DNA of 64,000 bases from Myxococcaceae bacterium (GTDB lineage: Bacteria; Myxococcota_A; Polyangia; Polyangiales; Ga0077539): positions 147,901 to 211,900 of the forward strand of contig SCUS01000102.1 of the NCBI GenBank assembly GCA_004297725.1. The letters run 5' to 3'. The translations under genes were made by a program, and so were the position numbers. Positions 1 through 64,000 of the stretch are shown piece by piece; the first letter of the stretch is position 1, and each line of letters starts with the position of its first letter. The notes beneath the pieces were generated by a model, which saw nothing but the letters and a program-made list of their open reading frames with translations, was not told the origin of the DNA and did not search any database.

Positions 1-725
1 CCGACGTAGCGGAGCGTGCCGTTCCACCGGGCGGGGAGGTTCATGTCCCCGTTGGCGGTGGTGGCGACGTCGGCCTCGGGCATCGTCGCGGTGATGGCGC
101 TCATCGCCTGCGGGAAGGAGATCTCGCGGGTGCGCACCGTGGTGGTGAGCTCGTAGCTCCCTCGCAGCCGGTAGTGCACGTTGCCCACCACCGGGGCCAT
201 GAAGTCCCCCTCGCGCAGAAGGCGCTCGCTCGCCGTCACGCGCACCGCCGTCTCGTCGCCGGTCCACGCCCACGGGGTGTACATCGAGGTGCCGCGCTCG
301 CTGCGGTCGGCCATGCCCACCCAGGACTCGAGCGGGACCGGCAGCGAGATGCCGAAGAGCCGCACCGTCGCCTGGATGCGCAGCCCGTACTGCACCGTGA
401 GCCGACCGCCGTTGGGGGTGCCGATCGCCGTCACGCGCATGATGGGCGGCCAGCGGGTGCGCAGCTCGCCCGGCATCGACCAGTCGTAGTCCCCCTGGAG
501 CAGCAGGTTGTAGTCCAGGCCGATGGTGCTGGGGTTGCCGAAGGAGCCGCGGAAGCCCGGGCCGAAGTCCACCTCGCCGCGGTTCTGGAAGAGCACCGGC
601 GTCGCCGCGGCCCGCACCGCGCACACCGGGTCGTCGGCCAGGGCCGTGACAGGATATGACAAGAGTCCGGCGCCGAAGGAGGCCAGACACACCACGGCCC
701 GAGTCGATGGGAAGCGCGCGCTCAT
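1..725 (-). CDS. Hypothetical secreted protein (3' end lies outside the window)
   Basis: Absent from the ORF track because its stop lies before position 1. The reverse frame from ATG (725-723) has no stop in the ~240 nt I checked codon by codon at the window edge, with G/C at nearly every third position. N-terminus MSARFPSTRAVVCLASFGAGLLSYPVTALA/DD resembles a Sec signal peptide. No family recognised. Confidence 0.6.
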   Translation of the reverse strand, partial: MSARFPSTRAVVCLASFGAGLLSYPVTALADDPVCAVRAAATPVLFQNRGEVDFGPGFRGSFGNPSTIGLDYNLLLQGDYDWSMPGELRTRWPPIMRVTAIGTPNGGRLTVQYGLRIQATVRLFGISLPVPLESWVGMADRSERGTSMYTPWAWTGDETAVRVTASERLLREGDFMAPVVGNVHYRLRGSYELTTTVRTREISFPQAMSAITATMPEADVATTANGDMNLPARWNGTLRYV

Positions 726-776
726 CGTGGGAGACTCTATCACGATGGCCCTCGCTGACGGCCCTCGCGCACGACC

Positions 777-1604
777 GTGACTGACGCCGATCTGTTCGCC
801 GCCCCGCCGCCCGAAGCCCCGTGGACGCTGCCCTTCGCGCAGTGCCCCTTCGCGCTGCTCGACTGCGAGATGACCGGGCTCGACCCCGAGCGGGACGCGC
901 TGCTGGAGGTCGCCGTCGCCCGGGTCGTGGGGGGCGCGGTGGTCGAGCTCTACTCCACCCTGGTGCACACCGAGGCCCCCATCGCCTCGGCTGCGGCTGC
1001 CCTCCACGGCATCGACGCCGCCGCGCTCTCCGGGGCTCCTTCCTTCGCCGAGGTGGCGCCCCGGCTCGCGGCGATGCTCGACGGGGCGGTGCCGGTGATG
1101 CACGGCGTCGAGCTCGACGTGCGCTTCCTCGACCGGGCCTTTGCCGCCGCCGGATCGCCCCGCCGCGTGGGCCCGGCGCTCGACACCCTGCGCCTCGCCC
1201 GCCGCGCGCTTCACGCCCGGCAGTACAACCTCACCTCGCTCTGCACCTCGCTGGGCATCGCTCCGGTGCGGTGGCACCGCGCGGCCGAGGACGTGCGAGC
1301 CCTGCACCCGCTCTTCAACCGCCTCTGCGCGGCGCTCGATCCGGTCGACGCCATGGACCTCTGGCAGGTGCGCGCCGCCGACGGGAGGGTGCAGGTGCGC
1401 TCCGGCATCGAGCGGGCGCTGGCCGCGGCGGCGGGCTCGCCGAGGCCCGTCCGGCTGATCGTGCGCACGCCGGGGCACGCGGAGCGGGAGCTGCGGGCGA
1501 GGGTGCTCTGGTTTCGATCGCCTCACGTGGGGCTCGCGCCGGCGGGGCAGGGGGTGGTCCCGGCGATCCTCCGGGCCGACCGGGTGCTCCGCGTGCCCGG
1601 CTGA
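777..1604 (+). CDS. DnaQ-like DEDDh 3'-5' exonuclease domain protein
   Basis: ORF 777-1604 with GTG start. Exo I motif LLDCEMTGLD and Exo III motif HRAAEDVRAL (H-x4-D). About 100 aa of C-terminal extension has no recognised family. Confidence 0.75.
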   Translation: MTDADLFAAPPPEAPWTLPFAQCPFALLDCEMTGLDPERDALLEVAVARVVGGAVVELYSTLVHTEAPIASAAAALHGIDAAALSGAPSFAEVAPRLAAMLDGAVPVMHGVELDVRFLDRAFAAAGSPRRVGPALDTLRLARRALHARQYNLTSLCTSLGIAPVRWHRAAEDVRALHPLFNRLCAALDPVDAMDLWQVRAADGRVQVRSGIERALAAAAGSPRPVRLIVRTPGHAERELRARVLWFRSPHVGLAPAGQGVVPAILRADRVLRVPG

Positions 1605-1644
1605 GCCGCTGGGAGAGCGTCCCCGACCGCTCGCCCGTCGCAGG

Positions 1645-2754
1645 GTGCCCGACGGGGGCCCGGCGGGTATGGTCGGTCCCGTACCTTCGATGAGAGAGCC
1701 GACCCTCGACCTCGTGGCGCTGATTCGCGACACCCTCCGCGAGGCGATGCGCTCGTGGCGGCTGCCCGCGACGCTGGTGCTGGGCATCGGCTTCGGGGTG
1801 CTGGAGGCCGAGGCCACGCAGCGCGACGTCGCCCTGCTCTTCGGGCCCTTCGCGGCGCTCTACACCCTGCTCCTCGGCCCGCTCCCGTGGCGCGCGCTGC
1901 TGCCGCTGGAGGAGGACGGGCGCCGCGGGGAGAAGCTCGTCCGCGCCCTCTTCGCCCTCGCGGTCGCCACCGCGCTCTTCTCGGGGCTGGTCACCCTCTA
2001 CCGGGGCTTCGCGGGGGCGGTGCACATCTACCGGGTCTACGCGATGGGGCAGCCGAGGGAGGTGCTGGTGGCCTGGCTGCTCTTCCTCATCGGGGGCTGG
2101 GGCCTCGCTCGGGACATCCAGCTCGAGCAGCGCCTCGACCGCACGCTGGGGTCGCACCAGCGCCTCGCCGCGCAGCTCGCCGCCGCGCAGCTCGACGCCC
2201 TGCGCGCCGACCTCGACCCGCATTTCCTGTTCAACGCGCTCAACGCCATCGCGAGCCAGTGCGCGAGCGACCCGGTCGCCGCGGAGGACAACATCGTGCG
2301 CCTCTCGACGCTGCTGCGCGCGGTGCTCGACACCCGGCAGCTCGCCCTGCACCCGCTCGACGACGAGCTCGCGCTGGCGCGGGACTACACCGGGCTGCTC
2401 CAGGCGCGGTACCCCTCGATGCGGGTGTCCATCGAGCGCGACGACGACCTCGCGTCGGTGGACGTCCCGCCGCTGGTGCTGCAGCCGCTGCTGGAGAACG
2501 CCGTGCGCCACGGGCGGGTGAGCGACGGGACCATCACCGTGACGGCGCGCTCTCGGGACGACGACCTGGTGCTCACGGTGCGCAGCCCCGGGGCCTTCGA
2601 CGGCCCGCGGGCGGGCGGCCTGGGCCTCGACCTGGTGACCCGGCGCGTGGCGCTGGCGTGGGGCGATCGGGGCAATTTCTCGATCGTCGCCGAGGCGGCG
2701 ATGACGGTGGCGACGGTGACCGCGCGCGGGGTGCTGCGCGTCGGTGGGAGGTAA
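1645..2754 (+). CDS. LytS/YehU-type sensor histidine kinase
   Basis: Hydrophobic N-terminal helices, then DPHFLFNALNAI (LytS-type phospho-acceptor motif) and ATPase boxes LLENAVRHG and GGLGLDLV. Start uncertain (GTG 1645, ATG 1669 or ATG 1690). Confidence 0.8.
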   Translation: MPDGGPAGMVGPVPSMREPTLDLVALIRDTLREAMRSWRLPATLVLGIGFGVLEAEATQRDVALLFGPFAALYTLLLGPLPWRALLPLEEDGRRGEKLVRALFALAVATALFSGLVTLYRGFAGAVHIYRVYAMGQPREVLVAWLLFLIGGWGLARDIQLEQRLDRTLGSHQRLAAQLAAAQLDALRADLDPHFLFNALNAIASQCASDPVAAEDNIVRLSTLLRAVLDTRQLALHPLDDELALARDYTGLLQARYPSMRVSIERDDDLASVDVPPLVLQPLLENAVRHGRVSDGTITVTARSRDDDLVLTVRSPGAFDGPRAGGLGLDLVTRRVALAWGDRGNFSIVAEAAMTVATVTARGVLRVGGR

Positions 2755-2761
2755 CGGACCA

Positions 2762-3517
2762 ATGACGGCACGCGCGGTGATCATCGACGACGAGCTGCCC
2801 GCGAGGCAGCGCCTGGGGCGGCTCATCCGGGAGGGCCTCGGCGAGCGGGTGACGGTGGTGGGCGAGGCGAGCGACGGCGAGGCGGGGCTCGCGCTCATCG
2901 AGCAGGAGGGCCCCGACCTGGCCTTCGTCGACGTGCAGATGCCCGGCATGGACGGCATCGCGATGGTGGCGCACATCCTCGCCCCGGCGCCCTACGTGAT
3001 CTTCACGACGGCGCACGACCGGTACGCCCTCAACGCCTTCGACGCGGGCGCCATCGACTACCTGCTCAAGCCCTTCGACGCCGCCCGGCTGGCCCGCGCG
3101 GTGGCCCGCGCGGAGTCGCTCGGGATGCGGGCCCGCGCCGAGGAGGTGCTGGCTCCGCTGCGCTCGCCGGTGAGCGCGGCGCGCCCGCTGGCCGACCGGC
3201 TGCCGGTGAGCGTGTCGGGCCGCACGCTGCTGGTGCCGGTGGCGGAGATCTCGCACTGCGTGGTCGAGCACGAGCTGGTGACGGTGCACACGCTCAAGGG
3301 CAGCCACACGACGGACTACACCCTCGCGGCGCTGGAGGCGCGGCTCGACACGACGCGCTTCTTCCGAGCGCACCGGGCGCTGCTGGTGAACCTCGACCAC
3401 GTCGCGGTCATCGACGACATGGCGGGGGGAAGGGCGGTGCTGGTCACGCACGCCGGAGAGCGGCTGGTGGTGTCGAGGCAGTCGTCGCGGAGGCTGAGGC
3501 AGCTCCTGCAGGTCTGA
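2762..3517 (+). CDS. LytTR-family response regulator
   Basis: ATG 2762 is preceded by GGGAGG (2745-2750); the track ORF begins at an upstream GTG 2744. Receiver domain (VIIDDE, FVDVQMPGMDG, LLKPF) plus a C-terminal LytTR-like DNA-binding region. Lies directly after the kinase. Confidence 0.85.
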   Translation: MTARAVIIDDELPARQRLGRLIREGLGERVTVVGEASDGEAGLALIEQEGPDLAFVDVQMPGMDGIAMVAHILAPAPYVIFTTAHDRYALNAFDAGAIDYLLKPFDAARLARAVARAESLGMRARAEEVLAPLRSPVSAARPLADRLPVSVSGRTLLVPVAEISHCVVEHELVTVHTLKGSHTTDYTLAALEARLDTTRFFRAHRALLVNLDHVAVIDDMAGGRAVLVTHAGERLVVSRQSSRRLRQLLQV

Positions 3518-3556
3518 CGCGGGAGGGGAGCGGAGGAGAGGGGAGCGCGGAGGGAC

Positions 3557-3997
3557 TCAGGCGCGCGTCGAGTCGTTGGCGGAGGGCGCCAGGGTGAGGC
3601 CCTCGGCGGAGAGGCGGGCGAGCACCGCGGCCTCGGCGCGGAGCCAGTCGGCGAAGGGGCTGCCGTTGCGGAGCCCGCGGGCCAGCGCGAGCGCGTGGGC
3701 CTCGGCGCGCACGATCGACTCGAACTCCGCGCGGTCGATGGTGCGCAGCGGAGCGGCGACCGGGGCGGCGACCGGGGCGGCGACGGTCGCGGCGACGGGG
3801 ACGGCGACGGGGACGGCGACGGTCGCGGCGACGGTGGATGCCTTCTTGGAGGGCTTCTCGGCGGTCGCGGCGGATGCCTTCTTCGAGGGCTTCTCGGCGG
3901 ACGCGGGAGCGGCCTTCTTCGAGGGCTTCTCGGCGGTCGCGGGAGCGGCCTTCTTCGTGGGCTTCTTGGCGGTCGCGGGGGCGGTCTTCTTGCTCAT
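3557..3997 (-). CDS. Lys/Ala-rich histone H1/AlgP-like repeat protein with DUF2934-like C-terminus
   Basis: Internal ATG at 3997 of track ORF 3557-4183 gives MSKKTAPATAKKPTKKAAPATAEKPSKKAAP... The C-terminus IVRAEAHALALARGLRNGSPFADWLRAEAA resembles DUF2934. The upstream 62 codons of the track ORF look non-coding. Confidence 0.6.
   Translation of the reverse strand: MSKKTAPATAKKPTKKAAPATAEKPSKKAAPASAEKPSKKASAATAEKPSKKASTVAATVAVPVAVPVAATVAAPVAAPVAAPLRTIDRAEFESIVRAEAHALALARGLRNGSPFADWLRAEAAVLARLSAEGLTLAPSANDSTRA
3830..3973 (-). repeat. 4 x 36-bp in-frame tandem repeat (unit TAEKPSKKAAPA)
   Basis: Units TAKKPTKKAAPA / TAEKPSKKAAPA / SAEKPSKKASAA / TAEKPSKKASTV are read directly from the translation. 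They are followed by VAxP repeats (about 3749-3829). Confidence 0.8.
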
Positions 3998-4185
3998 CGG
4001 TGGACCCTGATTTCTCTCTTGCGCGCGGGGCGCCGCACCCTTCGCTGGAGGGGTGAAGTCTTCGCCCGCGCCCGGAGGAGGGAGGTAGAACCACGAGGGC
4101 GCGATCCCGTCAAAGGTCGAAGCGCGGCGGAAGCAGCGCCCCGTTGCGATCCCCGCCGCCTCGCTGCGACCATCGGAGACCACCG

Positions 4186-5292
4186 ATGCCCTCCCTCGTC
4201 GCCTCTGCGCCTCGCGCCCTCTTCGCCCTGCTGGCCCTCTCGGCCTGCCACTCGCAGACCCAGCCCACCGACGCCGCCGCCCAGGCCGTCGACGTGCCGG
4301 CGGCCCCGCTCGACGTCTCCCCCGATGTCCCGGTCGATGTCCCGGTCGATGCCCCGGTCGACGTGCCCGCCGCGACCTGCGGAGCGTCGAGCCCCGCGGC
4401 GGTCGCGGCCTGCGTCCGTGAGGCCGACCTCATGCGCGACCTCACGCAGATCGCCGCGCCGAGGCCTCCCTCGAGCGCCCACCACGACGCGGTGCGCGAC
4501 CTCTGCGCCGAGCGCTTCGCCGCGCTGGGCTACACCGTGGAGCGATTCGACTACGGGTCGGGGGTGAACGTGCTCGGGGTGAAGACCGGCGCCGACGCGT
4601 CGGCCCCGCGCGTGATCGTCTCGGCCCACTACGACCACGTCTCCTCGTGCCCCGGGGCGGACGACAACGGCAGCGGCGTGGCGGGGGTGCTCGAGGCCGC
4701 GCGGCTGCTCTCGACGGGCCGCTACCAGCGCACGCTGGTCGTCGCGTGCTGGGACGAGGAGGAGCGCGGGCTCGTCGGCTCGCAGGCCTACGCGCGCAGG
4801 GCGCAGGCCGCGGGCGAGGCCGTCGCCGTGGCCTACGTCTTCGAGATGATCGGGTACCGCTCGACGGAGCCCGACAGCCAGCGGCTGCCGACGGGACTCA
4901 ACCTGGTCTTCCCCCGGCAGTCGGCGCAGATCCGAGAGAACGACAACCGCGGGGACTTCATCACCCTCATCGCCGACGAGGGCGCCCGCGCTCCGGTCGC
5001 GGCGATGGAGCGCGCGGCCGCGGCACTGGCGCTGCCCTCGATCTCGCTCTCGCTCTCGGCGGCGCAGACCCGATCGCCCCTCTACGGCGACCTCCAGCGC
5101 TCGGACCACGCGCCCTTCTGGGCCGCCGGGTACCCCGCGATCCAGATCACGGACACCGCGGAGTTTCGCAACCCCCGCTACCACTGCCGCGGCGGTCAGG
5201 ACACCGTCGACTCCATCGTTCCGGGCTTCATGCGGGCGGTGGTGCAGGCCACGGTCGCGTCCGCCGCGGAGACGCTCGGGCTACTGCCGTGA
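4186..5292 (+). CDS. M28-family zinc aminopeptidase, lipoprotein
   Basis: ATG 4186 with GGAG at 4174-4177 (the track ORF starts at TTG 4144). Lipobox LLALSAC. M28 motifs SAHYDHV, DDNGSGVAGVLEAARLL and WDEEERGLVGSQAY. Confidence 0.8.
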   Translation: MPSLVASAPRALFALLALSACHSQTQPTDAAAQAVDVPAAPLDVSPDVPVDVPVDAPVDVPAATCGASSPAAVAACVREADLMRDLTQIAAPRPPSSAHHDAVRDLCAERFAALGYTVERFDYGSGVNVLGVKTGADASAPRVIVSAHYDHVSSCPGADDNGSGVAGVLEAARLLSTGRYQRTLVVACWDEEERGLVGSQAYARRAQAAGEAVAVAYVFEMIGYRSTEPDSQRLPTGLNLVFPRQSAQIRENDNRGDFITLIADEGARAPVAAMERAAAALALPSISLSLSAAQTRSPLYGDLQRSDHAPFWAAGYPAIQITDTAEFRNPRYHCRGGQDTVDSIVPGFMRAVVQATVASAAETLGLLP

Positions 5293-6273
5293 CGGGCTGA
5301 GCGCCGCCCTCGCCGCGCCCCGCAGCCCGAGGGACTCGTCGGTCACCACCCAGACCGGCACCGCCTCCGCGACCGGGCGCATCCGCCCCTTGTCGACGAA
5401 GGCCTCGAGGAAGCCTCCCCCCGCCAGCCTCGGCAGCACCTTCGCGGCGATGCCGCCCGCCAGGAACACCCCGCCGTACGCCATCACCTGGATCGCCACG
5501 TCGCCCGCCTCCGCGCCGTAGGCCGCCAGGAAGAGGTCGAGCGTCGCGCCGCAGAGCGGGTCGCTCCCGTCCACCGCGTGCTGTCCGATGACGGCCCCCG
5601 GGTCGTCGCGCTCCATCCTCGCGCGCACCTCGGGCGACTCCGGCAGCCCCTCCACGTCGCGCAGGAAGCGATAGATGTCCCGCAGCCCGAGGCCCGACAC
5701 CACGCGCTCGACGGAGACCCTCCCTCCGAGCGTACGGCGCATCCACCCGAGCAGGCGGTCGTCGCGCTCGTGTCGGGGCGAGAAGCCCTTGTGCCCCCCT
5801 TCGCCGGGCAGCACCTGCGGACCGTCGGCGGTCATCACCACCATCGCCTCGCCCAGGCCCGTCCCCGCGCCGAGGACCACGCGCGGCGCGGCCTCGTCGA
5901 AGCGCCCCCGCTGGAGCGGAACCCTCGTGGCGTCGGTGAGCGCCAGCGTCCCCCAGGCGGCCGCGGCGAAGTCGTTGAGCAGCCGCACCGAGCGCAGCCC
6001 CGTGGCCGCCGCCAGGGCGTCGCCGTCGAGGCTCCACGGGAGGTTGGTGGTCTGGCACCGGTTGCCAGCGACCGGACCGGCGACCGCCAGCGAGGCCTCG
6101 CTCACCGGCGTGGCGCTGCGGGAGAGCCAGTCGCGGACGAGGGCGTCGAGGTCGGGCGCCGAGGCGCTTGCGTAGCGGCGCTCGTCGGAGAGGGAGATCG
6201 CGCCGTCAGGGGCGGTCGAGGCGAGCGCGAGGCGGGTGGAGGTTCCTCCGATGTCGCCGACGAGGAGGCGCAT
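5281..6273 (-). CDS. glk: Glucokinase (Glk family)
   Basis: 330 aa. N-terminal MRLLVGDIGGTSTRLALA matches the Glk ATP-binding motif (LxGDxGGTNxRxAL). Length and overall pattern are typical of Glk. Confidence 0.8.
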   Translation of the reverse strand: MRLLVGDIGGTSTRLALASTAPDGAISLSDERRYASASAPDLDALVRDWLSRSATPVSEASLAVAGPVAGNRCQTTNLPWSLDGDALAAATGLRSVRLLNDFAAAAWGTLALTDATRVPLQRGRFDEAAPRVVLGAGTGLGEAMVVMTADGPQVLPGEGGHKGFSPRHERDDRLLGWMRRTLGGRVSVERVVSGLGLRDIYRFLRDVEGLPESPEVRARMERDDPGAVIGQHAVDGSDPLCGATLDLFLAAYGAEAGDVAIQVMAYGGVFLAGGIAAKVLPRLAGGGFLEAFVDKGRMRPVAEAVPVWVVTDESLGLRGAARAALSPSRQ

Positions 6274-6279
6274 GAGCGG

Positions 6280-7236
6280 TCAGAAGGGCGCCATGCCCGA
6301 AGGCGCCGCGGGGATCGACTCCAGGTCGGTGGCCTTCGCGGAGCGGGCGAGGGGATGGCCCTCGCGCACCAGCACCAGCCAGATGCCCAGCACCGAGAGC
6401 ACCTCCGGCGAGAGCGAGCGGTAGGGCTCCGCGAGGGAGTCTCGCAGCTTCGCCACGCGCTCGGTCGAGATGCGCCGCGTCGCCGAGACATGCACCGGGG
6501 TGAACCCGTACTGCTGCGCCACGTCGAGGTATCCCTGGGCGCGCACCCGGTTGGGCTCGCCGATGTGCGTGGTGAGCGAGCGGTAGAGCCGCTCCGGGAA
6601 GAGCAGGAAGTCCAGCTCGTGGTCCCACTCGAAGCCGTGGCTCCGAAGGTCGATCTTGTGGATGAGCACCGCGTCGTCGGTGGTCAGCTCGCGCAGCTCG
6701 CGGTGCAGCGCCTCGAGGTCGCGCACGTGCTCGAGCACCGCCCGGGAGATCACCAGGTCGTAGCGCCTCCCGGTGGCCTTCAGCGAGCTGGCGCTGTGGT
6801 GCACCCGGCCTCCGGCGAGCAGCTCGTCGACCCTCGAAGGGTCTTCGCCCGCGCGCTTGAGAAGATTCTCGTAGAGCGCCCGCAGCCGCGATGGGTCGCG
6901 GGTCTGCAGGTCGAAGGCGTCGTAGCCGTCGACGCTGAGGGCGCCGCGGCCCCGGGCCAGCATGGCCACCGCGCGGGTGTTGCCGGGCCCGAGCTCGAGC
7001 ACCGTGCGACCGCCGAAGAGCGCGGCCTCGTGGCCGTCGCCCTCGCACACGCCCGAGTGCGCCGCGATGCGCTCGTAGTCCTCGACGACCCCTTCGAAGT
7101 AGTCGAGGGCGGCCTCCCCCTCCGCGTCGGCGCCGCGCCCGGTCACGTTGCCCAGGCGCATGAGCCCGTTGGCCAGCGCGGGCGCGTGTCGGAAGGCGAG
7201 GTTTCGTCCGAGGAGATAGCCCGTTACCGCGCCCAT
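6280..7236 (-). CDS. Class I SAM-dependent methyltransferase
   Basis: This is the real 3' part of the artefactual 1416-aa track ORF 6280-10530. SAM motif I VLELGPGNT, and YDLVISRAVLEHVRDL. Start is ATG 7236 or GTG 7269. Ends 6 nt before the glk start, so it is in the same operon. Confidence 0.7.
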   Translation of the reverse strand: MGAVTGYLLGRNLAFRHAPALANGLMRLGNVTGRGADAEGEAALDYFEGVVEDYERIAAHSGVCEGDGHEAALFGGRTVLELGPGNTRAVAMLARGRGALSVDGYDAFDLQTRDPSRLRALYENLLKRAGEDPSRVDELLAGGRVHHSASSLKATGRRYDLVISRAVLEHVRDLEALHRELRELTTDDAVLIHKIDLRSHGFEWDHELDFLLFPERLYRSLTTHIGEPNRVRAQGYLDVAQQYGFTPVHVSATRRISTERVAKLRDSLAEPYRSLSPEVLSVLGIWLVLVREGHPLARSAKATDLESIPAAPSGMAPF

Positions 7237-7326
7237 CCACAGCAGCTTTGTCGGTCGGATTCCGGTCACGCGGCCCGTATAACCCAATCCCCCTCGACTC
7301 GCGATAGAACCAGCGTCCTCCCCACC

Positions 7327-8424
7327 ATGCCCCCCTCCGACTGGTTTTCCCCTCTGCTGCGCCCCGAGCTCGCCGGGCTCACGGCCTACGCCCCGGCGCC
7401 GATTCCCTCGGGCTCGGTGCGCCTCGACGCCAACGAGTCCCCCTGGGCGCTGCCCCCGGAGGCCCGCGCCTCCCTCTCCGCCGCGCTCGCCCGGGTCGAG
7501 CTTCACCGCTACCCCGACGTGCGCGCCACGGCGCTGCGCGAGGCCATCGCGTCGGCGGAGGGGGTCCACCCCGACTCGCTGGTGCTCGGCTGCGGCTCCG
7601 ACGAGGTCATCGGCCTGCTGCTCAACGCCCTCGCCGCCCCGCGCCCGGGCGCCGAGCACGCCGCGGTGCTCTTCCCCACGCCGACCTTCGTCATGTACCG
7701 CCAGACGGCCCTCTCGCTCGGGATGCGCCCCCACGGGGTCGCGCTCGACGAGGCCTTCGACCTCGCGCTCGACCCGCTGCGCGAGCAGCTCCGCCTCCAC
7801 CGCCCCAACGTCGTCTTCCTCGCCTCGCCCAACAACCCCACCGGGACCCTCTTCTCCCGCGATCGCCTGGAGTCGGTCCTCTCGGAGACCGGCGACACCC
7901 TCGTGGTGCTCGACGAGGCCTACGCGGCCTTCTCGGGCGTCCGCTACGGCGACCTCTGCGAGCGCTTCCCCCATGCCGCGCGGCTGCAGACCCTCTCCAA
8001 GGTCGGCCTCGCGGCGCTGCGCGTGGGCTGGGCCATCCTCCCGACGGCTCTCGCCGCGGCGGTGGAGAAGGTGCGCCAGCCCTACAACCTCAACGCCCTC
8101 TCCCAGGCGGCCGCGGTGCACTGCCTCACCGAGCTGCGCCCCGAGGTCGACGCCGCGGTGCAGCGCGTGGTGGCCGAGCGCGCCAGGGTCGAGGCCCTGC
8201 TGCTCGCCATGGACGGGCTGGAGGTGACGCCCTCCGCCGCCAACTTCTGGTGGATCGCCGTGCCCGACTCCGCGGCCAGGGTGTCCGCCGCGATGCGCGA
8301 TCGGGGCGTGGTGGTGCGCTCGTTTCACGCCCACGGAGGGGCGCTCACCAGGCGCCTCCGCATCACCGTCGGAACCCCTTCGGAGAACGATCGGATGCTG
8401 GAGGCCCTGCGGGCGTCGCTCTGA
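7327..8424 (+). CDS. hisC: Histidinol-phosphate aminotransferase
   Basis: ATG 7327 lies within track ORF 5578-8424. Motifs LDANESPW, ASPNNPTG and the PLP-lysine context LQTLSKVGLAALRVGW, with a HisC-like C-terminus LRITVGTPSEND. Confidence 0.85.
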   Translation: MPPSDWFSPLLRPELAGLTAYAPAPIPSGSVRLDANESPWALPPEARASLSAALARVELHRYPDVRATALREAIASAEGVHPDSLVLGCGSDEVIGLLLNALAAPRPGAEHAAVLFPTPTFVMYRQTALSLGMRPHGVALDEAFDLALDPLREQLRLHRPNVVFLASPNNPTGTLFSRDRLESVLSETGDTLVVLDEAYAAFSGVRYGDLCERFPHAARLQTLSKVGLAALRVGWAILPTALAAAVEKVRQPYNLNALSQAAAVHCLTELRPEVDAAVQRVVAERARVEALLLAMDGLEVTPSAANFWWIAVPDSAARVSAAMRDRGVVVRSFHAHGGALTRRLRITVGTPSENDRMLEALRASL

Positions 8425-8451
8425 GCGGGAGGGGCGTAGCGCTGCCTTGAC

Positions 8452-10461
8452 GTGGCGCGCCGGATGGCTTGTGCTCCCGGCCTGATGGTGCACCCGAACG
8501 ACGCGTCGAAGACCGATGACCTGATCGGTCCGACGGCCTTCGGGAAGTACACCATCTTCGCGCGCCTGGGCTCCGGCGGCATGGCCGACGCGCTGCTGGC
8601 GATGCTCCACGGCGACCTCGGCTTCCAGAAGCTGGTGGTGCTCAAGCGCATGCACTCGTCGCTGGGGCGCGACTCGCATTTCGTGCGGATGTTCCTCGAC
8701 GAGGCGAGGCTCGCGGCGCGGCTGAGCCACCCCAACGTGGTGGCCACGAGCGAGGTCGGCGAGACCGACGGTCAGTACTTCATCGCGATGGAGTACCTGG
8801 AGGGACTCTCCCTCGACCGCATCGTGCGGAAGTACATCAAGCTCGGCGGGGGCATCCCCCTGGGCTTCCTCTTCCGGGTGCTCTGCGACTCCCTCGAGGG
8901 CCTCCACTACGCCCACGAGCTGCGGGATTTCGGCGGCCAGCCGCTCGGGGTGGTGCACCGCGACGTGACCCCGTCGAACCTCTTCGTGACCTCCGACGGC
9001 ATGGCCAAGGTGCTGGACTTCGGCATCGCCAAGGCCGCCACGCAGGACGAGGCGACGCGCACCGGCATGCTCAAGGGCAAGCTGGCGTACATGTCCCCGG
9101 AGCAGTTCTACAGCGACCCGGTCGACCGCCGCGCGGACCTCTGGTCGATGGGCGTGCTGCTCTGGGAGATGGTCACCGGCCGCAGGCTCTTCAAGGGCTC
9201 CAACGACGCGGTCACCTACCAGAACATCGTCAGCATGACGATCCCGTCGGTGGGCGAGTACCGGCCCGACGCGCCGGCGACCATCGACGAGGTCATCCAC
9301 TACGCGCTGCAGCGCGACCGCGACCAGCGCTACCAGGACGCCGAGTCGATGCGCCGCGACATGGAGCGCATCCTCCACGCGTCCTTCGGGGGCTTCTCCC
9401 GCGCCGACGTCGCCAGCCTGCTGCGGGTGACCTTCGGCGAGGTGCTGGAGGAGAACCGCGAGACCATCCGGGCCTTCGCGAGCCCGGCGCCTCCCCGCTC
9501 CAACGCGGTCTATGGGATGTCCTCCGCCGGGGAGATCCGCGCCGGGGCGGGGATGACCTTCCCCCCGACCGCGTCGCAGGTCGACCCTCGCGCCCTCGGC
9601 ATCGCGCCCTCTCCGGGCGCCGCGACGCCGCAGCCCCAGCGGGCCCGTCCGCCCGCCAGGACCCTGCTCGATCCGCCGGACCCGGTCTCCGACGCGGTCA
9701 CCCTGCTGGAGCCCCCTCCGGCGCGACCGCCCGCCGACAACAACGACACGCAGACCGACGTCGGCCCGATGAGCGACCCCTTCGCGTCGATTCCTCCCGA
9801 CCCGATACCCGCCGCCGCGCCGCTGCCCCGGCAGCACCCGACGCCGCTGCTCGGGACCCCGCGGATGCCCGACCCCAACGCGCCCCTTCCCCCGCCGACG
9901 GTGAACATCCCTCCCACCATGGCCGTGCCCCCTTCGGCGCTCCCCTCGCAGCCGCCGATGATGGCCCCGCCGATGCCCCGCGTGTCGGGCCTCGCTCCCG
10001 CCGACGAGCGCTACTCCGCCGCGCAGCGCCCCACGGTGATGCTCCCGCCGAAGCAGGGCAGGGTCGAGACCGTGCTCGGGTGGCTCCTGCTGCTGGTGGT
10101 GGTGGCCGTCCTCAGCGCCGCGATCTACAGCCGCTGGGACTGGATCCGCTCGGCGGGGGGCGCCCTCCTCCGCAACGAGCCCGCCCCGGCGATCTACGTC
10201 GGCACCTTCCGGCTGCGCATCACCAGCGACCCCAACCACGCCAGGGTCTTCGAGAACGACCAGGAGATCGGCGCCACGCCCTTCGAGCTGGTGATCCACC
10301 GGGCCCAGGTGGTGCGCCAGCCGAGGCAGTTCGTGCTGCGCGCCCCGGGGCACCAGTCCGTCGCGGTGGTGCAGTCCAACACGCTCCAGGCCGAGACCGC
10401 GGTGCACGTGCCGATGCCCGCCCTCGCTCCCGCCCCGGCGCCCGTGCCGGCCCGGCGCTGA
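8452..10461 (+). CDS. Hanks-type Ser/Thr protein kinase with TM helix and C-terminal PEGA-like domain
   Basis: G-loop LGSGGMA, catalytic loop [10 protein letters not shown], then DFGIAKA and YMSPEQ. Pro-rich linker, TM helix [18 protein letters not shown], and C-terminal [25 protein letters not shown]. Start uncertain (GTG 8452, ATG 8464 or ATG 8485). Confidence 0.85.
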
Positions 10462-10535
10462 CCCGCCCGGAGGGTCTCCCAACACCCCCACTTGCGCGGG
10501 CCGCGTGCGTCGTGCGATTCGCCCGCTCAACCCCT

Positions 10536-10925
10536 ATGAGCACCGCCAGGACCATAGTCAGCACCGAGGCCGCCCCGAAGGCCATCGGCCCGTACTCCCA
10601 GGCCGTCGTGGCCAACGGCTTCGTCTTCTGCTCGGGGCAGATCCCCCTCGACCCGGCCACCGGACAGCTCGTCGGCGACACCATCGAGGCGCAGACCGAG
10701 CGCGTGCTCCAGAACCTCGACGCCGTCCTGCGCGCCGCGGGCACCGACCTCGCCCACGCCGTGCGCACCACCATCTTCCTCCAGGACCTCTCGGACTTCG
10801 CCGCCGTCAACGCGGTCTACGCGCTGCATTTCCCGAGCGATCCTCCCGCCCGCGCGACGGTGCAGGTCTCCCGCCTGCCGCGCGACGTGAAGGTCGAGAT
10901 CGACCTCATCGCGGTGCTGCCTTGA
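10536..10925 (+). CDS. ridA: RidA/YjgF-family reactive intermediate deaminase
   Basis: 129 aa from ATG 10536. APKAIGPYSQAV, FCSGQIPLDP and ARATVQVSRLPRDVKVEIDLIA are typical of the YjgF/UK114 family. Confidence 0.85.
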   Translation: MSTARTIVSTEAAPKAIGPYSQAVVANGFVFCSGQIPLDPATGQLVGDTIEAQTERVLQNLDAVLRAAGTDLAHAVRTTIFLQDLSDFAAVNAVYALHFPSDPPARATVQVSRLPRDVKVEIDLIAVLP

Positions 10926-11755
10926 GCTCGCTGACCCAGCGGCTCGCCTTCGCGGGAGAGCCCTCGTACGTGTCGTCGCCGACCGCGACGTCGGTGCAGT
11001 TCCTGGTGCACACGCGGCTGCTGCCCTCCGGGTCGCTGGCGTGCACCCGGGTGCTGCTCGACCCGTGGGCCATCCACGACGTGGAGTTCGACGAGAGCTC
11101 TCGCACCAAGATCCGCGCGGAGTTCGAGCGCGTGCTGCGGGAGCTCAAGGTGCGCATGGTCCCGGTGTCGCAGGACTACGTCGCCGCGCGCATCCACGAG
11201 GCGATGGCGGCCCACGTGCTCGCGGGCAAGACCCTCACGCCCACGGCGCAGCGGGCGCTGGGGATGATCCCGAAGCCCGCCGGGGTGGTGGTGCACCCGG
11301 CGAAGGTGCTCTCCCCGGTGGCCGACGCCGCCGAGCGGGTCGAGCGCTCGCTGGCGCTGCACACCGAGCCCGAGGTGAACCCGCTGCTCCCGAGCAAGGC
11401 GGAGATCGACGCCGTCGGCGACTACGTGGCGAAGCGCACCGCCGCGGGGGCCGAGCCCGAGGTGACCATCGGCTTCGTCGACCCGACGATCAGGGCGCTG
11501 CGAGAGGGCATCGACGTGGCGTGCACCCGGGCGACGCTCGACCGGCTCGCGACGCAGCTCCGGGACGTGGCGCTGGTCTTCGCCGCCACGCGCCGCCCGG
11601 AGCAGGCGCTCGACGCCGTGGCCGTCGCCGACGCCCTCGACGCGGCGGGCGAGGGGGCGACGCCGCCCGACCAGATCCCCTTCGTGTTCGGGCTCTTCTA
11701 CAAGTTCGCGCTGGTGCAGCGCGAGTACGCCAAGGCCCAGGGCCCCTCGAAGTAG
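10922..11755 (+). CDS. Hypothetical protein
   Basis: TTG 10922 overlaps the ridA stop (cTTGA). Third-position G/C enrichment in this frame begins exactly at 10922. GTG 10970 is an alternative start. No family recognised. Confidence 0.55.
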   Translation: MSSLTQRLAFAGEPSYVSSPTATSVQFLVHTRLLPSGSLACTRVLLDPWAIHDVEFDESSRTKIRAEFERVLRELKVRMVPVSQDYVAARIHEAMAAHVLAGKTLTPTAQRALGMIPKPAGVVVHPAKVLSPVADAAERVERSLALHTEPEVNPLLPSKAEIDAVGDYVAKRTAAGAEPEVTIGFVDPTIRALREGIDVACTRATLDRLATQLRDVALVFAATRRPEQALDAVAVADALDAAGEGATPPDQIPFVFGLFYKFALVQREYAKAQGPSK

Positions 11756-11793
11756 CTCGGGCCTCGCTCACTCCGACGCATCGCCGAGAACCT

Positions 11794-12020
11794 GGCGATG
11801 GGTCGAAGCTCTGGCGGCCCCCTTCCCCGCTGCCGCGCGCCCTAACCCCCGCGGAGCGGGGGCAGGGCTCTGACGGCTGCTGACAGACGGGTCGTACTGG
11901 AAGGCTTCCGCGGTGCCGTTCGAGCACGTGTTCTCGATCCCCTGAGCCCTGCCCCCGCTCCGCGGGGGTTAGGGCGCGCGGCAGCGGGGAAGGGGGCCGC
12001 CAGAGCTTCGACCCATCGCC
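11794..12020. repeat. 227-bp palindromic element: perfect 77-bp inverted arms around a 73-bp spacer (MITE-like)
   Basis: Checked base by base: the reverse complement of 11794-11870 is identical to 11944-12020. Flanked by GAGAACCT (11786-11793) and GAAAACCT (12021-12028). Each arm also holds an internal hairpin (cccccgc-tcc-gcggggg). Both strands translate to the same peptide (GDGSKLWRPPSPLPRALTPAERGQGS) in track ORFs. Confidence 0.9.
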
Positions 12021-12081
12021 GAAAACCTCGTGGTCACGGTCTCCGCCGTCACCTCCGCCGCGCCCATGAAATCCCGTGGTC

Positions 12082-12112
12082 TTGACTTCGATACATACGG
12101 CATATATGTATC
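12082..12112 (+). promoter_or_regulatory. Putative sigma70-type promoter (TTGACT) overlapped by the 23-bp palindrome GATACATA-N7-TATGTATC
   Basis: The most AT-rich stretch I noticed. TTGACT lies at 12082-12087 and a TATATG/TATGTA -10 candidate lies 15-17 nt downstream. The perfect 8-bp half-sites are at 12090-12097 and 12105-12112. GGAGG (12131-12135) sits 8 nt before ATG 12144. Confidence 0.5.
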
Positions 12113-12143
12113 TTGTCGTTAAGCCTGAGAGGAGGCGATTCGC

Positions 12144-13175
12144 ATGGCGGAGATCACCGGGTTCGGTCCCTTTCGTCACCTTCGCGCGGAGAGCGCGAGC
12201 CACGTGCTGCACTACCAGGGAGCCAGGCTCCGACGCAGCGGGCGGGCGCTCTCGTTCTGGTTCTCTTCCTGGTCGGCGAGCCTCGCGGAGGTCCCGCTCG
12301 ACGACCGCGAGGCGGCGATGGCCTTCCACGGCCGCACCGCCGACTTCCAGGACGTGCTGGTGCAGGGCAGCCTCACCTGGCGCATCGTCGACCCGGTGCA
12401 GGCCGCGCAGCGGGTGGACTTCTCCATCGACCCGAGGAAGGGCGTGCACCTGAAGCAGCCGCTGGAGAAGCTGGCCGCGGCGCTCTCGCAGATCGCCCAG
12501 CAGCACGCCGTGGCGAGGGTGCAGTCGGCCCCGTTGCGTGAGCTTCTGGCGATGGGTCCCGAGCCGCTGCGGCTCGCCATCGAGAAGGGCATCGGGGGCG
12601 CCGGGCTGCTCGCCGATGTCGGGGTCGAGCTGGTGGCGGTGCGGGTCGAGCCGGTGCGCCCCGAGGCCGAGGTCGAGCGGGCGCTGGAGGCCCCCTCGCG
12701 AGAGCGGGTGCAGGAGGAGGCCGACGAGGCGGCGTTTCGGCGCCGAGCGCAGGCCGTCGACAAGGAGCGCGCCATCCAGGAGAACGAGCTCGCCAACCAG
12801 ATCGAGCTGGCGAAGCGGGAGACGCAGCTCATCGAGCAGCGGGGCACCAACGCCCGGCGAGAGGCGACGGAGAAGGCCGAGGCCGACCGCATCGCCGTCG
12901 AGTCCAAGGCCGCGCAGTCGAGGATGGAGTCCGCGGCGAGGGCCGAGGCGCTCACCGCCGTCGAGGGCGCACGCCTCGCGCTCGATCGGGAGCGCCTGGA
13001 GTTCCAGCGCACGATGCCGCCGGCGGTGCTCATCGCGCTGGCCGCCCAGGAGCTCGCGACGAAGCTCCAGCGCATCGAGCACCTCACCATCACTCCCGAC
13101 ATGCTCTCGCCGTTGCTGTCCGCGCTTACCGATCGGGCCGCCCCGAACGAGCTTCCGCGGGGCGCCGGGCGGTGA
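12144..13175 (+). CDS. SPFH/band-7 domain protein without an N-terminal membrane anchor, with coiled-coil C-terminus
   Basis: SPFH-like core (ASLAEVPLDDREAAMAFHGRTADFQDVLVQGSLTWRIVDP) followed by a long E/A/R/Q-rich helical region (EEADEAAFRRRAQAVDKERAIQENELANQIELAKRE...). No hydrophobic N-terminal segment is visible. Confidence 0.75.
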   Translation: MAEITGFGPFRHLRAESASHVLHYQGARLRRSGRALSFWFSSWSASLAEVPLDDREAAMAFHGRTADFQDVLVQGSLTWRIVDPVQAAQRVDFSIDPRKGVHLKQPLEKLAAALSQIAQQHAVARVQSAPLRELLAMGPEPLRLAIEKGIGGAGLLADVGVELVAVRVEPVRPEAEVERALEAPSRERVQEEADEAAFRRRAQAVDKERAIQENELANQIELAKRETQLIEQRGTNARREATEKAEADRIAVESKAAQSRMESAARAEALTAVEGARLALDRERLEFQRTMPPAVLIALAAQELATKLQRIEHLTITPDMLSPLLSALTDRAAPNELPRGAGR

Positions 13176-14071
13176 GCACCGTCGCTCCCAGGGTGGTCGT
13201 GGTCACCCGACCCACCGAGTACGAGGCCCTGCTCGTGCGCCACGGCACCCGGGAGCAGGCGCGCTTCTTCCTCGCCCGAAGGGGGCGCTCGCTCGACGAG
13301 CTCGACGAGCGCCACCGCCGTCGGGAGGCCTCGCTGGGGGTGGTGTCGGCGGCGATCCCCGGGCGCTGGCGTCGGGCGCGCATCGACCGGGCCGACCTGA
13401 GCCGCTTCGTCTTCGGCCCCGAAGACGTGGTGGTGGTGGTGGGCCAGGACGGCCTGGTCGCCAACGTGGCCAAGTACCTCCGAGGGCAGCGGGTGCTGGG
13501 GGTCAACCCCGACCCGAGGAGCTACGACGGCGTGCTGGCCTCGCACCCCGCGGAGGCCGTGGGCGACCTGCTCCCGGGCGCCTCGACGGGGGCAGGGAAG
13601 GTCGAGGTGCGGACGATGGTCTCGGCGCGCCTCGACGACGGTCAGCGGCTGCTGGCGCTCAACGAGGTCTTCATCGGGCACCGCACGCACCAGTCGGCGC
13701 GCTACCGGGTGGAGGGCCCCGCGGGCGACGAGGCGCAGTCGTCGTCGGGGGTCATCGTCACCACCGGGACCGGCGCCACGGGGTGGGCGAGATCGATCGC
13801 GAGGCAGCGGGCGGACAAGGTGCCGCTGCCAGGGCCCACCGAGCGGCGCCTCGCGTTCTTCGTGCGCGAGCCCTTCCCCAGCGTCTCGACCGGAACCTCC
13901 CTGGAGTCCGGCTCCGTCGTCGAGGGCGCGACGCTCGCGCTGCGCTCGGAGATGGACGAGCGAGGGACCATCTTCGGCGACGGCATCGAGGACGACCGCC
14001 TGGAGTTCGGCTGGGGCCTGCGCGTGGAGGTCGGCGTCGCCGCAGAGCGCTTGCACCTCGTGCGCGGGTGA
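13172..14071 (+). CDS. NAD kinase-fold protein (divergent NadK paralogue)
   Basis: GTG 13172 overlaps the upstream stop (GTGA). NadK-type motifs are present but altered: VVVVGQDGLVANV (GGDG becomes GQDG), LALNEVFIG (NE motif kept), SSGVIVTTGTGATGW (TPTGSTAY-like). Confidence 0.7.
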   Translation: MSTVAPRVVVVTRPTEYEALLVRHGTREQARFFLARRGRSLDELDERHRRREASLGVVSAAIPGRWRRARIDRADLSRFVFGPEDVVVVVGQDGLVANVAKYLRGQRVLGVNPDPRSYDGVLASHPAEAVGDLLPGASTGAGKVEVRTMVSARLDDGQRLLALNEVFIGHRTHQSARYRVEGPAGDEAQSSSGVIVTTGTGATGWARSIARQRADKVPLPGPTERRLAFFVREPFPSVSTGTSLESGSVVEGATLALRSEMDERGTIFGDGIEDDRLEFGWGLRVEVGVAAERLHLVRG

Positions 14072-14091
14072 CGCTACCCCTCAGCGCTGCG

Positions 14092-14847
14092 ATGTCGAAG
14101 AAGCCCCGAGAGAGCGCCGCCGAGGGGGAGTCGGAGTTCCTCGCGAGCTACGACCCTTCGAAGTACGAGCGCTTCTCGGTGGCCGTCGACGTGGTGCTGG
14201 TGGCGGCCTTCGAGGGCGACCTCTCGACGCTGCTCGTCCCCCGCGACGAGCACCCCTTCAAGGGTCAGCACGCCCTGCCCGGAGGATTTCTCCGCAAGGA
14301 CGAGACGCTCGAGGAGGCCGCGACCCGGGTGCTGCGGAGCAAGGCGAACCTCACGGGCGTCTTCCTGGAGCAGCTCTACACCTTCGGCGAGCCGGGCCGA
14401 GACCCTCGCACCCGGGTGATCTCGGTCGCGTACTACGCGCTCGTCGACGAGGCGCGCTTCCGGGCGGCAGGTGAGCGGGCGGTGCGCACCGGTCGCATCC
14501 GGGTGCCGTGGGAGGGCGAGACCGGCGGGCCGGTGAAGGTCGTCGACGAGAAGGGCCGCGCGCTGCCGCTGGCCTTCGACCACGCAGACATCGTCGGCAT
14601 GGCCGTGAAGCGGCTGCGCGGCAAGCTCGACTACGCCCCGGTGGGCTTCCAGCTCCTGGGAGAGACCTTCACGCTGCTGGAGCTGCAGCGCGTGCACGAG
14701 ACGGTGCTGGGGAGGCCGGTGAACAAGGACTCGTTCCGGCGGCGGATGCTGGCCTCCGGGCAGCTCGAGGCGACCGGGCGCGCCCAGAGCGGCGTCGACC
14801 ACCGGCCCGCGGAGCTGTACCGCTTCGCGCGGCGCTCGGCGGTGTAG
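14092..14847 (+). CDS. NrtR-like Nudix-related transcriptional regulator (degenerate Nudix box plus C-terminal wHTH)
   Basis: Nudix fold with the box GGFLRKDETLEEAATRVLRSKANL, in which the REUxEE glutamates are replaced (R-V-L-R-S-K). C-terminal FDHADIVGMAVKRLRGKLDYAPVGFQLLGETFTLLELQRVHE matches the NrtR winged-helix region. Confidence 0.7.
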   Translation: MSKKPRESAAEGESEFLASYDPSKYERFSVAVDVVLVAAFEGDLSTLLVPRDEHPFKGQHALPGGFLRKDETLEEAATRVLRSKANLTGVFLEQLYTFGEPGRDPRTRVISVAYYALVDEARFRAAGERAVRTGRIRVPWEGETGGPVKVVDEKGRALPLAFDHADIVGMAVKRLRGKLDYAPVGFQLLGETFTLLELQRVHETVLGRPVNKDSFRRRMLASGQLEATGRAQSGVDHRPAELYRFARRSAV

Positions 14848-14856
14848 GAAACGTTC

Positions 14857-15375
14857 TCAGGTCACCAGCCAGATGCGCGCGGCCACCAGCGGCTCCTCGT
14901 CGGGGTGCAGCCCGGCATACCGGGCGGCGTATTCCTCCGCCGCGCCTCGGCCCGGGAAGAGCCCGTTGGCGTTGAGCTGCGAGCGGTCGATGTCGTCGGC
15001 GCCCTTGCCCAGCGGCGACCACCACGGCTCCATCAGCTCGAAGGCGTCCCAGCCGAGCAGCACCATCCCCTCCGCGGGGGGCGTCGTGGCCACCGGCAGG
15101 GAGCCCGGCACCCACGGCCCGTTGGGCACCTCGAAGACGATCACGTCCACCCCGGGGTGACCCAGCTTGTGGGCCTCGTCGCGCAGCGCCAGGGCCTCGT
15201 CGAGGTCCTCGATCACCCCGTCGCCCTCGAGCACGTTGTCACGGTAGCGCTCGTTGAGCGCCCGGCCCTTGCCACGGTGGTTCCACTTCCAGTTGTCGAG
15301 CGCCGGGCGGCACACGCCGCGGTAGGCGCCCTCCTGGAGCGCGGCCTCCAGCACCAGCGCGCCCCGGTCGATCAC
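14857..15375 (-). CDS. Hypothetical protein, translationally coupled to purA
   Basis: 172-aa ORF. Its GTG start overlaps the purA stop (GTGA at 15372-15375). No family recognised. Confidence 0.55.
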   Translation of the reverse strand: MIDRGALVLEAALQEGAYRGVCRPALDNWKWNHRGKGRALNERYRDNVLEGDGVIEDLDEALALRDEAHKLGHPGVDVIVFEVPNGPWVPGSLPVATTPPAEGMVLLGWDAFELMEPWWSPLGKGADDIDRSQLNANGLFPGRGAAEEYAARYAGLHPDEEPLVAARIWLVT

Positions 15376-16646
15376 ACCAGCACCTCACGCCGCACGATGG
15401 TCGCGTCCCGCTCGGCGCCGATGGAGACGATGGCCACCTCCACCCCGGTGCGCGCCTCAATCTCCGTCAGGTAGCGCCGCACGGTCTCCGGCAGCGCCTC
15501 CATGGTGCGCGCCTCGCTCACCGACGCGTCCCACCCCGGCATGTTCAGGAACACCGGCTCCGCCCGATCGAGGTCGTCGATGGGAAACTCCTGGGTCTCC
15601 ACGCCGTCGACCCGGTAGGCCACGCAGAGCGGCACCTCCGCGAGGCCCGCCAGCACGTCCACCTTGGTGACCGCCAGCGCCGTGAGCCCGTTCACCCTCG
15701 CCGCGTAGCGCAGCGCAGGCAGGTCGAGCCACCCGCAGCGCCTCGGCCTGCCGGTGGTCGCGCCGTACTCCTCGCCGACCTCGCGCAGCCGCTCTCCCGC
15801 CTCGCCGAGAAGCTCCGTCGGGAAGAGCCCGTGGCCCACCCGGGTGCAGTAGGCCTTGGTGATCCCCACCACGCCGGTGATGCGCGTGGGGCCGACCCCG
15901 ACGCCCGTGCACGCCCCGCCAGACACCGTGTTGGAGCTGGTCACGAAGGGGTAGGTGCCGTGGTCGAGGTCGAGCAGCGTCCCCTGGGCGCCCTCGAAGA
16001 CCACCCGCTTCCCCGCCTTGATGGCCTCGTCCACCGCGATGGACGCGTCGCCCAGCAGCGGCCCGATGACGGCCATGTACGGCGCCACCCAGGCCAGCGC
16101 CCCGGCCACCGTCGGCGCCTCGACGCCCGCCGCGCGAGCGCGCTCGGCCCACACCTCCACCAGCGCCCCGACCCGGTCGTTCGCCCTGGCCGGGTCGACC
16201 AGGTCGCCCAGCCGTACGCCGATGCGCGCGGCCTTGTCGCTGTAGGTCGGGCCGATGCCGCGGCCGGTGGTCCCGATGGAGCGGGGGCCCGCGTTGGCCG
16301 CCCGGTCGATGGCCGACTGGAAGGGGAAGGTCACGTGCGCCCTGCGAGAGATCAGCAGCCGCTCGGTCACCCCGAGGCCCTTCGTCTCGCAGGTGGCGAT
16401 CTCGCCCGCCAGGATCTCCGGCGCCACCACCACCCCCGCCCCCAGCACGCAGCGAGCGCCCGGGTGCATCACCCCGCTCGGCAGCAGGTGCGTCACCAGC
16501 TTCTGCCCGCCGACCTTCAGCGTGTGACCCGCGTTCGCGCCGCCCGCGAAGCGCACCACCATCTCCGCTCGCGCGGAGATCAGGTCGACGATCTTCCCTT
16601 TGCCCTCGTCGCCCCACTGGGCGCCGACCACCACGATCGCAGCCAT
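15372..16646 (-). CDS. purA: Adenylosuccinate synthetase
   Basis: 424 aa. VVVGAQWGDEGKGKIVD, GGANAGHT and TTGRPRRCGWLD are PurA hallmarks. Confidence 0.95.
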   Translation of the reverse strand: MAAIVVVGAQWGDEGKGKIVDLISARAEMVVRFAGGANAGHTLKVGGQKLVTHLLPSGVMHPGARCVLGAGVVVAPEILAGEIATCETKGLGVTERLLISRRAHVTFPFQSAIDRAANAGPRSIGTTGRGIGPTYSDKAARIGVRLGDLVDPARANDRVGALVEVWAERARAAGVEAPTVAGALAWVAPYMAVIGPLLGDASIAVDEAIKAGKRVVFEGAQGTLLDLDHGTYPFVTSSNTVSGGACTGVGVGPTRITGVVGITKAYCTRVGHGLFPTELLGEAGERLREVGEEYGATTGRPRRCGWLDLPALRYAARVNGLTALAVTKVDVLAGLAEVPLCVAYRVDGVETQEFPIDDLDRAEPVFLNMPGWDASVSEARTMEALPETVRRYLTEIEARTGVEVAIVSIGAERDATIVRREVLV

Positions 16647-16763
16647 ATGCGGTCCTCCACGGACGCCGTCGGTTCTCGAAGCGGCGGCATCCTACGGGTT
16701 CGCCGCCCGGTTGGCGATGCGCGTTTGCAGGACGCTCGGTCCATGGGCTAGACGGAGCCCCCT

Positions 16764-17816
16764 GTGTCGACTCGACGGCTCCTCGTGTGGCCCCGACCCG
16801 ACGCCGCGAACCCCTACCTCTCGCGGCTGGTGGCCTCCCTGCGCGCTCGCGGGGTCGAGGTCGCCACGGCGCCCCGCCTCGCCGCACTCTGCGCCTTCCC
16901 CCGAGGCGCCCGCTGGCTGCACCTCCACTGGCCCGAGTGGATGATCCACCACCCCGACCGCAGGCTCTACCGCGCCCGCACGGCGTGGCTCCTCGGGCTC
17001 CTCGACCTGGCCCGCGCCCGCGGCCTCTCCCTCGCCTGGACCGCCCACAACCGCATCGGCCACGACGACCCGCACCCCGACCTCGGCCTCGCCGCGCGCC
17101 GCGCCCTGCTGCGTCGCTGCTCCGTCGTCTTCGGCCACTTCCCCGCCGCCCTCGACGCGCTCTCCGCGATGGGCTTCTCGGGCCGCTTCGTCCATCAGCC
17201 GCACCCCCACTTCGACGACGACTACCCCGACCCCTTCGCCGCCGACCCGTCCGCCCGCTCGGCCTTCCGCCGCTCCCTCGGCCTCTCCGACGACGCCCTA
17301 CTGCTGGTCTCCCCGGGCTCGATGGAGCCCTACAAGCAGCTCCCCCTGCTCGCCCGCGCGCTGCGCTCGCTCGACGGCCACCGCTTCGTCTGGATCCCCG
17401 TGGGCCGTGCCCATCCCGACGAGCTCACCGCGCTCCGCGCCGCCATCGGCGACGACCCGCGCCTCCAGCCCCGCCCCGGCTTCGCCTCCCGGGAGTCTCT
17501 CTCCTCCCTGGTCTCCGCCGCCGACGCCACGCTGCTCGCCCACCACGACCTCTTCACCTCCGGGAGCGCCGTGCTCTCCTTCACCCTCGGCACCCCGGTG
17601 ATCGGCCCCCCGGTGCAGCACCTGGCCTCCTTCGCGCCCCGACCCTTCTTCCTCCCGTGGACCCCGCCAGACCCCGCGGCTCTCGGTGATCAGCTCGCTC
17701 GCCTTCACGGCCTCGCCCCCTCGGTGCGCGCCGAGGCCCGCGCCGCCGCGCTCTCCCACACCTGGTCCGACGCCGCCGCCACCGTCGACGATGCCCTCTT
17801 CGGAGCCGCCGCGTGA
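16764..17816 (+). CDS. Putative GT-B-like glycosyltransferase
   Basis: 350-aa ORF with GTG start, first gene of a 4-gene overlapping operon. Weak resemblance to GT-B glycosyltransferases (WLHLHWPEW N-terminal half; C-terminal half with a FTSGSAVLSFTLGTPVI-type segment). The family call is tentative. Confidence 0.5.
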   Translation: MSTRRLLVWPRPDAANPYLSRLVASLRARGVEVATAPRLAALCAFPRGARWLHLHWPEWMIHHPDRRLYRARTAWLLGLLDLARARGLSLAWTAHNRIGHDDPHPDLGLAARRALLRRCSVVFGHFPAALDALSAMGFSGRFVHQPHPHFDDDYPDPFAADPSARSAFRRSLGLSDDALLLVSPGSMEPYKQLPLLARALRSLDGHRFVWIPVGRAHPDELTALRAAIGDDPRLQPRPGFASRESLSSLVSAADATLLAHHDLFTSGSAVLSFTLGTPVIGPPVQHLASFAPRPFFLPWTPPDPAALGDQLARLHGLAPSVRAEARAAALSHTWSDAAATVDDALFGAAA

Positions 17817-18964
17817 TCGGCGTCGTCTCCCTCGACGGCGCCCCCGCCAAGGACCTCGCGGGCCTCCCCCTCCCGCTGCGCACGCTGCTGCTGCTTCAGT
17901 CCGAAGGGGTCGAGTGGCTCGGCCTCGTGGGCGACTCCGCCGCCGAGACCGCCGCCCGCTGGAGCGCCGACGACCGGCTGCGCATCCCCCTCCGGGCGCT
18001 CACCGGCGCCCCCCCGGAGGAGCACCTCGCGGTGCGAGGCGACACGCTGCTCGACCGCTCCACCGTGAGGGCGCTCGCGGCCTCCCCCGCGGTGCTCTTC
18101 GACCAGACCGAGGTGCTCGCGGTGCACCGCCGCCCCGGTCACGAGGGCGGACTGCTCGACGACGGCGGCGAAGGATCGCTCCGTGACCTCTCCGGCTGGC
18201 GTCGGGTGCGCGACGCCCGCGAGGCCTCCGCGGCGCTCGAGGGATTGCTCCAGTCGCTGCGAAAGCCCCAGGACGGGATGGTCTCCCGCGCCATCAACCG
18301 CACGCTCTCCCTCGCCGTCACGCGCGCCCTCTGCGGCACCGGGCTGCGTCCCAACACGGTCTCCATCGGCATCCTCGCCATCGGCGCTGCGGGCGCCCTG
18401 CTCGCCACGCAGGGGACGCCCGGTGCGCTGGCGATGGGGGGACTTCTCTTCCAGGCGCAGTCGGTGCTCGACGGCTGCGACGGAGAGCTCGCCCGCCTCA
18501 CCTTCCGCGGCTCCAAGGCCGGGGAGTGGATCGACACGGTCGGCGACGACCTCACCAACTACGCCTTCTTCGCGGGCCTCTCGGTGGGCCTCACCCGCGC
18601 GGGCCACGGCCCCTGGTCGATGCTCTTCGGCGCGGTGGGAGTGCTCGCTGGCTTCGTGGCCTCGGGCATCGAGTACCGCTACCTCCTCGCCCTCGGAACG
18701 GGCGACCTCGCGAAGTACCCGCTGGGCTTCGGCGACGACCCCACCGGCGCCGTCGAGGAGCGTGGGATGCAGCGGCTGCTTGCGCTCGCCCGGCCGCTCT
18801 TCAAGCGGGATTTCTTCGTGTTCGCGACGATGCTGGCGACCGCCCTCGGGCAGATCGCCTCGCTGGTGATGCTCGGGGCCTTCGCCGTCGGTGCGCTGGT
18901 CACCCTCTCCGCGGTGCTCCGCTCGGAGTGGTCGCGGCGCGGCGCGCTGCCGGAGAGACGGTAA
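17813..18964 (+). CDS. CDP-alcohol phosphatidyltransferase-family membrane protein with an N-terminal soluble domain
   Basis: The start overlaps the upstream stop (GTGA). Exact family signature D-G-x2-A-R-x8-G-x3-D-x3-D in DGELARLTFRGSKAGEWIDTVGDD. Several TM helices. The ~170-aa N-terminal domain may be nucleotidyltransferase-like (uncertain). Confidence 0.8.
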   Translation: MIGVVSLDGAPAKDLAGLPLPLRTLLLLQSEGVEWLGLVGDSAAETAARWSADDRLRIPLRALTGAPPEEHLAVRGDTLLDRSTVRALAASPAVLFDQTEVLAVHRRPGHEGGLLDDGGEGSLRDLSGWRRVRDAREASAALEGLLQSLRKPQDGMVSRAINRTLSLAVTRALCGTGLRPNTVSIGILAIGAAGALLATQGTPGALAMGGLLFQAQSVLDGCDGELARLTFRGSKAGEWIDTVGDDLTNYAFFAGLSVGLTRAGHGPWSMLFGAVGVLAGFVASGIEYRYLLALGTGDLAKYPLGFGDDPTGAVEERGMQRLLALARPLFKRDFFVFATMLATALGQIASLVMLGAFAVGALVTLSAVLRSEWSRRGALPERR

Positions 18965-18970
18965 GGGGCG

Positions 18971-20251
18971 ATGCCGGGTCGGGTGCTGATGGCCTCGTGG
19001 CTCTTTCCGCCGCACAGCTCCATCGGAGCCAAGCGGGCGTGGCGCTTCGCCAGGCACCTGCCCGCCCTGGGATGGCTGCCGACGGTGCTGTCCCGACGCG
19101 TTCCTCCGCCAGGATCGTTCGACGCCTCGGACTGGACGCTGCCCCCCGAGGTGACGCTCAGCCCCACCTACGACGCCGCGTGGATGAGCCTGCTGGCCGA
19201 CCGGGGAGCGCGCGCCGTCGTCCGTCCTTCGTCCCAACAGGCCTCCGCGGACGCCCTCCAGCGCCCTCTCTCCGCTCGCCTCCAGGAGCGGTGGGACCGC
19301 TTCCTCGACGCGGTGGTGCCGATGGAGACGGCCATCATCCACGCGCCCCACGCGTCGCGCGAACTCGACCGGCTGCTGCCCTCGCACGACCTGCTCTGGA
19401 CGACCAGCTACCCCTATCACACGCACGCCATCGGCCTCTCCGCGGCGCGCCGTCACCGACGACCCTGGGTGGCCGACCTCCGCGACCCGTGGACCCCCAA
19501 CTGGGTGCATCGTAGGAAGTTCGCTCCGGTGCGATCGATCGAGGCCCGCTATGAGCGCGCGGTCTTCGAGGCCGCCGACGCGATCGTGGTCACCACCGAG
19601 ACCCTCGCCTCGATGGAGCGGGAGCGCTTCCCCCAGTGGGCCGGGAAGATCCACTGCGTGCACAACGCCTTCGACGGGGAGCCCTCGCCGCCGAGGCCTG
19701 CGTCCCCGGGAGGCGGGCCGCTGCGCTGGGTGCACTTCGGCAACGTGTACGGGCCCTGGTCGCTGGAGACGGTGTTTCGCGCGATGGCCAGGCGTCCGGG
19801 GAGGGTGGTGCTCGACAACCACGGCAAGCTCTCCGACCGCGACCGCGACCTCGCGGCCTCGCTGGGCCTTCGCGACGCGGTGAGGGTGATGCCGACGCTG
19901 CCCTTCGAGGAGGGCATGGCGCGCCTGCGCGCCGCCGACGCCCTGGTGCTCGCCGCCTGGAACCACCCGGACGCGGGCCTCTACCTCCAGGGCAAGCTCT
20001 ACGACTACCTGAGCGCGGGCAGGCCCATCGTGGCCGAGTCGGCGCAGCGCGAGGTCGGGGACATCGTGCGTCGCACCGGAGCGGGCCATGTGATCGCCCC
20101 CGGGGACGTCGCCGCGATGACCGCGGTGATCGATGGCACGTCGGGCGAACCCGCTCGAGACGAGTCGGCGGTGAGGTACTTCTCCGCGGCCGAGGCGAGC
20201 GCCCGGCTCGCGGCGATCTTCGACAGTGTGACGGGGAGGAAAGCGGGCTGA
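18971..20251 (+). CDS. Glycosyltransferase, GT4-like (GT-B fold)
   Basis: 426 aa. MASWLFPPHSSIGAKRAWRFARHL, DLRDPW and a C-terminal Rossmann-like half (LVLAAW...GKLYDYLSAGRPIV) are typical of GT4-type enzymes. Confidence 0.7.
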   Translation: MPGRVLMASWLFPPHSSIGAKRAWRFARHLPALGWLPTVLSRRVPPPGSFDASDWTLPPEVTLSPTYDAAWMSLLADRGARAVVRPSSQQASADALQRPLSARLQERWDRFLDAVVPMETAIIHAPHASRELDRLLPSHDLLWTTSYPYHTHAIGLSAARRHRRPWVADLRDPWTPNWVHRRKFAPVRSIEARYERAVFEAADAIVVTTETLASMERERFPQWAGKIHCVHNAFDGEPSPPRPASPGGGPLRWVHFGNVYGPWSLETVFRAMARRPGRVVLDNHGKLSDRDRDLAASLGLRDAVRVMPTLPFEEGMARLRAADALVLAAWNHPDAGLYLQGKLYDYLSAGRPIVAESAQREVGDIVRRTGAGHVIAPGDVAAMTAVIDGTSGEPARDESAVRYFSAAEASARLAAIFDSVTGRKAG

Positions 20252-21198
20252 TGGACCTGTTCGTGACGGTGGTGCTGCGCTCGTACAACCGCCTCGGTGA
20301 GCTTCGCTCGCTGGTGCAGAACGTCCTCGGCCAGGACCATCCGCACTTCGAGGTGCTGATCGTCGACTCGACGCCCGACGTGACCGAGGAGGACATCCGT
20401 CGCGCCATCGGGGTGACCGACGAGCGGCTGAGGGTGGTGCAGACCCCCGCGCGAGGCTGCGCGGCGGCGGCCAACGTGGGGATGCGCCACGCGCTCGGCG
20501 ACGTGGTGGCCTCGGTCGACGACGACGACGTCCCGGTGGGGAGCGGCTGGTTGTCGGCGCTGACGGCCCCATTGGCCGATCCGCTGTGCCTCGGGGTCAA
20601 CGGTCGGATGGACTACGTGGGGGAGGGGGAGGCGCGCGTCCCGCGGGTGCGCTCAGGGTGGCTGCGCGACCGCTGGATGCTCTCCTACGGTCCCTTCAAG
20701 AAGCCCAGGGTCTTCCCTGGATCACCCAACCCGAAGCGCGGCATCGCGTGGCTTACGGGTGGCAACGCGGCGCTGCGTCGCGAGGCGTGGGCCCGCGGCG
20801 GGGGCTGGGACGAGTTCATCGGCTACCACAACGAGCACTCGCTCTTCCTCCGGCTCGCCCATCGGATGAAGCCCGGGGAGTACCTCGCCTACGCCCCGGA
20901 GGCGCGGATGCTCATCCGTCGCGACGTGGCCGGGGGCCTGGAGCACCGCACGGTGATCGACCCCCAGGAGCGCGTCGACACCGTGGCGAAGTACTACCTC
21001 TGGCTGGTGGCCAGGGAGTACCCGCTGCGGGTGTGGGGGATGCTCCCGGTGTTCTTCCCCTACTACCTGATGGACGCGGGCATCCACGCGGCGGAGCAGG
21101 CGGAGCACTCCCGCGCCGACCTGGTGCGTCAGTTCGTGAAGGGCGTGAAGCTCGCGCCGGGCGCCTTCCTTCGGCACGCGCTCCGCTCTCCGGAGTGA
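20251..21198 (+). CDS. Glycosyltransferase family 2
   Basis: ATG 20251 overlaps the upstream stop (ATGA). VTVVLRSYNR, LIVDSTPD and the DxD region VASVDDDDVP are GT2 (GT-A fold) hallmarks. Confidence 0.8.
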   Translation: MDLFVTVVLRSYNRLGELRSLVQNVLGQDHPHFEVLIVDSTPDVTEEDIRRAIGVTDERLRVVQTPARGCAAAANVGMRHALGDVVASVDDDDVPVGSGWLSALTAPLADPLCLGVNGRMDYVGEGEARVPRVRSGWLRDRWMLSYGPFKKPRVFPGSPNPKRGIAWLTGGNAALRREAWARGGGWDEFIGYHNEHSLFLRLAHRMKPGEYLAYAPEARMLIRRDVAGGLEHRTVIDPQERVDTVAKYYLWLVAREYPLRVWGMLPVFFPYYLMDAGIHAAEQAEHSRADLVRQFVKGVKLAPGAFLRHALRSPE

Positions 21199-21205
21199 GA
21201 GCGCG

Positions 21206-23119
21206 TCAGCGCGCGGGCGAGCCGTTGCGCTGGACGTTGGCGCGCCCGGTGGGCCACGGCAGGCAGTTGGCCGCCGAGCCCGGGACGTTGAACACCATCA
21301 CCTCGGTGCCATCGGAGGCTGCGTCCTTCAGGCTGACGATGATCTCGAGGGTGCCGTCCCGGTCGAGGTCGGCGACGGTGGGGACGGCCATGGCGCCTCG
21401 ACCCGGGAGCGCGACGCGGTGGAGCAGCGCTCCGGAGGCGTCGAGCACATGGAGGGCGCTGGCGTTGCCGGCCGTGGAGTAGCTCGCGAAGACGACCTCC
21501 GGCCGGCCGTCGCCGGAGAGGTCGGCGATGGCGACGCCGCCCGTGAGCGTGCCGGCGGCGGTCGTGTACGCGTAGGACCATCGCTCGGTGCGCTCGCTGC
21601 CGACGCAGTGGATGCGGCCGTCGAAGCCCGCGAAGACCATCTCCAGCCCGGGCCAGGTGGCGTTGAGGTCGGCGACGCTGACCTGGTTGGTCGCCGCGAC
21701 GATGTTGCCTCCGAGGTCGACCAGTCCGGAGAGGTAGGGCCGGACATGGAAGGGAGCGACCCACGCCGGGGGTCGGCTGCCGTCCGGGCGCAGCACCCAG
21801 AGGGCGACGCCTCGCTGGCGATCGGACTGCGAGGCGTTCTGCACCGAGGCCAGCACCACGAGCTCGCGGGCTCCGTCGCCGTCGATGTCGGCGATGGCGG
21901 GGGCGCTGTTGGTGAAGTGCGCCTGGTTGGAGGTCGACTCGGTGCTGGAGTAGCCCTGCTGGGCCTCGGCGTAGTCGTGGAGGAAGCGGATGCCCGGGAC
22001 GCGGGTGGTGGTGCGGAAGATCGCCGCCGAGCGGAAGGCCTCGCCCGACCCCAGGTGCCAGGACATATAGGCGTTGTCCATCGGGGCGAGCACGTCCATG
22101 AGGGCGTCGCCGTCGATGGGGCCGATGGCGAGGTTCTGGTCGAAGCCTCCCGTCACGTCGCAGTTGGAGTCGCAGCCGGAGGTGCGAGAGGTGTTGGGGG
22201 GAAAGCCGCGGAGCGCCGCGCCGGTGCCCCGCCAGGCCATCAGCAGGTCGCGCGCGGGCGATCCCGCGAGGGGGACCGAGGAGGCGGTGACGATCTCCGC
22301 GCGGCCGTCGCCGTCGAGGTCGCCCGCGGCGAGCGAACGGAGCTCGTCGCGCCAGGTGACCGGGAAGGGAGCGACGACGGCTCCGGCGGCGGAGAGCAGG
22401 GTCACCCGACTGCCTGCGGCGGCGGCCACCTCGAGGTTGGCGTCACCCTGGAAGTCGGCCACCACCGGAGCGGCCCACACCCGGTTGGTGCCGTTGACCG
22501 TGGCGCTCCAGCGGATGGCTCCTGCGGCGGAGAAGGCGATCACGCGGGCGCCCCGGGCGACGATGAGCTCGTTGGCGTTGTCGCGATCGAGGTCGACCAC
22601 CGCGGGCGAGCCGAGCCATCCCCCGTCGCCCATCGCCCGGATGGAGCGCTGCAGTACCGGGGCGCGCACCGTCGTCGATCCCCCACCCGCGATGCGCTCG
22701 CAGGGCGCCGGGAGCACCACGCCGCTGTCCGGAACGCCCACGTCGGGGATGCCGACATCGCGCCTCCCGGCATCGACCATGGCCACATCGGGTGCGCCGA
22801 CGTCGCGCATCCCGACATCGGGCATGGCGACATCGGGCATGGCGACATCGACCATGAGCACGTCGGTGCTTCCGACATCGGGCATGGCCACATCGGGCGT
22901 GACGAGGTCGGCGGTGGCCACATCGGGAGTGACGAGGTCGATGGAGGGCGCGTCGATCGGCCCGCTGTCGGGCAGGCCGGTCTCGGAGGCGAGGTCGGTG
23001 GAGACGACGAGGTCGGCCACGGAGCCGTCGGGGAGCGCCGGCTCGACGCCGCCCAGGGTGCCGGTGCAGCCGACCAGCGCGCAGGCGAGGAGGGCGAAGG
23101 AGCCTGGAAGCCGGGACAT
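21206..23119 (-). CDS. FG-GAP/VCBS-repeat lipoprotein
   Basis: Internal ATG 23119 gives MSRLPGSFALLACALVGC (lipobox). Multiple FG-GAP-type Ca-binding loops: DLDRDNANELIV, DFQGDANLEV, DLDGDGRAEIV, DIDGDGARELVV, DLSGDGRPEVVF, DLDRDGTLEIIV. Confidence 0.8.
   Translation of the reverse strand: MSRLPGSFALLACALVGCTGTLGGVEPALPDGSVADLVVSTDLASETGLPDSGPIDAPSIDLVTPDVATADLVTPDVAMPDVGSTDVLMVDVAMPDVAMPDVGMRDVGAPDVAMVDAGRRDVGIPDVGVPDSGVVLPAPCERIAGGGSTTVRAPVLQRSIRAMGDGGWLGSPAVVDLDRDNANELIVARGARVIAFSAAGAIRWSATVNGTNRVWAAPVVADFQGDANLEVAAAAGSRVTLLSAAGAVVAPFPVTWRDELRSLAAGDLDGDGRAEIVTASSVPLAGSPARDLLMAWRGTGAALRGFPPNTSRTSGCDSNCDVTGGFDQNLAIGPIDGDALMDVLAPMDNAYMSWHLGSGEAFRSAAIFRTTTRVPGIRFLHDYAEAQQGYSSTESTSNQAHFTNSAPAIADIDGDGARELVVLASVQNASQSDRQRGVALWVLRPDGSRPPAWVAPFHVRPYLSGLVDLGGNIVAATNQVSVADLNATWPGLEMVFAGFDGRIHCVGSERTERWSYAYTTAAGTLTGGVAIADLSGDGRPEVVFASYSTAGNASALHVLDASGALLHRVALPGRGAMAVPTVADLDRDGTLEIIVSLKDAASDGTEVMVFNVPGSAANCLPWPTGRANVQRNGSPAR
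22727..22939 (-). repeat. In-frame 15-bp (5-aa) D-V-x-x-P tandem repeat linker
   Basis: The translation reads DLVTPDVATADLVTPDVAMPDVGSTDVLMVDVAMPDVAMPDVGMRDVGAPDVAMVDAGRRDVGIPDVGVPD. The DNA shows reiterated gacatcgggcatggc-type units. Confidence 0.75.
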
Positions 23120-23267
23120 CACGCAGGAGTGTACGCCGAACGGGCGCCGAGGCAGTGAGCCGGGCTCGACCGTGAATACCGGGCCTTCCCCGGACGTGCT
23201 CCGTCGTGGTTCATCGACGGCGGTCCGACGATCCGACGGGCCCTGCGTCAGGAAGGTTCCCCTCCCC

Positions 23268-23975
23268 ATGACCGAAGCCCTTGTCGTCTGCGTCGGCTGC
23301 TACCGCCACGTCCGCTCCTCGGAGCGCGCCTGCCCCTTCTGCGCCGCGACCCTCGGCGCTCCGCCCGCTGCGCCTCGGCCGGGCGCGCTGCACTCCGCCG
23401 TCATCGCCGCGGCGCTGGCGCTCGCCCTGAGCGACCGCGCCCATGCGCAGCAGCATCCCAGCCCCCTCGGCAACCCCCGCATCGGCATGGAGCACGCACC
23501 CGCGCAAGGCTACGGCGCTCCGCCGATGATGAGGGACCCGACGCTCCTGGGGCCGGGGCAACCCCAGCCGGTAGTTCCTTCGCCCGTGGAGCAGTCGCCC
23601 GTGGAGCGCCTGCGCGTGGTGCCGCTCTTCGAGCTCTCCAGCCAGCCCCTATCCCGCCCCGGAAGGACGCCTCCTCCCGGCACCGCCTGGTCGAGCGAGC
23701 TGGTCATCCAGGCCGATGGAAGCTGGTTCGCGTCGGGGCGCTCGGGGCGTCTCACGCCCCCACAGTTGACGCTCCTTCGGACGACCATCGCCCAGACCCG
23801 GATGCGCCTCGCGCGGCGACGGGCCGTGACCTGCGTCACCAGCCCCGACTCGATGCAGCGGGTGAGGGCCGGGCGCAGCGACCTCCGCTGGGCACCCGGT
23901 TGCGAGCCGAACCCCGACCCGAGCGTGGCGCGGCTCATCGCGATCGCCCGCCGGCTCACGGCGACGCGCCGCTGA
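23268..23975 (+). CDS. Hypothetical membrane-anchored protein with an N-terminal CxxC...CxxC zinc-ribbon-like motif
   Basis: ATG 23268 with GGAAGG upstream. MTEALVVCVGCYRHVRSSERACPFCAATL is followed by a hydrophobic helix (AVIAAALALALS). Divergent from the FG-GAP lipoprotein gene. Confidence 0.55.
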   Translation: MTEALVVCVGCYRHVRSSERACPFCAATLGAPPAAPRPGALHSAVIAAALALALSDRAHAQQHPSPLGNPRIGMEHAPAQGYGAPPMMRDPTLLGPGQPQPVVPSPVEQSPVERLRVVPLFELSSQPLSRPGRTPPPGTAWSSELVIQADGSWFASGRSGRLTPPQLTLLRTTIAQTRMRLARRRAVTCVTSPDSMQRVRAGRSDLRWAPGCEPNPDPSVARLIAIARRLTATRR

Positions 23976-23992
23976 GCCCCGGAGCTCGGAGC

Positions 23993-25642
23993 TCAGACGG
24001 AGATCGAGCCCTTGCGAAACTCGCTGGAGGCGATCTTCACGTTCACCACGGCGGGCTTGTGGAGCACGTCCGTGGCGTGGAAGGCGCGCTCCAGCGCCGG
24101 GCCGAGCTCCGCGGTGGTCTCCACCCACTCGCCGTGGCACCCGAGGGCGCGGGCCACCTCCTCGTAGCGGGTGTACGCGAGCCCCGTCGCCACGGCCCGC
24201 TCCTCCCCGAAGAACTCCACCTGGCCGCGGCGGATCTGCGTCCACCCGGCGTCGTTGCCGATGAGGCACATCACCGCGATGCCCTGCCGCGCCATCGCCT
24301 CGAGCTCCATCGTGTGCAGCCCGAACGCGCCGTCGCCGTACACCACGATCACCCGAGCGTTCGGCCGCGCCAGCTTCGCCGCCATCGCGTAGCCCGGCCC
24401 CACGCCGAGCGTCCCGAGCGGGCCCGGGTCCATCCAGAGACCCGGCCGGCGCACCTTGAGCACGTAGGCCGCGGTGGCCACGAAGTCGCCGCCGTCGCCG
24501 ATCACGATGGTGTCGTCGTCGACGTACTTGTCCAGCTCGGCGCACACCCGCAGCGGGTTCGGCGGATCGCTGTCGACCACCATCTCCTTCGCCATCTTGG
24601 CGCGGCTCGCGTCCTCGCTCAGCCGCACCGTGGCGGTCCACTCCGCGTGGTGGTTGGCGGAGTGAGGGAGCGCCTCGACGAGGGCGCGCAGCACCAGGCC
24701 GGTGTCGGCCACGAGGCCCACGTCGACGCCGCGGTTGTGCCCGAGGGTGGTCGCGTCCCGGTCGACCTTGATGACCTTCGTCTCGGGCAGCCACGTCGGC
24801 GCCCGGCCGTAGTCCACGCGGAAGTCGAAGGGCGTGCCGCACATGAGCACCACGTCGGCGGCGCCGAGGGCCGCGCGGCGGGCGCGGGTGAAGAGGCAGG
24901 GGTGGTCGGGGGGCAGCGACCCGCGGGCCATGCCGTTGACGAAGGTCGGCATCGGAAACCAGTCGAGCAGGTCGAGCAGGGCCTTCTGGTCGCGGCTCCA
25001 GTGGAGCTGGCCGCCGATGATGGCCACCGGGCGCTCGGCCTTGGAGAGGATCTCCACCGCGCGAGCGAACTCCGTGGGATCGGGCGCGGGCTGCGCGGCG
25101 GTGCGCGAGGTCTTCGGGTCGGCGAAGTCCTCCACGTCGGCGAAGCCCATCAGCACGTCGATGGGCATCTCCAGGTAGACAGGGCCCGGCACGCCGGAGA
25201 GCGCCACCCGGAAGGCCGTGGAGATGTACTCCGCCACCCGATCGGTCTGCAGCACCCGAAACGAGGCCTTGGTGATGCTCTTGATGAGGTCCAGGTGGTT
25301 CATGTCCTGGAGCGATCCGCGGTCGGTGAGCTGCGACGGGCCCGCGCCGCCGATGCACACCATCGGCACGCCCGCGCGCTGCGCGTTGGCCAGGGCGGTC
25401 ACCACGTCGGTCACCCCGGGGCCCGCGGTGACGGCCACCACGCCGGGCTGGCCGGTGACCCGCGCCCACCCGTCGGCGGCGTGGCCTGCGGTCTGCTCGT
25501 GACGCACGTCGACCACCCGGATGCCCACGTCCAGGCAGCCGTCATAGATGTTCTGGATGTGCCCTCCGCAGAGGGTGAAGAGGTGCGTCACCCCCTCCCG
25601 GGAAAGGGCCTCTGCCACCAGCCGTCCGCCGTGCGCCATCAT
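23993..25642 (-). CDS. Thiamine-diphosphate-dependent enzyme (acetolactate synthase / 2-hydroxyacyl-CoA lyase / oxalyl-CoA decarboxylase family)
   Basis: 549 aa. N-terminal TPP-pyrimidine domain (RHEQTAGHAADGWARVTG, VTAGPGVTD) and C-terminal TPP-binding motif (GDGAFGLHTMELEA...NDAGW). Confidence 0.8.
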   Translation of the reverse strand: MMAHGGRLVAEALSREGVTHLFTLCGGHIQNIYDGCLDVGIRVVDVRHEQTAGHAADGWARVTGQPGVVAVTAGPGVTDVVTALANAQRAGVPMVCIGGAGPSQLTDRGSLQDMNHLDLIKSITKASFRVLQTDRVAEYISTAFRVALSGVPGPVYLEMPIDVLMGFADVEDFADPKTSRTAAQPAPDPTEFARAVEILSKAERPVAIIGGQLHWSRDQKALLDLLDWFPMPTFVNGMARGSLPPDHPCLFTRARRAALGAADVVLMCGTPFDFRVDYGRAPTWLPETKVIKVDRDATTLGHNRGVDVGLVADTGLVLRALVEALPHSANHHAEWTATVRLSEDASRAKMAKEMVVDSDPPNPLRVCAELDKYVDDDTIVIGDGGDFVATAAYVLKVRRPGLWMDPGPLGTLGVGPGYAMAAKLARPNARVIVVYGDGAFGLHTMELEAMARQGIAVMCLIGNDAGWTQIRRGQVEFFGEERAVATGLAYTRYEEVARALGCHGEWVETTAELGPALERAFHATDVLHKPAVVNVKIASSEFRKGSISV

Positions 25643-25822
25643 CGTGGGGTGATCCTCTGGTCTTTAGGGGGGTGTAGAGACGTTCGCCTGCGCCGCCGCT
25701 GCGGCCGCGCGGACGGTACATCGTCTCGACGCCGGGCCGACACCCCCTCCGAGGCCCTGAGAGCGCAGCGAGCGCGTGACGGGCGTGAAGCGCTTGACGC
25801 GCTGCGGTGCGGAGACTAACGA

Positions 25823-25838
25823 CTGAATCGCGATTCAG
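25823..25838. promoter_or_regulatory. Perfect 16-bp palindrome CTGAATCGCGATTCAG (candidate operator)
   Basis: Lies in the divergent intergenic region, 74 nt upstream of the acyl-CoA dehydrogenase start, and is AT-richer than its surroundings. A TTGACG -35-like hexamer lies ~30 nt upstream. Confidence 0.45.
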
Positions 25839-25911
25839 CGGCCTCGCGACGCTCATCGATGGCGGCGCGCGACAAAGGCCCTCTCCATCCATCCAAGTCG
25901 GAGGTACCCCA

Positions 25912-27753
<1,842 letters not shown>

Positions 27754-27764
27754 TCCTCCGAGCG

Positions 27765-27788
27765 CCCCCTCCGCGACCGCGGAGGGGG
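27765..27788. terminator. GC-rich hairpin between convergent genes (putative terminator)
   Basis: ccccctccgcg-ac-cgcggaggggg gives a 10-11 bp perfect stem. It starts 12 nt after the acyl-CoA dehydrogenase stop. There is no clear U-tract. Confidence 0.45.
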
Positions 27789-27887
27789 ACCCGAATCCAA
27801 CGATAGTTCTGGTGAGCCGAAGCCCGGGTGGCCGGAGGAGGAAGCGCTCCCCCGAAGGCCGTTGGGCCTCGAGGGAGCCGCCGCGGG

Positions 27888-30800
27888 TCAGTTGGTGTCG
27901 AAGGCCGGCGAGGTGGTGCCGGTGACGGCGCTCGCGCGGACGCCGATGCGCCCGGTGCTGCCGCTGCCGCCCGCGGCCGAGCCGCAGGTGGCGGTGCCGC
28001 CGCCGCCGCCCGCCACGGAGATGCGGTTGGCGTTGATCACCGCCGCGCCGGAGGTCTGCAGACGGACCGCTCCGCCCGCGCCGCCGCCGCCGCCGCCCAT
28101 GCCGCAGCCGACGCCGCCGCAGGCGCCGTTGTCGCCGTTGGCGCCGAGCGCCCCGCGGGCGCTGATGAGCCCGGTGGGAGCCACCGTGAGCGTGTTGGCG
28201 CGGATCAGGATGAGCCCGCCGCCGCTGCCGCCCGCGCCGGGGTTGCCGCCGTCCTCGTCGGCCCCGCCTTCGCCGCCGGCCCCACCGAAGTGCGCCGCCG
28301 TGCGGAGGTTGGACGTGCCCGACACGGAGCCCTCGGTGCCGCCGGGGATGGGGCACGCCTCACGGCAGACGCCGCAGGTGCCGTTGCCGCCGTGCTGGCC
28401 CGCCGCGGCGTGGCCGCCTCCGCCGCCGGAGGCGTCGTCCTGGCCCGCGCCGCCGCCGCCGCCGCCGCTGGCGTTGGCCGCGATGTTCACGCCGCCGAGG
28501 CCCGTGAAGCCCTCACCCTGGAAGCCGCGAGCGCAGCGGTAGACGCAGCCGTGGCCTCGGCCGCGGAAGCCGCGGGAGTCCATGGTGACCGAGCCCGCCA
28601 CGCTGACGTCCCCGGTGGCGTCGAGCGCCAGGATGCCGCCGCTGTTGCCGTCCCACGCCGGCGCCGTGAGCGTCGTCGAGCCCGGAACCGACACGGTGGA
28701 GCGCTCCTCGACCACCACCACCTGCGCGCGGCAGGTGGCGTCGGTGCGGAAGGTGCTGCCCAGCGCGGCCTCGAGCACCACCGTGGTGCCCGCGACCACG
28801 GAGACCCGGCCGTACTCGTAGGTTCCGGCGCCCGTGTTGCACTGGGTCTGGTGGAGGAGGACCTCCTGGCCCGCGGCGAAGGTGCCGGTGACGTTGCTCA
28901 GGGTGAGCACCGGCGAGCCCGCCGTGCCCGCCACGCTGGCGCGGACCACGTTGATGGTGACCGTGCCCGCGACGTTGAGGGGGCTGCCGCCCTCGCCGAA
29001 GCCGCAGCGGCCGGCCGCGCAGGTGGAGCCCGCGGGGCAGACGGTTCCGCACGCGCCGCAGTTGCTGGAGTCGGTCTGCGTGTTGATCTCGCAGCCGTCC
29101 GTCGCCGAGCCGTTGCAGTTGGCGAAGCCCGTGGCGCACGCGGCGATGCTGCAGGCGCTCGCGGCGCAGGAGCCCGTCGCGTTGGCGGGGGCGCAGCGCC
29201 GGCCGCAGCCGCCGCAGTTGTTGATGTCCGTCGCCAGCGTGGACTCGCAGCCGTCCGTCGCCGCGAGGTTGCAGTCGGCGAAGCCCGCGCCGCAGACGAA
29301 GCTGCACGCCGAGGCCGCGCACACCGGGGTGGCGTTGGCGCGGGGCGGGCACGTCACCGAGCACGCGCCGCAGTTGGACGGGTCGCTCGCGGTGGACACG
29401 CACACCGAGGCGCAGGTGGCCTGACCCGCGAGGCAGGAGGTCACGCAGGCGCCCGCCGTGCAGATCTGCCCCGACGCGCAGGCGCGGGCGCAGGCCCCGC
29501 AATGGGTGCGGTCGGTGAGCAGGTCGCGGCAGGTGCCCGAGCAGTTGGTCTGCCCCGCCGCGCAGGTCGTCACGCAGGCCCCGGCGGAGCACACCTGGCC
29601 CGCGGCGCAGGTCACCCCGCACGCGCCGCAGTTGCCGTTGTCGTTGGTGAGGGTGACGCACGCGCCGCCGCAGTTGGTCTGGCCCGCCGGGCAGGAGACC
29701 ACGCAGCCGCCCGCGAGGCAGGCCTCGCCGGTGGCGCACGCTCGCCCGCAGGTGCCGCAGTTGGCGCGGTCGTTGAGCAGGTCGCGGCACGAGCCGGTGC
29801 AGTTGCTGAGCCCCGCCCCGCAGGAGGTGACGCAGGCTCGCGAGGAGCACACCTGACCCGCGGCGCAGGCCACGCCGCAGGCGCCGCAGTTGGCGCGGTC
29901 GCTGTCGATGTCCCGGCACGAGCCCGAGCAGTTGGTGAGCCCGACCACGCACGACACCACGCAGGCGCCGCCGGAGCACACCTGGCCCGCGGCGCAGGCG
30001 CGCCCGCACATGCCGCAGTTGGCCCGGTCGCTCTGGAGGTCACGGCACGAGCCCGTGCAGTCGGTGAGCCCGGAGGTGCACGAGGTCACGCAGGCCGCGC
30101 CGGAGCACACCTGGCCCGCGGCGCAGGCGCGCCCGCACATGCCGCAGTTGGCCCGGTCGCTGGTGAGGTCTCGGCACGAGCCCGAGCAGTTGGAGAGCCC
30201 CGCGAGGCAGCTCACCACGCAGTCGCCCGCGGAGCACACCTGGCCCGCGGCGCAGGTCACCCCGCAGGCGCCGCAGTTGGCGCGGTCGGTCTGAAGGTCG
30301 CGGCAGGTGCCGATGCACTCGGCCTGGCCCGACGGGCAGGAGACCACGCAGGCCCCGGCCACGCAGACCTGGCCCGACCCGCACGCGCGGTCGCAGGCGC
30401 CGCAGTTGGCGCGGTCGGTCTGCAGGTCGCGGCAGGTGCCGGTGCACACCGTCTGGCTCGCGGGGCAGGAGACCACGCAGGCCCCGGCCACGCAGACCTG
30501 GCCCGACCCGCAGGAGGTGCCGCAGGCGCCGCAGTTGCCGCGGTCGGTCTGCAGGTCTCGACAGGAGCCCGAGCACGCCGAGAGCCCGGCGCCGCAGGAG
30601 GTCACGCACATCGCGCCGGAGCACACCTGGCCCGCGGCGCAGGCGTTGCCGCACATCCCGCAGTGCTCCCGGTCTCCCTGGAGGTCTCGGCAGGCGCCGC
30701 TGCAGTTGGTCTGGCCGCTGGGGCAGGAGACCACGCAGGCGCCGGCCACGCAGACCTGGCCGCTCGCGCAGAGGTTGCTGCAGAGGCCGCAGTGGGCGCG

Positions 30801-32213
30801 GTCGGTCTGCAGGTCGCGGCACGAGCCGCCGCACTCGACCTGCCCCGTCGGGCAGGAGACCACGCACATCCCCGCGGAGCACACCTGGCCCGCGCCGCAC
30901 ACCGCCCCGCAGGCGCCGCAGTTGGTGCGGTCGTTCTGCAGGTCGCGGCACGAGCCCGAGCAGTCGGTGGAGCCCGCCGCGCAGGAGGTCACGCAGGTGC
31001 CCGCGGAGCACACCTGGCCGCTCGCGCAGACCCGGCCGCACTCGCCGCAGTGGGCGCGGTCGGTCTGGATGTCGCGGCACGAGCCGCCGCAGTTGGAGAG
31101 CCCGCTGCCGCAGGAGAGCTGGCAGGTGCCGGAGGTGCACACCTGGCCCGAGAGGCACGCCGTGCCGCAGGCGCCGCAGTTGGCGCGGTCGTTCTGCAGG
31201 TCTCGGCACGAGCCGCCGCAGTTGGACTGCCCCGAGGCGCAGGTGAGCACGCACATCCCCGACGAGCACACCTGGCCCTCGGCGCAGGCGCGGCCGCACT
31301 CGCCGCAGTTGGCGCGGTCGGTCTGCAGGTCTCGGCACGAGCCGCCGCAGCTGGTGGTGCCGGAGCTGCAAGAGAGCACGCAGCGCGCGCCGTCGCAGAC
31401 CTGCCCCGAGGGGCAGACGTTGCCGCAGGTGCCGCAGTTGTTGCGGTCGGTCTGGAGCTCGGCGCAGTAGCCGGGGCCGGTGCCGCCGTCGGTGACGCCG
31501 CCGTCGGTGACGCCCGCGTCGGGGCTGGAGGTGCAGGCGGTGAAGCCCGTCGCGCAGGTGGTGACGCAGCGCGAGGCCTCGCAGGTCTGCCCCGGGGCGC
31601 AGCCGACGCCGCAGGCGCCGCAGTTCATCGGGTCGCGCCGGATGTCCGCGCAGTACGCGCGCCCGCCGCTGCTGCAGGTGGTGAGGAGCTCGGCGCACGA
31701 GGTGGTGCACATCCCGTTGGAGCAGACCTCGCCCGCGGCGCACTGGCGCCCGCAGCCGCCGCAGTGGTTGCGGTCGGTGCCGGGGAGCACGCACACGTTG
31801 CGGCCGCCCGCGTCGCCCGCGTCGCCCGCGACCTCGGGGCACGCGATCTGCTCGCCGGGGCAGAGGGTGCGGCACACGCTGTCGACGCAGCGCTCGGTGC
31901 TGGCGCACATCACCCCGCAGGCGCCGCAGTTGCCGGGGTCGACCGCCGAGGAGACGCACATCCCGTTGCACGCGGTCTGCGCCGGGCCGCAGCGGGGGCC
32001 GTCGGTGCCCGCGTCGGAGCCCGTGTCGAGGCCCGCGTCGAGGCCGCCGTCGAAGCCGCTGTCGATGCCGCCGAGGTCATTGACGGCGGAGTCCGCCGGG
32101 CCGCCGACGACGGAAGCGCCGTCGGTACAGCCATAGAGGAGCACCGCGCTCACTAGGAAGGTCCCCCATGGTGTTGCGGGGGGTCGGGCTTTCTTGCCTG
32201 GTCTCTGCGACAT
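27888..32213 (-). CDS. Giant (1441 aa) Cys-rich repeat lipoprotein with a Gly-rich C-terminal domain
   Basis: Lipobox VLLYGC. Degenerate CGxCG modules are followed by 15 canonical 43-aa, 8-Cys modules (C-x2-G-x3-C-x-G-x-CRDLQTDRANCGACGxxCxxGQVCxxGxCVxS). Two DGCE-type modules follow, then ~370 aa rich in GGGGG runs (GGGGGAGQDD, GGAGGEGGADEDGGNPGAGGSGGG). Confidence 0.85.
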   Translation of the reverse strand: MSQRPGKKARPPATPWGTFLVSAVLLYGCTDGASVVGGPADSAVNDLGGIDSGFDGGLDAGLDTGSDAGTDGPRCGPAQTACNGMCVSSAVDPGNCGACGVMCASTERCVDSVCRTLCPGEQIACPEVAGDAGDAGGRNVCVLPGTDRNHCGGCGRQCAAGEVCSNGMCTTSCAELLTTCSSGGRAYCADIRRDPMNCGACGVGCAPGQTCEASRCVTTCATGFTACTSSPDAGVTDGGVTDGGTGPGYCAELQTDRNNCGTCGNVCPSGQVCDGARCVLSCSSGTTSCGGSCRDLQTDRANCGECGRACAEGQVCSSGMCVLTCASGQSNCGGSCRDLQNDRANCGACGTACLSGQVCTSGTCQLSCGSGLSNCGGSCRDIQTDRAHCGECGRVCASGQVCSAGTCVTSCAAGSTDCSGSCRDLQNDRTNCGACGAVCGAGQVCSAGMCVVSCPTGQVECGGSCRDLQTDRAHCGLCSNLCASGQVCVAGACVVSCPSGQTNCSGACRDLQGDREHCGMCGNACAAGQVCSGAMCVTSCGAGLSACSGSCRDLQTDRGNCGACGTSCGSGQVCVAGACVVSCPASQTVCTGTCRDLQTDRANCGACDRACGSGQVCVAGACVVSCPSGQAECIGTCRDLQTDRANCGACGVTCAAGQVCSAGDCVVSCLAGLSNCSGSCRDLTSDRANCGMCGRACAAGQVCSGAACVTSCTSGLTDCTGSCRDLQSDRANCGMCGRACAAGQVCSGGACVVSCVVGLTNCSGSCRDIDSDRANCGACGVACAAGQVCSSRACVTSCGAGLSNCTGSCRDLLNDRANCGTCGRACATGEACLAGGCVVSCPAGQTNCGGACVTLTNDNGNCGACGVTCAAGQVCSAGACVTTCAAGQTNCSGTCRDLLTDRTHCGACARACASGQICTAGACVTSCLAGQATCASVCVSTASDPSNCGACSVTCPPRANATPVCAASACSFVCGAGFADCNLAATDGCESTLATDINNCGGCGRRCAPANATGSCAASACSIAACATGFANCNGSATDGCEINTQTDSSNCGACGTVCPAGSTCAAGRCGFGEGGSPLNVAGTVTINVVRASVAGTAGSPVLTLSNVTGTFAAGQEVLLHQTQCNTGAGTYEYGRVSVVAGTTVVLEAALGSTFRTDATCRAQVVVVEERSTVSVPGSTTLTAPAWDGNSGGILALDATGDVSVAGSVTMDSRGFRGRGHGCVYRCARGFQGEGFTGLGGVNIAANASGGGGGGAGQDDASGGGGGHAAAGQHGGNGTCGVCREACPIPGGTEGSVSGTSNLRTAAHFGGAGGEGGADEDGGNPGAGGSGGGLILIRANTLTVAPTGLISARGALGANGDNGACGGVGCGMGGGGGGAGGAVRLQTSGAAVINANRISVAGGGGGTATCGSAAGGSGSTGRIGVRASAVTGTTSPAFDTN
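29436..31370 (-). repeat. 15 x 129-bp in-frame tandem repeat array (43-aa Cys-rich modules)
   Basis: Module boundaries were counted from the translation (residues 282-926). The periodicity is also visible in the antisense track ORFs (the repeated HEP.QL..P...TQAPAEHTWPAAQA pattern). Confidence 0.8.
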
Positions 32214-32386
32214 CGCGTCTTCTCCTTACGGGTGGCTGTAAACGGTCGGTTCCCACCGGGCGGAGGGCTCATGCTCCGTCCGCGGCCGAGTGTCGGGCAT
32301 GGCCGTCCGGGCGTCACCCCTCTCATGCGCCGCAGCGCGCGGCTTGCTGTTGCGGTGCGAGGCGCGATACCTAAGCGAGAAGCCCT

Positions 32387-32953
32387 ATGGAAACCTCCCG
32401 ACAGCGCCTGCTCGAGCGGCTGCGCACCGATGCCTGGCGACGGGGAACCTTCCGCCTCGCCTCCGGGCGCGACAGCGATTTCTTCATCGACTGCAAGCAG
32501 GTGATCCTGACCGCCGAGGGGCACCGGCTCTGCGGCGAGGTGCTGTGCGAGGTGATCCGCGCGTCGGGCCTCGGCGAGGAGGCCGACGCGGTGGCGGGCG
32601 TCGCGCTGGGCGGGTGCCCCCTGGCGAGCGCGGTCTCGCTCACCTCGGCGCTGGGCGGCGGTCGTAGCTGGGACGCCCTCTACGTGCGCAAGGAGCCCAA
32701 GGACCACGGGACGGCGCAGCGCATCGAGGGGAGGGTGTCGCTCGCGGCCTCGCTGCGGGTGGTGCTGCTCGAGGACGTGCTGACCACCGGCGGCTCGTCG
32801 CGGATGGCGGTCGAGGCGCTGCGGGCCGACGGGCACACGGTGCTCGCGGTGGTGGCGCTGGTCGACCGGCGCGAGGGGGGCCGAGAGGCGCTCGAGGCGC
32901 TGGGGCTGCGGGTGATCCCGGTGTTCAGCCGCGCGGACTTCCTGGGTGAGTGA
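32387..32953 (+). CDS. pyrE: Orotate phosphoribosyltransferase
   Basis: 188 aa. FRLASGRDSDFFIDCK and the PRPP-binding motif VVLLEDVLTTGGS, then VVALVDRREGG. Confidence 0.9.
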   Translation: METSRQRLLERLRTDAWRRGTFRLASGRDSDFFIDCKQVILTAEGHRLCGEVLCEVIRASGLGEEADAVAGVALGGCPLASAVSLTSALGGGRSWDALYVRKEPKDHGTAQRIEGRVSLAASLRVVLLEDVLTTGGSSRMAVEALRADGHTVLAVVALVDRREGGREALEALGLRVIPVFSRADFLGE

Positions 32954-33596
32954 GGTGCGCCGCGGGGCCCTGGCGCTGGGGCTGGCGATGGCGGTCGGGG
33001 CGTGCGCGTCGCCGACGGTGAGCCTGCGCCAGGGGCCGCGGGCGTACACCGCCGAGAGCTACGACGTCGTGCTGCAGCGGTGGACCCGCGAGGGCCACCA
33101 GTACGCCCTGCAGGGCCTCGACGACCGCATCGCCGTGACGGCCACCTACGAGAGCTGGGACTTCCGCTGGGCTTACGTGGTGAGGTACGCGCAGGACTTC
33201 CGGCTCACCACCCCGGAGCGGCAGGAACTCCTGCAGCACACCCTCGAGGCCGCCCAGCAGGAGCACGAGTTCTACGTGGCGCTGTACACGCAGAGCCGCC
33301 GCTGGGGCGAGCTCACCCGCCCGACCAGCGCGTGGCGGGTGCTGCTGCTCAACGACCGTCGCGAGGAGGTCGCCCCGGTGGCCATCGAGCCCATCAACCG
33401 GCCCGGGGCGGTGGAGCTGACCTACTTCCCGTACACCACCGTGTGGCGTCAGGCCTTCCGTATCCGCTTCCCGAAGTATCTGCGCAGCGCGAGCGGGGCC
33501 GAGGTCGAGGTCATCGACGAGCGGGTGCGCTCGTTTCGACTGCGCTTCAGCGGCCCCCTCGGCACCACCGACCTCGTCTGGAACGTCACCCACTGA
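32946..33596 (+). CDS. Hypothetical lipoprotein
   Basis: GTG start overlaps the pyrE end by 8 nt. Lipobox LAMAVGAC. No family recognised. Confidence 0.6.
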   Translation: MSEVRRGALALGLAMAVGACASPTVSLRQGPRAYTAESYDVVLQRWTREGHQYALQGLDDRIAVTATYESWDFRWAYVVRYAQDFRLTTPERQELLQHTLEAAQQEHEFYVALYTQSRRWGELTRPTSAWRVLLLNDRREEVAPVAIEPINRPGAVELTYFPYTTVWRQAFRIRFPKYLRSASGAEVEVIDERVRSFRLRFSGPLGTTDLVWNVTH

Positions 33597-33669
33597 CCGG
33601 CGTCGCGCTTTGAGGGAAGATCCAAGGCGTGGGAGCATCGACGGGTCTCTCTCACTCGCCGGAGGCCTC

Positions 33670-34851
33670 ATGCATGTGACTTTGGTCCTGACCCACGAGT
33701 GCAACCTCGCGTGCTCGTACTGCTACACGGGCGAGAAATTCCGCCGAGAGATGGACTGGGAGACCGCCTCCCGCTCGCTCGACCTGCTCTTCGACGCCCC
33801 TCGCGAGGAGACCCCGTGGAGGGCCGAGGCCCCGATCGACCTGGGCTTCTTCGGCGGCGAGCCCCTCATCTGCTTCGACATGATGGAGCGCGTCGCCGTC
33901 GAGGCCCGCGCCCGCGCCGATCGCGAGGGCCGTCGGCTGCGCCTCGCGGTGACCACCAACGGCACCCTGCTCACCGCCGAGCGCGCCCGCCGGCTGAGGG
34001 AGCTCGACGTGCAGGTCACCCTCTCGCTCGACGGCTGCCGCGCGGCGCACGAGGCCACCCGGCCCCAGCGCGGCGGGCGCTCGAGCTTCGACGACGTGGT
34101 GGCCGGGGCGCAGCACATGCTCGCCGCGGGCCTCGGGCTGCAGGTCATCGCCGTGGTCGCCCCGGAGAACGTGCGCTGGCTCGGGGAGAGCGTGCGCTTC
34201 CTGGCGGGCCTCGGCGCCAAGGAGATCATCCTCAACCCGGCCTTCGAGTGCGCCTGGAGCGACGCCGACCTCGGCCTGTGGGAGCGGGGGCTGGAGGAGG
34301 CGGTGGAGGTCTACGCGGAGGCGATCCGCGCGGGGCGGCCCATCGCCATGCCGACCTTCGACAACAAGCTGCTCGCGGCCGCCAAGGGGGGGCTCGCGAG
34401 CTGCGACTCGTGCGGCTCGGGCGACCGCGAGATCGCCGTGTCCCCGAGGGGCAACCTCTTCCCGTGCGCCCGGATGGTGGGCGAAGACCGCGACGACAAG
34501 CTGGTGATCGGGCACCTCGACACGGGCATCGACCGGGGCAGGGTGTCGGGGCTCAAGCGCGGCCCGGCAGACCCGGCGTGCGGAGAGTGCGCGGAGCAGT
34601 GGCGCTGCGGGGCCTCGTGCGCGTGCGCCAACCTCGCGGAGACCGGGACGACGCACCTGCCGGGAGGCACCCAGTGCTGGTACGAGCAGGCGACGGCGCG
34701 CATCGCCGACGGCGCCGGTCACCGGCTGCTGGAGGAGCGCGATCCGACCTTCCTGTCGTGGACCTACGGGAGGGTCGCGGCGGCGGCGAGGTCGGCCGGG
34801 CAGAGCCCGTCGCGGGTCGAGCGCAAGGTCAGGCTGCCGCTGGCGACGTGA
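33670..34851 (+). CDS. Radical SAM enzyme with SPASM-like C-terminal domain (anSME-like maturase)
   Basis: ATG 33670 with GGAGG at 33661-33665 (the track ORF starts at 33610). CNLACSYCY is the CxxxCxxC cluster motif, with GGEPL. C-terminal Cys clusters: CDSCGSG...FPC and CGECAEQWRCGASCACAN. Confidence 0.8.
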   Translation: MHVTLVLTHECNLACSYCYTGEKFRREMDWETASRSLDLLFDAPREETPWRAEAPIDLGFFGGEPLICFDMMERVAVEARARADREGRRLRLAVTTNGTLLTAERARRLRELDVQVTLSLDGCRAAHEATRPQRGGRSSFDDVVAGAQHMLAAGLGLQVIAVVAPENVRWLGESVRFLAGLGAKEIILNPAFECAWSDADLGLWERGLEEAVEVYAEAIRAGRPIAMPTFDNKLLAAAKGGLASCDSCGSGDREIAVSPRGNLFPCARMVGEDRDDKLVIGHLDTGIDRGRVSGLKRGPADPACGECAEQWRCGASCACANLAETGTTHLPGGTQCWYEQATARIADGAGHRLLEERDPTFLSWTYGRVAAAARSAGQSPSRVERKVRLPLAT

Positions 34852-34928
34852 GCGGCGTTGGGCGCTAGACAACGCGGGCCGCGCGGGGATAGCACCGCGG
34901 CCGTGGCACGGCGTAGGGTGTAGTGGCG

Positions 34929-36767
34929 ATGCAGGTCGATGACATCCATCAGCGGACGGGATCGCTCGTCGCGGGGCGCTATCGTCTGCTGCGGGTGATC
35001 GGCGAGGGCGGCATGGGGGCCGTCTTCGAGGCGGAAGACCTCGCGGGCGGCGGATTACACGTCGCGGTAAAGCTCATCAAGCCGGAGTTCATCACCTCGA
35101 CGGAGGTGGTGGGGCGCTTCCAGCAGGAGGCGCAGACCGTGGCCTCCATCGGGCACCCCAACATCGTGCGGGTGCTCGACGCGGGCAGCGACGACGACGG
35201 GCCCTTCCTGGTGCTAGAGCTGCTGCAGGGCGAGACCCTCTGCGACGTGATGGAGCGGCGCGCGCTGAGCTTCCGCGAGGCGCTGACCATCGCCGCGGGC
35301 ACCGTCGACGCGCTGCGCGCGGCCCATGAGCTGGGCGTCGTGCACCGCGACATCAAGCCCGAGAACATCTTCCTCCTGGGCAGCGGCGACCGGCCCACCG
35401 CGGTGAAGCTGCTGGATTTCGGCATCTCGAAGATCCTCTCCGAGCGCGCCGCAGGGGGCCTGACGAGGGTGGGCACGGCGGTCGGGACGCCCGATTACAT
35501 GTCCCCCGAGCAGGCGGGAGGAGGGCGCGTCGACGGCCGCGCGGACCTCTGGTCGATGGGGGCGGTGCTCTACCAGTCCATCACCCTGCAGACGCCCTTC
35601 GACGGGGAGACCTACCAGCAGCTCCTCTCGCGGATCATGCTCTACCCCCACACGCCGCTGCAGCACTACGCTCCGTCGGCGCCGCCCGCGCTCTGCGCGC
35701 TCATCGACCGGGCCCTCGCCAAGGAGCCCTCGCAGCGATACGCCAACGCCGGGGAGATGCTCCAGGCGGTGCACGAGGTGCTCTCGATGCTCCCCGCCGA
35801 GGACGCGGTGTCGAGCCGAGGCGACGAGGCCACCAGCATCTACTCGGTGAACGACGGCGTGACGCTGATCGTGCCCGACGCCTTCTCCTCCCCGCCTCCG
35901 GCCTACTACCCGAGCCCCGTGCCTCCGCCTCCCCCGAGGGCGCGCCAGTCGGTTCCGCCCGCGCTGCCCCCGCCCTCGGCGCCGCCGTCCGTGCGCACCT
36001 CGCTGCCGCCGCCCCCGGCGCTGCGGCCGATGATGAACCCGATCGAGTTCGTCAGCGCCACCGTCGTCGACCCTGCCGGTCCGGGGGGCTTCGAGTCCGC
36101 CCGAGGCTGGTCTCCGCCCTCCCATCCGCCCGCGGGCGCACCCGCCCGGCGACCCTCGTCGCGCCGGGGCGTGGTCGTGCTGATGGGCTCCGCCATCGTG
36201 CTCGGCCTCGTGGTCGTCGCGGCGCTGCTGCGCTCGCGCCCTGAGCCCCCGGGGCCCGCGTCGGCGCCCGAGATCCCCGTCGCCGCCGCGCCCGCCTCCG
36301 ATCCGCCGCCCATGGCGCCGCCGTCGGTGGCGCCGATCGTCAACCAGCTCCTCGCTCCGACGCCCCCCGCAGCCCCCCCGCCTCGGCCTGCGCCGACGCC
36401 TCCCCCGGTGCCCTTCTTCCGACCTGCGCCGAGCGCCGAGCCCTCGCGCTCCCCGTCGCCCGACCGTCACCGCAGCTCGTCGACGAGGGCGCGCACGGCG
36501 GTCGCGGACGGGCCGCCGCTCGACTCGCCCGCGATCATGCAGGGCGTCCGGCCGCAGATCCCGGCGATCCGCTCGTGCCTCGACGGCGCCCGCGCCAATG
36601 TCAGCTTCTCGCTCGACATCGACGCGCGCGGCCGGGTGCGCTCGGTGAACCTCATGTCCCCGCCCTCGTCGAGCCCGGCGGGGCGCTGCGTGACCCGCGT
36701 GCTGTCCCGGCTGAGCTACCCCTCCGGGCACCCGACGAGCAACGCCCGGCTCTTTCTCACGCCCTGA
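34929..36767 (+). CDS. Hanks-type Ser/Thr protein kinase with Pro-rich linker, TM helix and TonB_C/AgmX-like C-terminal domain
   Basis: IGEGGMGAVFEA, VAVKLIK, HRDIKPENIFL, DFGISK and YMSPEQ. TM helix VVVLMGSAIVLGLVVVAALL. C-terminal ...IRSCLDGARANVSFSLDIDARGRVRSVNL... Start is ATG 34929 or GTG 34923. Confidence 0.85.
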   Translation: MQVDDIHQRTGSLVAGRYRLLRVIGEGGMGAVFEAEDLAGGGLHVAVKLIKPEFITSTEVVGRFQQEAQTVASIGHPNIVRVLDAGSDDDGPFLVLELLQGETLCDVMERRALSFREALTIAAGTVDALRAAHELGVVHRDIKPENIFLLGSGDRPTAVKLLDFGISKILSERAAGGLTRVGTAVGTPDYMSPEQAGGGRVDGRADLWSMGAVLYQSITLQTPFDGETYQQLLSRIMLYPHTPLQHYAPSAPPALCALIDRALAKEPSQRYANAGEMLQAVHEVLSMLPAEDAVSSRGDEATSIYSVNDGVTLIVPDAFSSPPPAYYPSPVPPPPPRARQSVPPALPPPSAPPSVRTSLPPPPALRPMMNPIEFVSATVVDPAGPGGFESARGWSPPSHPPAGAPARRPSSRRGVVVLMGSAIVLGLVVVAALLRSRPEPPGPASAPEIPVAAAPASDPPPMAPPSVAPIVNQLLAPTPPAAPPPRPAPTPPPVPFFRPAPSAEPSRSPSPDRHRSSSTRARTAVADGPPLDSPAIMQGVRPQIPAIRSCLDGARANVSFSLDIDARGRVRSVNLMSPPSSSPAGRCVTRVLSRLSYPSGHPTSNARLFLTP

Positions 36768-36785
36768 GCCGCAGCCCTCGGACGA

Positions 36786-38936
36786 TCAGCGCGCCGCGGG
36801 GGCCTCTCCGAGGCGCCGCAGCGTGTCCCAGGCCATCGCGTACTCGTGATAGTGCAGCGTCTCGGTGGCGACGACCTCGCGGAGGTCCCTCGCGGCGCCG
36901 GCGGCGTCGCCGGTCGCGAGGGCGTCCATCGCGTCGTAGAAGAGCGCCTCGGCCCGCTGGCCGCGGGTGTGCGCCGCCGCGAGGAGCTGCTCGCGGGTGA
37001 TCTGTCCGACGGCGCGCTGCGCGAGCCGGGTGGTCCACGGGACGTGGGGATCGTCGGTGGTCGCGACGGCGGTGAGCGCGCTGGTGGCGCCCGCGTCGTC
37101 GGTCAGGTGAGCGAGCCGGGCGGCGGCCCTCGACCAGAGCGCGAAGTAGACCTGCCACGCGGGCTCGAGGGTGAGCTGGGCGCGGGCGCGGCGGGAGAGG
37201 TCGAGCGCGTCGGACCACCGGGCGTGGCCCAGGCAGAAGGCGACCGAGAGGCCGGCGATGCTGCGGTTGTCGGCGGAGGCGTCGAAGGCGGCGTCGAGGG
37301 CGGCGCGCACCTCGCCCTCGCGGCCGAGGGCCTGGAGCACGATGGCCCGCTCGTACTGGGCCTCGGCGAGCTCGCGCCCCTCGGCGAAGCGGGCGAGCGC
37401 GTCGAGCGCGCCGAGGGCCTCGACGAAGCGGGCGCGGGCCTCGTCGGGGCGGCCCGTGGAGGCGAGCACCTGCGCCCGGCGCACGGCGAAGCGCGGGCGA
37501 AACGACGAGTCGCTCTCGCTCGGCCGCAGCGGGAGCGCGAGGCCCGCGTCGAGGTGCCGCAGCGCCGTGGGGCCATCGTCGTGGCGCCACGCGACCTCCG
37601 AGAGCGTCAGGAAGGCCTCGCGCGAGGAGGGCGTCGCGCGGGTCGCGCGCTCGAGGTGGGCGGTCGCTTCGGGGAGGTTGCCGGCGGCCAGCTCGAGCTG
37701 CGCGGCGAGCTCCTCCACGTCGGACTCGACGATCGCCGGGGGGCGCTCGGGCGAGGCGGCGCGCCAACGGTCGAGCAGCGAGCGGGCGCGCTCTACGGCG
37801 CGGCGGCCGGGCGCGACGTCGTCGGCGCCGACCTCGGTCTGGAGCCAGCGGTGGGTCTCGACGAGGGCGTCGCGCAGCGAGTCGAGGTCGCTGGGGCGCA
37901 GCGCCGAGGCGGCGTCGAGGTGCGCGCTGGCGAGCCCCAGGTCGTGGTCGCGGTCGGCCGCCGCGGCGAGGCAGCGCGCGAAGCGGGGGTCGGCGGCGTA
38001 GCGCTGGCGGCCGACGCGGCACACGCCCGCGGCGGCAAGGTGGTCGATGGGAGCGACCTGGCGGGCGAGGTCGTTGAGGGCGTCGGCGCCGCCCTCGCTG
38101 CGAGCGATGCCGCGGATGGCGGTGGCGAGCCCGGAGCCCTCGGCCCCGGCGCCCAGCGAGGCCAGGCGGTCTCCCGCCTCGGTGAGCTCTCCCACCCGGA
38201 GGAAGACCATCGCGAGCTCGGCCGCCGAGCGCTGGAGCCCGGCGCGGAGCTGGCGGACCTCGTCGAAGGACAGCCGCGCGAGCTCGCTGCGGCCGCCTCT
38301 CGCCTCGACGGCGGCCTGGCGCCGGGCGATGAGGTGCGCCGCGGCCGAGTCGAGCACGTCGCGGGCAGGGATGATCGCCGCCACGTCGCGCTGGATCTCC
38401 GCGAGCTCGCCCTCGCGCACCCAGGGGCGCTGGAAGTCCTGGCGGTTGCGCGCGCCCCACTCGGTGATGCGATCCCAGGTCGGGCGGGCGTCCGCGGGGG
38501 GAGACTCCAGGGCCAGCAGGATGCGGGTCGCGCCGAGCGCGTTGCCCTCCTCGCCGCGCGTCGACGAGGTCTCGAGCAGCGCCCGGGCGGGCGCCTCGAA
38601 CTCCCGGGGGAGGCCGCCGCGGGCGAGCTCGTCGGGGGAGTACCGCACCAGCGCGGACTGCAGCCTCTGGATCGCCCCCGGCGTGTCGCCGGACTGCAGC
38701 GCCTCGTAGGCGCGCGCGGCGAGGAGCCGGGCGACCTGCGCCCGGAGGTCGCGGTAGGCGGCGTCGCCCGCGGGCTGCTCGTCGAGGAGGCGCCGCGCGT
38801 CGTCGAGCGTGGCCGCGGTGACGGCGGCGGGGACGCCGGTGGGCGGAAGCGTTCCGCGACGGGGGGCGCTCGCGCAGGCGCCGGAGAGCGACGCGGCGAG
38901 GCAGAGGCCGAGGGTGGTGCGGAGCGTTGCGCGCAT
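36786..38936 (-). CDS. Helical-repeat (TPR-like) lipoprotein
   Basis: 716-aa ORF with lipobox AASLSGAC. The Ala/Leu/Arg-rich helical-repeat character (AxxxYxxAL-type patterns) is TPR-like but was not verified by any search. Confidence 0.6.
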   Translation of the reverse strand: MRATLRTTLGLCLAASLSGACASAPRRGTLPPTGVPAAVTAATLDDARRLLDEQPAGDAAYRDLRAQVARLLAARAYEALQSGDTPGAIQRLQSALVRYSPDELARGGLPREFEAPARALLETSSTRGEEGNALGATRILLALESPPADARPTWDRITEWGARNRQDFQRPWVREGELAEIQRDVAAIIPARDVLDSAAAHLIARRQAAVEARGGRSELARLSFDEVRQLRAGLQRSAAELAMVFLRVGELTEAGDRLASLGAGAEGSGLATAIRGIARSEGGADALNDLARQVAPIDHLAAAGVCRVGRQRYAADPRFARCLAAAADRDHDLGLASAHLDAASALRPSDLDSLRDALVETHRWLQTEVGADDVAPGRRAVERARSLLDRWRAASPERPPAIVESDVEELAAQLELAAGNLPEATAHLERATRATPSSREAFLTLSEVAWRHDDGPTALRHLDAGLALPLRPSESDSSFRPRFAVRRAQVLASTGRPDEARARFVEALGALDALARFAEGRELAEAQYERAIVLQALGREGEVRAALDAAFDASADNRSIAGLSVAFCLGHARWSDALDLSRRARAQLTLEPAWQVYFALWSRAAARLAHLTDDAGATSALTAVATTDDPHVPWTTRLAQRAVGQITREQLLAAAHTRGQRAEALFYDAMDALATGDAAGAARDLREVVATETLHYHEYAMAWDTLRRLGEAPAAR

Positions 38937-39040
38937 GGAGGTCCGTCACAGTAGCGTCGCGGGTCGCACCGTCGCAACCGCCACTTCCGCGCTGGCGTTT
39001 GGCGTGGAGCGCTCGGCCGGTGCGGTGCGATGTTCGGCCC

Positions 39041-41008
39041 GTGAGCCACCCGAGCAGCACCGCGCCGACCCGATGGTCGGTGGCCGCCGCGGCCGCGCTC
39101 GCCCTCGGCGCGACGCCGACGGGCGCCCGCGCGGACGACGAGGTCGACGAGGCGGTGATCCGCGCGCCCAGGACGGCTCCGGCGGAGACCCTCATCGGGC
39201 ACGCGGAGATCGAGCGCACGGGGGCGGTGACGCTCGCCGACGCGCTCCGCCCGCAGGCCGACGTGGACACCCTCGGCGGCGGCAGCCCGGGCGCGGTGGG
39301 GCGGCTGACCCTGCGGGGATCGACGCCGGAGGAGGTGCTCCTCATGGTCGACGGGCTGCGGCTCTCGTCGCGATCGAGCGCGGCGACGGTGGGCGGCGCC
39401 GATCCCAACATGATCCCCACGGCGATGGTGCAGCGGCTCTCGGTGCTGCGCGGCCCGTCGTCGGCGCTCTTCGGTCCCAACGCGGTCGCCGGGGCGATCG
39501 AGGTCACCACCCGCGCCCCGACGGTGCCGCTCGCCTGGACCGGCAACCTCCAGCTCGGCGCGCTCGCTCCGCCCCTCGACGCCTCATCGCTCCCGAGGGT
39601 CGACGACGATGACGGCAGCGGCGCCGGGTGGTTTCTCGGCGGCCGCGGCCAGCTCACGGCGGCGACGCGGCAGGGCCCTCGCTTCGCGGTGCTGGGCCTG
39701 AGCGGCTCGTGGAACCGCGGCTGGATCCCCAACACCAGCTCGCACTTCTTCGACGCCACGCTGAAGGTCGGTCGGGTGCTCCCTGGCGGCGGGCTCACCC
39801 ACGCGTGGGTCAGCACCTTCGACGCCGCCACGGGCGCCCCGGCGTGGGGCAGCCTGCTCGACGCCGACATGTTCGACTTCGACGACCGGCAGGCCCGCCG
39901 CGGGGTGATGGGCGCGGCGATGGCGCGGGTGGCGCTCTCTCCCCGCGACACGCTGGAGGCCACGGTGGGCTCCCGGGTGCAGCGCACGCAGCTCTTCAAC
40001 CCCGTGGGCGCCGACCTCGACGCCGGGGCCGAGCGCGCGGAGGACGAGCACCTCGCCAGGGAGCTCCAGGCCCGGGTGCGCTGGCAGCGCGCGCTGGGCG
40101 GTGTCCCGGGCGCCCTCTCGGTCTCCGCCGAAGGGGGCCACGACCTGCTGGCGACCCGCTCGCTCGCTCGCTCCGCGGCCCGGGGCGCGCTCTCCGTGCG
40201 CGACCGGCTCGACCTCGGCCGGGGCGCGGTGCTCGATCTCGCGCTGCGCGCCGACCTCGACGGGCAGTACGGCGCGCAGGTGTCGCCGCGCGTGGCGGCG
40301 GAGTGGTCGATGGGCCCGTCGCTGAGGGCCTTCGCGGCGGTGGGCCGGGGGTATCGTCCGCCGAGCTTCGCGGAGCTGGCGTGGCCGACCATCGCGTACG
40401 CGACGTCGGTCGGCGCGGCGCGAGGAGAGCGCGGCAACGACGCCCTCTCGGTGGAGACGGCCTGGGGCGGCGACCTGGCGCTGCTCGGCGGCGAGCCGGG
40501 GGGGCGATGGACCTTCGCCGCGCGGGCCTTCGCGCTGCGCACCGAGGGGCTCATCCGCTGGGCGATCGACGGCGACGGCTTCTGGCGGCCCACCAACGAG
40601 GCCCTCGCGTGGCGCGCGGGAGCCACCGCCGAGGGGAGCTGGAGGCTGCACCCCCGGTGGACCGTGCAGGCCTCGGCCACCTGGCAGACGACCGTCGACC
40701 AGAGCGGCGAGGCGCTCGCGGGGAGGCTGCGGTCGAGGGCGAGCGCGAGGGTGATCCACTACGCGGCGGTGGGCTGGAGGGCGTGGGCCGAGGCGCTCTG
40801 GTTCGACCGCAACGGCGCCGACTCCGCCGGGCGCGCGTGGCAGGGCGTCTTCGTCAACGCGAGGGTCGGACGGCAGTTCGCTTCGGGGGTCGGGGTGTTC
40901 GCGATGGCGGAGAACCTGCTGGACCTCCGCTTCGAGACGGTGCGCGGCGTGCTCACGCCGGGGCGCACCGTGTGGATCGGCTTCGCCCTCGACGTCGACG
41001 AGGACTGA
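39041..41008 (+). CDS. TonB-dependent receptor
   Basis: GTG 39041 (or GTG 39020) gives the signal peptide ...RWSVAAAAALALGATPTGARA/DD. Plug-domain motifs TLADALR, LTLRGSTPEEVLLMVDGLRL and VLRGPSSALFGPNAVAGAIEV, followed by a beta-barrel-like C-terminal region. Confidence 0.8.
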   Translation: MSHPSSTAPTRWSVAAAAALALGATPTGARADDEVDEAVIRAPRTAPAETLIGHAEIERTGAVTLADALRPQADVDTLGGGSPGAVGRLTLRGSTPEEVLLMVDGLRLSSRSSAATVGGADPNMIPTAMVQRLSVLRGPSSALFGPNAVAGAIEVTTRAPTVPLAWTGNLQLGALAPPLDASSLPRVDDDDGSGAGWFLGGRGQLTAATRQGPRFAVLGLSGSWNRGWIPNTSSHFFDATLKVGRVLPGGGLTHAWVSTFDAATGAPAWGSLLDADMFDFDDRQARRGVMGAAMARVALSPRDTLEATVGSRVQRTQLFNPVGADLDAGAERAEDEHLARELQARVRWQRALGGVPGALSVSAEGGHDLLATRSLARSAARGALSVRDRLDLGRGAVLDLALRADLDGQYGAQVSPRVAAEWSMGPSLRAFAAVGRGYRPPSFAELAWPTIAYATSVGAARGERGNDALSVETAWGGDLALLGGEPGGRWTFAARAFALRTEGLIRWAIDGDGFWRPTNEALAWRAGATAEGSWRLHPRWTVQASATWQTTVDQSGEALAGRLRSRASARVIHYAAVGWRAWAEALWFDRNGADSAGRAWQGVFVNARVGRQFASGVGVFAMAENLLDLRFETVRGVLTPGRTVWIGFALDVDED

Positions 41009-41015
41009 TCGAGCG

Positions 41016-41534
41016 CTACTGGATCGCGTGCGTGGAGCGCAGGTAGCTCACGAGGAGCGTGAGGTCGGCGTCGGAGAGGCGCGTCGTGGGGATCGCCCTC
41101 ATGCGACGGTTGCCGTTGCGGATGAGGGTGCGCATCCGGGCCTCGGCCCAGCGCTTGTTGGGCGTGGGGCCCTCGTCCTCGCCGTCCTCGTGGCAGCGAG
41201 CGCACACCCGCTGGTACACCGCGCGCCCCTGCGCCACGGGGTTGCCCGCCGGGGCCGTGGTGGTCGCGGTGGTGGTCGCGGTGGTGGTGGTCGCCGTTGC
41301 GGTGGTGGTCGCGGGCGCGGCGGTGTCGACCGGGGTGGCGGACTCGACGGTGCCGGCATCGGCGGCCTCGGGGGTCGCGGTCGTCGGCGCGCCGGCGTCG
41401 GAGACCTCCACGGAGGTGGTGGTCGGGGGCGCCGTCGTGGTGACGGCGGGAGGAGCGGTCTGCACCGCGGGCGCCGGGGTCGAGGCGCAGGCCGCGAGCG
41501 AGAGGATCAAGGCCGTGGAGAGGAGTCGTCGCAT
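41016..41534 (-). CDS. c-type cytochrome lipoprotein
   Basis: Lipobox LILSLAAC, a Thr/Ala/Pro-rich linker, and the haem-binding motif CARCH in GRAVYQRVCARCHEDG. Confidence 0.75.
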   Translation of the reverse strand: MRRLLSTALILSLAACASTPAPAVQTAPPAVTTTAPPTTTSVEVSDAGAPTTATPEAADAGTVESATPVDTAAPATTTATATTTTATTTATTTAPAGNPVAQGRAVYQRVCARCHEDGEDEGPTPNKRWAEARMRTLIRNGNRRMRAIPTTRLSDADLTLLVSYLRSTHAIQ

Positions 41535-41586
41535 GGCGCCGGACCTTACTTCGGCACCCTCCGGGGGAGGAAGCCTCGGATTTCGC

Positions 41587-42816
41587 TCAGCCGCCGCCGA
41601 CCACGGCGCGCGCTCGCACGCAGCGCATCCCGAGGATCGCGCTACGCGTCGCGGGCATGTACGCGTCGTCGCGGCTGGCGGCGCGCAGCAGGGTGACCGA
41701 GTCGGAGATCCAGCTCCCTCCCCGGATGGCGGGGTAGCCGCTCGCGCCTCGAGGGCAGTACGGATCGCTCTGCGTCCTTCCTCCCCAGCAGCCCGGGTCG
41801 CTGTAGGGGGAGAAGGCGTCCGCGGTCCACTCCCAGACGTTGCCCGCGAGGTCGAAGAAGCCTGCGGTGTTGGCGAAGCGCCCGACGCGGCGGGTGCCTC
41901 CGCCGTCGTCGCCGGGGCAGCGGCTCCACTGCGCTCGGTCGCAGCTCGCCGAAGGGGTGGCCTCGCCCCAGGGGTATCCCCGGCCGGGGTTGAGGCCCGC
42001 GGCGAGGGTGTAGCGCGCGGCGAACTCCCACTCCGCCTCGGTGGGAAGGCGCCCGCCGTCCCACACGCAGAAGGCCTGCGCGGTCGGGTGATCGACGCAG
42101 TTGATGGGGTGGTAGTCGCGGCCCGGTGCGCTCCAGTTGCAGGCCCCCGCGACGCCTGGCTCGACCACGGCGCCGGTCCATGCGACGAGCGCCCCGGGGT
42201 AGGCGAGGCGCGACGGAGGCGCCGGGTGACCCGCCTCCCAGAAGCGACGGAAGCGCGCCACGGTGACCTCCGAGGCGTCCATGGCGAAGGCGCTCACGGT
42301 GATCATCCGCTGCACTGGCGCCGCGCGGAAGGCCCCGGTGTCGCCCATGGAGAGCGGGCCCCCGAGGAGGTTGACGATGCCGCAGCCGGTCTCCGAGGCG
42401 GAGGGACAGCTTCGCTGCGAGGGGGCGACGCAGGCGCCCCGGCCGTCGCAGGTTCCGCCGGGGCAGCGGGTGCCGAAGGGCGCGTCGTCGTTGGCGACGC
42501 AGCGGGCGACCGGGCCGGTGCAGCGGTTGATGCCGAGGCGGCACACGACGCCCGGGTCGCAGGCCGTGCCCTCGGGGCAGGGCGGCCCGAGGTCGACCGG
42601 GACGTCCACGACGACGGGGCCGCTGTCGAAGCCCACGTCGAAGCCTGCGTCGCGCTCGGGCTGCGGGAGGTCCGCCGGGACGTCGACTGCGCTCGCGTCG
42701 GCGCGGTCGCTGGGGCCGACGTCGTAGGAGATGAGCACCACCCGCGCGCCACAACCGAGGGAGCCGAGCGCGGCGCAGAGGCCGAGCAGACGAAGGGAAG
42801 CGGGAGCAGCGGCCAC
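41587..42816 (-). CDS. Formylglycine-generating-enzyme (FGE/SUMF1) domain lipoprotein with Cys-rich N-terminal module
   Basis: Lipobox LGSLGC. Cys-rich segment (CPEGTACDPGVVCRLGINRCTG...). FGE-domain hallmarks: VTVARFRRFW, RLPTEAEWEFAAR, GNVWEWTAD and IRGGSW. Confidence 0.8.
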   Translation of the reverse strand: MAAAPASLRLLGLCAALGSLGCGARVVLISYDVGPSDRADASAVDVPADLPQPERDAGFDVGFDSGPVVVDVPVDLGPPCPEGTACDPGVVCRLGINRCTGPVARCVANDDAPFGTRCPGGTCDGRGACVAPSQRSCPSASETGCGIVNLLGGPLSMGDTGAFRAAPVQRMITVSAFAMDASEVTVARFRRFWEAGHPAPPSRLAYPGALVAWTGAVVEPGVAGACNWSAPGRDYHPINCVDHPTAQAFCVWDGGRLPTEAEWEFAARYTLAAGLNPGRGYPWGEATPSASCDRAQWSRCPGDDGGGTRRVGRFANTAGFFDLAGNVWEWTADAFSPYSDPGCWGGRTQSDPYCPRGASGYPAIRGGSWISDSVTLLRAASRDDAYMPATRSAILGMRCVRARAVVGGG

Positions 42817-42865
42817 GGCGAGACCCTATACCCCATCGCCCTCGATGGGGGACCGGGAGTGAGCG

Positions 42866-45409
42866 TCAGGAGCTGCGGGCGCGCAGCGCGGGGCGGGCGA
42901 AGGAGGCGATGGCTCCGCCGAAGGTTCCGCTGCAGCGGTCGTCGGGCACCGTGAGGATGATCGAAGGAGCGACCGGAGCGGCGAAGGTGGCGCGCCCCGG
43001 GAAGACGAAGACCTCGCCGCTGCAGAAGGTGTCGCCGTCGTCGGGGGCTCCGACCGCGATGTCGTCGAAGCCGTCGCGGTTGAGGTCGCCGACGAAGCCG
43101 AGGCCCTGGCTGAAGCGCCCGTAGCCCTCCATCCCCGTGGGGGCGGCCGGCGCCGAGAGCACCGGACCGGGCAGCATCCGACCCGATCCGCTGCCCAGGA
43201 ACACCCGCGCGGAGTGAAAGCCGTTGCCCGCGATGAGGTCGGCGAAGCCGTCGCCGTTGACGTCGCCGAGGGCCGCCACGGGGCCGCCGAGGTTCTCTCC
43301 GTCGGTGATCGTCGCCGCCGTCGTGGCGAGGCCGTCGGTGGCGCCCATGAAGACCTGTAGCCCGGGCGCTCCGGTGGCGCCCTGCGAGACGACGGCCAGG
43401 TCGGGGAGCCCGTCGCCGTTGACGTCGCCGGCGGCCGTGACGGCGCTGCCCGGCTCGCCCAGCGCGATGGTCTGCGTCGGGGTCGTCGCGATGCCCGTGG
43501 CCGAGCCGCGGTAGACCACCAGCGAGGAGCCTCCCTTGCTGCGCATCAGCACCACCAGCGAGTCGAAGGCGGCGCCCGGAGCGAGGCGACCGAGCACCAC
43601 GAGCCGATCGCCGAAGTCGCTGAAGGGATCGGGCGTGGTGATGGTCACCGGGGTCGCGGCGAGGCCCGAGGCGCTCCCCAGGAAGACGTCCACGCCGGGG
43701 CGGCAGCCCTTGAAGCAGCTGAAGCCGACGGCGAGGTCGGAGTAGCCGTCGTGGTTGAAGTCGCCGCTGGCGATGCCGGTGCCGTAGCTGCCGATGACCA
43801 CGCGGGTGCGCACGAGCCCCGTCGTGCCGAGCCCCGTCGCGCTGCCCGAGAACACATGGACCTGCTGGGCCATCGGGGCCGTGGCCACGAGGTCGGCGAA
43901 GCCGTCGCCGTTGAAGTCGCCCGCGGCGAGGTTGCGGCCGAGGGAGCTCATCGGGAGGGAGAGGGTGAGCGTCGTCGCGGGGCGCGCGGCCGGACCCGTG
44001 GCGCTGCCCGGGTAGAGCATCACCCGCTCGGTGCCGGGCTCGGACACGGCCAGGTCGGCGAAGCCGTCGCCGTTGACGTCGAGCACGGCGCCCGAGGCCG
44101 CGTCGCCGGTGATCGCCCTCGCGGGGACCCGCACCTCCCAGGTCAGCGCCGAGGGAGCGAGGCCCGCGTTGGCGCCCACCCGCCCGTAGGAGCGCCAGAA
44201 ATAGAGCCCGGGGGCGAGCGCTCCGCTGCGGGTGATGCGGGCGCCCGCGCCGACGAAGCGCTCGACCACCATGGTGCACGCCCGGTCTCGGCAGAGCTCG
44301 ATGACCGCGCCGTCGGTGCCCGGCGCGAGGGCCACCTCGAAGACCACGTCGCGGTTGCCGTGGAGCGTGGAGAGCGACGCGGGCGCGACGAGCCTCGGCG
44401 CCGCGATGGGGCTGCACCCCGAGGCGCTTCGAGAGAAGCCGGCGTTGCAGACGATGTCGCAGGCCGACGCGACGCAGCTCGGCGAGGCGTTGGGGGCCGA
44501 CGGGCACGCGTTGCCGCAGCGGCCGCAGTCGGTGGCGCTGCTGCGGGTGTCGACGCACGACTCGCCGCAGAGCGTGGTGCCCCCGGTGCAGCTCGGGGCG
44601 CAGGCGCCTGCGGTGCAGAGCATGCTGGCGGTGCACGCGTTGCCGCAGCGGCCGCAGTGGGTGGTCGAGTCGATGCGCGCCTCGCAGCCGTTGGCGGCGA
44701 CGCCGTCGCAGTCGTCGAAGGCGGCGTTGCAGCGCGCTCGCCCGCAGACCCCGGCGGCGCACTGCGCCTGCCCGTTGATCACCGAGCACGCCCGACCGCA
44801 CGCGCCGCAGTGGGAGGCGTCGACGGCGAGCTCGACCTCGCAGCCGTTGGAGGCCACGCCGTCGCAGTCGGCGTAGCCCTGCTGGCAGCGGGTGCCGCAG
44901 CCGGTCGCGGCGCAGGTGGCGTCGGCGTGCGGTGCGCCCGCGCAGGCGTTGCCGCAGCGCCCGCAGTGGGCGACGGAGTCGGTGCGCGCCTCGCAGCCGT
45001 TGGAGGAGGCGCCGTCGCAGTCGGCGGTGCCCGCGGCGCAGGAGAGGGCGCAGGCGTTGGCCACGCAGCGGAAAAAGGGGTTGATGACCTGGCAGTCGTA
45101 GTCCTGCTGGCACTGGGCGCGGCAGACGCCGTCGAGGCAGGAGAGCCCGGCGGGGCAGTCGCTGGTGCGGTTGCACTGCGCCGCCACGGCGATGGCGTGG
45201 CAGGTGAGCACGCCGAAGCGGTCGCTCTCGCTGCAGCGCTGCCCCGCCGCGCAGTCGCGGTCGGTGACGCAGCCCGTGCGGCAGTAGTTGCCGGCGCAGA
45301 CGGCGCCCTCGTCGCAGTCGGAGTCGAAGCGGCACTGACCCGCGGGGGGCTCGACGTCCGTGCATCCGAGCGCGACCGAGAGCAGCAGGACGATGGAGCG
45401 CAGTTGCAT
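42866..45409 (-). CDS. Cys-rich module plus FG-GAP repeat lipoprotein (848 aa)
   Basis: Internal ATG 45409 of track ORF 42866-46672 gives MQLRSIVLLLSVALGC (lipobox). N-terminal DCDGxxxNGCExxxDxxHCGxCGxxC modules. C-terminal FG-GAP loops: DVNGDGFADL, DFNGDGFADLV, DFNHDGYSDLAV, DVNGDGLPDLAV, DLNRDGFDDIAVGAP. Confidence 0.8.
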   Translation of the reverse strand: MQLRSIVLLLSVALGCTDVEPPAGQCRFDSDCDEGAVCAGNYCRTGCVTDRDCAAGQRCSESDRFGVLTCHAIAVAAQCNRTSDCPAGLSCLDGVCRAQCQQDYDCQVINPFFRCVANACALSCAAGTADCDGASSNGCEARTDSVAHCGRCGNACAGAPHADATCAATGCGTRCQQGYADCDGVASNGCEVELAVDASHCGACGRACSVINGQAQCAAGVCGRARCNAAFDDCDGVAANGCEARIDSTTHCGRCGNACTASMLCTAGACAPSCTGGTTLCGESCVDTRSSATDCGRCGNACPSAPNASPSCVASACDIVCNAGFSRSASGCSPIAAPRLVAPASLSTLHGNRDVVFEVALAPGTDGAVIELCRDRACTMVVERFVGAGARITRSGALAPGLYFWRSYGRVGANAGLAPSALTWEVRVPARAITGDAASGAVLDVNGDGFADLAVSEPGTERVMLYPGSATGPAARPATTLTLSLPMSSLGRNLAAGDFNGDGFADLVATAPMAQQVHVFSGSATGLGTTGLVRTRVVIGSYGTGIASGDFNHDGYSDLAVGFSCFKGCRPGVDVFLGSASGLAATPVTITTPDPFSDFGDRLVVLGRLAPGAAFDSLVVLMRSKGGSSLVVYRGSATGIATTPTQTIALGEPGSAVTAAGDVNGDGLPDLAVVSQGATGAPGLQVFMGATDGLATTAATITDGENLGGPVAALGDVNGDGFADLIAGNGFHSARVFLGSGSGRMLPGPVLSAPAAPTGMEGYGRFSQGLGFVGDLNRDGFDDIAVGAPDDGDTFCSGEVFVFPGRATFAAPVAPSIILTVPDDRCSGTFGGAIASFARPALRARSS

Positions 45410-45469
45410 GGCCGCGACGATACAACCGGGAGGGTGCATCGCGCGCGGTGCTGTTCTACCGTCGCGCGC

Positions 45470-46462
45470 ATGAAGCCACGCCTCCGCGCCCTCTCGGGCA
45501 TCAAGCCCACGGGGACCCCCCATCTTGGCAACTACTTCGGCATGGTGCAGCCCGCCATCGCGCTGCAGGAAACCCACGACGCGTACTACTTCGTGGCCGA
45601 CTACCACGCGCTCACCACGAGCCGTGACCCGGCGCAGCTGCGGCGCACCAGCCTGGAGCTCACCGCGACCTTCCTCGCGCTGGGGCTCGACCCGAAGCGC
45701 GCGGTGTTCTTCCGGCAGAGCGACGTGCCCGAGGTGGTCGAGCTTGCGTGGCACCTGTCGTGTGTCACGGGCGTCGGGCTGCTGATGCGCGCCCACGCGT
45801 ACAAGGCCGCGCTCGACAAGGGCGAGGCGGGCACCCTCTCCAGCGGAACCTTCTTCTACCCGGTGCTCATGGCCGCGGACATCCTGCTCTACGACAGCGA
45901 CGTGGTTCCGGTCGGGCGCGACCAGGTGCAGCACATCGAGATGGCGCAGGACATGGCCGGGCACGTCAACGCGATCTACGGCGACTGCCTCCGACGCCCG
46001 GAGCCGCTGGTGGAGGCGGAGGTGCCGACCATCCCCGGGCTCGACGGGCAGAAGATGTCCAAGAGCTACCAGAACACCATCGAGGTCTTTCTCCCGGAGA
46101 AGGCGCTGCGCAAGCTGGTGAGGACCATCAAGACCGACACCCTCGGGCTCGACGACCCGAAGGACCCGACCACGGACAACGTCTTCGCCCTCTACAAGCT
46201 CGTGGCCTCCGCCGAGGAGGTCGAGGACATGGCCGCCCGCTACCGCGCCGGAGGCTTCGGCTACGGGCACGCCAAGGACCGCCTCGCCGACGCCCTCAAC
46301 GCCCACCTCGCCGCGCCTCGGGAGCGCTACCTCGAGCTGCTCAAGGACCCCTCCACCCTGGAGGACGTCCTCCAGGACGGAGCCCGCCGCGCCCGCTCCG
46401 TCGCCCGCGACACGCTCGAGCGGGTGCGTGAGCGGGTGGGTCTCCCCAGGCTGCCTCGCTGA
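45470..46462 (+). CDS. trpS: Tryptophan--tRNA ligase
   Basis: ATG 45470. SGIKPTGTPHLGNYFG (HIGH-type motif), KMSKSY, and a length of ~330 aa typical of TrpRS. Confidence 0.9.
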   Translation: MKPRLRALSGIKPTGTPHLGNYFGMVQPAIALQETHDAYYFVADYHALTTSRDPAQLRRTSLELTATFLALGLDPKRAVFFRQSDVPEVVELAWHLSCVTGVGLLMRAHAYKAALDKGEAGTLSSGTFFYPVLMAADILLYDSDVVPVGRDQVQHIEMAQDMAGHVNAIYGDCLRRPEPLVEAEVPTIPGLDGQKMSKSYQNTIEVFLPEKALRKLVRTIKTDTLGLDDPKDPTTDNVFALYKLVASAEEVEDMAARYRAGGFGYGHAKDRLADALNAHLAAPRERYLELLKDPSTLEDVLQDGARRARSVARDTLERVRERVGLPRLPR

Positions 46463-46492
46463 ACGCCGCGCCAGGAAGGCCGTAGACACCCG

Positions 46493-47971
46493 ATGCGCGC
46501 TCCCTCCCTCCGGACGCTCTCCCCCGTCGCCGCGACGCTCTCGATGGCGCTCCAGGCGACGTCGTCCATCGCCCAGGAGATGCCACCGCCGCCACCCGCA
46601 GCTCCCCCGGCGGACCTCCTCGCCCGCTCTCCCGAGCCCGGACTCGACGAAGGGCTGCGCCTCGCCGTGCACCTGCTGCGAACCCGCCAGACCGAGGACG
46701 CCGTCGCGGTGCTCGCTCGCATGGCCCAGGAGCGCGCGGTCGATGTGCGCGGCTACGATCCCGTCGCGGTGCTCTTCCGGCTGGCCAACGGCCGGGCTCG
46801 CCCAGGGACCCCCACCGGGGGATCGCTGCCCCCGTCGGCCCCTGCGACCGCGCCCCCTCCAGCACCCCCGCCTCCTCCGGGCGAGGAGCTACCTCCGCCG
46901 CCTCCCTCCGACGAGTCCGTCCGAGCGAGGGTGATCGACGGCGTCGTCGATCGACTCGCCCGCTGGGACGAGGCCGGGGCGAGGAGCTTCCTCTCCAGCG
47001 CGGTGGGCGATGCCCCCGTCGCTGGTCCCGACGCCGCGACCCTGCAGGCTCTCCGGCTGCTCACCCAGGGCGGCGCCAGCACCCTCCGGGCGCTCTCTGG
47101 CGGCTACGCGCCGACGCCCCGCTACGCGCCGGTGCAGCTCCTCCCCGACCGCCCCGCCGGGACCATCGAGGGCCTGGAGGTGCTCACGCTCTACTTCTCC
47201 ATGGCCAGCTACGGGCTCATCCTCGGCACCTGGGGCGGGCTCGCGGCGACCGATGACAGCCGCAACGCCCTGCGCGTCGCGCTCCCGCTGACGGGCATCA
47301 CCGCGGGCCTCGTCGGCGCGATCGCGCTCGACCGCTCCCGCTCCGTCCGCCGCGGCCGGGGCTACGCGGTCAACGCGGGGCTGCTCCTCGGCACCCTCGC
47401 GGGCACCGCCGCGGTGGTCTACGCCGACCCCGACGAGCCGGTCGACGGCTGGGGCTACGTGCTCGGCGCCACCACCCTCGGCATCGGCGCGGCGCTCGGC
47501 CTCGCCCACGTCGTCGATGCGCTCCCCGGGACGGTGAACTACGTCACCTCCGCGGGCCTCTGGGGCAGCATGGTGGGTCTCTCGCTGAGCCTCGCCGTCG
47601 ACGGCGATGGCACCCGCGGGCAGACCCTCGGCAGCGGCATGCTCATCGGCGAGGGCGTGGGCATCGTGCTCGCGATGCTCACCGCCGACGCGCTCAAGCC
47701 GACGCCCGCGCAGACCCGCTGGGCCGACGTGGGCGCCTGCCTCGGCGGCATGCTGGGCGCCTCGCTGGGCGCTGGAGCCGACTCGGTGCAGGGCGTCGGC
47801 GTCGGCATGGCGGTGGGCATCCTGGCCGGCGGCGCCCTCGCGTGGTTCGCCGCGACGCCCAGCGAGGCCGACCGCTCGCTCTACCTCCAGCGCAACGCCT
47901 CGACGGAGCTGCCGCTGCGCTTCGGGGTCTCACCGCTGCCGGGCGGCGGGCTGCTGCACGTCGGGATGTAG
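46493..47971 (+). CDS. Hypothetical Pro-rich / multi-pass membrane protein
   Basis: 492-aa ORF with an N-terminal signal-like segment, poly-Pro tracts (PPPPPAAPP, PPPAPPPPPGEELPPPPP) and a C-terminal half of Gly/Ala/Leu-rich hydrophobic helices. No family recognised. Confidence 0.6.
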   Translation: MRAPSLRTLSPVAATLSMALQATSSIAQEMPPPPPAAPPADLLARSPEPGLDEGLRLAVHLLRTRQTEDAVAVLARMAQERAVDVRGYDPVAVLFRLANGRARPGTPTGGSLPPSAPATAPPPAPPPPPGEELPPPPPSDESVRARVIDGVVDRLARWDEAGARSFLSSAVGDAPVAGPDAATLQALRLLTQGGASTLRALSGGYAPTPRYAPVQLLPDRPAGTIEGLEVLTLYFSMASYGLILGTWGGLAATDDSRNALRVALPLTGITAGLVGAIALDRSRSVRRGRGYAVNAGLLLGTLAGTAAVVYADPDEPVDGWGYVLGATTLGIGAALGLAHVVDALPGTVNYVTSAGLWGSMVGLSLSLAVDGDGTRGQTLGSGMLIGEGVGIVLAMLTADALKPTPAQTRWADVGACLGGMLGASLGAGADSVQGVGVGMAVGILAGGALAWFAATPSEADRSLYLQRNASTELPLRFGVSPLPGGGLLHVGM

Positions 47972-47977
47972 AGCGGT

Positions 47978-48850
47978 TCAGCCGCGAGAGGTGCGCTCGA
48001 GGAGGCGGGCGTAGACGTCCGCGCGTCGCAGCCCGAGCGCCCGGGCCACCTCGCGGGAGGCGTCCGCGGGCTTGAGCCCCGCGGCGAGGGCGGCGTCGAG
48101 GGCGGCGTCGAGGGAGGCCTGCGGGGAGAGCTCGTCGCCCGCGCCCTGGGCGATGGGAGGAGCGCCCTCGAGCACCAGCGTGACCTCGCCTCGAACGATC
48201 ACCGAGCCCGAGGCGAGGCCCTCGACCAGCTCTCCGAGGGAGCCTCGCACGATGGTCTCGTGGAGCTTGGTGAGCTCCCGGCAGAGCGCTACCCGGCGCT
48301 CGTCGCCGCACACCGCGCGAAGGGCGGCGAGGGTGTCGGCGGTGCGCTCGGGGGACTCGTAGACCACCGTCGGCAGCGGATCTCTCGCGGCCGCCATCAT
48401 CGCGGCGCGCCGCTCGCTGCCGTCGCGGGGCAGGAAGCCCACGAAGCGGAAGCCCCCTCCCGCGAGCCCCGACACCACCAGCGCGGCCAACGCGGCGCTC
48501 GGGCCCGGCAGCGCCTCGACGCGCACCCCTCGCTCCACCGCGGCCTTCACCAGCGCGGCCCCAGGGTCGCTGACCATGGGCGTGCCCGCGTCGCTCACCA
48601 GCGCGAAGGTCTGTCCCCCGGCGATGCGGTCGAGCATCTCGGCGCCTCGGGTGCGCACGACGTGGTCGTCGAGGCGCTCCATCGGGCGGTCGATGCCGTG
48701 GGCGCGCAGCAGCGCCCGGGTGTGCCGGGTGTCCTCGGCCAGCACCACGTCGCAGGCCTTCAGCGCCGCGAGCGCGCGGAGGGTGATGTCTTCGAGGTTG
48801 CCGATGGGCGTCGCGACGACGAGCAGCGCCCCGCCGCGCGGGTCAACCAC
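47978..48850 (-). CDS. rsmI: 16S rRNA (cytidine1402-2'-O)-methyltransferase
   Basis: 290 aa. [36 protein letters not shown] is the RsmI tetrapyrrole-methylase-fold N-terminus. LTKLHE is also present. Confidence 0.85.
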
Positions 48851-49970
48851 CGAGGTCCATCGCGTCGCCGAGGTTGGCCTTGAGGAAGACCCGGAGCTTG
48901 TCCTGCAGGCGCTTCTCGAGCTGCCGCACGCGCTCCCGGGAGATGCCGTAGCGGTCGCCGATCTCCTGGAGCGTCGCGGGCTCGTCGGACATCAGCCGGT
49001 CTCGGAAGATGGCCGCTTCCTTGTTGATCAGCGTGGCCCCGAAGGCCTCGAGCTGCTCCTTCACCATGTCGCCGATCTCGGCGCCCGCGAGCGTGTCGTC
49101 GACGCGGGCGAGGGGCGAGGGGAGCAGGTCGAGCCGCGAGGTGGGCTTGCCGTCGCTGTCTCCGATGGGCGCGTCGAGGGAGAGGTCCGCGCCGGACAGC
49201 CGACGGTCCATCTCGATCACCTCGTGCTCGGGCACGTCGAGCTGGCGGGAAAGCTCCGCGGAGGTGGGGTCGACGCCCAGGGAGATGAGCCGCTGCTTCT
49301 CCTTGTTGAGGTTGAAGAAGAGCTTCCGCTGCGTCTGCGTCGTGCCCAGCTTCACCAGGCGCCAGTTGTTGAGGATGAACCGGAGGATGTACGCGCGGAT
49401 CCACCAGGCGGCGTAGGACGAGAGCTTCACCCCGCGGTAGGGGTCGTAGCGCTTCACCGCCTGCATCAGCCCGATGTTGCCCTCCTGGATGAGGTCCATG
49501 AGGTTGCGGTACGCGCGGCGGTACTCGAAGGCGATCTTCACCACCAGCCGCAGGTTGGCCGTCACCATGCGCGCGGCGGCCTTCACGTCCTGGGTGGTCG
49601 CGTAGCGCACCGCCAGCTCGTGCTCCTCCTCGGGCGTCAGCAGCTTGTGCCGCTGCACCTCCGACAGGTACGCCGTGAACGCGTCGTAGCGCCGGAGCCC
49701 CGGCTCCTTCGGCACCGTCAGCCGTACGTCCGGCACCCCCGCGTCGTCGTCGCTCAGGTCGCCGGCGAGCTCGCCCACCACCGCGTCGTCGCCGTCGTCG
49801 TTGGTCTCCAGCTCGCCGTCCTCAGCGGCCCTCGCGGGCCTGGCCTCCTCCGCCTCGAGCTCCTCGTTGGGGCGCTGCTGCTTCGGTGCCCGGGTCGACG
49901 GAGACTTGCGCTTCGCCGTACGCGGCGTCGCGGCGGTGTTCTGGTCGCCCGTGCGGGTCTTCGTCGTCAC
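48843..49970 (-). CDS. rpoH: RpoH-like (sigma-32 family) RNA polymerase sigma factor with a charged N-terminal extension
   Basis: GTG 49970 with GAGGA 9 nt upstream. Region 2 ([39 protein letters not shown]). RpoH box in [14 protein letters not shown]. Region 4 ([20 protein letters not shown]). The rest of track ORF 48843-50510 upstream is not coding in this frame. Confidence 0.8.
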
Positions 49971-50092
49971 GTCTCGGCATCCTCGCGTTGGGGGGGCAGC
50001 GGACCTTACGGGGCTTCGGGAACAACGTCCACGCCGCCGAGAGGACGAGCGACAACCGCGGAGCGCGGACCGTATTCCGGGGCTCCGGGGCC

Positions 50093-50779
50093 TCAGGCGA
50101 CGAGGGTGAGGGGAGAGAGCAGCGCGATGGGCGTGTCGTCCTCGGCGGCGGCGAGCGCCACGCGGACCCGCGTCTCGTGGCCGTCGCGCTCGGTCCACAC
50201 GAAGGTCGGCTCGACGGTGTCGGCCCCGAGGCCGAGCTCGGGCATCCCCATCCGAGAGACGCCCACGTAGCTGCCCCGCGACAGGATCGCCTCCGCGCCC
50301 CGCGCGTCGAGCAGCCCGCCGCGCGCGAGCGACTCGATGAAGGGCAGCCGGTTGATGACCCGCATCGGATCGCCGAGCCCGCCCATGGACACCACCCGCC
50401 CCGCGCGGCCCGAGAGCAGCGAGGAGGCCCTCCACGCGGCGCCGATCCAGAGCCTCGGGGAGCGCCCTCCGTCGACGTCGGCCCGCACCACCCACGCCTC
50501 GGAGAACCACTGCGCCACGCGCCCCGACTGGCCTCGCGCGAAGGCCGCCACCAGGTGCTCTCGCGCCCGCTGCGGCATCACCAGGTAGGCGTCGTCCTGG
50601 GAGATCTCCGGGGTCGAGGCGAGCGCGAGCCGCTGCCCCGCGGCGAGCTCGCTCAGGTCGTCGCGCGCCGCGAAGGTGACCACCAGCGGCGTCTCTCCGA
50701 AGGGGTACGCCTCCGCGTCGTCTCGCTGTGAGGAAGAGCCGTCATCACCGTCACCCGATCGCACCAGTCGTATCGCCAT
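50093..50779 (-). CDS. Hypothetical protein
   Basis: Track ORF 50093-50872. ATG 50779 (MAIRLV...) is preferred, with ATG 50872 possible. No family recognised. Confidence 0.5.
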
Positions 50780-50924
50780 GCGGGGCGCACCATAGACCTC
50801 GCCGACCCTGGGGCAAGATTCACGCGGCGCCGCACCGGGCTGTTCGTGTCGCCCCGTCTCAGGTGTGGCCAATCGCGACCACCGCCCTCGCTCGCCCTCC
50901 TTCGCATCCCCGCAATTCCTGCGC

Positions 50925-50940
50925 TGGAACGTCGGCTGCA
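50925..50940 (+). promoter_or_regulatory. Candidate sigma-54 promoter (TGGAAC-N5-CTGCA)
   Basis: The GG-N10-GC spacing matches the -24/-12 consensus TGGCAC-N5-TTGCW. It ends 42 nt upstream of the CHRD gene ATG 50983. Confidence 0.3.
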
Positions 50941-50982
50941 GTGTTCCCAGGACAGCACCGCGTCACGCGAACGAGGCCACGC

Positions 50983-52230
50983 ATGAAGTTTCATTTCCCA
51001 CTCCTGTTGAGCATCGCCTGGGCCTCCCTCGGAGTCGCTGCCTGCGCCCGCGAGGTGTCAGCGCCCTCCGAGACCAAGGGTGTCCCTGCCGCGGCCGACG
51101 ATGCTCCGGGCGATCCGCCGATGCGCGAGGCCGAGATCGGGACGCCCCCGGAGCCCGCGGAGCTGCTCGAGCTCGGCGCCACGATGACGGGGCGCGAGCA
51201 GGTTCCGGCCCTCTACGGGAGCGGCTCTACGGGCACCGCGACCTTCTCCCTCGACGCCCTCCGCTCGACCCTCGAGTACACGGTGACGCACACGGTGGCG
51301 GCCCCGACCAGCGCGCACCTCCACCTGGGCATCGCGGGCGAGCGCGGCGAGATGCTGCTGCCGCTCACGATGGCGCCGGGTGTGCTCTCGGGCACGCTGA
51401 GGCTCACGCCTGAGCAGGCGCGCCACATCGCGCAGGGCAGGGTCTACGTGGACATCCACTCGGCCGATCACCCCGACGGAGAGATCCGTGGGCAGGTGGT
51501 GCTGCCCGGAGAGATCGTCTACGTGGCGCGCCTCACGGCCGACCAGGTGAGCGACTCGACGGCGTCTGGCGGCGAGGGCATCGGGGCCTTCCTGGTCGAC
51601 GGCACCACCAACCGGATGCGCTTCCAGCTGGATGCGCGGGGGATGGTCGGGGCGCCGACGGGGGTCTTCATCGGGATGGGTCCTGCGGGCGTCGAAGGCC
51701 CCATGGTCGTCGACCTCACCGACCCCAAGACGCCGGCCGCGGTGAGCCTCTCCGGGGCGCGCACCATCGAGTCCTCCGAGCCGCTCGACCTCGGCCGATG
51801 GTACGTCGCGTTCCAGAGCCGGAGCTTCCCGACGGGCGAGCTGCGAGGCCAGATCCTCCGCCCCGGACAGGAGCTGTACCTCGCCCGCATGAGGGCTCAG
51901 GAGTCGGTGCCGCCGGTGAGCAGCCAGGCCAGCGGGAGCGTCGCCGTCATCGTGGACAGCGACCGCAGCCGGATCATCTATGACGTCGCGCTCTCCAACA
52001 TGACGGCCACCGAGGCCTTCCTGGGCGAAGGCCCGATCGGGGTCCGCGGGGCGGTGTCGGTGCCCTTCCAGGTGCTGGGCAGCTCGTTCCGCTCGATGCG
52101 GATGCTCACCCAGGACTCGACGCTGCTGAGCTCGCTCTCCGCCGGAAACGTCTACGCCAGCGCGGCCTCGGAGAGCTTCCCGGAGGGCGAGATCCGCGGG
52201 CAGATGCGGAGGGTGGGGCTGCCGCGCTGA
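50983..52230 (+). CDS. Triple CHRD-domain lipoprotein
   Basis: ATG 50983 with lipobox SLGVAAC. Three repeats of the CHRD pattern (...GTATFSLD...LEYTVTH...AHLHLG..GE.G...; EIRGQVV/EIRGQM at each domain end). Confidence 0.75.
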   Translation: MKFHFPLLLSIAWASLGVAACAREVSAPSETKGVPAAADDAPGDPPMREAEIGTPPEPAELLELGATMTGREQVPALYGSGSTGTATFSLDALRSTLEYTVTHTVAAPTSAHLHLGIAGERGEMLLPLTMAPGVLSGTLRLTPEQARHIAQGRVYVDIHSADHPDGEIRGQVVLPGEIVYVARLTADQVSDSTASGGEGIGAFLVDGTTNRMRFQLDARGMVGAPTGVFIGMGPAGVEGPMVVDLTDPKTPAAVSLSGARTIESSEPLDLGRWYVAFQSRSFPTGELRGQILRPGQELYLARMRAQESVPPVSSQASGSVAVIVDSDRSRIIYDVALSNMTATEAFLGEGPIGVRGAVSVPFQVLGSSFRSMRMLTQDSTLLSSLSAGNVYASAASESFPEGEIRGQMRRVGLPR

Positions 52231-52243
52231 GCCGGCGCGGGCT

Positions 52244-52597
52244 TCAGCCTCCGCCGAGCGCTCGTCGGGGGCGGTCGATGGCGGGCCACCGCAGCGCGGC
52301 CTCGACCTGCGGCGGAGGGACGATCACCTCGCCGTCGTCGAAGAGCTTGAAGACCAGCAGCGCGTGCAGGAGCGACAGGTGCCGGGGGTCGAGCGCCTCG
52401 GGGTGGGCGAGCGCGTAGGCCTCGTCGAAGTCGTAGCCCGCGTCGATGCGCGTGGGGGTGATGAGCACCCACTGGGTGAGGTGCTCGTCGACGCGCGTCG
52501 CGGCGCCGGGCGGAGGCTCTGCCGGCGCGGACGAGCGCTCGAGCGTCGGGGGGACGTGCAGCTCGGGGTCGAGCACGAAGCGCACGCGGTGCCCCAT
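52244..52597 (-). CDS. Hypothetical small protein (117 aa)
   Basis: The ORF sits 4 nt downstream of the MFS transporter gene on the same strand. No family recognised. Confidence 0.5.
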   Translation of the reverse strand: MGHRVRFVLDPELHVPPTLERSSAPAEPPPGAATRVDEHLTQWVLITPTRIDAGYDFDEAYALAHPEALDPRHLSLLHALLVFKLFDDGEVIVPPPQVEAALRWPAIDRPRRALGGG

Positions 52598-52601
52598 CGG
52601 A

Positions 52602-53864
52602 TCAGCGGGCGAGCGAGGCGACCGCGGGCTGGGAGCTGCGCGGCGCGGGCGAGGTGGCGGACGCCGCGGGGGCGCGGAAGGCCAGCCAGGCGAAGGCCCC
52701 GAGGAGCGCGAACGCGAGGGCGGCCACCCAGGCGGTGCCCGAGAAGGTGGCGTGCAGCGAGGAGGCCTCGACCGCGCGGCCGAAGAGCGGCGAGGTCGCG
52801 GCGAAGAGCAGGCGGCGGCCCATGCCCTCGACGGAGAGCAGCGTGGCGCGGTCGCGCGGGCCCTCGATCAGGCGGTTCATCAGCGCGCGCATCAGCGGAG
52901 AGAAGACGCCGAAGGCGCTCGCGAGCAGCACCATGAGGACGATGCAGAGGGTGCCGTGCGCCTCGCCCATGAGCAGGTACGCGGCGGTGAGGCCCACGCC
53001 CAGGGTCACGGCGATGGTGCGGGAGCGGACGCGCGCGAAGAGCGACCCCACGCTGCCGGCGACGAGGGCGGTGCCCACCTCCTTGGCGGCGGCGAGCAGG
53101 CCCATGGTGAGCACGGTGTGCTGCAGCCAGGTGCCGTGGAGGTGCGCCTCGAGGTGCGGCTGGTCGGCGAAGAGCGAGAGGCGCAGCAGCACGAAGGCGA
53201 TGGCGCCGAAGGCCACCACGCTGGCGAGCCGGCCGTTGGTGCGCAGCGTGTGGAAGGCGCGGCGCAGGTGGTCCGCCACGTGGCCCTCGTGGGCCGTGGC
53301 GCGCTCGGGGAGCGAGAGCGCGATGACCCCCGCGACGGCGGTGGTGAAGGCCGTGAGCACGAAGACCGCGGTGGGGTGGACGTACTGGTAGACCAGCGCC
53401 CCGACGAGGACGGCCACGAGGTTGCCCACGCCCTTGGCGGCGGTCGACCAGCCCTCCCAGCGGGGGTAGAGCGAGACCTGCCGCTGCGCCGCGAGGTGGT
53501 CGTAGAGGTAGGCCGAGTCGGCGCCCGAGGAGAGGGACATCGCGAGCGCGCAGAGCACGTTGGCCGCGGCGAAGGTGCTGAAGGAGTGGCCGAAGATGAA
53601 GAGCAGGCAGGCGAGGGACATCACGAAGCCGCCCGCGCTCATGGCGACCCGGCGGCCGTAACGGTCGGCGCCCATCCCGGTGGGCACCTCGAAGGCGACC
53701 GCGGCGACGCAGAACACCACGTTGAGGTCGAAGACGTCGGCCACGGAGAGGCCGCGGCGCTGGAGGTAGTAGACTTGAAACGGCGCGAAGGCCCAGGTGA
53801 GCGCGAGCGTGCGGTACGCGAGATACGCGAGGAGCGGGCGACGCTGGAGCCAGGACCACAACAC
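52602..53864 (-). CDS. MFS transporter
   Basis: 420 aa with about 12 hydrophobic helices. MFS loop 2-3 motif GMGADRYGRRV. Confidence 0.8.
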   Translation of the reverse strand: MLWSWLQRRPLLAYLAYRTLALTWAFAPFQVYYLQRRGLSVADVFDLNVVFCVAAVAFEVPTGMGADRYGRRVAMSAGGFVMSLACLLFIFGHSFSTFAAANVLCALAMSLSSGADSAYLYDHLAAQRQVSLYPRWEGWSTAAKGVGNLVAVLVGALVYQYVHPTAVFVLTAFTTAVAGVIALSLPERATAHEGHVADHLRRAFHTLRTNGRLASVVAFGAIAFVLLRLSLFADQPHLEAHLHGTWLQHTVLTMGLLAAAKEVGTALVAGSVGSLFARVRSRTIAVTLGVGLTAAYLLMGEAHGTLCIVLMVLLASAFGVFSPLMRALMNRLIEGPRDRATLLSVEGMGRRLLFAATSPLFGRAVEASSLHATFSGTAWVAALAFALLGAFAWLAFRAPAASATSPAPRSSQPAVASLAR

Positions 53865-54000
53865 GGAGGGGGGCCGATCCTACGCGCGGTGGAGAGGGAA
53901 TCCAGTTTGGAGCTCTCGACGACGCGCGAAGCCCGCACCGTAGCAGGATTGAGCGCACCCGAGAACGTGGTCGGGTGTGGGCGCGGTGGCCCCCCGGGGA

Positions 54001-54438
54001 TCAGGCCTTGAAGGCGCGGTCGTAGAGCACGACGGTGGCGGCCATCGCGACGTTGAGGGGGTAGGCGCCCGGCAGGATGACGGTGTCGTGCTTGCGGAGG
54101 ATGGCGTCGGGGAGGGTGCCGTCCTCGGGGCCGAGGAGGTACACGGCCCTCGCGGGGTGCTTGTAGGCGCGGATGTCGAAGGCCCCGGGGGTGAGCTCGA
54201 CGCAGACGAGCCGCGCGTTCACCGGGATCGCCCCGACGAAGGCGTCGAGGGTGGTGAAGTGGAAGAGGGGCATCGAGAGCTCGGCCTGGATCGAGCTCTG
54301 CTCCTGCGGGTTGCGGGTGCCCACGCTGAACACGAAGTCCGCGCCGAACACCCTCGCGGTGCGGATGAGCGCCCCGAAGTTGTGGGTGCGCTTGACGTTG
54401 TAGATGCCGATGCCGACGAAGCCGTTGTCGGGGATCAA
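54001..54438 (-). CDS. SpoU/TrmH-family RNA 2'-O-methyltransferase (TrmL-sized)
   Basis: TTG 54438 overlaps the gspN stop (cTTGA). NFGALIRTARVFGADFV, and the C-terminal knot motifs LLGPEDGTLP and PLNVAMAATVVLYD. Confidence 0.75.
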   Translation of the reverse strand: MIPDNGFVGIGIYNVKRTHNFGALIRTARVFGADFVFSVGTRNPQEQSSIQAELSMPLFHFTTLDAFVGAIPVNARLVCVELTPGAFDIRAYKHPARAVYLLGPEDGTLPDAILRKHDTVILPGAYPLNVAMAATVVLYDRAFKA

Positions 54439-55496
54439 GGAGAGAAGCCCGGCGGCATCGCGGCGCCGGGCGTCGGCGCGGAGGCGCTCGCGTCGGGGGG
54501 GCAGTTGATCGAGCGCTCGAAGGTGCCGCTGCAGCGGAAGGCGAAGAGCCCGTCCGGCCGGCGGGCGCGGCGGAGGTCGGGGGCCATGTCCATGACGGAC
54601 ATGATGCGCCCGGCCTGCTCGCTCTTGGCGCGGTAGACGTCCGTGAGGCGGAAGCGCAGCCCGAGGTTGAGCGCGCTGTCCGCGAAGTTGGGCCGGAGGT
54701 TGATGCGGCCGTCGATCTGGAGGTCGAACTCCTCGGAGTGCGCGCCCACCCGGGTGAACTGCACCACGCCGCGGCGGATGTCCGCGTTGGCCTCGAGCCG
54801 GCCGGCGCGAATCTGCTCGATGGTCACGCCGCCGAAGTGAGGGATCTGGAACTGCGCGCGGCCGTCGCCCACGGTGAGCCGGTCGGTGGTGAGCCGCATG
54901 GTCCCCTCGGTCTGCGCGACGTCCCCTTCGGGGATGTTGACCGTGATGGTTCCGGAGAGGTTGCCCCCGAGGGGGAGGCCGACCATGGAGACCAGCGGGG
55001 CGACCTGGCCGAGGCGCACGTTGTCGAGCGTCACCTCGAAGGCGCGCAGCGGGGAGATGCGAGGCGTCGCCGGGGTGCCGAGGGCGATGGAGGCGCTGCC
55101 CTCGACCGAGCCGCCCATGCCCAGCATCGAGAAGGAGAGGCTGGCGCGCTGGGCGAGCAGGGCGAAGAGCGAGATGTGCAGCCGCAGCTTGTCGATGCTC
55201 ATCGACACCGGCCGCTCGGTCGAGCGCTGCGGGAGCAGGGTCACGCGGACGTCGCGGGCCTCGACGCCCGGGAAGAAGGTCGGCGAGAGCGAGCCGATGG
55301 CGAGCTCCATGTTGGACGGCGTGGCCCGCCCGGAGGGCGACATCCGCGGGGCCTCGGCGGCGGCCACGATGGCCTCGCGCAGCCGGTCCCACGGGAAGGT
55401 CGCGTAGAGGAACACCAGGAAGAAGAAGAGGAAGAACAGCGGGTACCCGATCACCCGCAGCACGATCGGCCGCAAGGCCAGCAGTCGCTCCTTCAT
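54435..55496 (-). CDS. gspN: Type II secretion system protein GspN
   Basis: 353 aa with an N-terminal TM helix (IGYPLFFLFFFLVFLYATFPW). It is the last T2SS gene after gspM and overlaps gspM by 4 nt. The call rests on position and architecture, as in myxobacterial and Leptospira-type GspN. Confidence 0.65.
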   Translation of the reverse strand: MKERLLALRPIVLRVIGYPLFFLFFFLVFLYATFPWDRLREAIVAAAEAPRMSPSGRATPSNMELAIGSLSPTFFPGVEARDVRVTLLPQRSTERPVSMSIDKLRLHISLFALLAQRASLSFSMLGMGGSVEGSASIALGTPATPRISPLRAFEVTLDNVRLGQVAPLVSMVGLPLGGNLSGTITVNIPEGDVAQTEGTMRLTTDRLTVGDGRAQFQIPHFGGVTIEQIRAGRLEANADIRRGVVQFTRVGAHSEEFDLQIDGRINLRPNFADSALNLGLRFRLTDVYRAKSEQAGRIMSVMDMAPDLRRARRPDGLFAFRCSGTFERSINCPPDASASAPTPGAAMPPGFSP

Positions 55497-56128
55497 CGCG
55501 CCTCCTCCCGGCGACGGTCGGCGGCGGCGGCCCCGGTGCCTCCCTGGGCTCCGCCCGCGGCGTCGGTGCGGTTGCCCTCAGGCACCCGGTCCCAGGTGGT
55601 GATCACCAGGTCGTCGATGTCGTACTTGTTGGCCTCGCCGAAGCGCCGCCGGATGCGCACCGACGAGATCGCCACCGGAAAGGCCGCGGAGTCGATGCGC
55701 TCGAAGAAGTCCGCGAGCGCCTCGAGGCTCACCTGCCGCAGCCTGATCGACACGCTCCGCTGGGTGAAGCGCGGTCCCGCCGGGGTGGCGGGGCGGTCCT
55801 GCGCCTCGGCGACCTGCACGTTGGCCGCGTGGGCCTGCTCCTCGACGTAGCTGGTGAGCGCCGGCGCCCGGGTGCGGTAGCGCGCCAGCATCGCCTCGCG
55901 CCGCTGGTTGCGCGCCGCGATGCGCGGCCGCGATCGCTGGATGAAGCGCAGCGCCTCGACCATGTCCGCGCGCTCGCTGTCGATCGCGTCGAGGCGACGC
56001 TTGGACCACATCCAGAACCCCAGGAAGCCCAGCAGCATGAACACCGCCGCGAGCGCGAGGAGCAGACGCTTCTCCCGCGGCGAGAGCCCCGCGAAGGCAC
56101 CCCGTACCGTACTAAGCGCCGCCGCCAC
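55493..56128 (-). CDS. gspM: Type II secretion system protein GspM
   Basis: 211 aa. N-terminal SPREKRLLLALAAVFMLLGFLGFWMW is a single TM helix, followed by a periplasmic domain. It sits between gspL and gspN. Confidence 0.7.
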   Translation of the reverse strand: MAAALSTVRGAFAGLSPREKRLLLALAAVFMLLGFLGFWMWSKRRLDAIDSERADMVEALRFIQRSRPRIAARNQRREAMLARYRTRAPALTSYVEEQAHAANVQVAEAQDRPATPAGPRFTQRSVSIRLRQVSLEALADFFERIDSAAFPVAISSVRIRRRFGEANKYDIDDLVITTWDRVPEGNRTDAAGGAQGGTGAAAADRRREEAR

Positions 56129-57644
56129 TTCGGCCTCCCTGGTTGCTGCTTCCGCCCGTGGTGCCGCCGCCGGTCCCCGTCGTGCGGGGCCTCTCGGTGC
56201 GGGCGCCGGGGCAACGGAACTCGATGTCCAACGTGTACTTCTGTCGGTTGTCCCCGGGGGTGGTGGTCACCCGCCCGGGGCGCACCTCCGGGAAGCAGGG
56301 GTAGCTGCTCAGCCACTCGACCACCTTGTCGCGGTCGGACAGCGTGCTCACGACGCCCTGGAGCTGCACGTGCTCGCCGCGGATGTCGAGCTGCTCGACG
56401 TCGTGGCGCACGGTGTCGTTGATGCGCTGCGAGAGCACGCCCAGCACGTCGAAGGCGTCGGCCCCGGGCATCGGGTCGACGTCGTCGCGGTGGGAGTCTC
56501 CCCGGGCCATGGCCATCGCTCGCGTCGGGTCTTCCACCGGCTCGCCGTACACCTCCTGGGTCACCGTGCGAAGGGTCTCTTGAAGTCGGTTGCGCTCCGC
56601 GGCGAGGCCCTGGTAGCGCGCCCACGTCGCCGCGCCCCAGAATCCCACCATCGCCAGCGCCGCCGCCGCGAGGTACGGCGCCCGCTCCCGCAGCACCTGC
56701 GCGCCCCCGGAGACGGCGAGGGCCCCCTTGCGGAGGTCGACGCGCTTCGAGCGCCCCAGGCCGCGCGCCGCGAGCGCCACCGCCACCGGGGCCTCCCAGA
56801 ACGCGTACTCCCCCGCCGAGGGACCGAGCTGGATCGCACCGCTCGGCAGCGGCATCACCAGCTCCGTCGGGAGCAGCGTGGCCTCCAGCACCGGCTGCTG
56901 CGTCCACTGGGCCTCGAGCCCGCAGAGGTACGCGCGCTCGATGGGCGGGCCGTCCGCCGCCGCCCACGCCGCCACGCTCTGGCGCATCGCGCGGGCGCGG
57001 GCCGCGGGCGTGGTGAGCGCCGTCACCGTGCGGGCGAACACCGTGACGCCGCTGCGCAGCACCGCCACCTCCGCCCGGGAGTCCTGCGCGTAGACCAGCA
57101 GCACCGGCCCCGGCACCGCGAGCTCGGGGATCTCCGCCGCCAGCTCGCCGAGCGCCATCGGCGACACGCCGAGCTCGCGCGGCTCCAGGCCCCCGAGGAT
57201 CATCGCGTCGAGGTAGCCCTTCACCCGCTCCCGGATCGCCGCCACCGCCAGCAATGGAACCGGGTCGCCCGGCGCGGTCACCTGCGCGTCGACCACCGCG
57301 TCGTCGACGTCGAAGGGCACCGCGCCCTCGAGCTCCGCCAGCAGCGCCTTCTCCCCGCGCTTCCACACCGCGCGCGGCAGCGAGATGGCGCGGATGGACG
57401 CCTCGTGGCCGGGGAGCGACGCGTAGACCCCGTCGAGCTCGGCGGGCTGAGTCCCCGGCGTGGTGCTCGCGAGGAGCCCCTGCACCAGCGACGCGAGCTC
57501 CCTCGTGGCCGCCTGCAGCCCTTCGGGGCCGGGCGGGCGGTTGACTGCGAACACGGTCTCCAGGAGCAGCTTCTTGTACGCGGTCTTCAAGACCGCGCCC
57601 TTCAACTGCGACTCCGTGACCTCGATGCCCAGGTAGCGTGCCAT
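56112..57644 (-). CDS. gspL: Type II secretion system protein GspL (PilM-like actin-fold plus TM plus periplasmic domain)
   Basis: 510 aa. MARYLGIEVTESQLKGAVL is a PilM/GspL-like N-terminus. TM helix YLAAAALAMVGFWGAATWA. Position between gspK and gspM. Confidence 0.7.
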   Translation of the reverse strand: MARYLGIEVTESQLKGAVLKTAYKKLLLETVFAVNRPPGPEGLQAATRELASLVQGLLASTTPGTQPAELDGVYASLPGHEASIRAISLPRAVWKRGEKALLAELEGAVPFDVDDAVVDAQVTAPGDPVPLLAVAAIRERVKGYLDAMILGGLEPRELGVSPMALGELAAEIPELAVPGPVLLVYAQDSRAEVAVLRSGVTVFARTVTALTTPAARARAMRQSVAAWAAADGPPIERAYLCGLEAQWTQQPVLEATLLPTELVMPLPSGAIQLGPSAGEYAFWEAPVAVALAARGLGRSKRVDLRKGALAVSGGAQVLRERAPYLAAAALAMVGFWGAATWARYQGLAAERNRLQETLRTVTQEVYGEPVEDPTRAMAMARGDSHRDDVDPMPGADAFDVLGVLSQRINDTVRHDVEQLDIRGEHVQLQGVVSTLSDRDKVVEWLSSYPCFPEVRPGRVTTTPGDNRQKYTLDIEFRCPGARTERPRTTGTGGGTTGGSSNQGGRSGGGA

Positions 57645-57656
57645 CCGTCTCGGTCC

Positions 57657-59075
57657 TCAGTCTTCCCGCCAGTAGATCACAGTGCCGCCCTGCGCCTGCG
57701 ATACGCCGAGCCCGCCCTGCGAGGTCGTCGCGATGTTCATCCCCGCCGCCCGCATGAAGGTCGACGGCAGCTCGGGCTGCGGTCGCATGTCGATCACCGC
57801 GTGCACCCTCACGTGCGCGGCCCCCACCTGCGCCTCGGCGTACACCGAGAACACCTTGCTCTCGACGGTCACCGAGCGCTCGAGCCCGGACACGTCGCGC
57901 ACCACGAAGGGCCGCATCCCGAGCTGCGTCAGCATCGTCCCCATCGGCGGCCGGCCCTGCACCGTCCCGACGAAGTTCGACGGCGACGAGAACAGCGGAA
58001 TGCCCATGGAGAGCGTCATGCCCTGCACCATGGTGATGGTCGTGATGAACGCCGAGGCCTGCGAGAGGTCCTGGCACTGCGGCGCGTCCGGCGAGTAGGC
58101 GCACACCAGCGCCAGCAGCGTCTGCGCGTTGGCCGTGTTCACGTTGACCGCCCCTTGGCCCCACACCGTGAGCGTGCGCCGCCGGGGGTTCGCCGGGTCC
58201 GGGTCGACCACCGCGTGCCAGAGGTCGTCGTCGCCGAAGCCGCGGATCATCCGAAGCTCCTCGATGCTGTCGAGGGGCGCGTTGCGGCGCCGGCCGGGCG
58301 GGCGCAGCCGCTGGTAGAAGCTGTCCTCCGGAGCCGTCGAGGCCGCGGAGGCCGTGCTGGCGAGGAGGCTCTGCGCGTCGAAGGTCGTCTCGTCGAAGTC
58401 GATGTAGTCGATGACGTTGGAGAGCAGCGTCGGACGGTCGGTGAACTGCCCGTCGGAGTCGCGCTGCTCGAAGAAGCCGTTGAGCCCGGGGTTGAAGACC
58501 AGCCCCTGGAGCTGCCTGGCCAGGAGGATCTGCGCCACCGACGAGCGCACCGCGCTGTTGACGTTGATGCGCGAGTCCTCGTCGATGATGACCACCGGGG
58601 AGAGCCCCGTGAGGCCGCCCAGGTTCTTCGCGGTGTCGAAGCTCACCCGCGCCAGCTCGCCGAGCGCGCCGGCGCCCTCCTGAGAGCGAAACGGGCCGAT
58701 GATCAGGTCGGCCTGCTCCCACACCGGAATCTGCGGCGGCGCCGCGAGCCCGCGCCCCATCATCGCCATCAGCGGCGTGAGAATCGGCGCGATGGTGCGG
58801 CGGATCACCGGCTCGGAGTTGAGCACCACCCGGGCGAGGTTGACCGCGCTGCGGGCCTGCGCCTCGGCGATGAGCTGGTCGCGCGCCACCGCCGCGGAGA
58901 GCGAGTAGACCTCCACGTCGTCGCGGGTCTGCTCGGCCATCACGAACATCAGCGCGATCGACGCGAGCACCATGATCAGCGCCACGCCCGCCTGGTCCCG
59001 ACGGCCGCGCGCGCCTCGGCGTCGCGTCGCGCGGCGCCTGCGTCGGGGCTTCGGGGTGGTGGTCTCGTCGCTCAT
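57657..59075 (-). CDS. gspK: Type II secretion minor pseudopilin GspK
   Basis: ATG 59075. The basic N-terminus is followed by QAGVALIMVLASIALMFVM, which lacks Glu+5 as is typical for GspK. Large periplasmic domain of 472 aa. Confidence 0.75.
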   Translation of the reverse strand: MSDETTTPKPRRRRRATRRRGARGRRDQAGVALIMVLASIALMFVMAEQTRDDVEVYSLSAAVARDQLIAEAQARSAVNLARVVLNSEPVIRRTIAPILTPLMAMMGRGLAAPPQIPVWEQADLIIGPFRSQEGAGALGELARVSFDTAKNLGGLTGLSPVVIIDEDSRINVNSAVRSSVAQILLARQLQGLVFNPGLNGFFEQRDSDGQFTDRPTLLSNVIDYIDFDETTFDAQSLLASTASAASTAPEDSFYQRLRPPGRRRNAPLDSIEELRMIRGFGDDDLWHAVVDPDPANPRRRTLTVWGQGAVNVNTANAQTLLALVCAYSPDAPQCQDLSQASAFITTITMVQGMTLSMGIPLFSSPSNFVGTVQGRPPMGTMLTQLGMRPFVVRDVSGLERSVTVESKVFSVYAEAQVGAAHVRVHAVIDMRPQPELPSTFMRAAGMNIATTSQGGLGVSQAQGGTVIYWRED

Positions 59076-59083
59076 CGGTGGTC

Positions 59084-59791
59084 TCAGTAGATCGGCAGAC
59101 CGAAGGTCAGCACCCGGGTCATCACCAGCGGGGTCTCGGTGCTGTACACGCGCTCCTCGCGGCGCTCCCCTTCTTCGACGGAGAGCAGCACGCGCACCCG
59201 CGCCGGGAGCCGACCCGGCTGCCCCGTGGCCTGGGTGGTGTCCCAGACGTCGGTCCACTGCTCGGTGGTGGCGTCGAAGTACTTCAGCTCGAAGCGCCGC
59301 ACGTTGGGCACCAGCACGTCGAGCACGCCGCCGTGCTGCGGGTCCGTGTCGATGCGCGCCTGCTCACGGCGCAGGAGGTCCATGCCGCTGCCGCCGCGCC
59401 GGTCGGCCAGGCGGTAGCCCACCTCGCAGGCGTCGCCCTCGTGGCTGCCCCGGCGAAGCCGCCGGTGCGTGAAGGTCGCCATGTCGAGCTGCGACCCTCC
59501 AGAGCCTCCGCCCCGCCCCATGAACTGCGTCGTCGCCGCGAGCAGGGTCTGCGTCTGGTTCACGTGCAGCGAGAGGTAGGCCCCGCGCAGGTCGCGCGTG
59601 ATGCGGCCCAGCGCCGTGCGCATGAGGTAGTCGTTCTCCTGCCGGTAGCCGATGCGCGCTCGCAGCTTCGAGGTCTGGTCGAAGGACGCCCAGATCATCG
59701 TCGACACCATGATCAGGATCGCCGACGCGACCATCACCTCCAGCAGCGTGAGCCCGCGCTGGGCGCGGCGTCGGGGCCTCGCGGCGCTCAC
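59084..59791 (-). CDS. gspJ: Type II secretion minor pseudopilin GspJ
   Basis: GTG 59791 overlaps the gspI stop (GTGA). Prepilin motif QRG/LTLLEVMVASAILIMV. 235 aa. Confidence 0.75.
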   Translation of the reverse strand: MSAARPRRRAQRGLTLLEVMVASAILIMVSTMIWASFDQTSKLRARIGYRQENDYLMRTALGRITRDLRGAYLSLHVNQTQTLLAATTQFMGRGGGSGGSQLDMATFTHRRLRRGSHEGDACEVGYRLADRRGGSGMDLLRREQARIDTDPQHGGVLDVLVPNVRRFELKYFDATTEQWTDVWDTTQATGQPGRLPARVRVLLSVEEGERREERVYSTETPLVMTRVLTFGLPIY

Positions 59792-60561
59792 GGCGACCTC
59801 GGCGGCGGCGTGTTGCCGGGGGGGGTCGGCGGGGTCCCCGGCGGAGTGCCCCCGAGGGCGTTGAGCATCTCCGCGGTGGGCAGCGTCTGGCCGGGGTTGG
59901 TCACGTACTCGACGATGGCGAACGAGTGCTCCCGCTCGCCCTCGTGCCAGCGCACGGTGACCGTCAGCCGACGGATCGCGCCCTCCAGCAGCGGCTTCAC
60001 CGTGGGGTACACCGTCGTGAGCAGGGTGCCCGCCATGTCGCGCGGGGAGGGCGCCCCGGTCGGCGCGCCGCTGCCACCGGCCGCACCGCCGGCACCGCCC
60101 ATCATGCCCATGGCGCCCGCGAGCCCGCCGAGGGCCACGCCGCCGTCGCCGCCGCTGACCCCGCTGGTGCCGCCGAAGGAGGTGCCCGACGCGGCGCTCG
60201 CGGCCCGCCCGAGGATCTGGTTGCCCGCCGCGGTCTCCACCGTCGCGGGGTTGGGCAGCTCGATCTTGTCGACCTGGGCGTCGCAGGTCACCCCGTCGGT
60301 GCAGCAGGGCTGCTCGCCCATGGTGGGCGGGTCGTCGAGGGCCTTGTCCAGCGGCGGGAGCTGGTTGCGCACCAGCCACGCCTCGGCCTCGGTGAGCCGG
60401 CAGCGGCCCATCATCGTCGCGCGGGTGAGCGCGCGGGAGTGCATGGTGCTGCGCGCCGCGATGATGTTCGACGAGAACACCACCGTCATCGCCATCGCCA
60501 GGATCGCGATCGCGAACATCACCTCGATGAGGGTGAAGCCCGACTGCGCGCGGCGCCTCAC
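59788..60561 (-). CDS. gspI: Type II secretion minor pseudopilin GspI (unusually long, Gly-rich insertion)
   Basis: Prepilin motif QSG/FTLIEVMFAIAILAM. At 257 aa it includes GTSFGGTSGVSGGDGGVALGGLAGAMGMMGGAGGAAGGSGAPTG. Confidence 0.7.
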   Translation of the reverse strand: MRRRAQSGFTLIEVMFAIAILAMAMTVVFSSNIIAARSTMHSRALTRATMMGRCRLTEAEAWLVRNQLPPLDKALDDPPTMGEQPCCTDGVTCDAQVDKIELPNPATVETAAGNQILGRAASAASGTSFGGTSGVSGGDGGVALGGLAGAMGMMGGAGGAAGGSGAPTGAPSPRDMAGTLLTTVYPTVKPLLEGAIRRLTVTVRWHEGEREHSFAIVEYVTNPGQTLPTAEMLNALGGTPPGTPPTPPGNTPPPRSP

Positions 60562-61301
60562 TGCTCCGCCTCCCGGATGCGCTGGTCGCGCAGGTCGACG
60601 TCGCGCTCGTCCGTCGAGCTCTCGTCGATGCTCGGCAGCTCGATCGCGTGGTCGAAGATCTCGGGTCTCCCGGACGCGCCGTGCAGCATCACCGAGAAGG
60701 TCTCGTCGTTGCCTCCGTGCAGGTGCACCACCGCGGGCTCGGCCGAGCCGCCGGTGAAGAAATAGATGTGCCCGTCGCCGGTCTCCCGAGGCTCGGACTC
60801 GTGCGAGCTGTAGAGCCGGGTGAACTCGATGCCCTCCAGCTCTCGCACCCGGTAGCGGTTGCCCTGCGGTCGGGCGAACTCCGCCCTCGGGGCCCGCGGA
60901 CGGAGGTTGATCTGCGCCTCGGCCTCGCGCCGGGCGATCGCCTCGATCTGCTCCGCGTCGACGGTCGCGCCGCCCGCGCGCAGCGGGTCGTTGGGGTCGA
61001 GCACGTGGGCGTCCTCGGTGTCCTCGATCCAGACCCGGTTGCCGCCCATGGAGAAGACCAGGCGCGTGGCGCGGCCGGTGGTGAGCGAGTGGACGTAGGC
61101 GAAGCGCATCGCCGCGGCCACCCGCGCCGCCCCCGCGCGGAGGCGCCCGCGGCGGGTGGCGCCGAAGCCCACCACCGCGCTCGACGCCATCAGCCCCGCG
61201 AGCAGCACCACGATCATCATCTCCAGCAGCGTGAACCCGCGCGACCGCGACCGCGCCGCCCGGCGCGTCGGTGATCCATGGTCGGCGGGGCTCACGCGCA
61301 C
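60558..61301 (-). CDS. gspH: Type II secretion minor pseudopilin GspH
   Basis: Prepilin motif SRG/FTLLEMMIVVLLAGLMA. 247 aa. Position between gspG and gspI. Confidence 0.7.
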   Translation of the reverse strand: MRVSPADHGSPTRRAARSRSRGFTLLEMMIVVLLAGLMASSAVVGFGATRRGRLRAGAARVAAAMRFAYVHSLTTGRATRLVFSMGGNRVWIEDTEDAHVLDPNDPLRAGGATVDAEQIEAIARREAEAQINLRPRAPRAEFARPQGNRYRVRELEGIEFTRLYSSHESEPRETGDGHIYFFTGGSAEPAVVHLHGGNDETFSVMLHGASGRPEIFDHAIELPSIDESSTDERDVDLRDQRIREAEQ

Positions 61302-61310
61302 GGCTTCAGC

Positions 61311-61742
61311 TCAGTTGCGGCGTCGAGGGACGTCGTCCTCGTTGCCGTCGATCGCGTCCGGGCCCTTGGAGTGGACGCTGCTCTCGCCGCCCTCACAGGA
61401 GATGATGTACTCGTTGTCCCACGGGTCCTTGGTGCGCTGGCGGCGGTTGAGGATGCCGTCCGAGACCAGGCGCTCGACCGTCGGGCAGCCGGAGGGGTGG
61501 TCCTGCCGCCAGAGCTCGATGGCGTGCTCCATGGTGCGCACCTCCTGGCCGGCGGTGTCGACGCGGGCCTTCTTGGCCTGGTCGAACACGGCGATGCCGA
61601 CGGCGCTGGCGATCAGGCCCATGATCACCACGACGATCATGATCTCGACCAGGGTCATGCCGCGCATGCGGTGGCGTCGGCGGGGCGCCGGGCGCGAGAG
61701 CGCGCGCAGCGCGAGGGCGAGGCGATGGCGTAGGGTGTTCAT
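61311..61742 (-). CDS. gspG: Type II secretion major pseudopilin GspG
   Basis: ATG 61742 with AAGGAG upstream. Prepilin motif MRG/MTLVEIMIVVVIMGLIA. GspG C-terminal pattern ...KDPWDNEYIISCEGG...SKGPD. Confidence 0.85.
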   Translation of the reverse strand: MNTLRHRLALALRALSRPAPRRRHRMRGMTLVEIMIVVVIMGLIASAVGIAVFDQAKKARVDTAGQEVRTMEHAIELWRQDHPSGCPTVERLVSDGILNRRQRTKDPWDNEYIISCEGGESSVHSKGPDAIDGNEDDVPRRRN

Positions 61743-61771
61743 GCCGGTATGGCTCCTTTGCGTAGGCTCGT

Positions 61772-62173
61772 TCATTCGACGCGATCCAGCCCGAAGGATG
61801 CCTCCGGGCCACCTGACACAACGTCCGCCGAGGCGGGGAACTTCCCCCCCGGGCACGTGAAGAGAAACTCGCGGCCCCAGCCGTCGAGGCGCACCTGCGC
61901 GAGGTAGCGCGGCGCCCCGTCGGTGACCTCCGGCGGGCGCACCAGCTCCGCGATGCCGCTCGGGCAGCGCCCGTGGTCGGCGCGGAAGGCCTCCGTCGCG
62001 CGCTGCACCGACACGATGGCCGAGCGCGTCGCGTGCACCCGCCGCCCGTGGTCGCTCACCGACACCGCGCCGGTGATGGCCAGCAGCGCGACCCCGCCGC
62101 CCACGAGGCCCCGGGCGTGCCGCACCGAGGCCCAGGCGAACCACCGGCGACGGCGCTCCCAGGAGAACTCCAC
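61772..62173 (-). CDS. GspG-paralogous pseudopilin-like protein lacking the canonical prepilin motif
   Basis: GTG 62173 lies within track ORF 61772-62746. The C-terminal domain parallels GspG (FRADHGRCPSGIAELV...LDGWGREFLFTCPGG...SGGPE versus WRQDHPSGCPTVERLV...KDPWDNEYIISCEGG...SKGPD). The N-terminus ARGLVGGGVALLAITGAV has no G-F-T-L-x-E. Confidence 0.6.
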   Translation of the reverse strand: MEFSWERRRRWFAWASVRHARGLVGGGVALLAITGAVSVSDHGRRVHATRSAIVSVQRATEAFRADHGRCPSGIAELVRPPEVTDGAPRYLAQVRLDGWGREFLFTCPGGKFPASADVVSGGPEASFGLDRVE

Positions 62174-62199
62174 CGTGCGCTCGATGCCGCGCCGCGGGC

Positions 62200-63492
62200 T
62201 CAATTGGCGAACTCGTTGAGCTGAAGCAGCGGCATCAGGATCGCGAACGCGATGCCGCCAGAGGTCGAGCCCATCACCACGATCATCACGGGCTCGAGCA
62301 GCGAGGTGAGCACCGACACCCGCGCGTCGATGGCGTTGTCGTAGGAGCTCGCGACGGCCTCGAGCATGGACTCCAGCTCGCCGCTTCGCTCTCCCACGGA
62401 GATCATCTGCGTGACCATCGGGGGAAAGCGCCCGGAGCGCTTCAGCGGCTCGGCGATGCTCTCGCCCTCCTTGATGGACACCGTCGCCTCGGTGATCACC
62501 GCCTCGAGCACGCGGTTCTCCATGACGTTCTTGACGATGTCCATCGCCTTGAGGAGCGGCACGCCGGAGGAGAGCAGCGTCGCCAGGGTGCGGGTGAAGC
62601 GCGAGATCGCCACCATGCGGGTGAGCTCGCCGAACACCGGCACCCGTAGCTGGAAGGCGTCCCAGCGGTACGCGCCCTCCGGGGTCGACTTCCAGCGGCT
62701 GAAGCCATAGCCCACGAGGCCCGCGAGCAGGATGAGCGCCCACCACCAGTTGGCCACGATGTTCGACACCCCGATGAGCGCCGCGGTGTACCAGGGCAGC
62801 GCCTGGCGGAAGTCGTCGAAGATCGCGCTGACCTTCGGCACCACCACCACCATCATCATCCCGACGATGCCGACGCCCATCAGGGCCATGAAGGCCGGGT
62901 ACGCGAGGGCGCCGACGATCTTGCCCTTCAGCTTGACCTGGCCCTCCATGAAGTCCGCGAGGCGCATCAGCACCGCCTCCAGCGTCCCAGAGGCCTCGCC
63001 CGCCGCGACCATCGAGATGTACAGCCCGGGGAACATCCTCGGGTGCTGGGCCAGCGCCACCGCGAAGCCCGTCCCCTCGTTCACCCGGTCGCGCACCTCG
63101 CGGTAGGCCTCGCGCAGCTCCTCGTTCTCGAGCTGCTCCAGCAGCGCCGTGAGCGACTCCACCAGCGGGATGCCCGCCTTCACCAGCGTCGCGAGCTGCC
63201 GCGTGGAGAGGGCCACCGCCTGGCTCGGGTTCGACGCGAGGCGCTTGAGCGCGTTGAGGATCTTCAGCAGCCCCGGGGCGCTCACCGCGAGCCCGCTGGT
63301 GCCGCCCGCCGCGGCGCTCGCGACCGCCCTGGCCTTCGCGTCCACGGCGCCCTGGGCGAGGGGCGTGGCGTCGTCGAGGAAGATCCCCTGCCGGCGCAGC
63401 GCCTGACGCACGCCCTTCAGGTCGTCGGCGTCGACGGTGCCCCGCACCGTCTTGCCGCGCGCGTCGACGCCCGTGTAAGCGAAGTGACCCAT
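62200..63492 (-). CDS. gspF: Type II secretion inner-membrane platform protein GspF
   Basis: 430 aa. MGHFAYTGVDARGKTVRGTVDA is a typical GspF/PilC N-terminus. Two repeated cytoplasmic domains and three TM regions. Confidence 0.9.
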   Translation of the reverse strand: MGHFAYTGVDARGKTVRGTVDADDLKGVRQALRRQGIFLDDATPLAQGAVDAKARAVASAAAGGTSGLAVSAPGLLKILNALKRLASNPSQAVALSTRQLATLVKAGIPLVESLTALLEQLENEELREAYREVRDRVNEGTGFAVALAQHPRMFPGLYISMVAAGEASGTLEAVLMRLADFMEGQVKLKGKIVGALAYPAFMALMGVGIVGMMMVVVVPKVSAIFDDFRQALPWYTAALIGVSNIVANWWWALILLAGLVGYGFSRWKSTPEGAYRWDAFQLRVPVFGELTRMVAISRFTRTLATLLSSGVPLLKAMDIVKNVMENRVLEAVITEATVSIKEGESIAEPLKRSGRFPPMVTQMISVGERSGELESMLEAVASSYDNAIDARVSVLTSLLEPVMIVVMGSTSGGIAFAILMPLLQLNEFAN

Positions 63493-63499
63493 CGCTGGC

Positions 63500-64000
63500 C
63501 TACACGTCGTCCTGGGTGGCGGCGAGCACTTCCTCGAGCGTCGTGTGACCCTCGAAGACCTTGCGGATGCCGTCGTCCCGGAGCGTGTCCATGCCCTCCT
63601 CCACGGCGCACCGGCGGATCGTCGGCGAGTCGACGTTCTTCAACACCAGCGAGCGCACCGCGTCGCTCACCAGCAGCAGCTCGTAGATGCCCGTGCGGCC
63701 CTGGTACCCGGTGTTCTGGCACGCGGCGCACCCGCGCGCACGGTAGAGGGTCACCGGCGCCCCGGCGGCGATGCGGGCCGCCACCTTGGCCGCGGGCGAG
63801 CCCCCGAAGGCGCTGCGGCCGTAGCGCGTCTCCGGGCGGGCGAGCTTCGCCGCGAGGCGCTCGGCGTCGATGCCGATGCGCGCCAGGTCGACCTCGCGAG
63901 GGGTGTACGGCTCCTTGCAGAGCGGGCACAGCACGCGCACCAGGCGCTGCGCCAGGATCGCCAGCAGCGAGCTGGTGAGGTGGAAGTTCTCGATGCCCAT
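63500..64000 (-). CDS. gspE: Type II secretion ATPase GspE (C-terminal fragment; 5' end outside window)
   Basis: LLAILAQRLVRVLC, the tetracysteine motif CPLC...CAAC, and GYQGRTGIYELL. The Met at 64000 is an internal residue that coincides with the window edge. Confidence 0.9.
   Translation of the reverse strand: MGIENFHLTSSLLAILAQRLVRVLCPLCKEPYTPREVDLARIGIDAERLAAKLARPETRYGRSAFGGSPAAKVAARIAAGAPVTLYRARGCAACQNTGYQGRTGIYELLLVSDAVRSLVLKNVDSPTIRRCAVEEGMDTLRDDGIRKVFEGHTTLEEVLAATQDDV

Follow-up and report, generated by a model that had tools for sequence, protein, structure and literature searches.

REPINs are doublets of REP sequences that form hairpins and are mobilized by RAYT tyrosine transposases; both they and most MITEs are far more abundant than the copies seen of the repeat family described here. 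REPINs number tens to hundreds per genome, and a single-copy RAYT gene flanked by the repeats goes with them. In their published description, REPINs have conserved inverted ends, a less conserved spacer between them, and a hairpin fold (PMC3116915). A GTAG or CGTC tag at one end is the criterion for a REP, some RAYT genes have been reported to be flanked by long terminal inverted repeats (TIRs) and accompanied by families of TIR repeats that are moderately abundant, and repeats of the REP/BIME type are credited with transcription termination and mRNA stabilization (PMC3733652). For the Myxococcota, the literature that we searched contains no report of a RAYT and none of small palindromic repeats.

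We analyzed a stretch of DNA 64 kb in length, referred to as the window, which has a G+C content of 73%. Named homologs of the SPFH protein encoded just downstream of the locus of interest come from Polyangiales, Polyangiaceae and Sandaracinus, and the host is an uncultured Polyangiales-like member of the Myxococcota. A first-pass annotation of the window had called a perfect inverted repeat with 77-bp arms, and the call is exact: positions 11794-11870 and 11944-12020 are complementary at 77 of 77 positions (100%), separated by a 73-nucleotide spacer, for 227 bp in all. This is the sole long inverted repeat of the window and is present in one copy; sub-sequences of the arms were not found elsewhere in the window, where the chance expectation is 0. 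Folded as a single strand, the whole region has a predicted energy of -231.9 kcal/mol versus -132.7 +/- 5.6 kcal/mol for shuffled sequences (z = -17.7), and the spacer taken by itself is predicted to be unstructured (z = +0.7 relative to shuffled sequence). As suggested, each arm also contains its own hairpin, a mini hairpin with a 7-bp stem, but the predicted fold of an isolated arm is no more stable than that of shuffled controls (z = -0.3). G-quadruplex motifs in the arms were dropped as a clue: the window is GC-rich and contains 49 clusters of them, so that their presence is uninformative. The parts of the palindrome are given below, where C07 and C25 denote two of the related copies described further on.

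11794-11870, no strand: left arm, 77 nucleotides, composed of a 23-nucleotide outer part (GGCGATGGGTCGAAGCTCTGGCG, with a homologous sequence at the left end of C07) and a 54-nucleotide core; complementary to 11944-12020
11817-11870, no strand: core of the left arm, 54 nucleotides, GCCCCCTTCCCCGCTGCCGCGCGCCCTAACCCCCGCGGAGCGGGGGCAGGGCTC; identical in six arms (window, C07 and C25)
11846-11862, no strand: mini hairpin of the left arm, CCCCCGC GGA GCGGGGG, from sequence reading and a predicted single-arm DNA fold
11871-11943, plus strand: spacer (loop), 73 nucleotides, non-palindromic; 85% identical to the 74-nucleotide spacer of C25
11944-12020, no strand: right arm, 77 nucleotides; Logan contig L001 starts 30 nucleotides inside it
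11944-11997, no strand: core of the right arm, 54 nucleotides, reverse complement of 11817-11870
11952-11968, no strand: mini hairpin of the right arm, CCCCCGC TCC GCGGGGG, from sequence reading and a predicted single-arm DNA fold

Several dimensions of the palindrome might raise the suspicion of an assembly artefact or of a local fold-back duplication: the arm length of 77 is a common assembler k-mer size, the sum of arm and spacer is 150, a common read length, and in several assemblies there are contigs that end at the element or close to it. We nevertheless regard this explanation as extremely improbable. Two contigs assembled at k=31 from run SRR8426590, both identical to the window, end exactly 30 nucleotides inside the arms (L025 in the left, L001 in the right). 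A genuine repeat interrupts a de Bruijn graph in just this way, which speaks against an artefact, and a different assembler has thus recovered both arm junctions from the reads. The left arm of 23 + 54 = 77 nucleotides recurs in C07, which was assembled independently by JGI, and other loci carry imperfect arms of 69 and 51 nucleotides with spacers of 34-38 or 74 nucleotides. As for a fold-back duplication, the flanks of the palindrome are unrelated, unique genes and not mirror images of each other. An artefact is therefore rejected by the k=31 contig ends together with the homologous copies of other dimensions in independent assemblies; in these organisms the palindrome itself interrupts short-read assemblies here.

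The family has four known members, each at an intergenic site unrelated to the others, and they come from at least three metagenome assemblies. Scanning the whole collection of JGI metagenome contigs with an exact 22-mer from the arm core, which diverged copies such as G44 escape, gave three true loci, including two true relatives of the window element (C07 and C25), both in assembly Ga0208628. The fourth match to the 22-mer, in L013, proved to be an ordinary, unrelated terminator matched by chance. There is one matching locus in each of the 387-kb and 130-kb contigs, as there is one copy in the window. The remaining member, G44, was reached through a peptide search with translations of the arms, which returned one spurious open reading frame (ORF) among 5.8 billion proteins.

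Copy C07, L014 about 323-504, assembly Ga0208628: between a partial ORF with no Pfam match and an MFS transporter gene
Copy C25, L016 and L015, assembly Ga0208628: between a reading frame that is SDR-like by sequence reading and a thiolase gene
Copy G44, L017 401-540, assembly Ga0105044: between divergent genes

The end of L016 and the start of L015 abut inside the C25 spacer with neither gap nor overlap (130-kb contig Ga0208628_1000025), and we read them as adjacent pieces of one contig; alternatively, a circular contig may have been opened inside C25. Upstream of G44, positions 46-395 of L017 hold four copies of the motif GGTGGGTCACG, the last of which abuts the left arm of G44, and a similar motif, CGTGGTCACGG, lies just to the right of the window element (12034-12044).

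Further searches yielded no additional members. An nhmmer profile built from the eight arms found neither extra nor solo arms over about 300 kb of collected sequence, and no matching copy was present in plasmid, phage and viral collections. Rfam holds no family for the element, giving only sub-threshold matches to miRNA precursors, which any long hairpin attracts, and the related loci gave no match there. A scan of reference genomes returned only six chance matches of 20-22 nucleotides, a result that says little given that its query was the terminal 20-mer, part of the copy-specific outer arm. The copies have no reading frame in common, and the element is non-coding. The palindrome belongs to a small family of intergenic repeats that form hairpins, found in uncultured myxobacteria and not described before.

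The pattern of conservation among the copies is uneven. The 54-nucleotide core shows 0 differences in 6 x 54 nucleotides across the arms of the window element, C07 and C25. The arms of G44 differ from it at one and five positions, respectively, with the same GGA-to-GGG change in both. The spacers fall into two length classes, of 73/74 nucleotides (window and C25) and 38 nucleotides (C07 and G44), and the 38-nucleotide type lacks the middle of the 73-nucleotide spacer. Within these classes spacer identity is 85% for the window element versus C25 and 82% for C07 versus G44. The outer 23 nucleotides pair perfectly only in the window; in the other copies they have decayed without compensating changes. 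Had the cores of the window element and C25 drifted as the spacers did, some 16 differences should separate them; 0 were seen, which points to a constraint on the sequence of the core and not on pairing alone. The first-pass view that so perfect a repeat must be either recent or selected can thus be sharpened: from locus to locus the core stays invariant, and it is the remainder that diverges. Such invariant cores, set against drifting spacers and ends, clearly bear the mark of selection acting on the element.

In layout, the family resembles REPINs and BIMEs. A pair of conserved units in inverted orientation, both of which contain a short GC-rich palindrome, enclose a less conserved spacer of discrete length classes and are predicted to form a hairpin (identical cores, spacers 82-85% identical, z = -17.7), and the copies are extragenic, often just after a stop codon, with no coding capacity. 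Unlike REPINs, the invariant unit is 54 nucleotides long versus about 16-25, the arms reach up to 77 nucleotides, and the whole element is 227 bp versus about 70-110. The mini hairpin of the palindrome, flanked by CCCTAA and CAGGGCTC, has no GTAG or CGTC tag beside it, and single copies are seen per 64-390 kb versus hundreds in a REPIN genome. Given the missing tag and the very low copy number seen, membership among the REPINs is not established.

The same is true of membership among the classical MITEs, although the element is small (less than about 500 bp) and non-coding, with terminal inverted repeats (77/77 arms in 227 bp). Like the ERIC/IRU repeats and the Correia elements of Neisseria, it consists of 100-300 bp of non-coding, intergenic and probably transcribed DNA with long inverted ends, and it shares with this type of element presence or absence at the strain level and short flanking direct repeats. 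A comparable likeness exists to the repeats with long TIRs that occur near RAYT genes (PMC3733652). Two features set the family apart from MITEs: its flanking repeats are of no fixed length, and the very ends are its least conserved part, the conserved portion being internal to the arms. Among the candidates put forward in the first-pass annotation, a MITE or other non-autonomous element fits best, in view of the related copies at unrelated loci and the absence from a close strain, with the varying flanking repeats counting against it; as these vary and no parent element was found, it is a putative classical MITE.

The palindrome lies between two genes on the same strand, in front of a sequence that looks like a promoter.

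10922-11755, plus strand: upstream gene, 277 amino acids, with its stop codon 38 nucleotides before the element; the orthologs are all 273-287 amino acids long
12082-12112, plus strand: TTGACT box and dyad GATACATA-N7-TATGTATC, native sequence outside the element, conserved in the window, L018, L002-L004, L019 and L021
12144-13175, plus strand: downstream gene, SPFH/Band_7 by Pfam match, in synteny with L002, L005, L018 and L019

The upstream gene had been drawn as a 416-amino-acid ORF, which does not hold: orthologs of 273-287 amino acids cover 67% of that ORF and support the 277-amino-acid gene, whose product matches no Pfam family. Over-long ORFs typical of high-GC DNA are found here on both strands (1416 amino acids at 6280-10530, minus; 416 amino acids at 10505-11755, plus). 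From synteny with L018, the real genes of 6280-11755 are a methyltransferase (minus strand), an aminotransferase, a Ser/Thr kinase, RidA (10536-10925) and the 277-amino-acid gene (10922-11755). Elsewhere in the window, at 28822-31467, four consecutive same-strand ORFs of 200, 143, 145 and 391 amino acids have a third-position GC of 0.98-0.99, a strong coding signal, and no Pfam family.

The SPFH gene opens a conserved cluster that continues with a 299-amino-acid protein and a NUDIX/NrtR-like protein. Its perfect 8-bp dyad and TTGACT box hardly vary among all the relatives of the cluster, even where protein identity falls to about 87%, and together look like a promoter with an operator; the regulator acting at it is perhaps the NUDIX/NrtR-like protein, whose gene is the second one downstream. 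Between the end of the element and the TTGACT box there are about 60 nucleotides. Its description as lying upstream of the SPFH operon promoter is therefore reasonable.

To place the element among close strains, we compared the window with L018 (JGI Ga0066412), which is collinear with it and 96-97% identical over 21 kb. BLASTN aligns L018 1-10857 with window 897-11776 and L018 10859-20834 with window 12061-22051. The sole large difference is a segment of 284 nucleotides in the window that is replaced by a single A in L018, and this segment ends 21 nucleotides before the TTGACT box. A second contig, of 1.13 Mb, has the same neighborhood.

11777-12060, no strand: strain-specific segment, 284 nucleotides, made up of the palindrome with 17 nucleotides on its left and 40 on its right; absent from L018
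11771-11779, plus strand: left junction repeat of the 284-nucleotide indel, CTCCGACGC; L018 has a single CTCCGAACGC
12053-12061, plus strand: right junction repeat of the indel, CTCCGCCGC
11771-11793, plus strand: left copy of a longer direct repeat, CTCCGACGCATCGCC followed by GAGAACCT, the last 8 nucleotides being a candidate target duplication
12006-12028, plus strand: right copy of that repeat, consisting of the last 15 nucleotides of the right arm followed by GAAAACCT

The presence of the element is thus strain-specific. As the segment missing from L018 lies between the 277-amino-acid gene and an untouched SPFH promoter, the element is dispensable to the operon, and its absence here in a 97%-identical strain means that it behaves like a small parasitic DNA element and not like a piece of the neighboring operon. 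The first-pass annotation had held that a single-copy sequence conserved at this locus would speak against mobility; what is found is three other, unrelated loci and absence from a strain 96-97% identical. The direction of the change may be read either way. The empty allele of L018 lacks the 57 nucleotides beyond the palindrome, with a 9-nucleotide repeat at the junction, and the 284-nucleotide difference would fit equally well an insertion that duplicated 9 bp or, in the other strain, a deletion that ran from one short repeat to the next; in the case of a deletion, the long palindrome would stimulate the loss between the short repeats.

In more distant relatives (about 87% protein identity; L019-L024 and L002-L004), two extra genes lie between the 277-amino-acid and SPFH genes: in L019 (8835-10550), a 292-amino-acid DUF952/DJ-1_PfpI fusion and a divergent 239-amino-acid UbiE-like methyltransferase. 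Both are missing from the window (11756-12143) and from L018, and the palindrome sits at their deletion junction. The extra 17 + 40 nucleotides of the strain-specific segment show no significant similarity to the 5' region of the methyltransferase in these relatives (p = 0.36-0.7), as remnants of it might. Downstream of the orthologous gene in a relative with 86% identity, the corresponding intergenic site (L026 5674-5825) holds an unrelated cluster of imperfect inverted repeats, with arms of 26-28 nucleotides at 86-88% and an 11-bp perfect pair, inside which the Logan contig ends. By sequence, the site downstream of the 277-amino-acid gene may be a hotspot for palindromic insertions, and the palindrome marks a strain-variable spot beside a conserved SPFH operon.

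The location of the copies bears on whether the host, and not the element, maintains the structure. If transcribed as the 3' end of the mRNA of the upstream gene, the hairpin could act as a factor-independent terminator or insulator, as a block to 3' exonucleases or as an RNase III site, in which case the core would be kept because the host needs it, with mobility secondary or absent. Three of the four copies start about 10-40 nucleotides after a stop codon, with that gene co-directional with the next; the predicted hairpin is very stable, the core is invariant across loci, and the roles in termination and mRNA stabilization reported for REP/BIME-type repeats (PMC3733652) provide a precedent. 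We nonetheless consider such a module unlikely. The conspecific strain does without the element at this locus, and G44 lies between divergently transcribed genes, which does not suit a dedicated terminator. Nor is there a U-tract after the hairpin, the right arm being followed by GAAAACCTCG, and a terminator scan finds nothing at the element. A structural role would also tolerate compensatory changes, whereas here the core is invariant and the outer pairing decays. A host-selected structure is, however, possible alongside mobility, the two being compatible and not exclusive.

Mobility would be expected to leave traces at the insertion sites, and the first-pass annotation had pointed to flanks resembling an 8-bp target-site duplication. 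The flanks GAGAACCT (11786-11793) and GAAAACCT (12021-12028) do match at 7 of 8 positions, and only 0.16% of 8-mer pairs at the same offset in the window match at 7/8 or better. The 15-mer repeat noted as an alternative is also present and is in fact longer, extending to 23 nucleotides with 20 identical (11771-11793 versus 12006-12028), a pair that is unique within the window at that offset and stringency. Its right copy overlaps the last 15 nucleotides of the right arm. A clean 8-bp duplication is doubtful all the same, as the lengths vary among copies and the strain indel measures 284 and not 227 nucleotides. The flanking repeats are of 8 nucleotides (23 when extended) in the window and 17 in C07, amount only to a low-complexity GAGAGA match in C25, and were not found at G44; they exceed chance in two copies, the window element and C07 (L014), where 17 exact nucleotides overlap a truncated arm. 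Variable-length repeats that overlap the end of the element are unlike the fixed-length target duplications of DDE-type enzymes. Around C07, the flanking direct repeat extends to 40 nucleotides at 78% identity with a 17-nucleotide exact core, CCGTAGCGCGTCGCTCG (L014 290-329 and 488-527); it takes in the stop codon with which the upstream gene ends and stands in place of the final ~10 nucleotides of the right arm, and is unlike an ordinary short target duplication.

No gene for a mobilizing enzyme was found near any copy. Pfam scans of about 40 well-supported ORFs in the window detected no transposase, RAYT, recombinase or integrase domain, which agrees, as does the annotation of the collinear L018, with the first-pass statement that the window has no transposase or recombinase gene; none was found beside the other family copies either. 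The genome-wide scan, for which the copy-specific 20-mer was used, gave no parent insertion sequence whose ends match.

These searches also bear on a role as the substrate of a site-specific recombinase, either as a switch that inverts the 73-nucleotide spacer next to the SPFH promoter or as a folded site like the attC sites of integrons. The arrangement is suggestive, with long inverted repeats around a short unique segment some 60 nucleotides upstream of a promoter. By sequence reading, GCCCTAAC and GTTAGGGC in the arms resemble the integron R'' and R' boxes, RYYYAAC and GTTRRRY. Sites of the attC type are folded, imperfectly symmetric sequences of 57-141 nucleotides with inverse core boxes, and here the two boxes span 137 nucleotides end to end. 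However, each box is one inserted base off its consensus, the stem pairs perfectly and has no extrahelical bases, its inverted repeat runs 45 nucleotides beyond the boxes, and neither a cassette array nor intI was found in the window, so that the element does not qualify as an attC site. As for an invertible switch, the inverted repeats are present, but the spacer contains no promoter-like site, the 38-nucleotide spacer type lacks the middle of the longer one, and no recombinase or integrase domain occurs in the window or beside the other copies. We consider a recombinase substrate very improbable.

We therefore lean, with modest confidence, toward the palindrome being a non-autonomous, REPIN- or MITE-like repeat, with the invariant cores of its arms serving for mobilization in trans. 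Most probably, the 54-nucleotide cores would be recognized by a transposase whose gene lies elsewhere in the genome and which copies or moves the element into intergenic DNA, and only those lineages of the element with intact cores would keep spreading. Spreading limited in this way would explain why the cores are identical while the spacers and outermost ends drift. Against mobilization in trans stand the lack of transposase, RAYT and recombinase domains in the window and beside the other copies, and a known copy number that is very low, with one copy in 64 kb and no more in about 300 kb of collected sequence. The flanking repeats differ in length and overlap the end of the element, and the empty allele, lacking 57 extra nucleotides and carrying the 9-nucleotide junction repeat, is equally well accounted for by a palindrome-stimulated deletion. 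Finally, the outermost bases, which matter most to cut-and-paste transposases, are the least conserved part of the element.

More speculatively, and with a low probability in our estimation, the 54-nucleotide core may be the recognition module of a novel element-enzyme partnership in the Myxococcota, or a host regulatory DNA or RNA module that has been co-opted. One candidate for the partner would be an enzyme that binds hairpins, RAYT-like or of another type, and whose sequence-specific substrate is unusually long. If such a partnership is real, it would be one that persists at very low copy number through vertical inheritance and host tolerance, unlike the high-copy REPINs.

The general kind of element to which this palindrome belongs is already known, and the family itself is a real, rare and previously undescribed palindromic repeat family. 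Its 54-nucleotide core provides a defined probe for the family, and for the enzyme that would mobilize it, in the large, repeat-poor genomes of uncultured Polyangiales.
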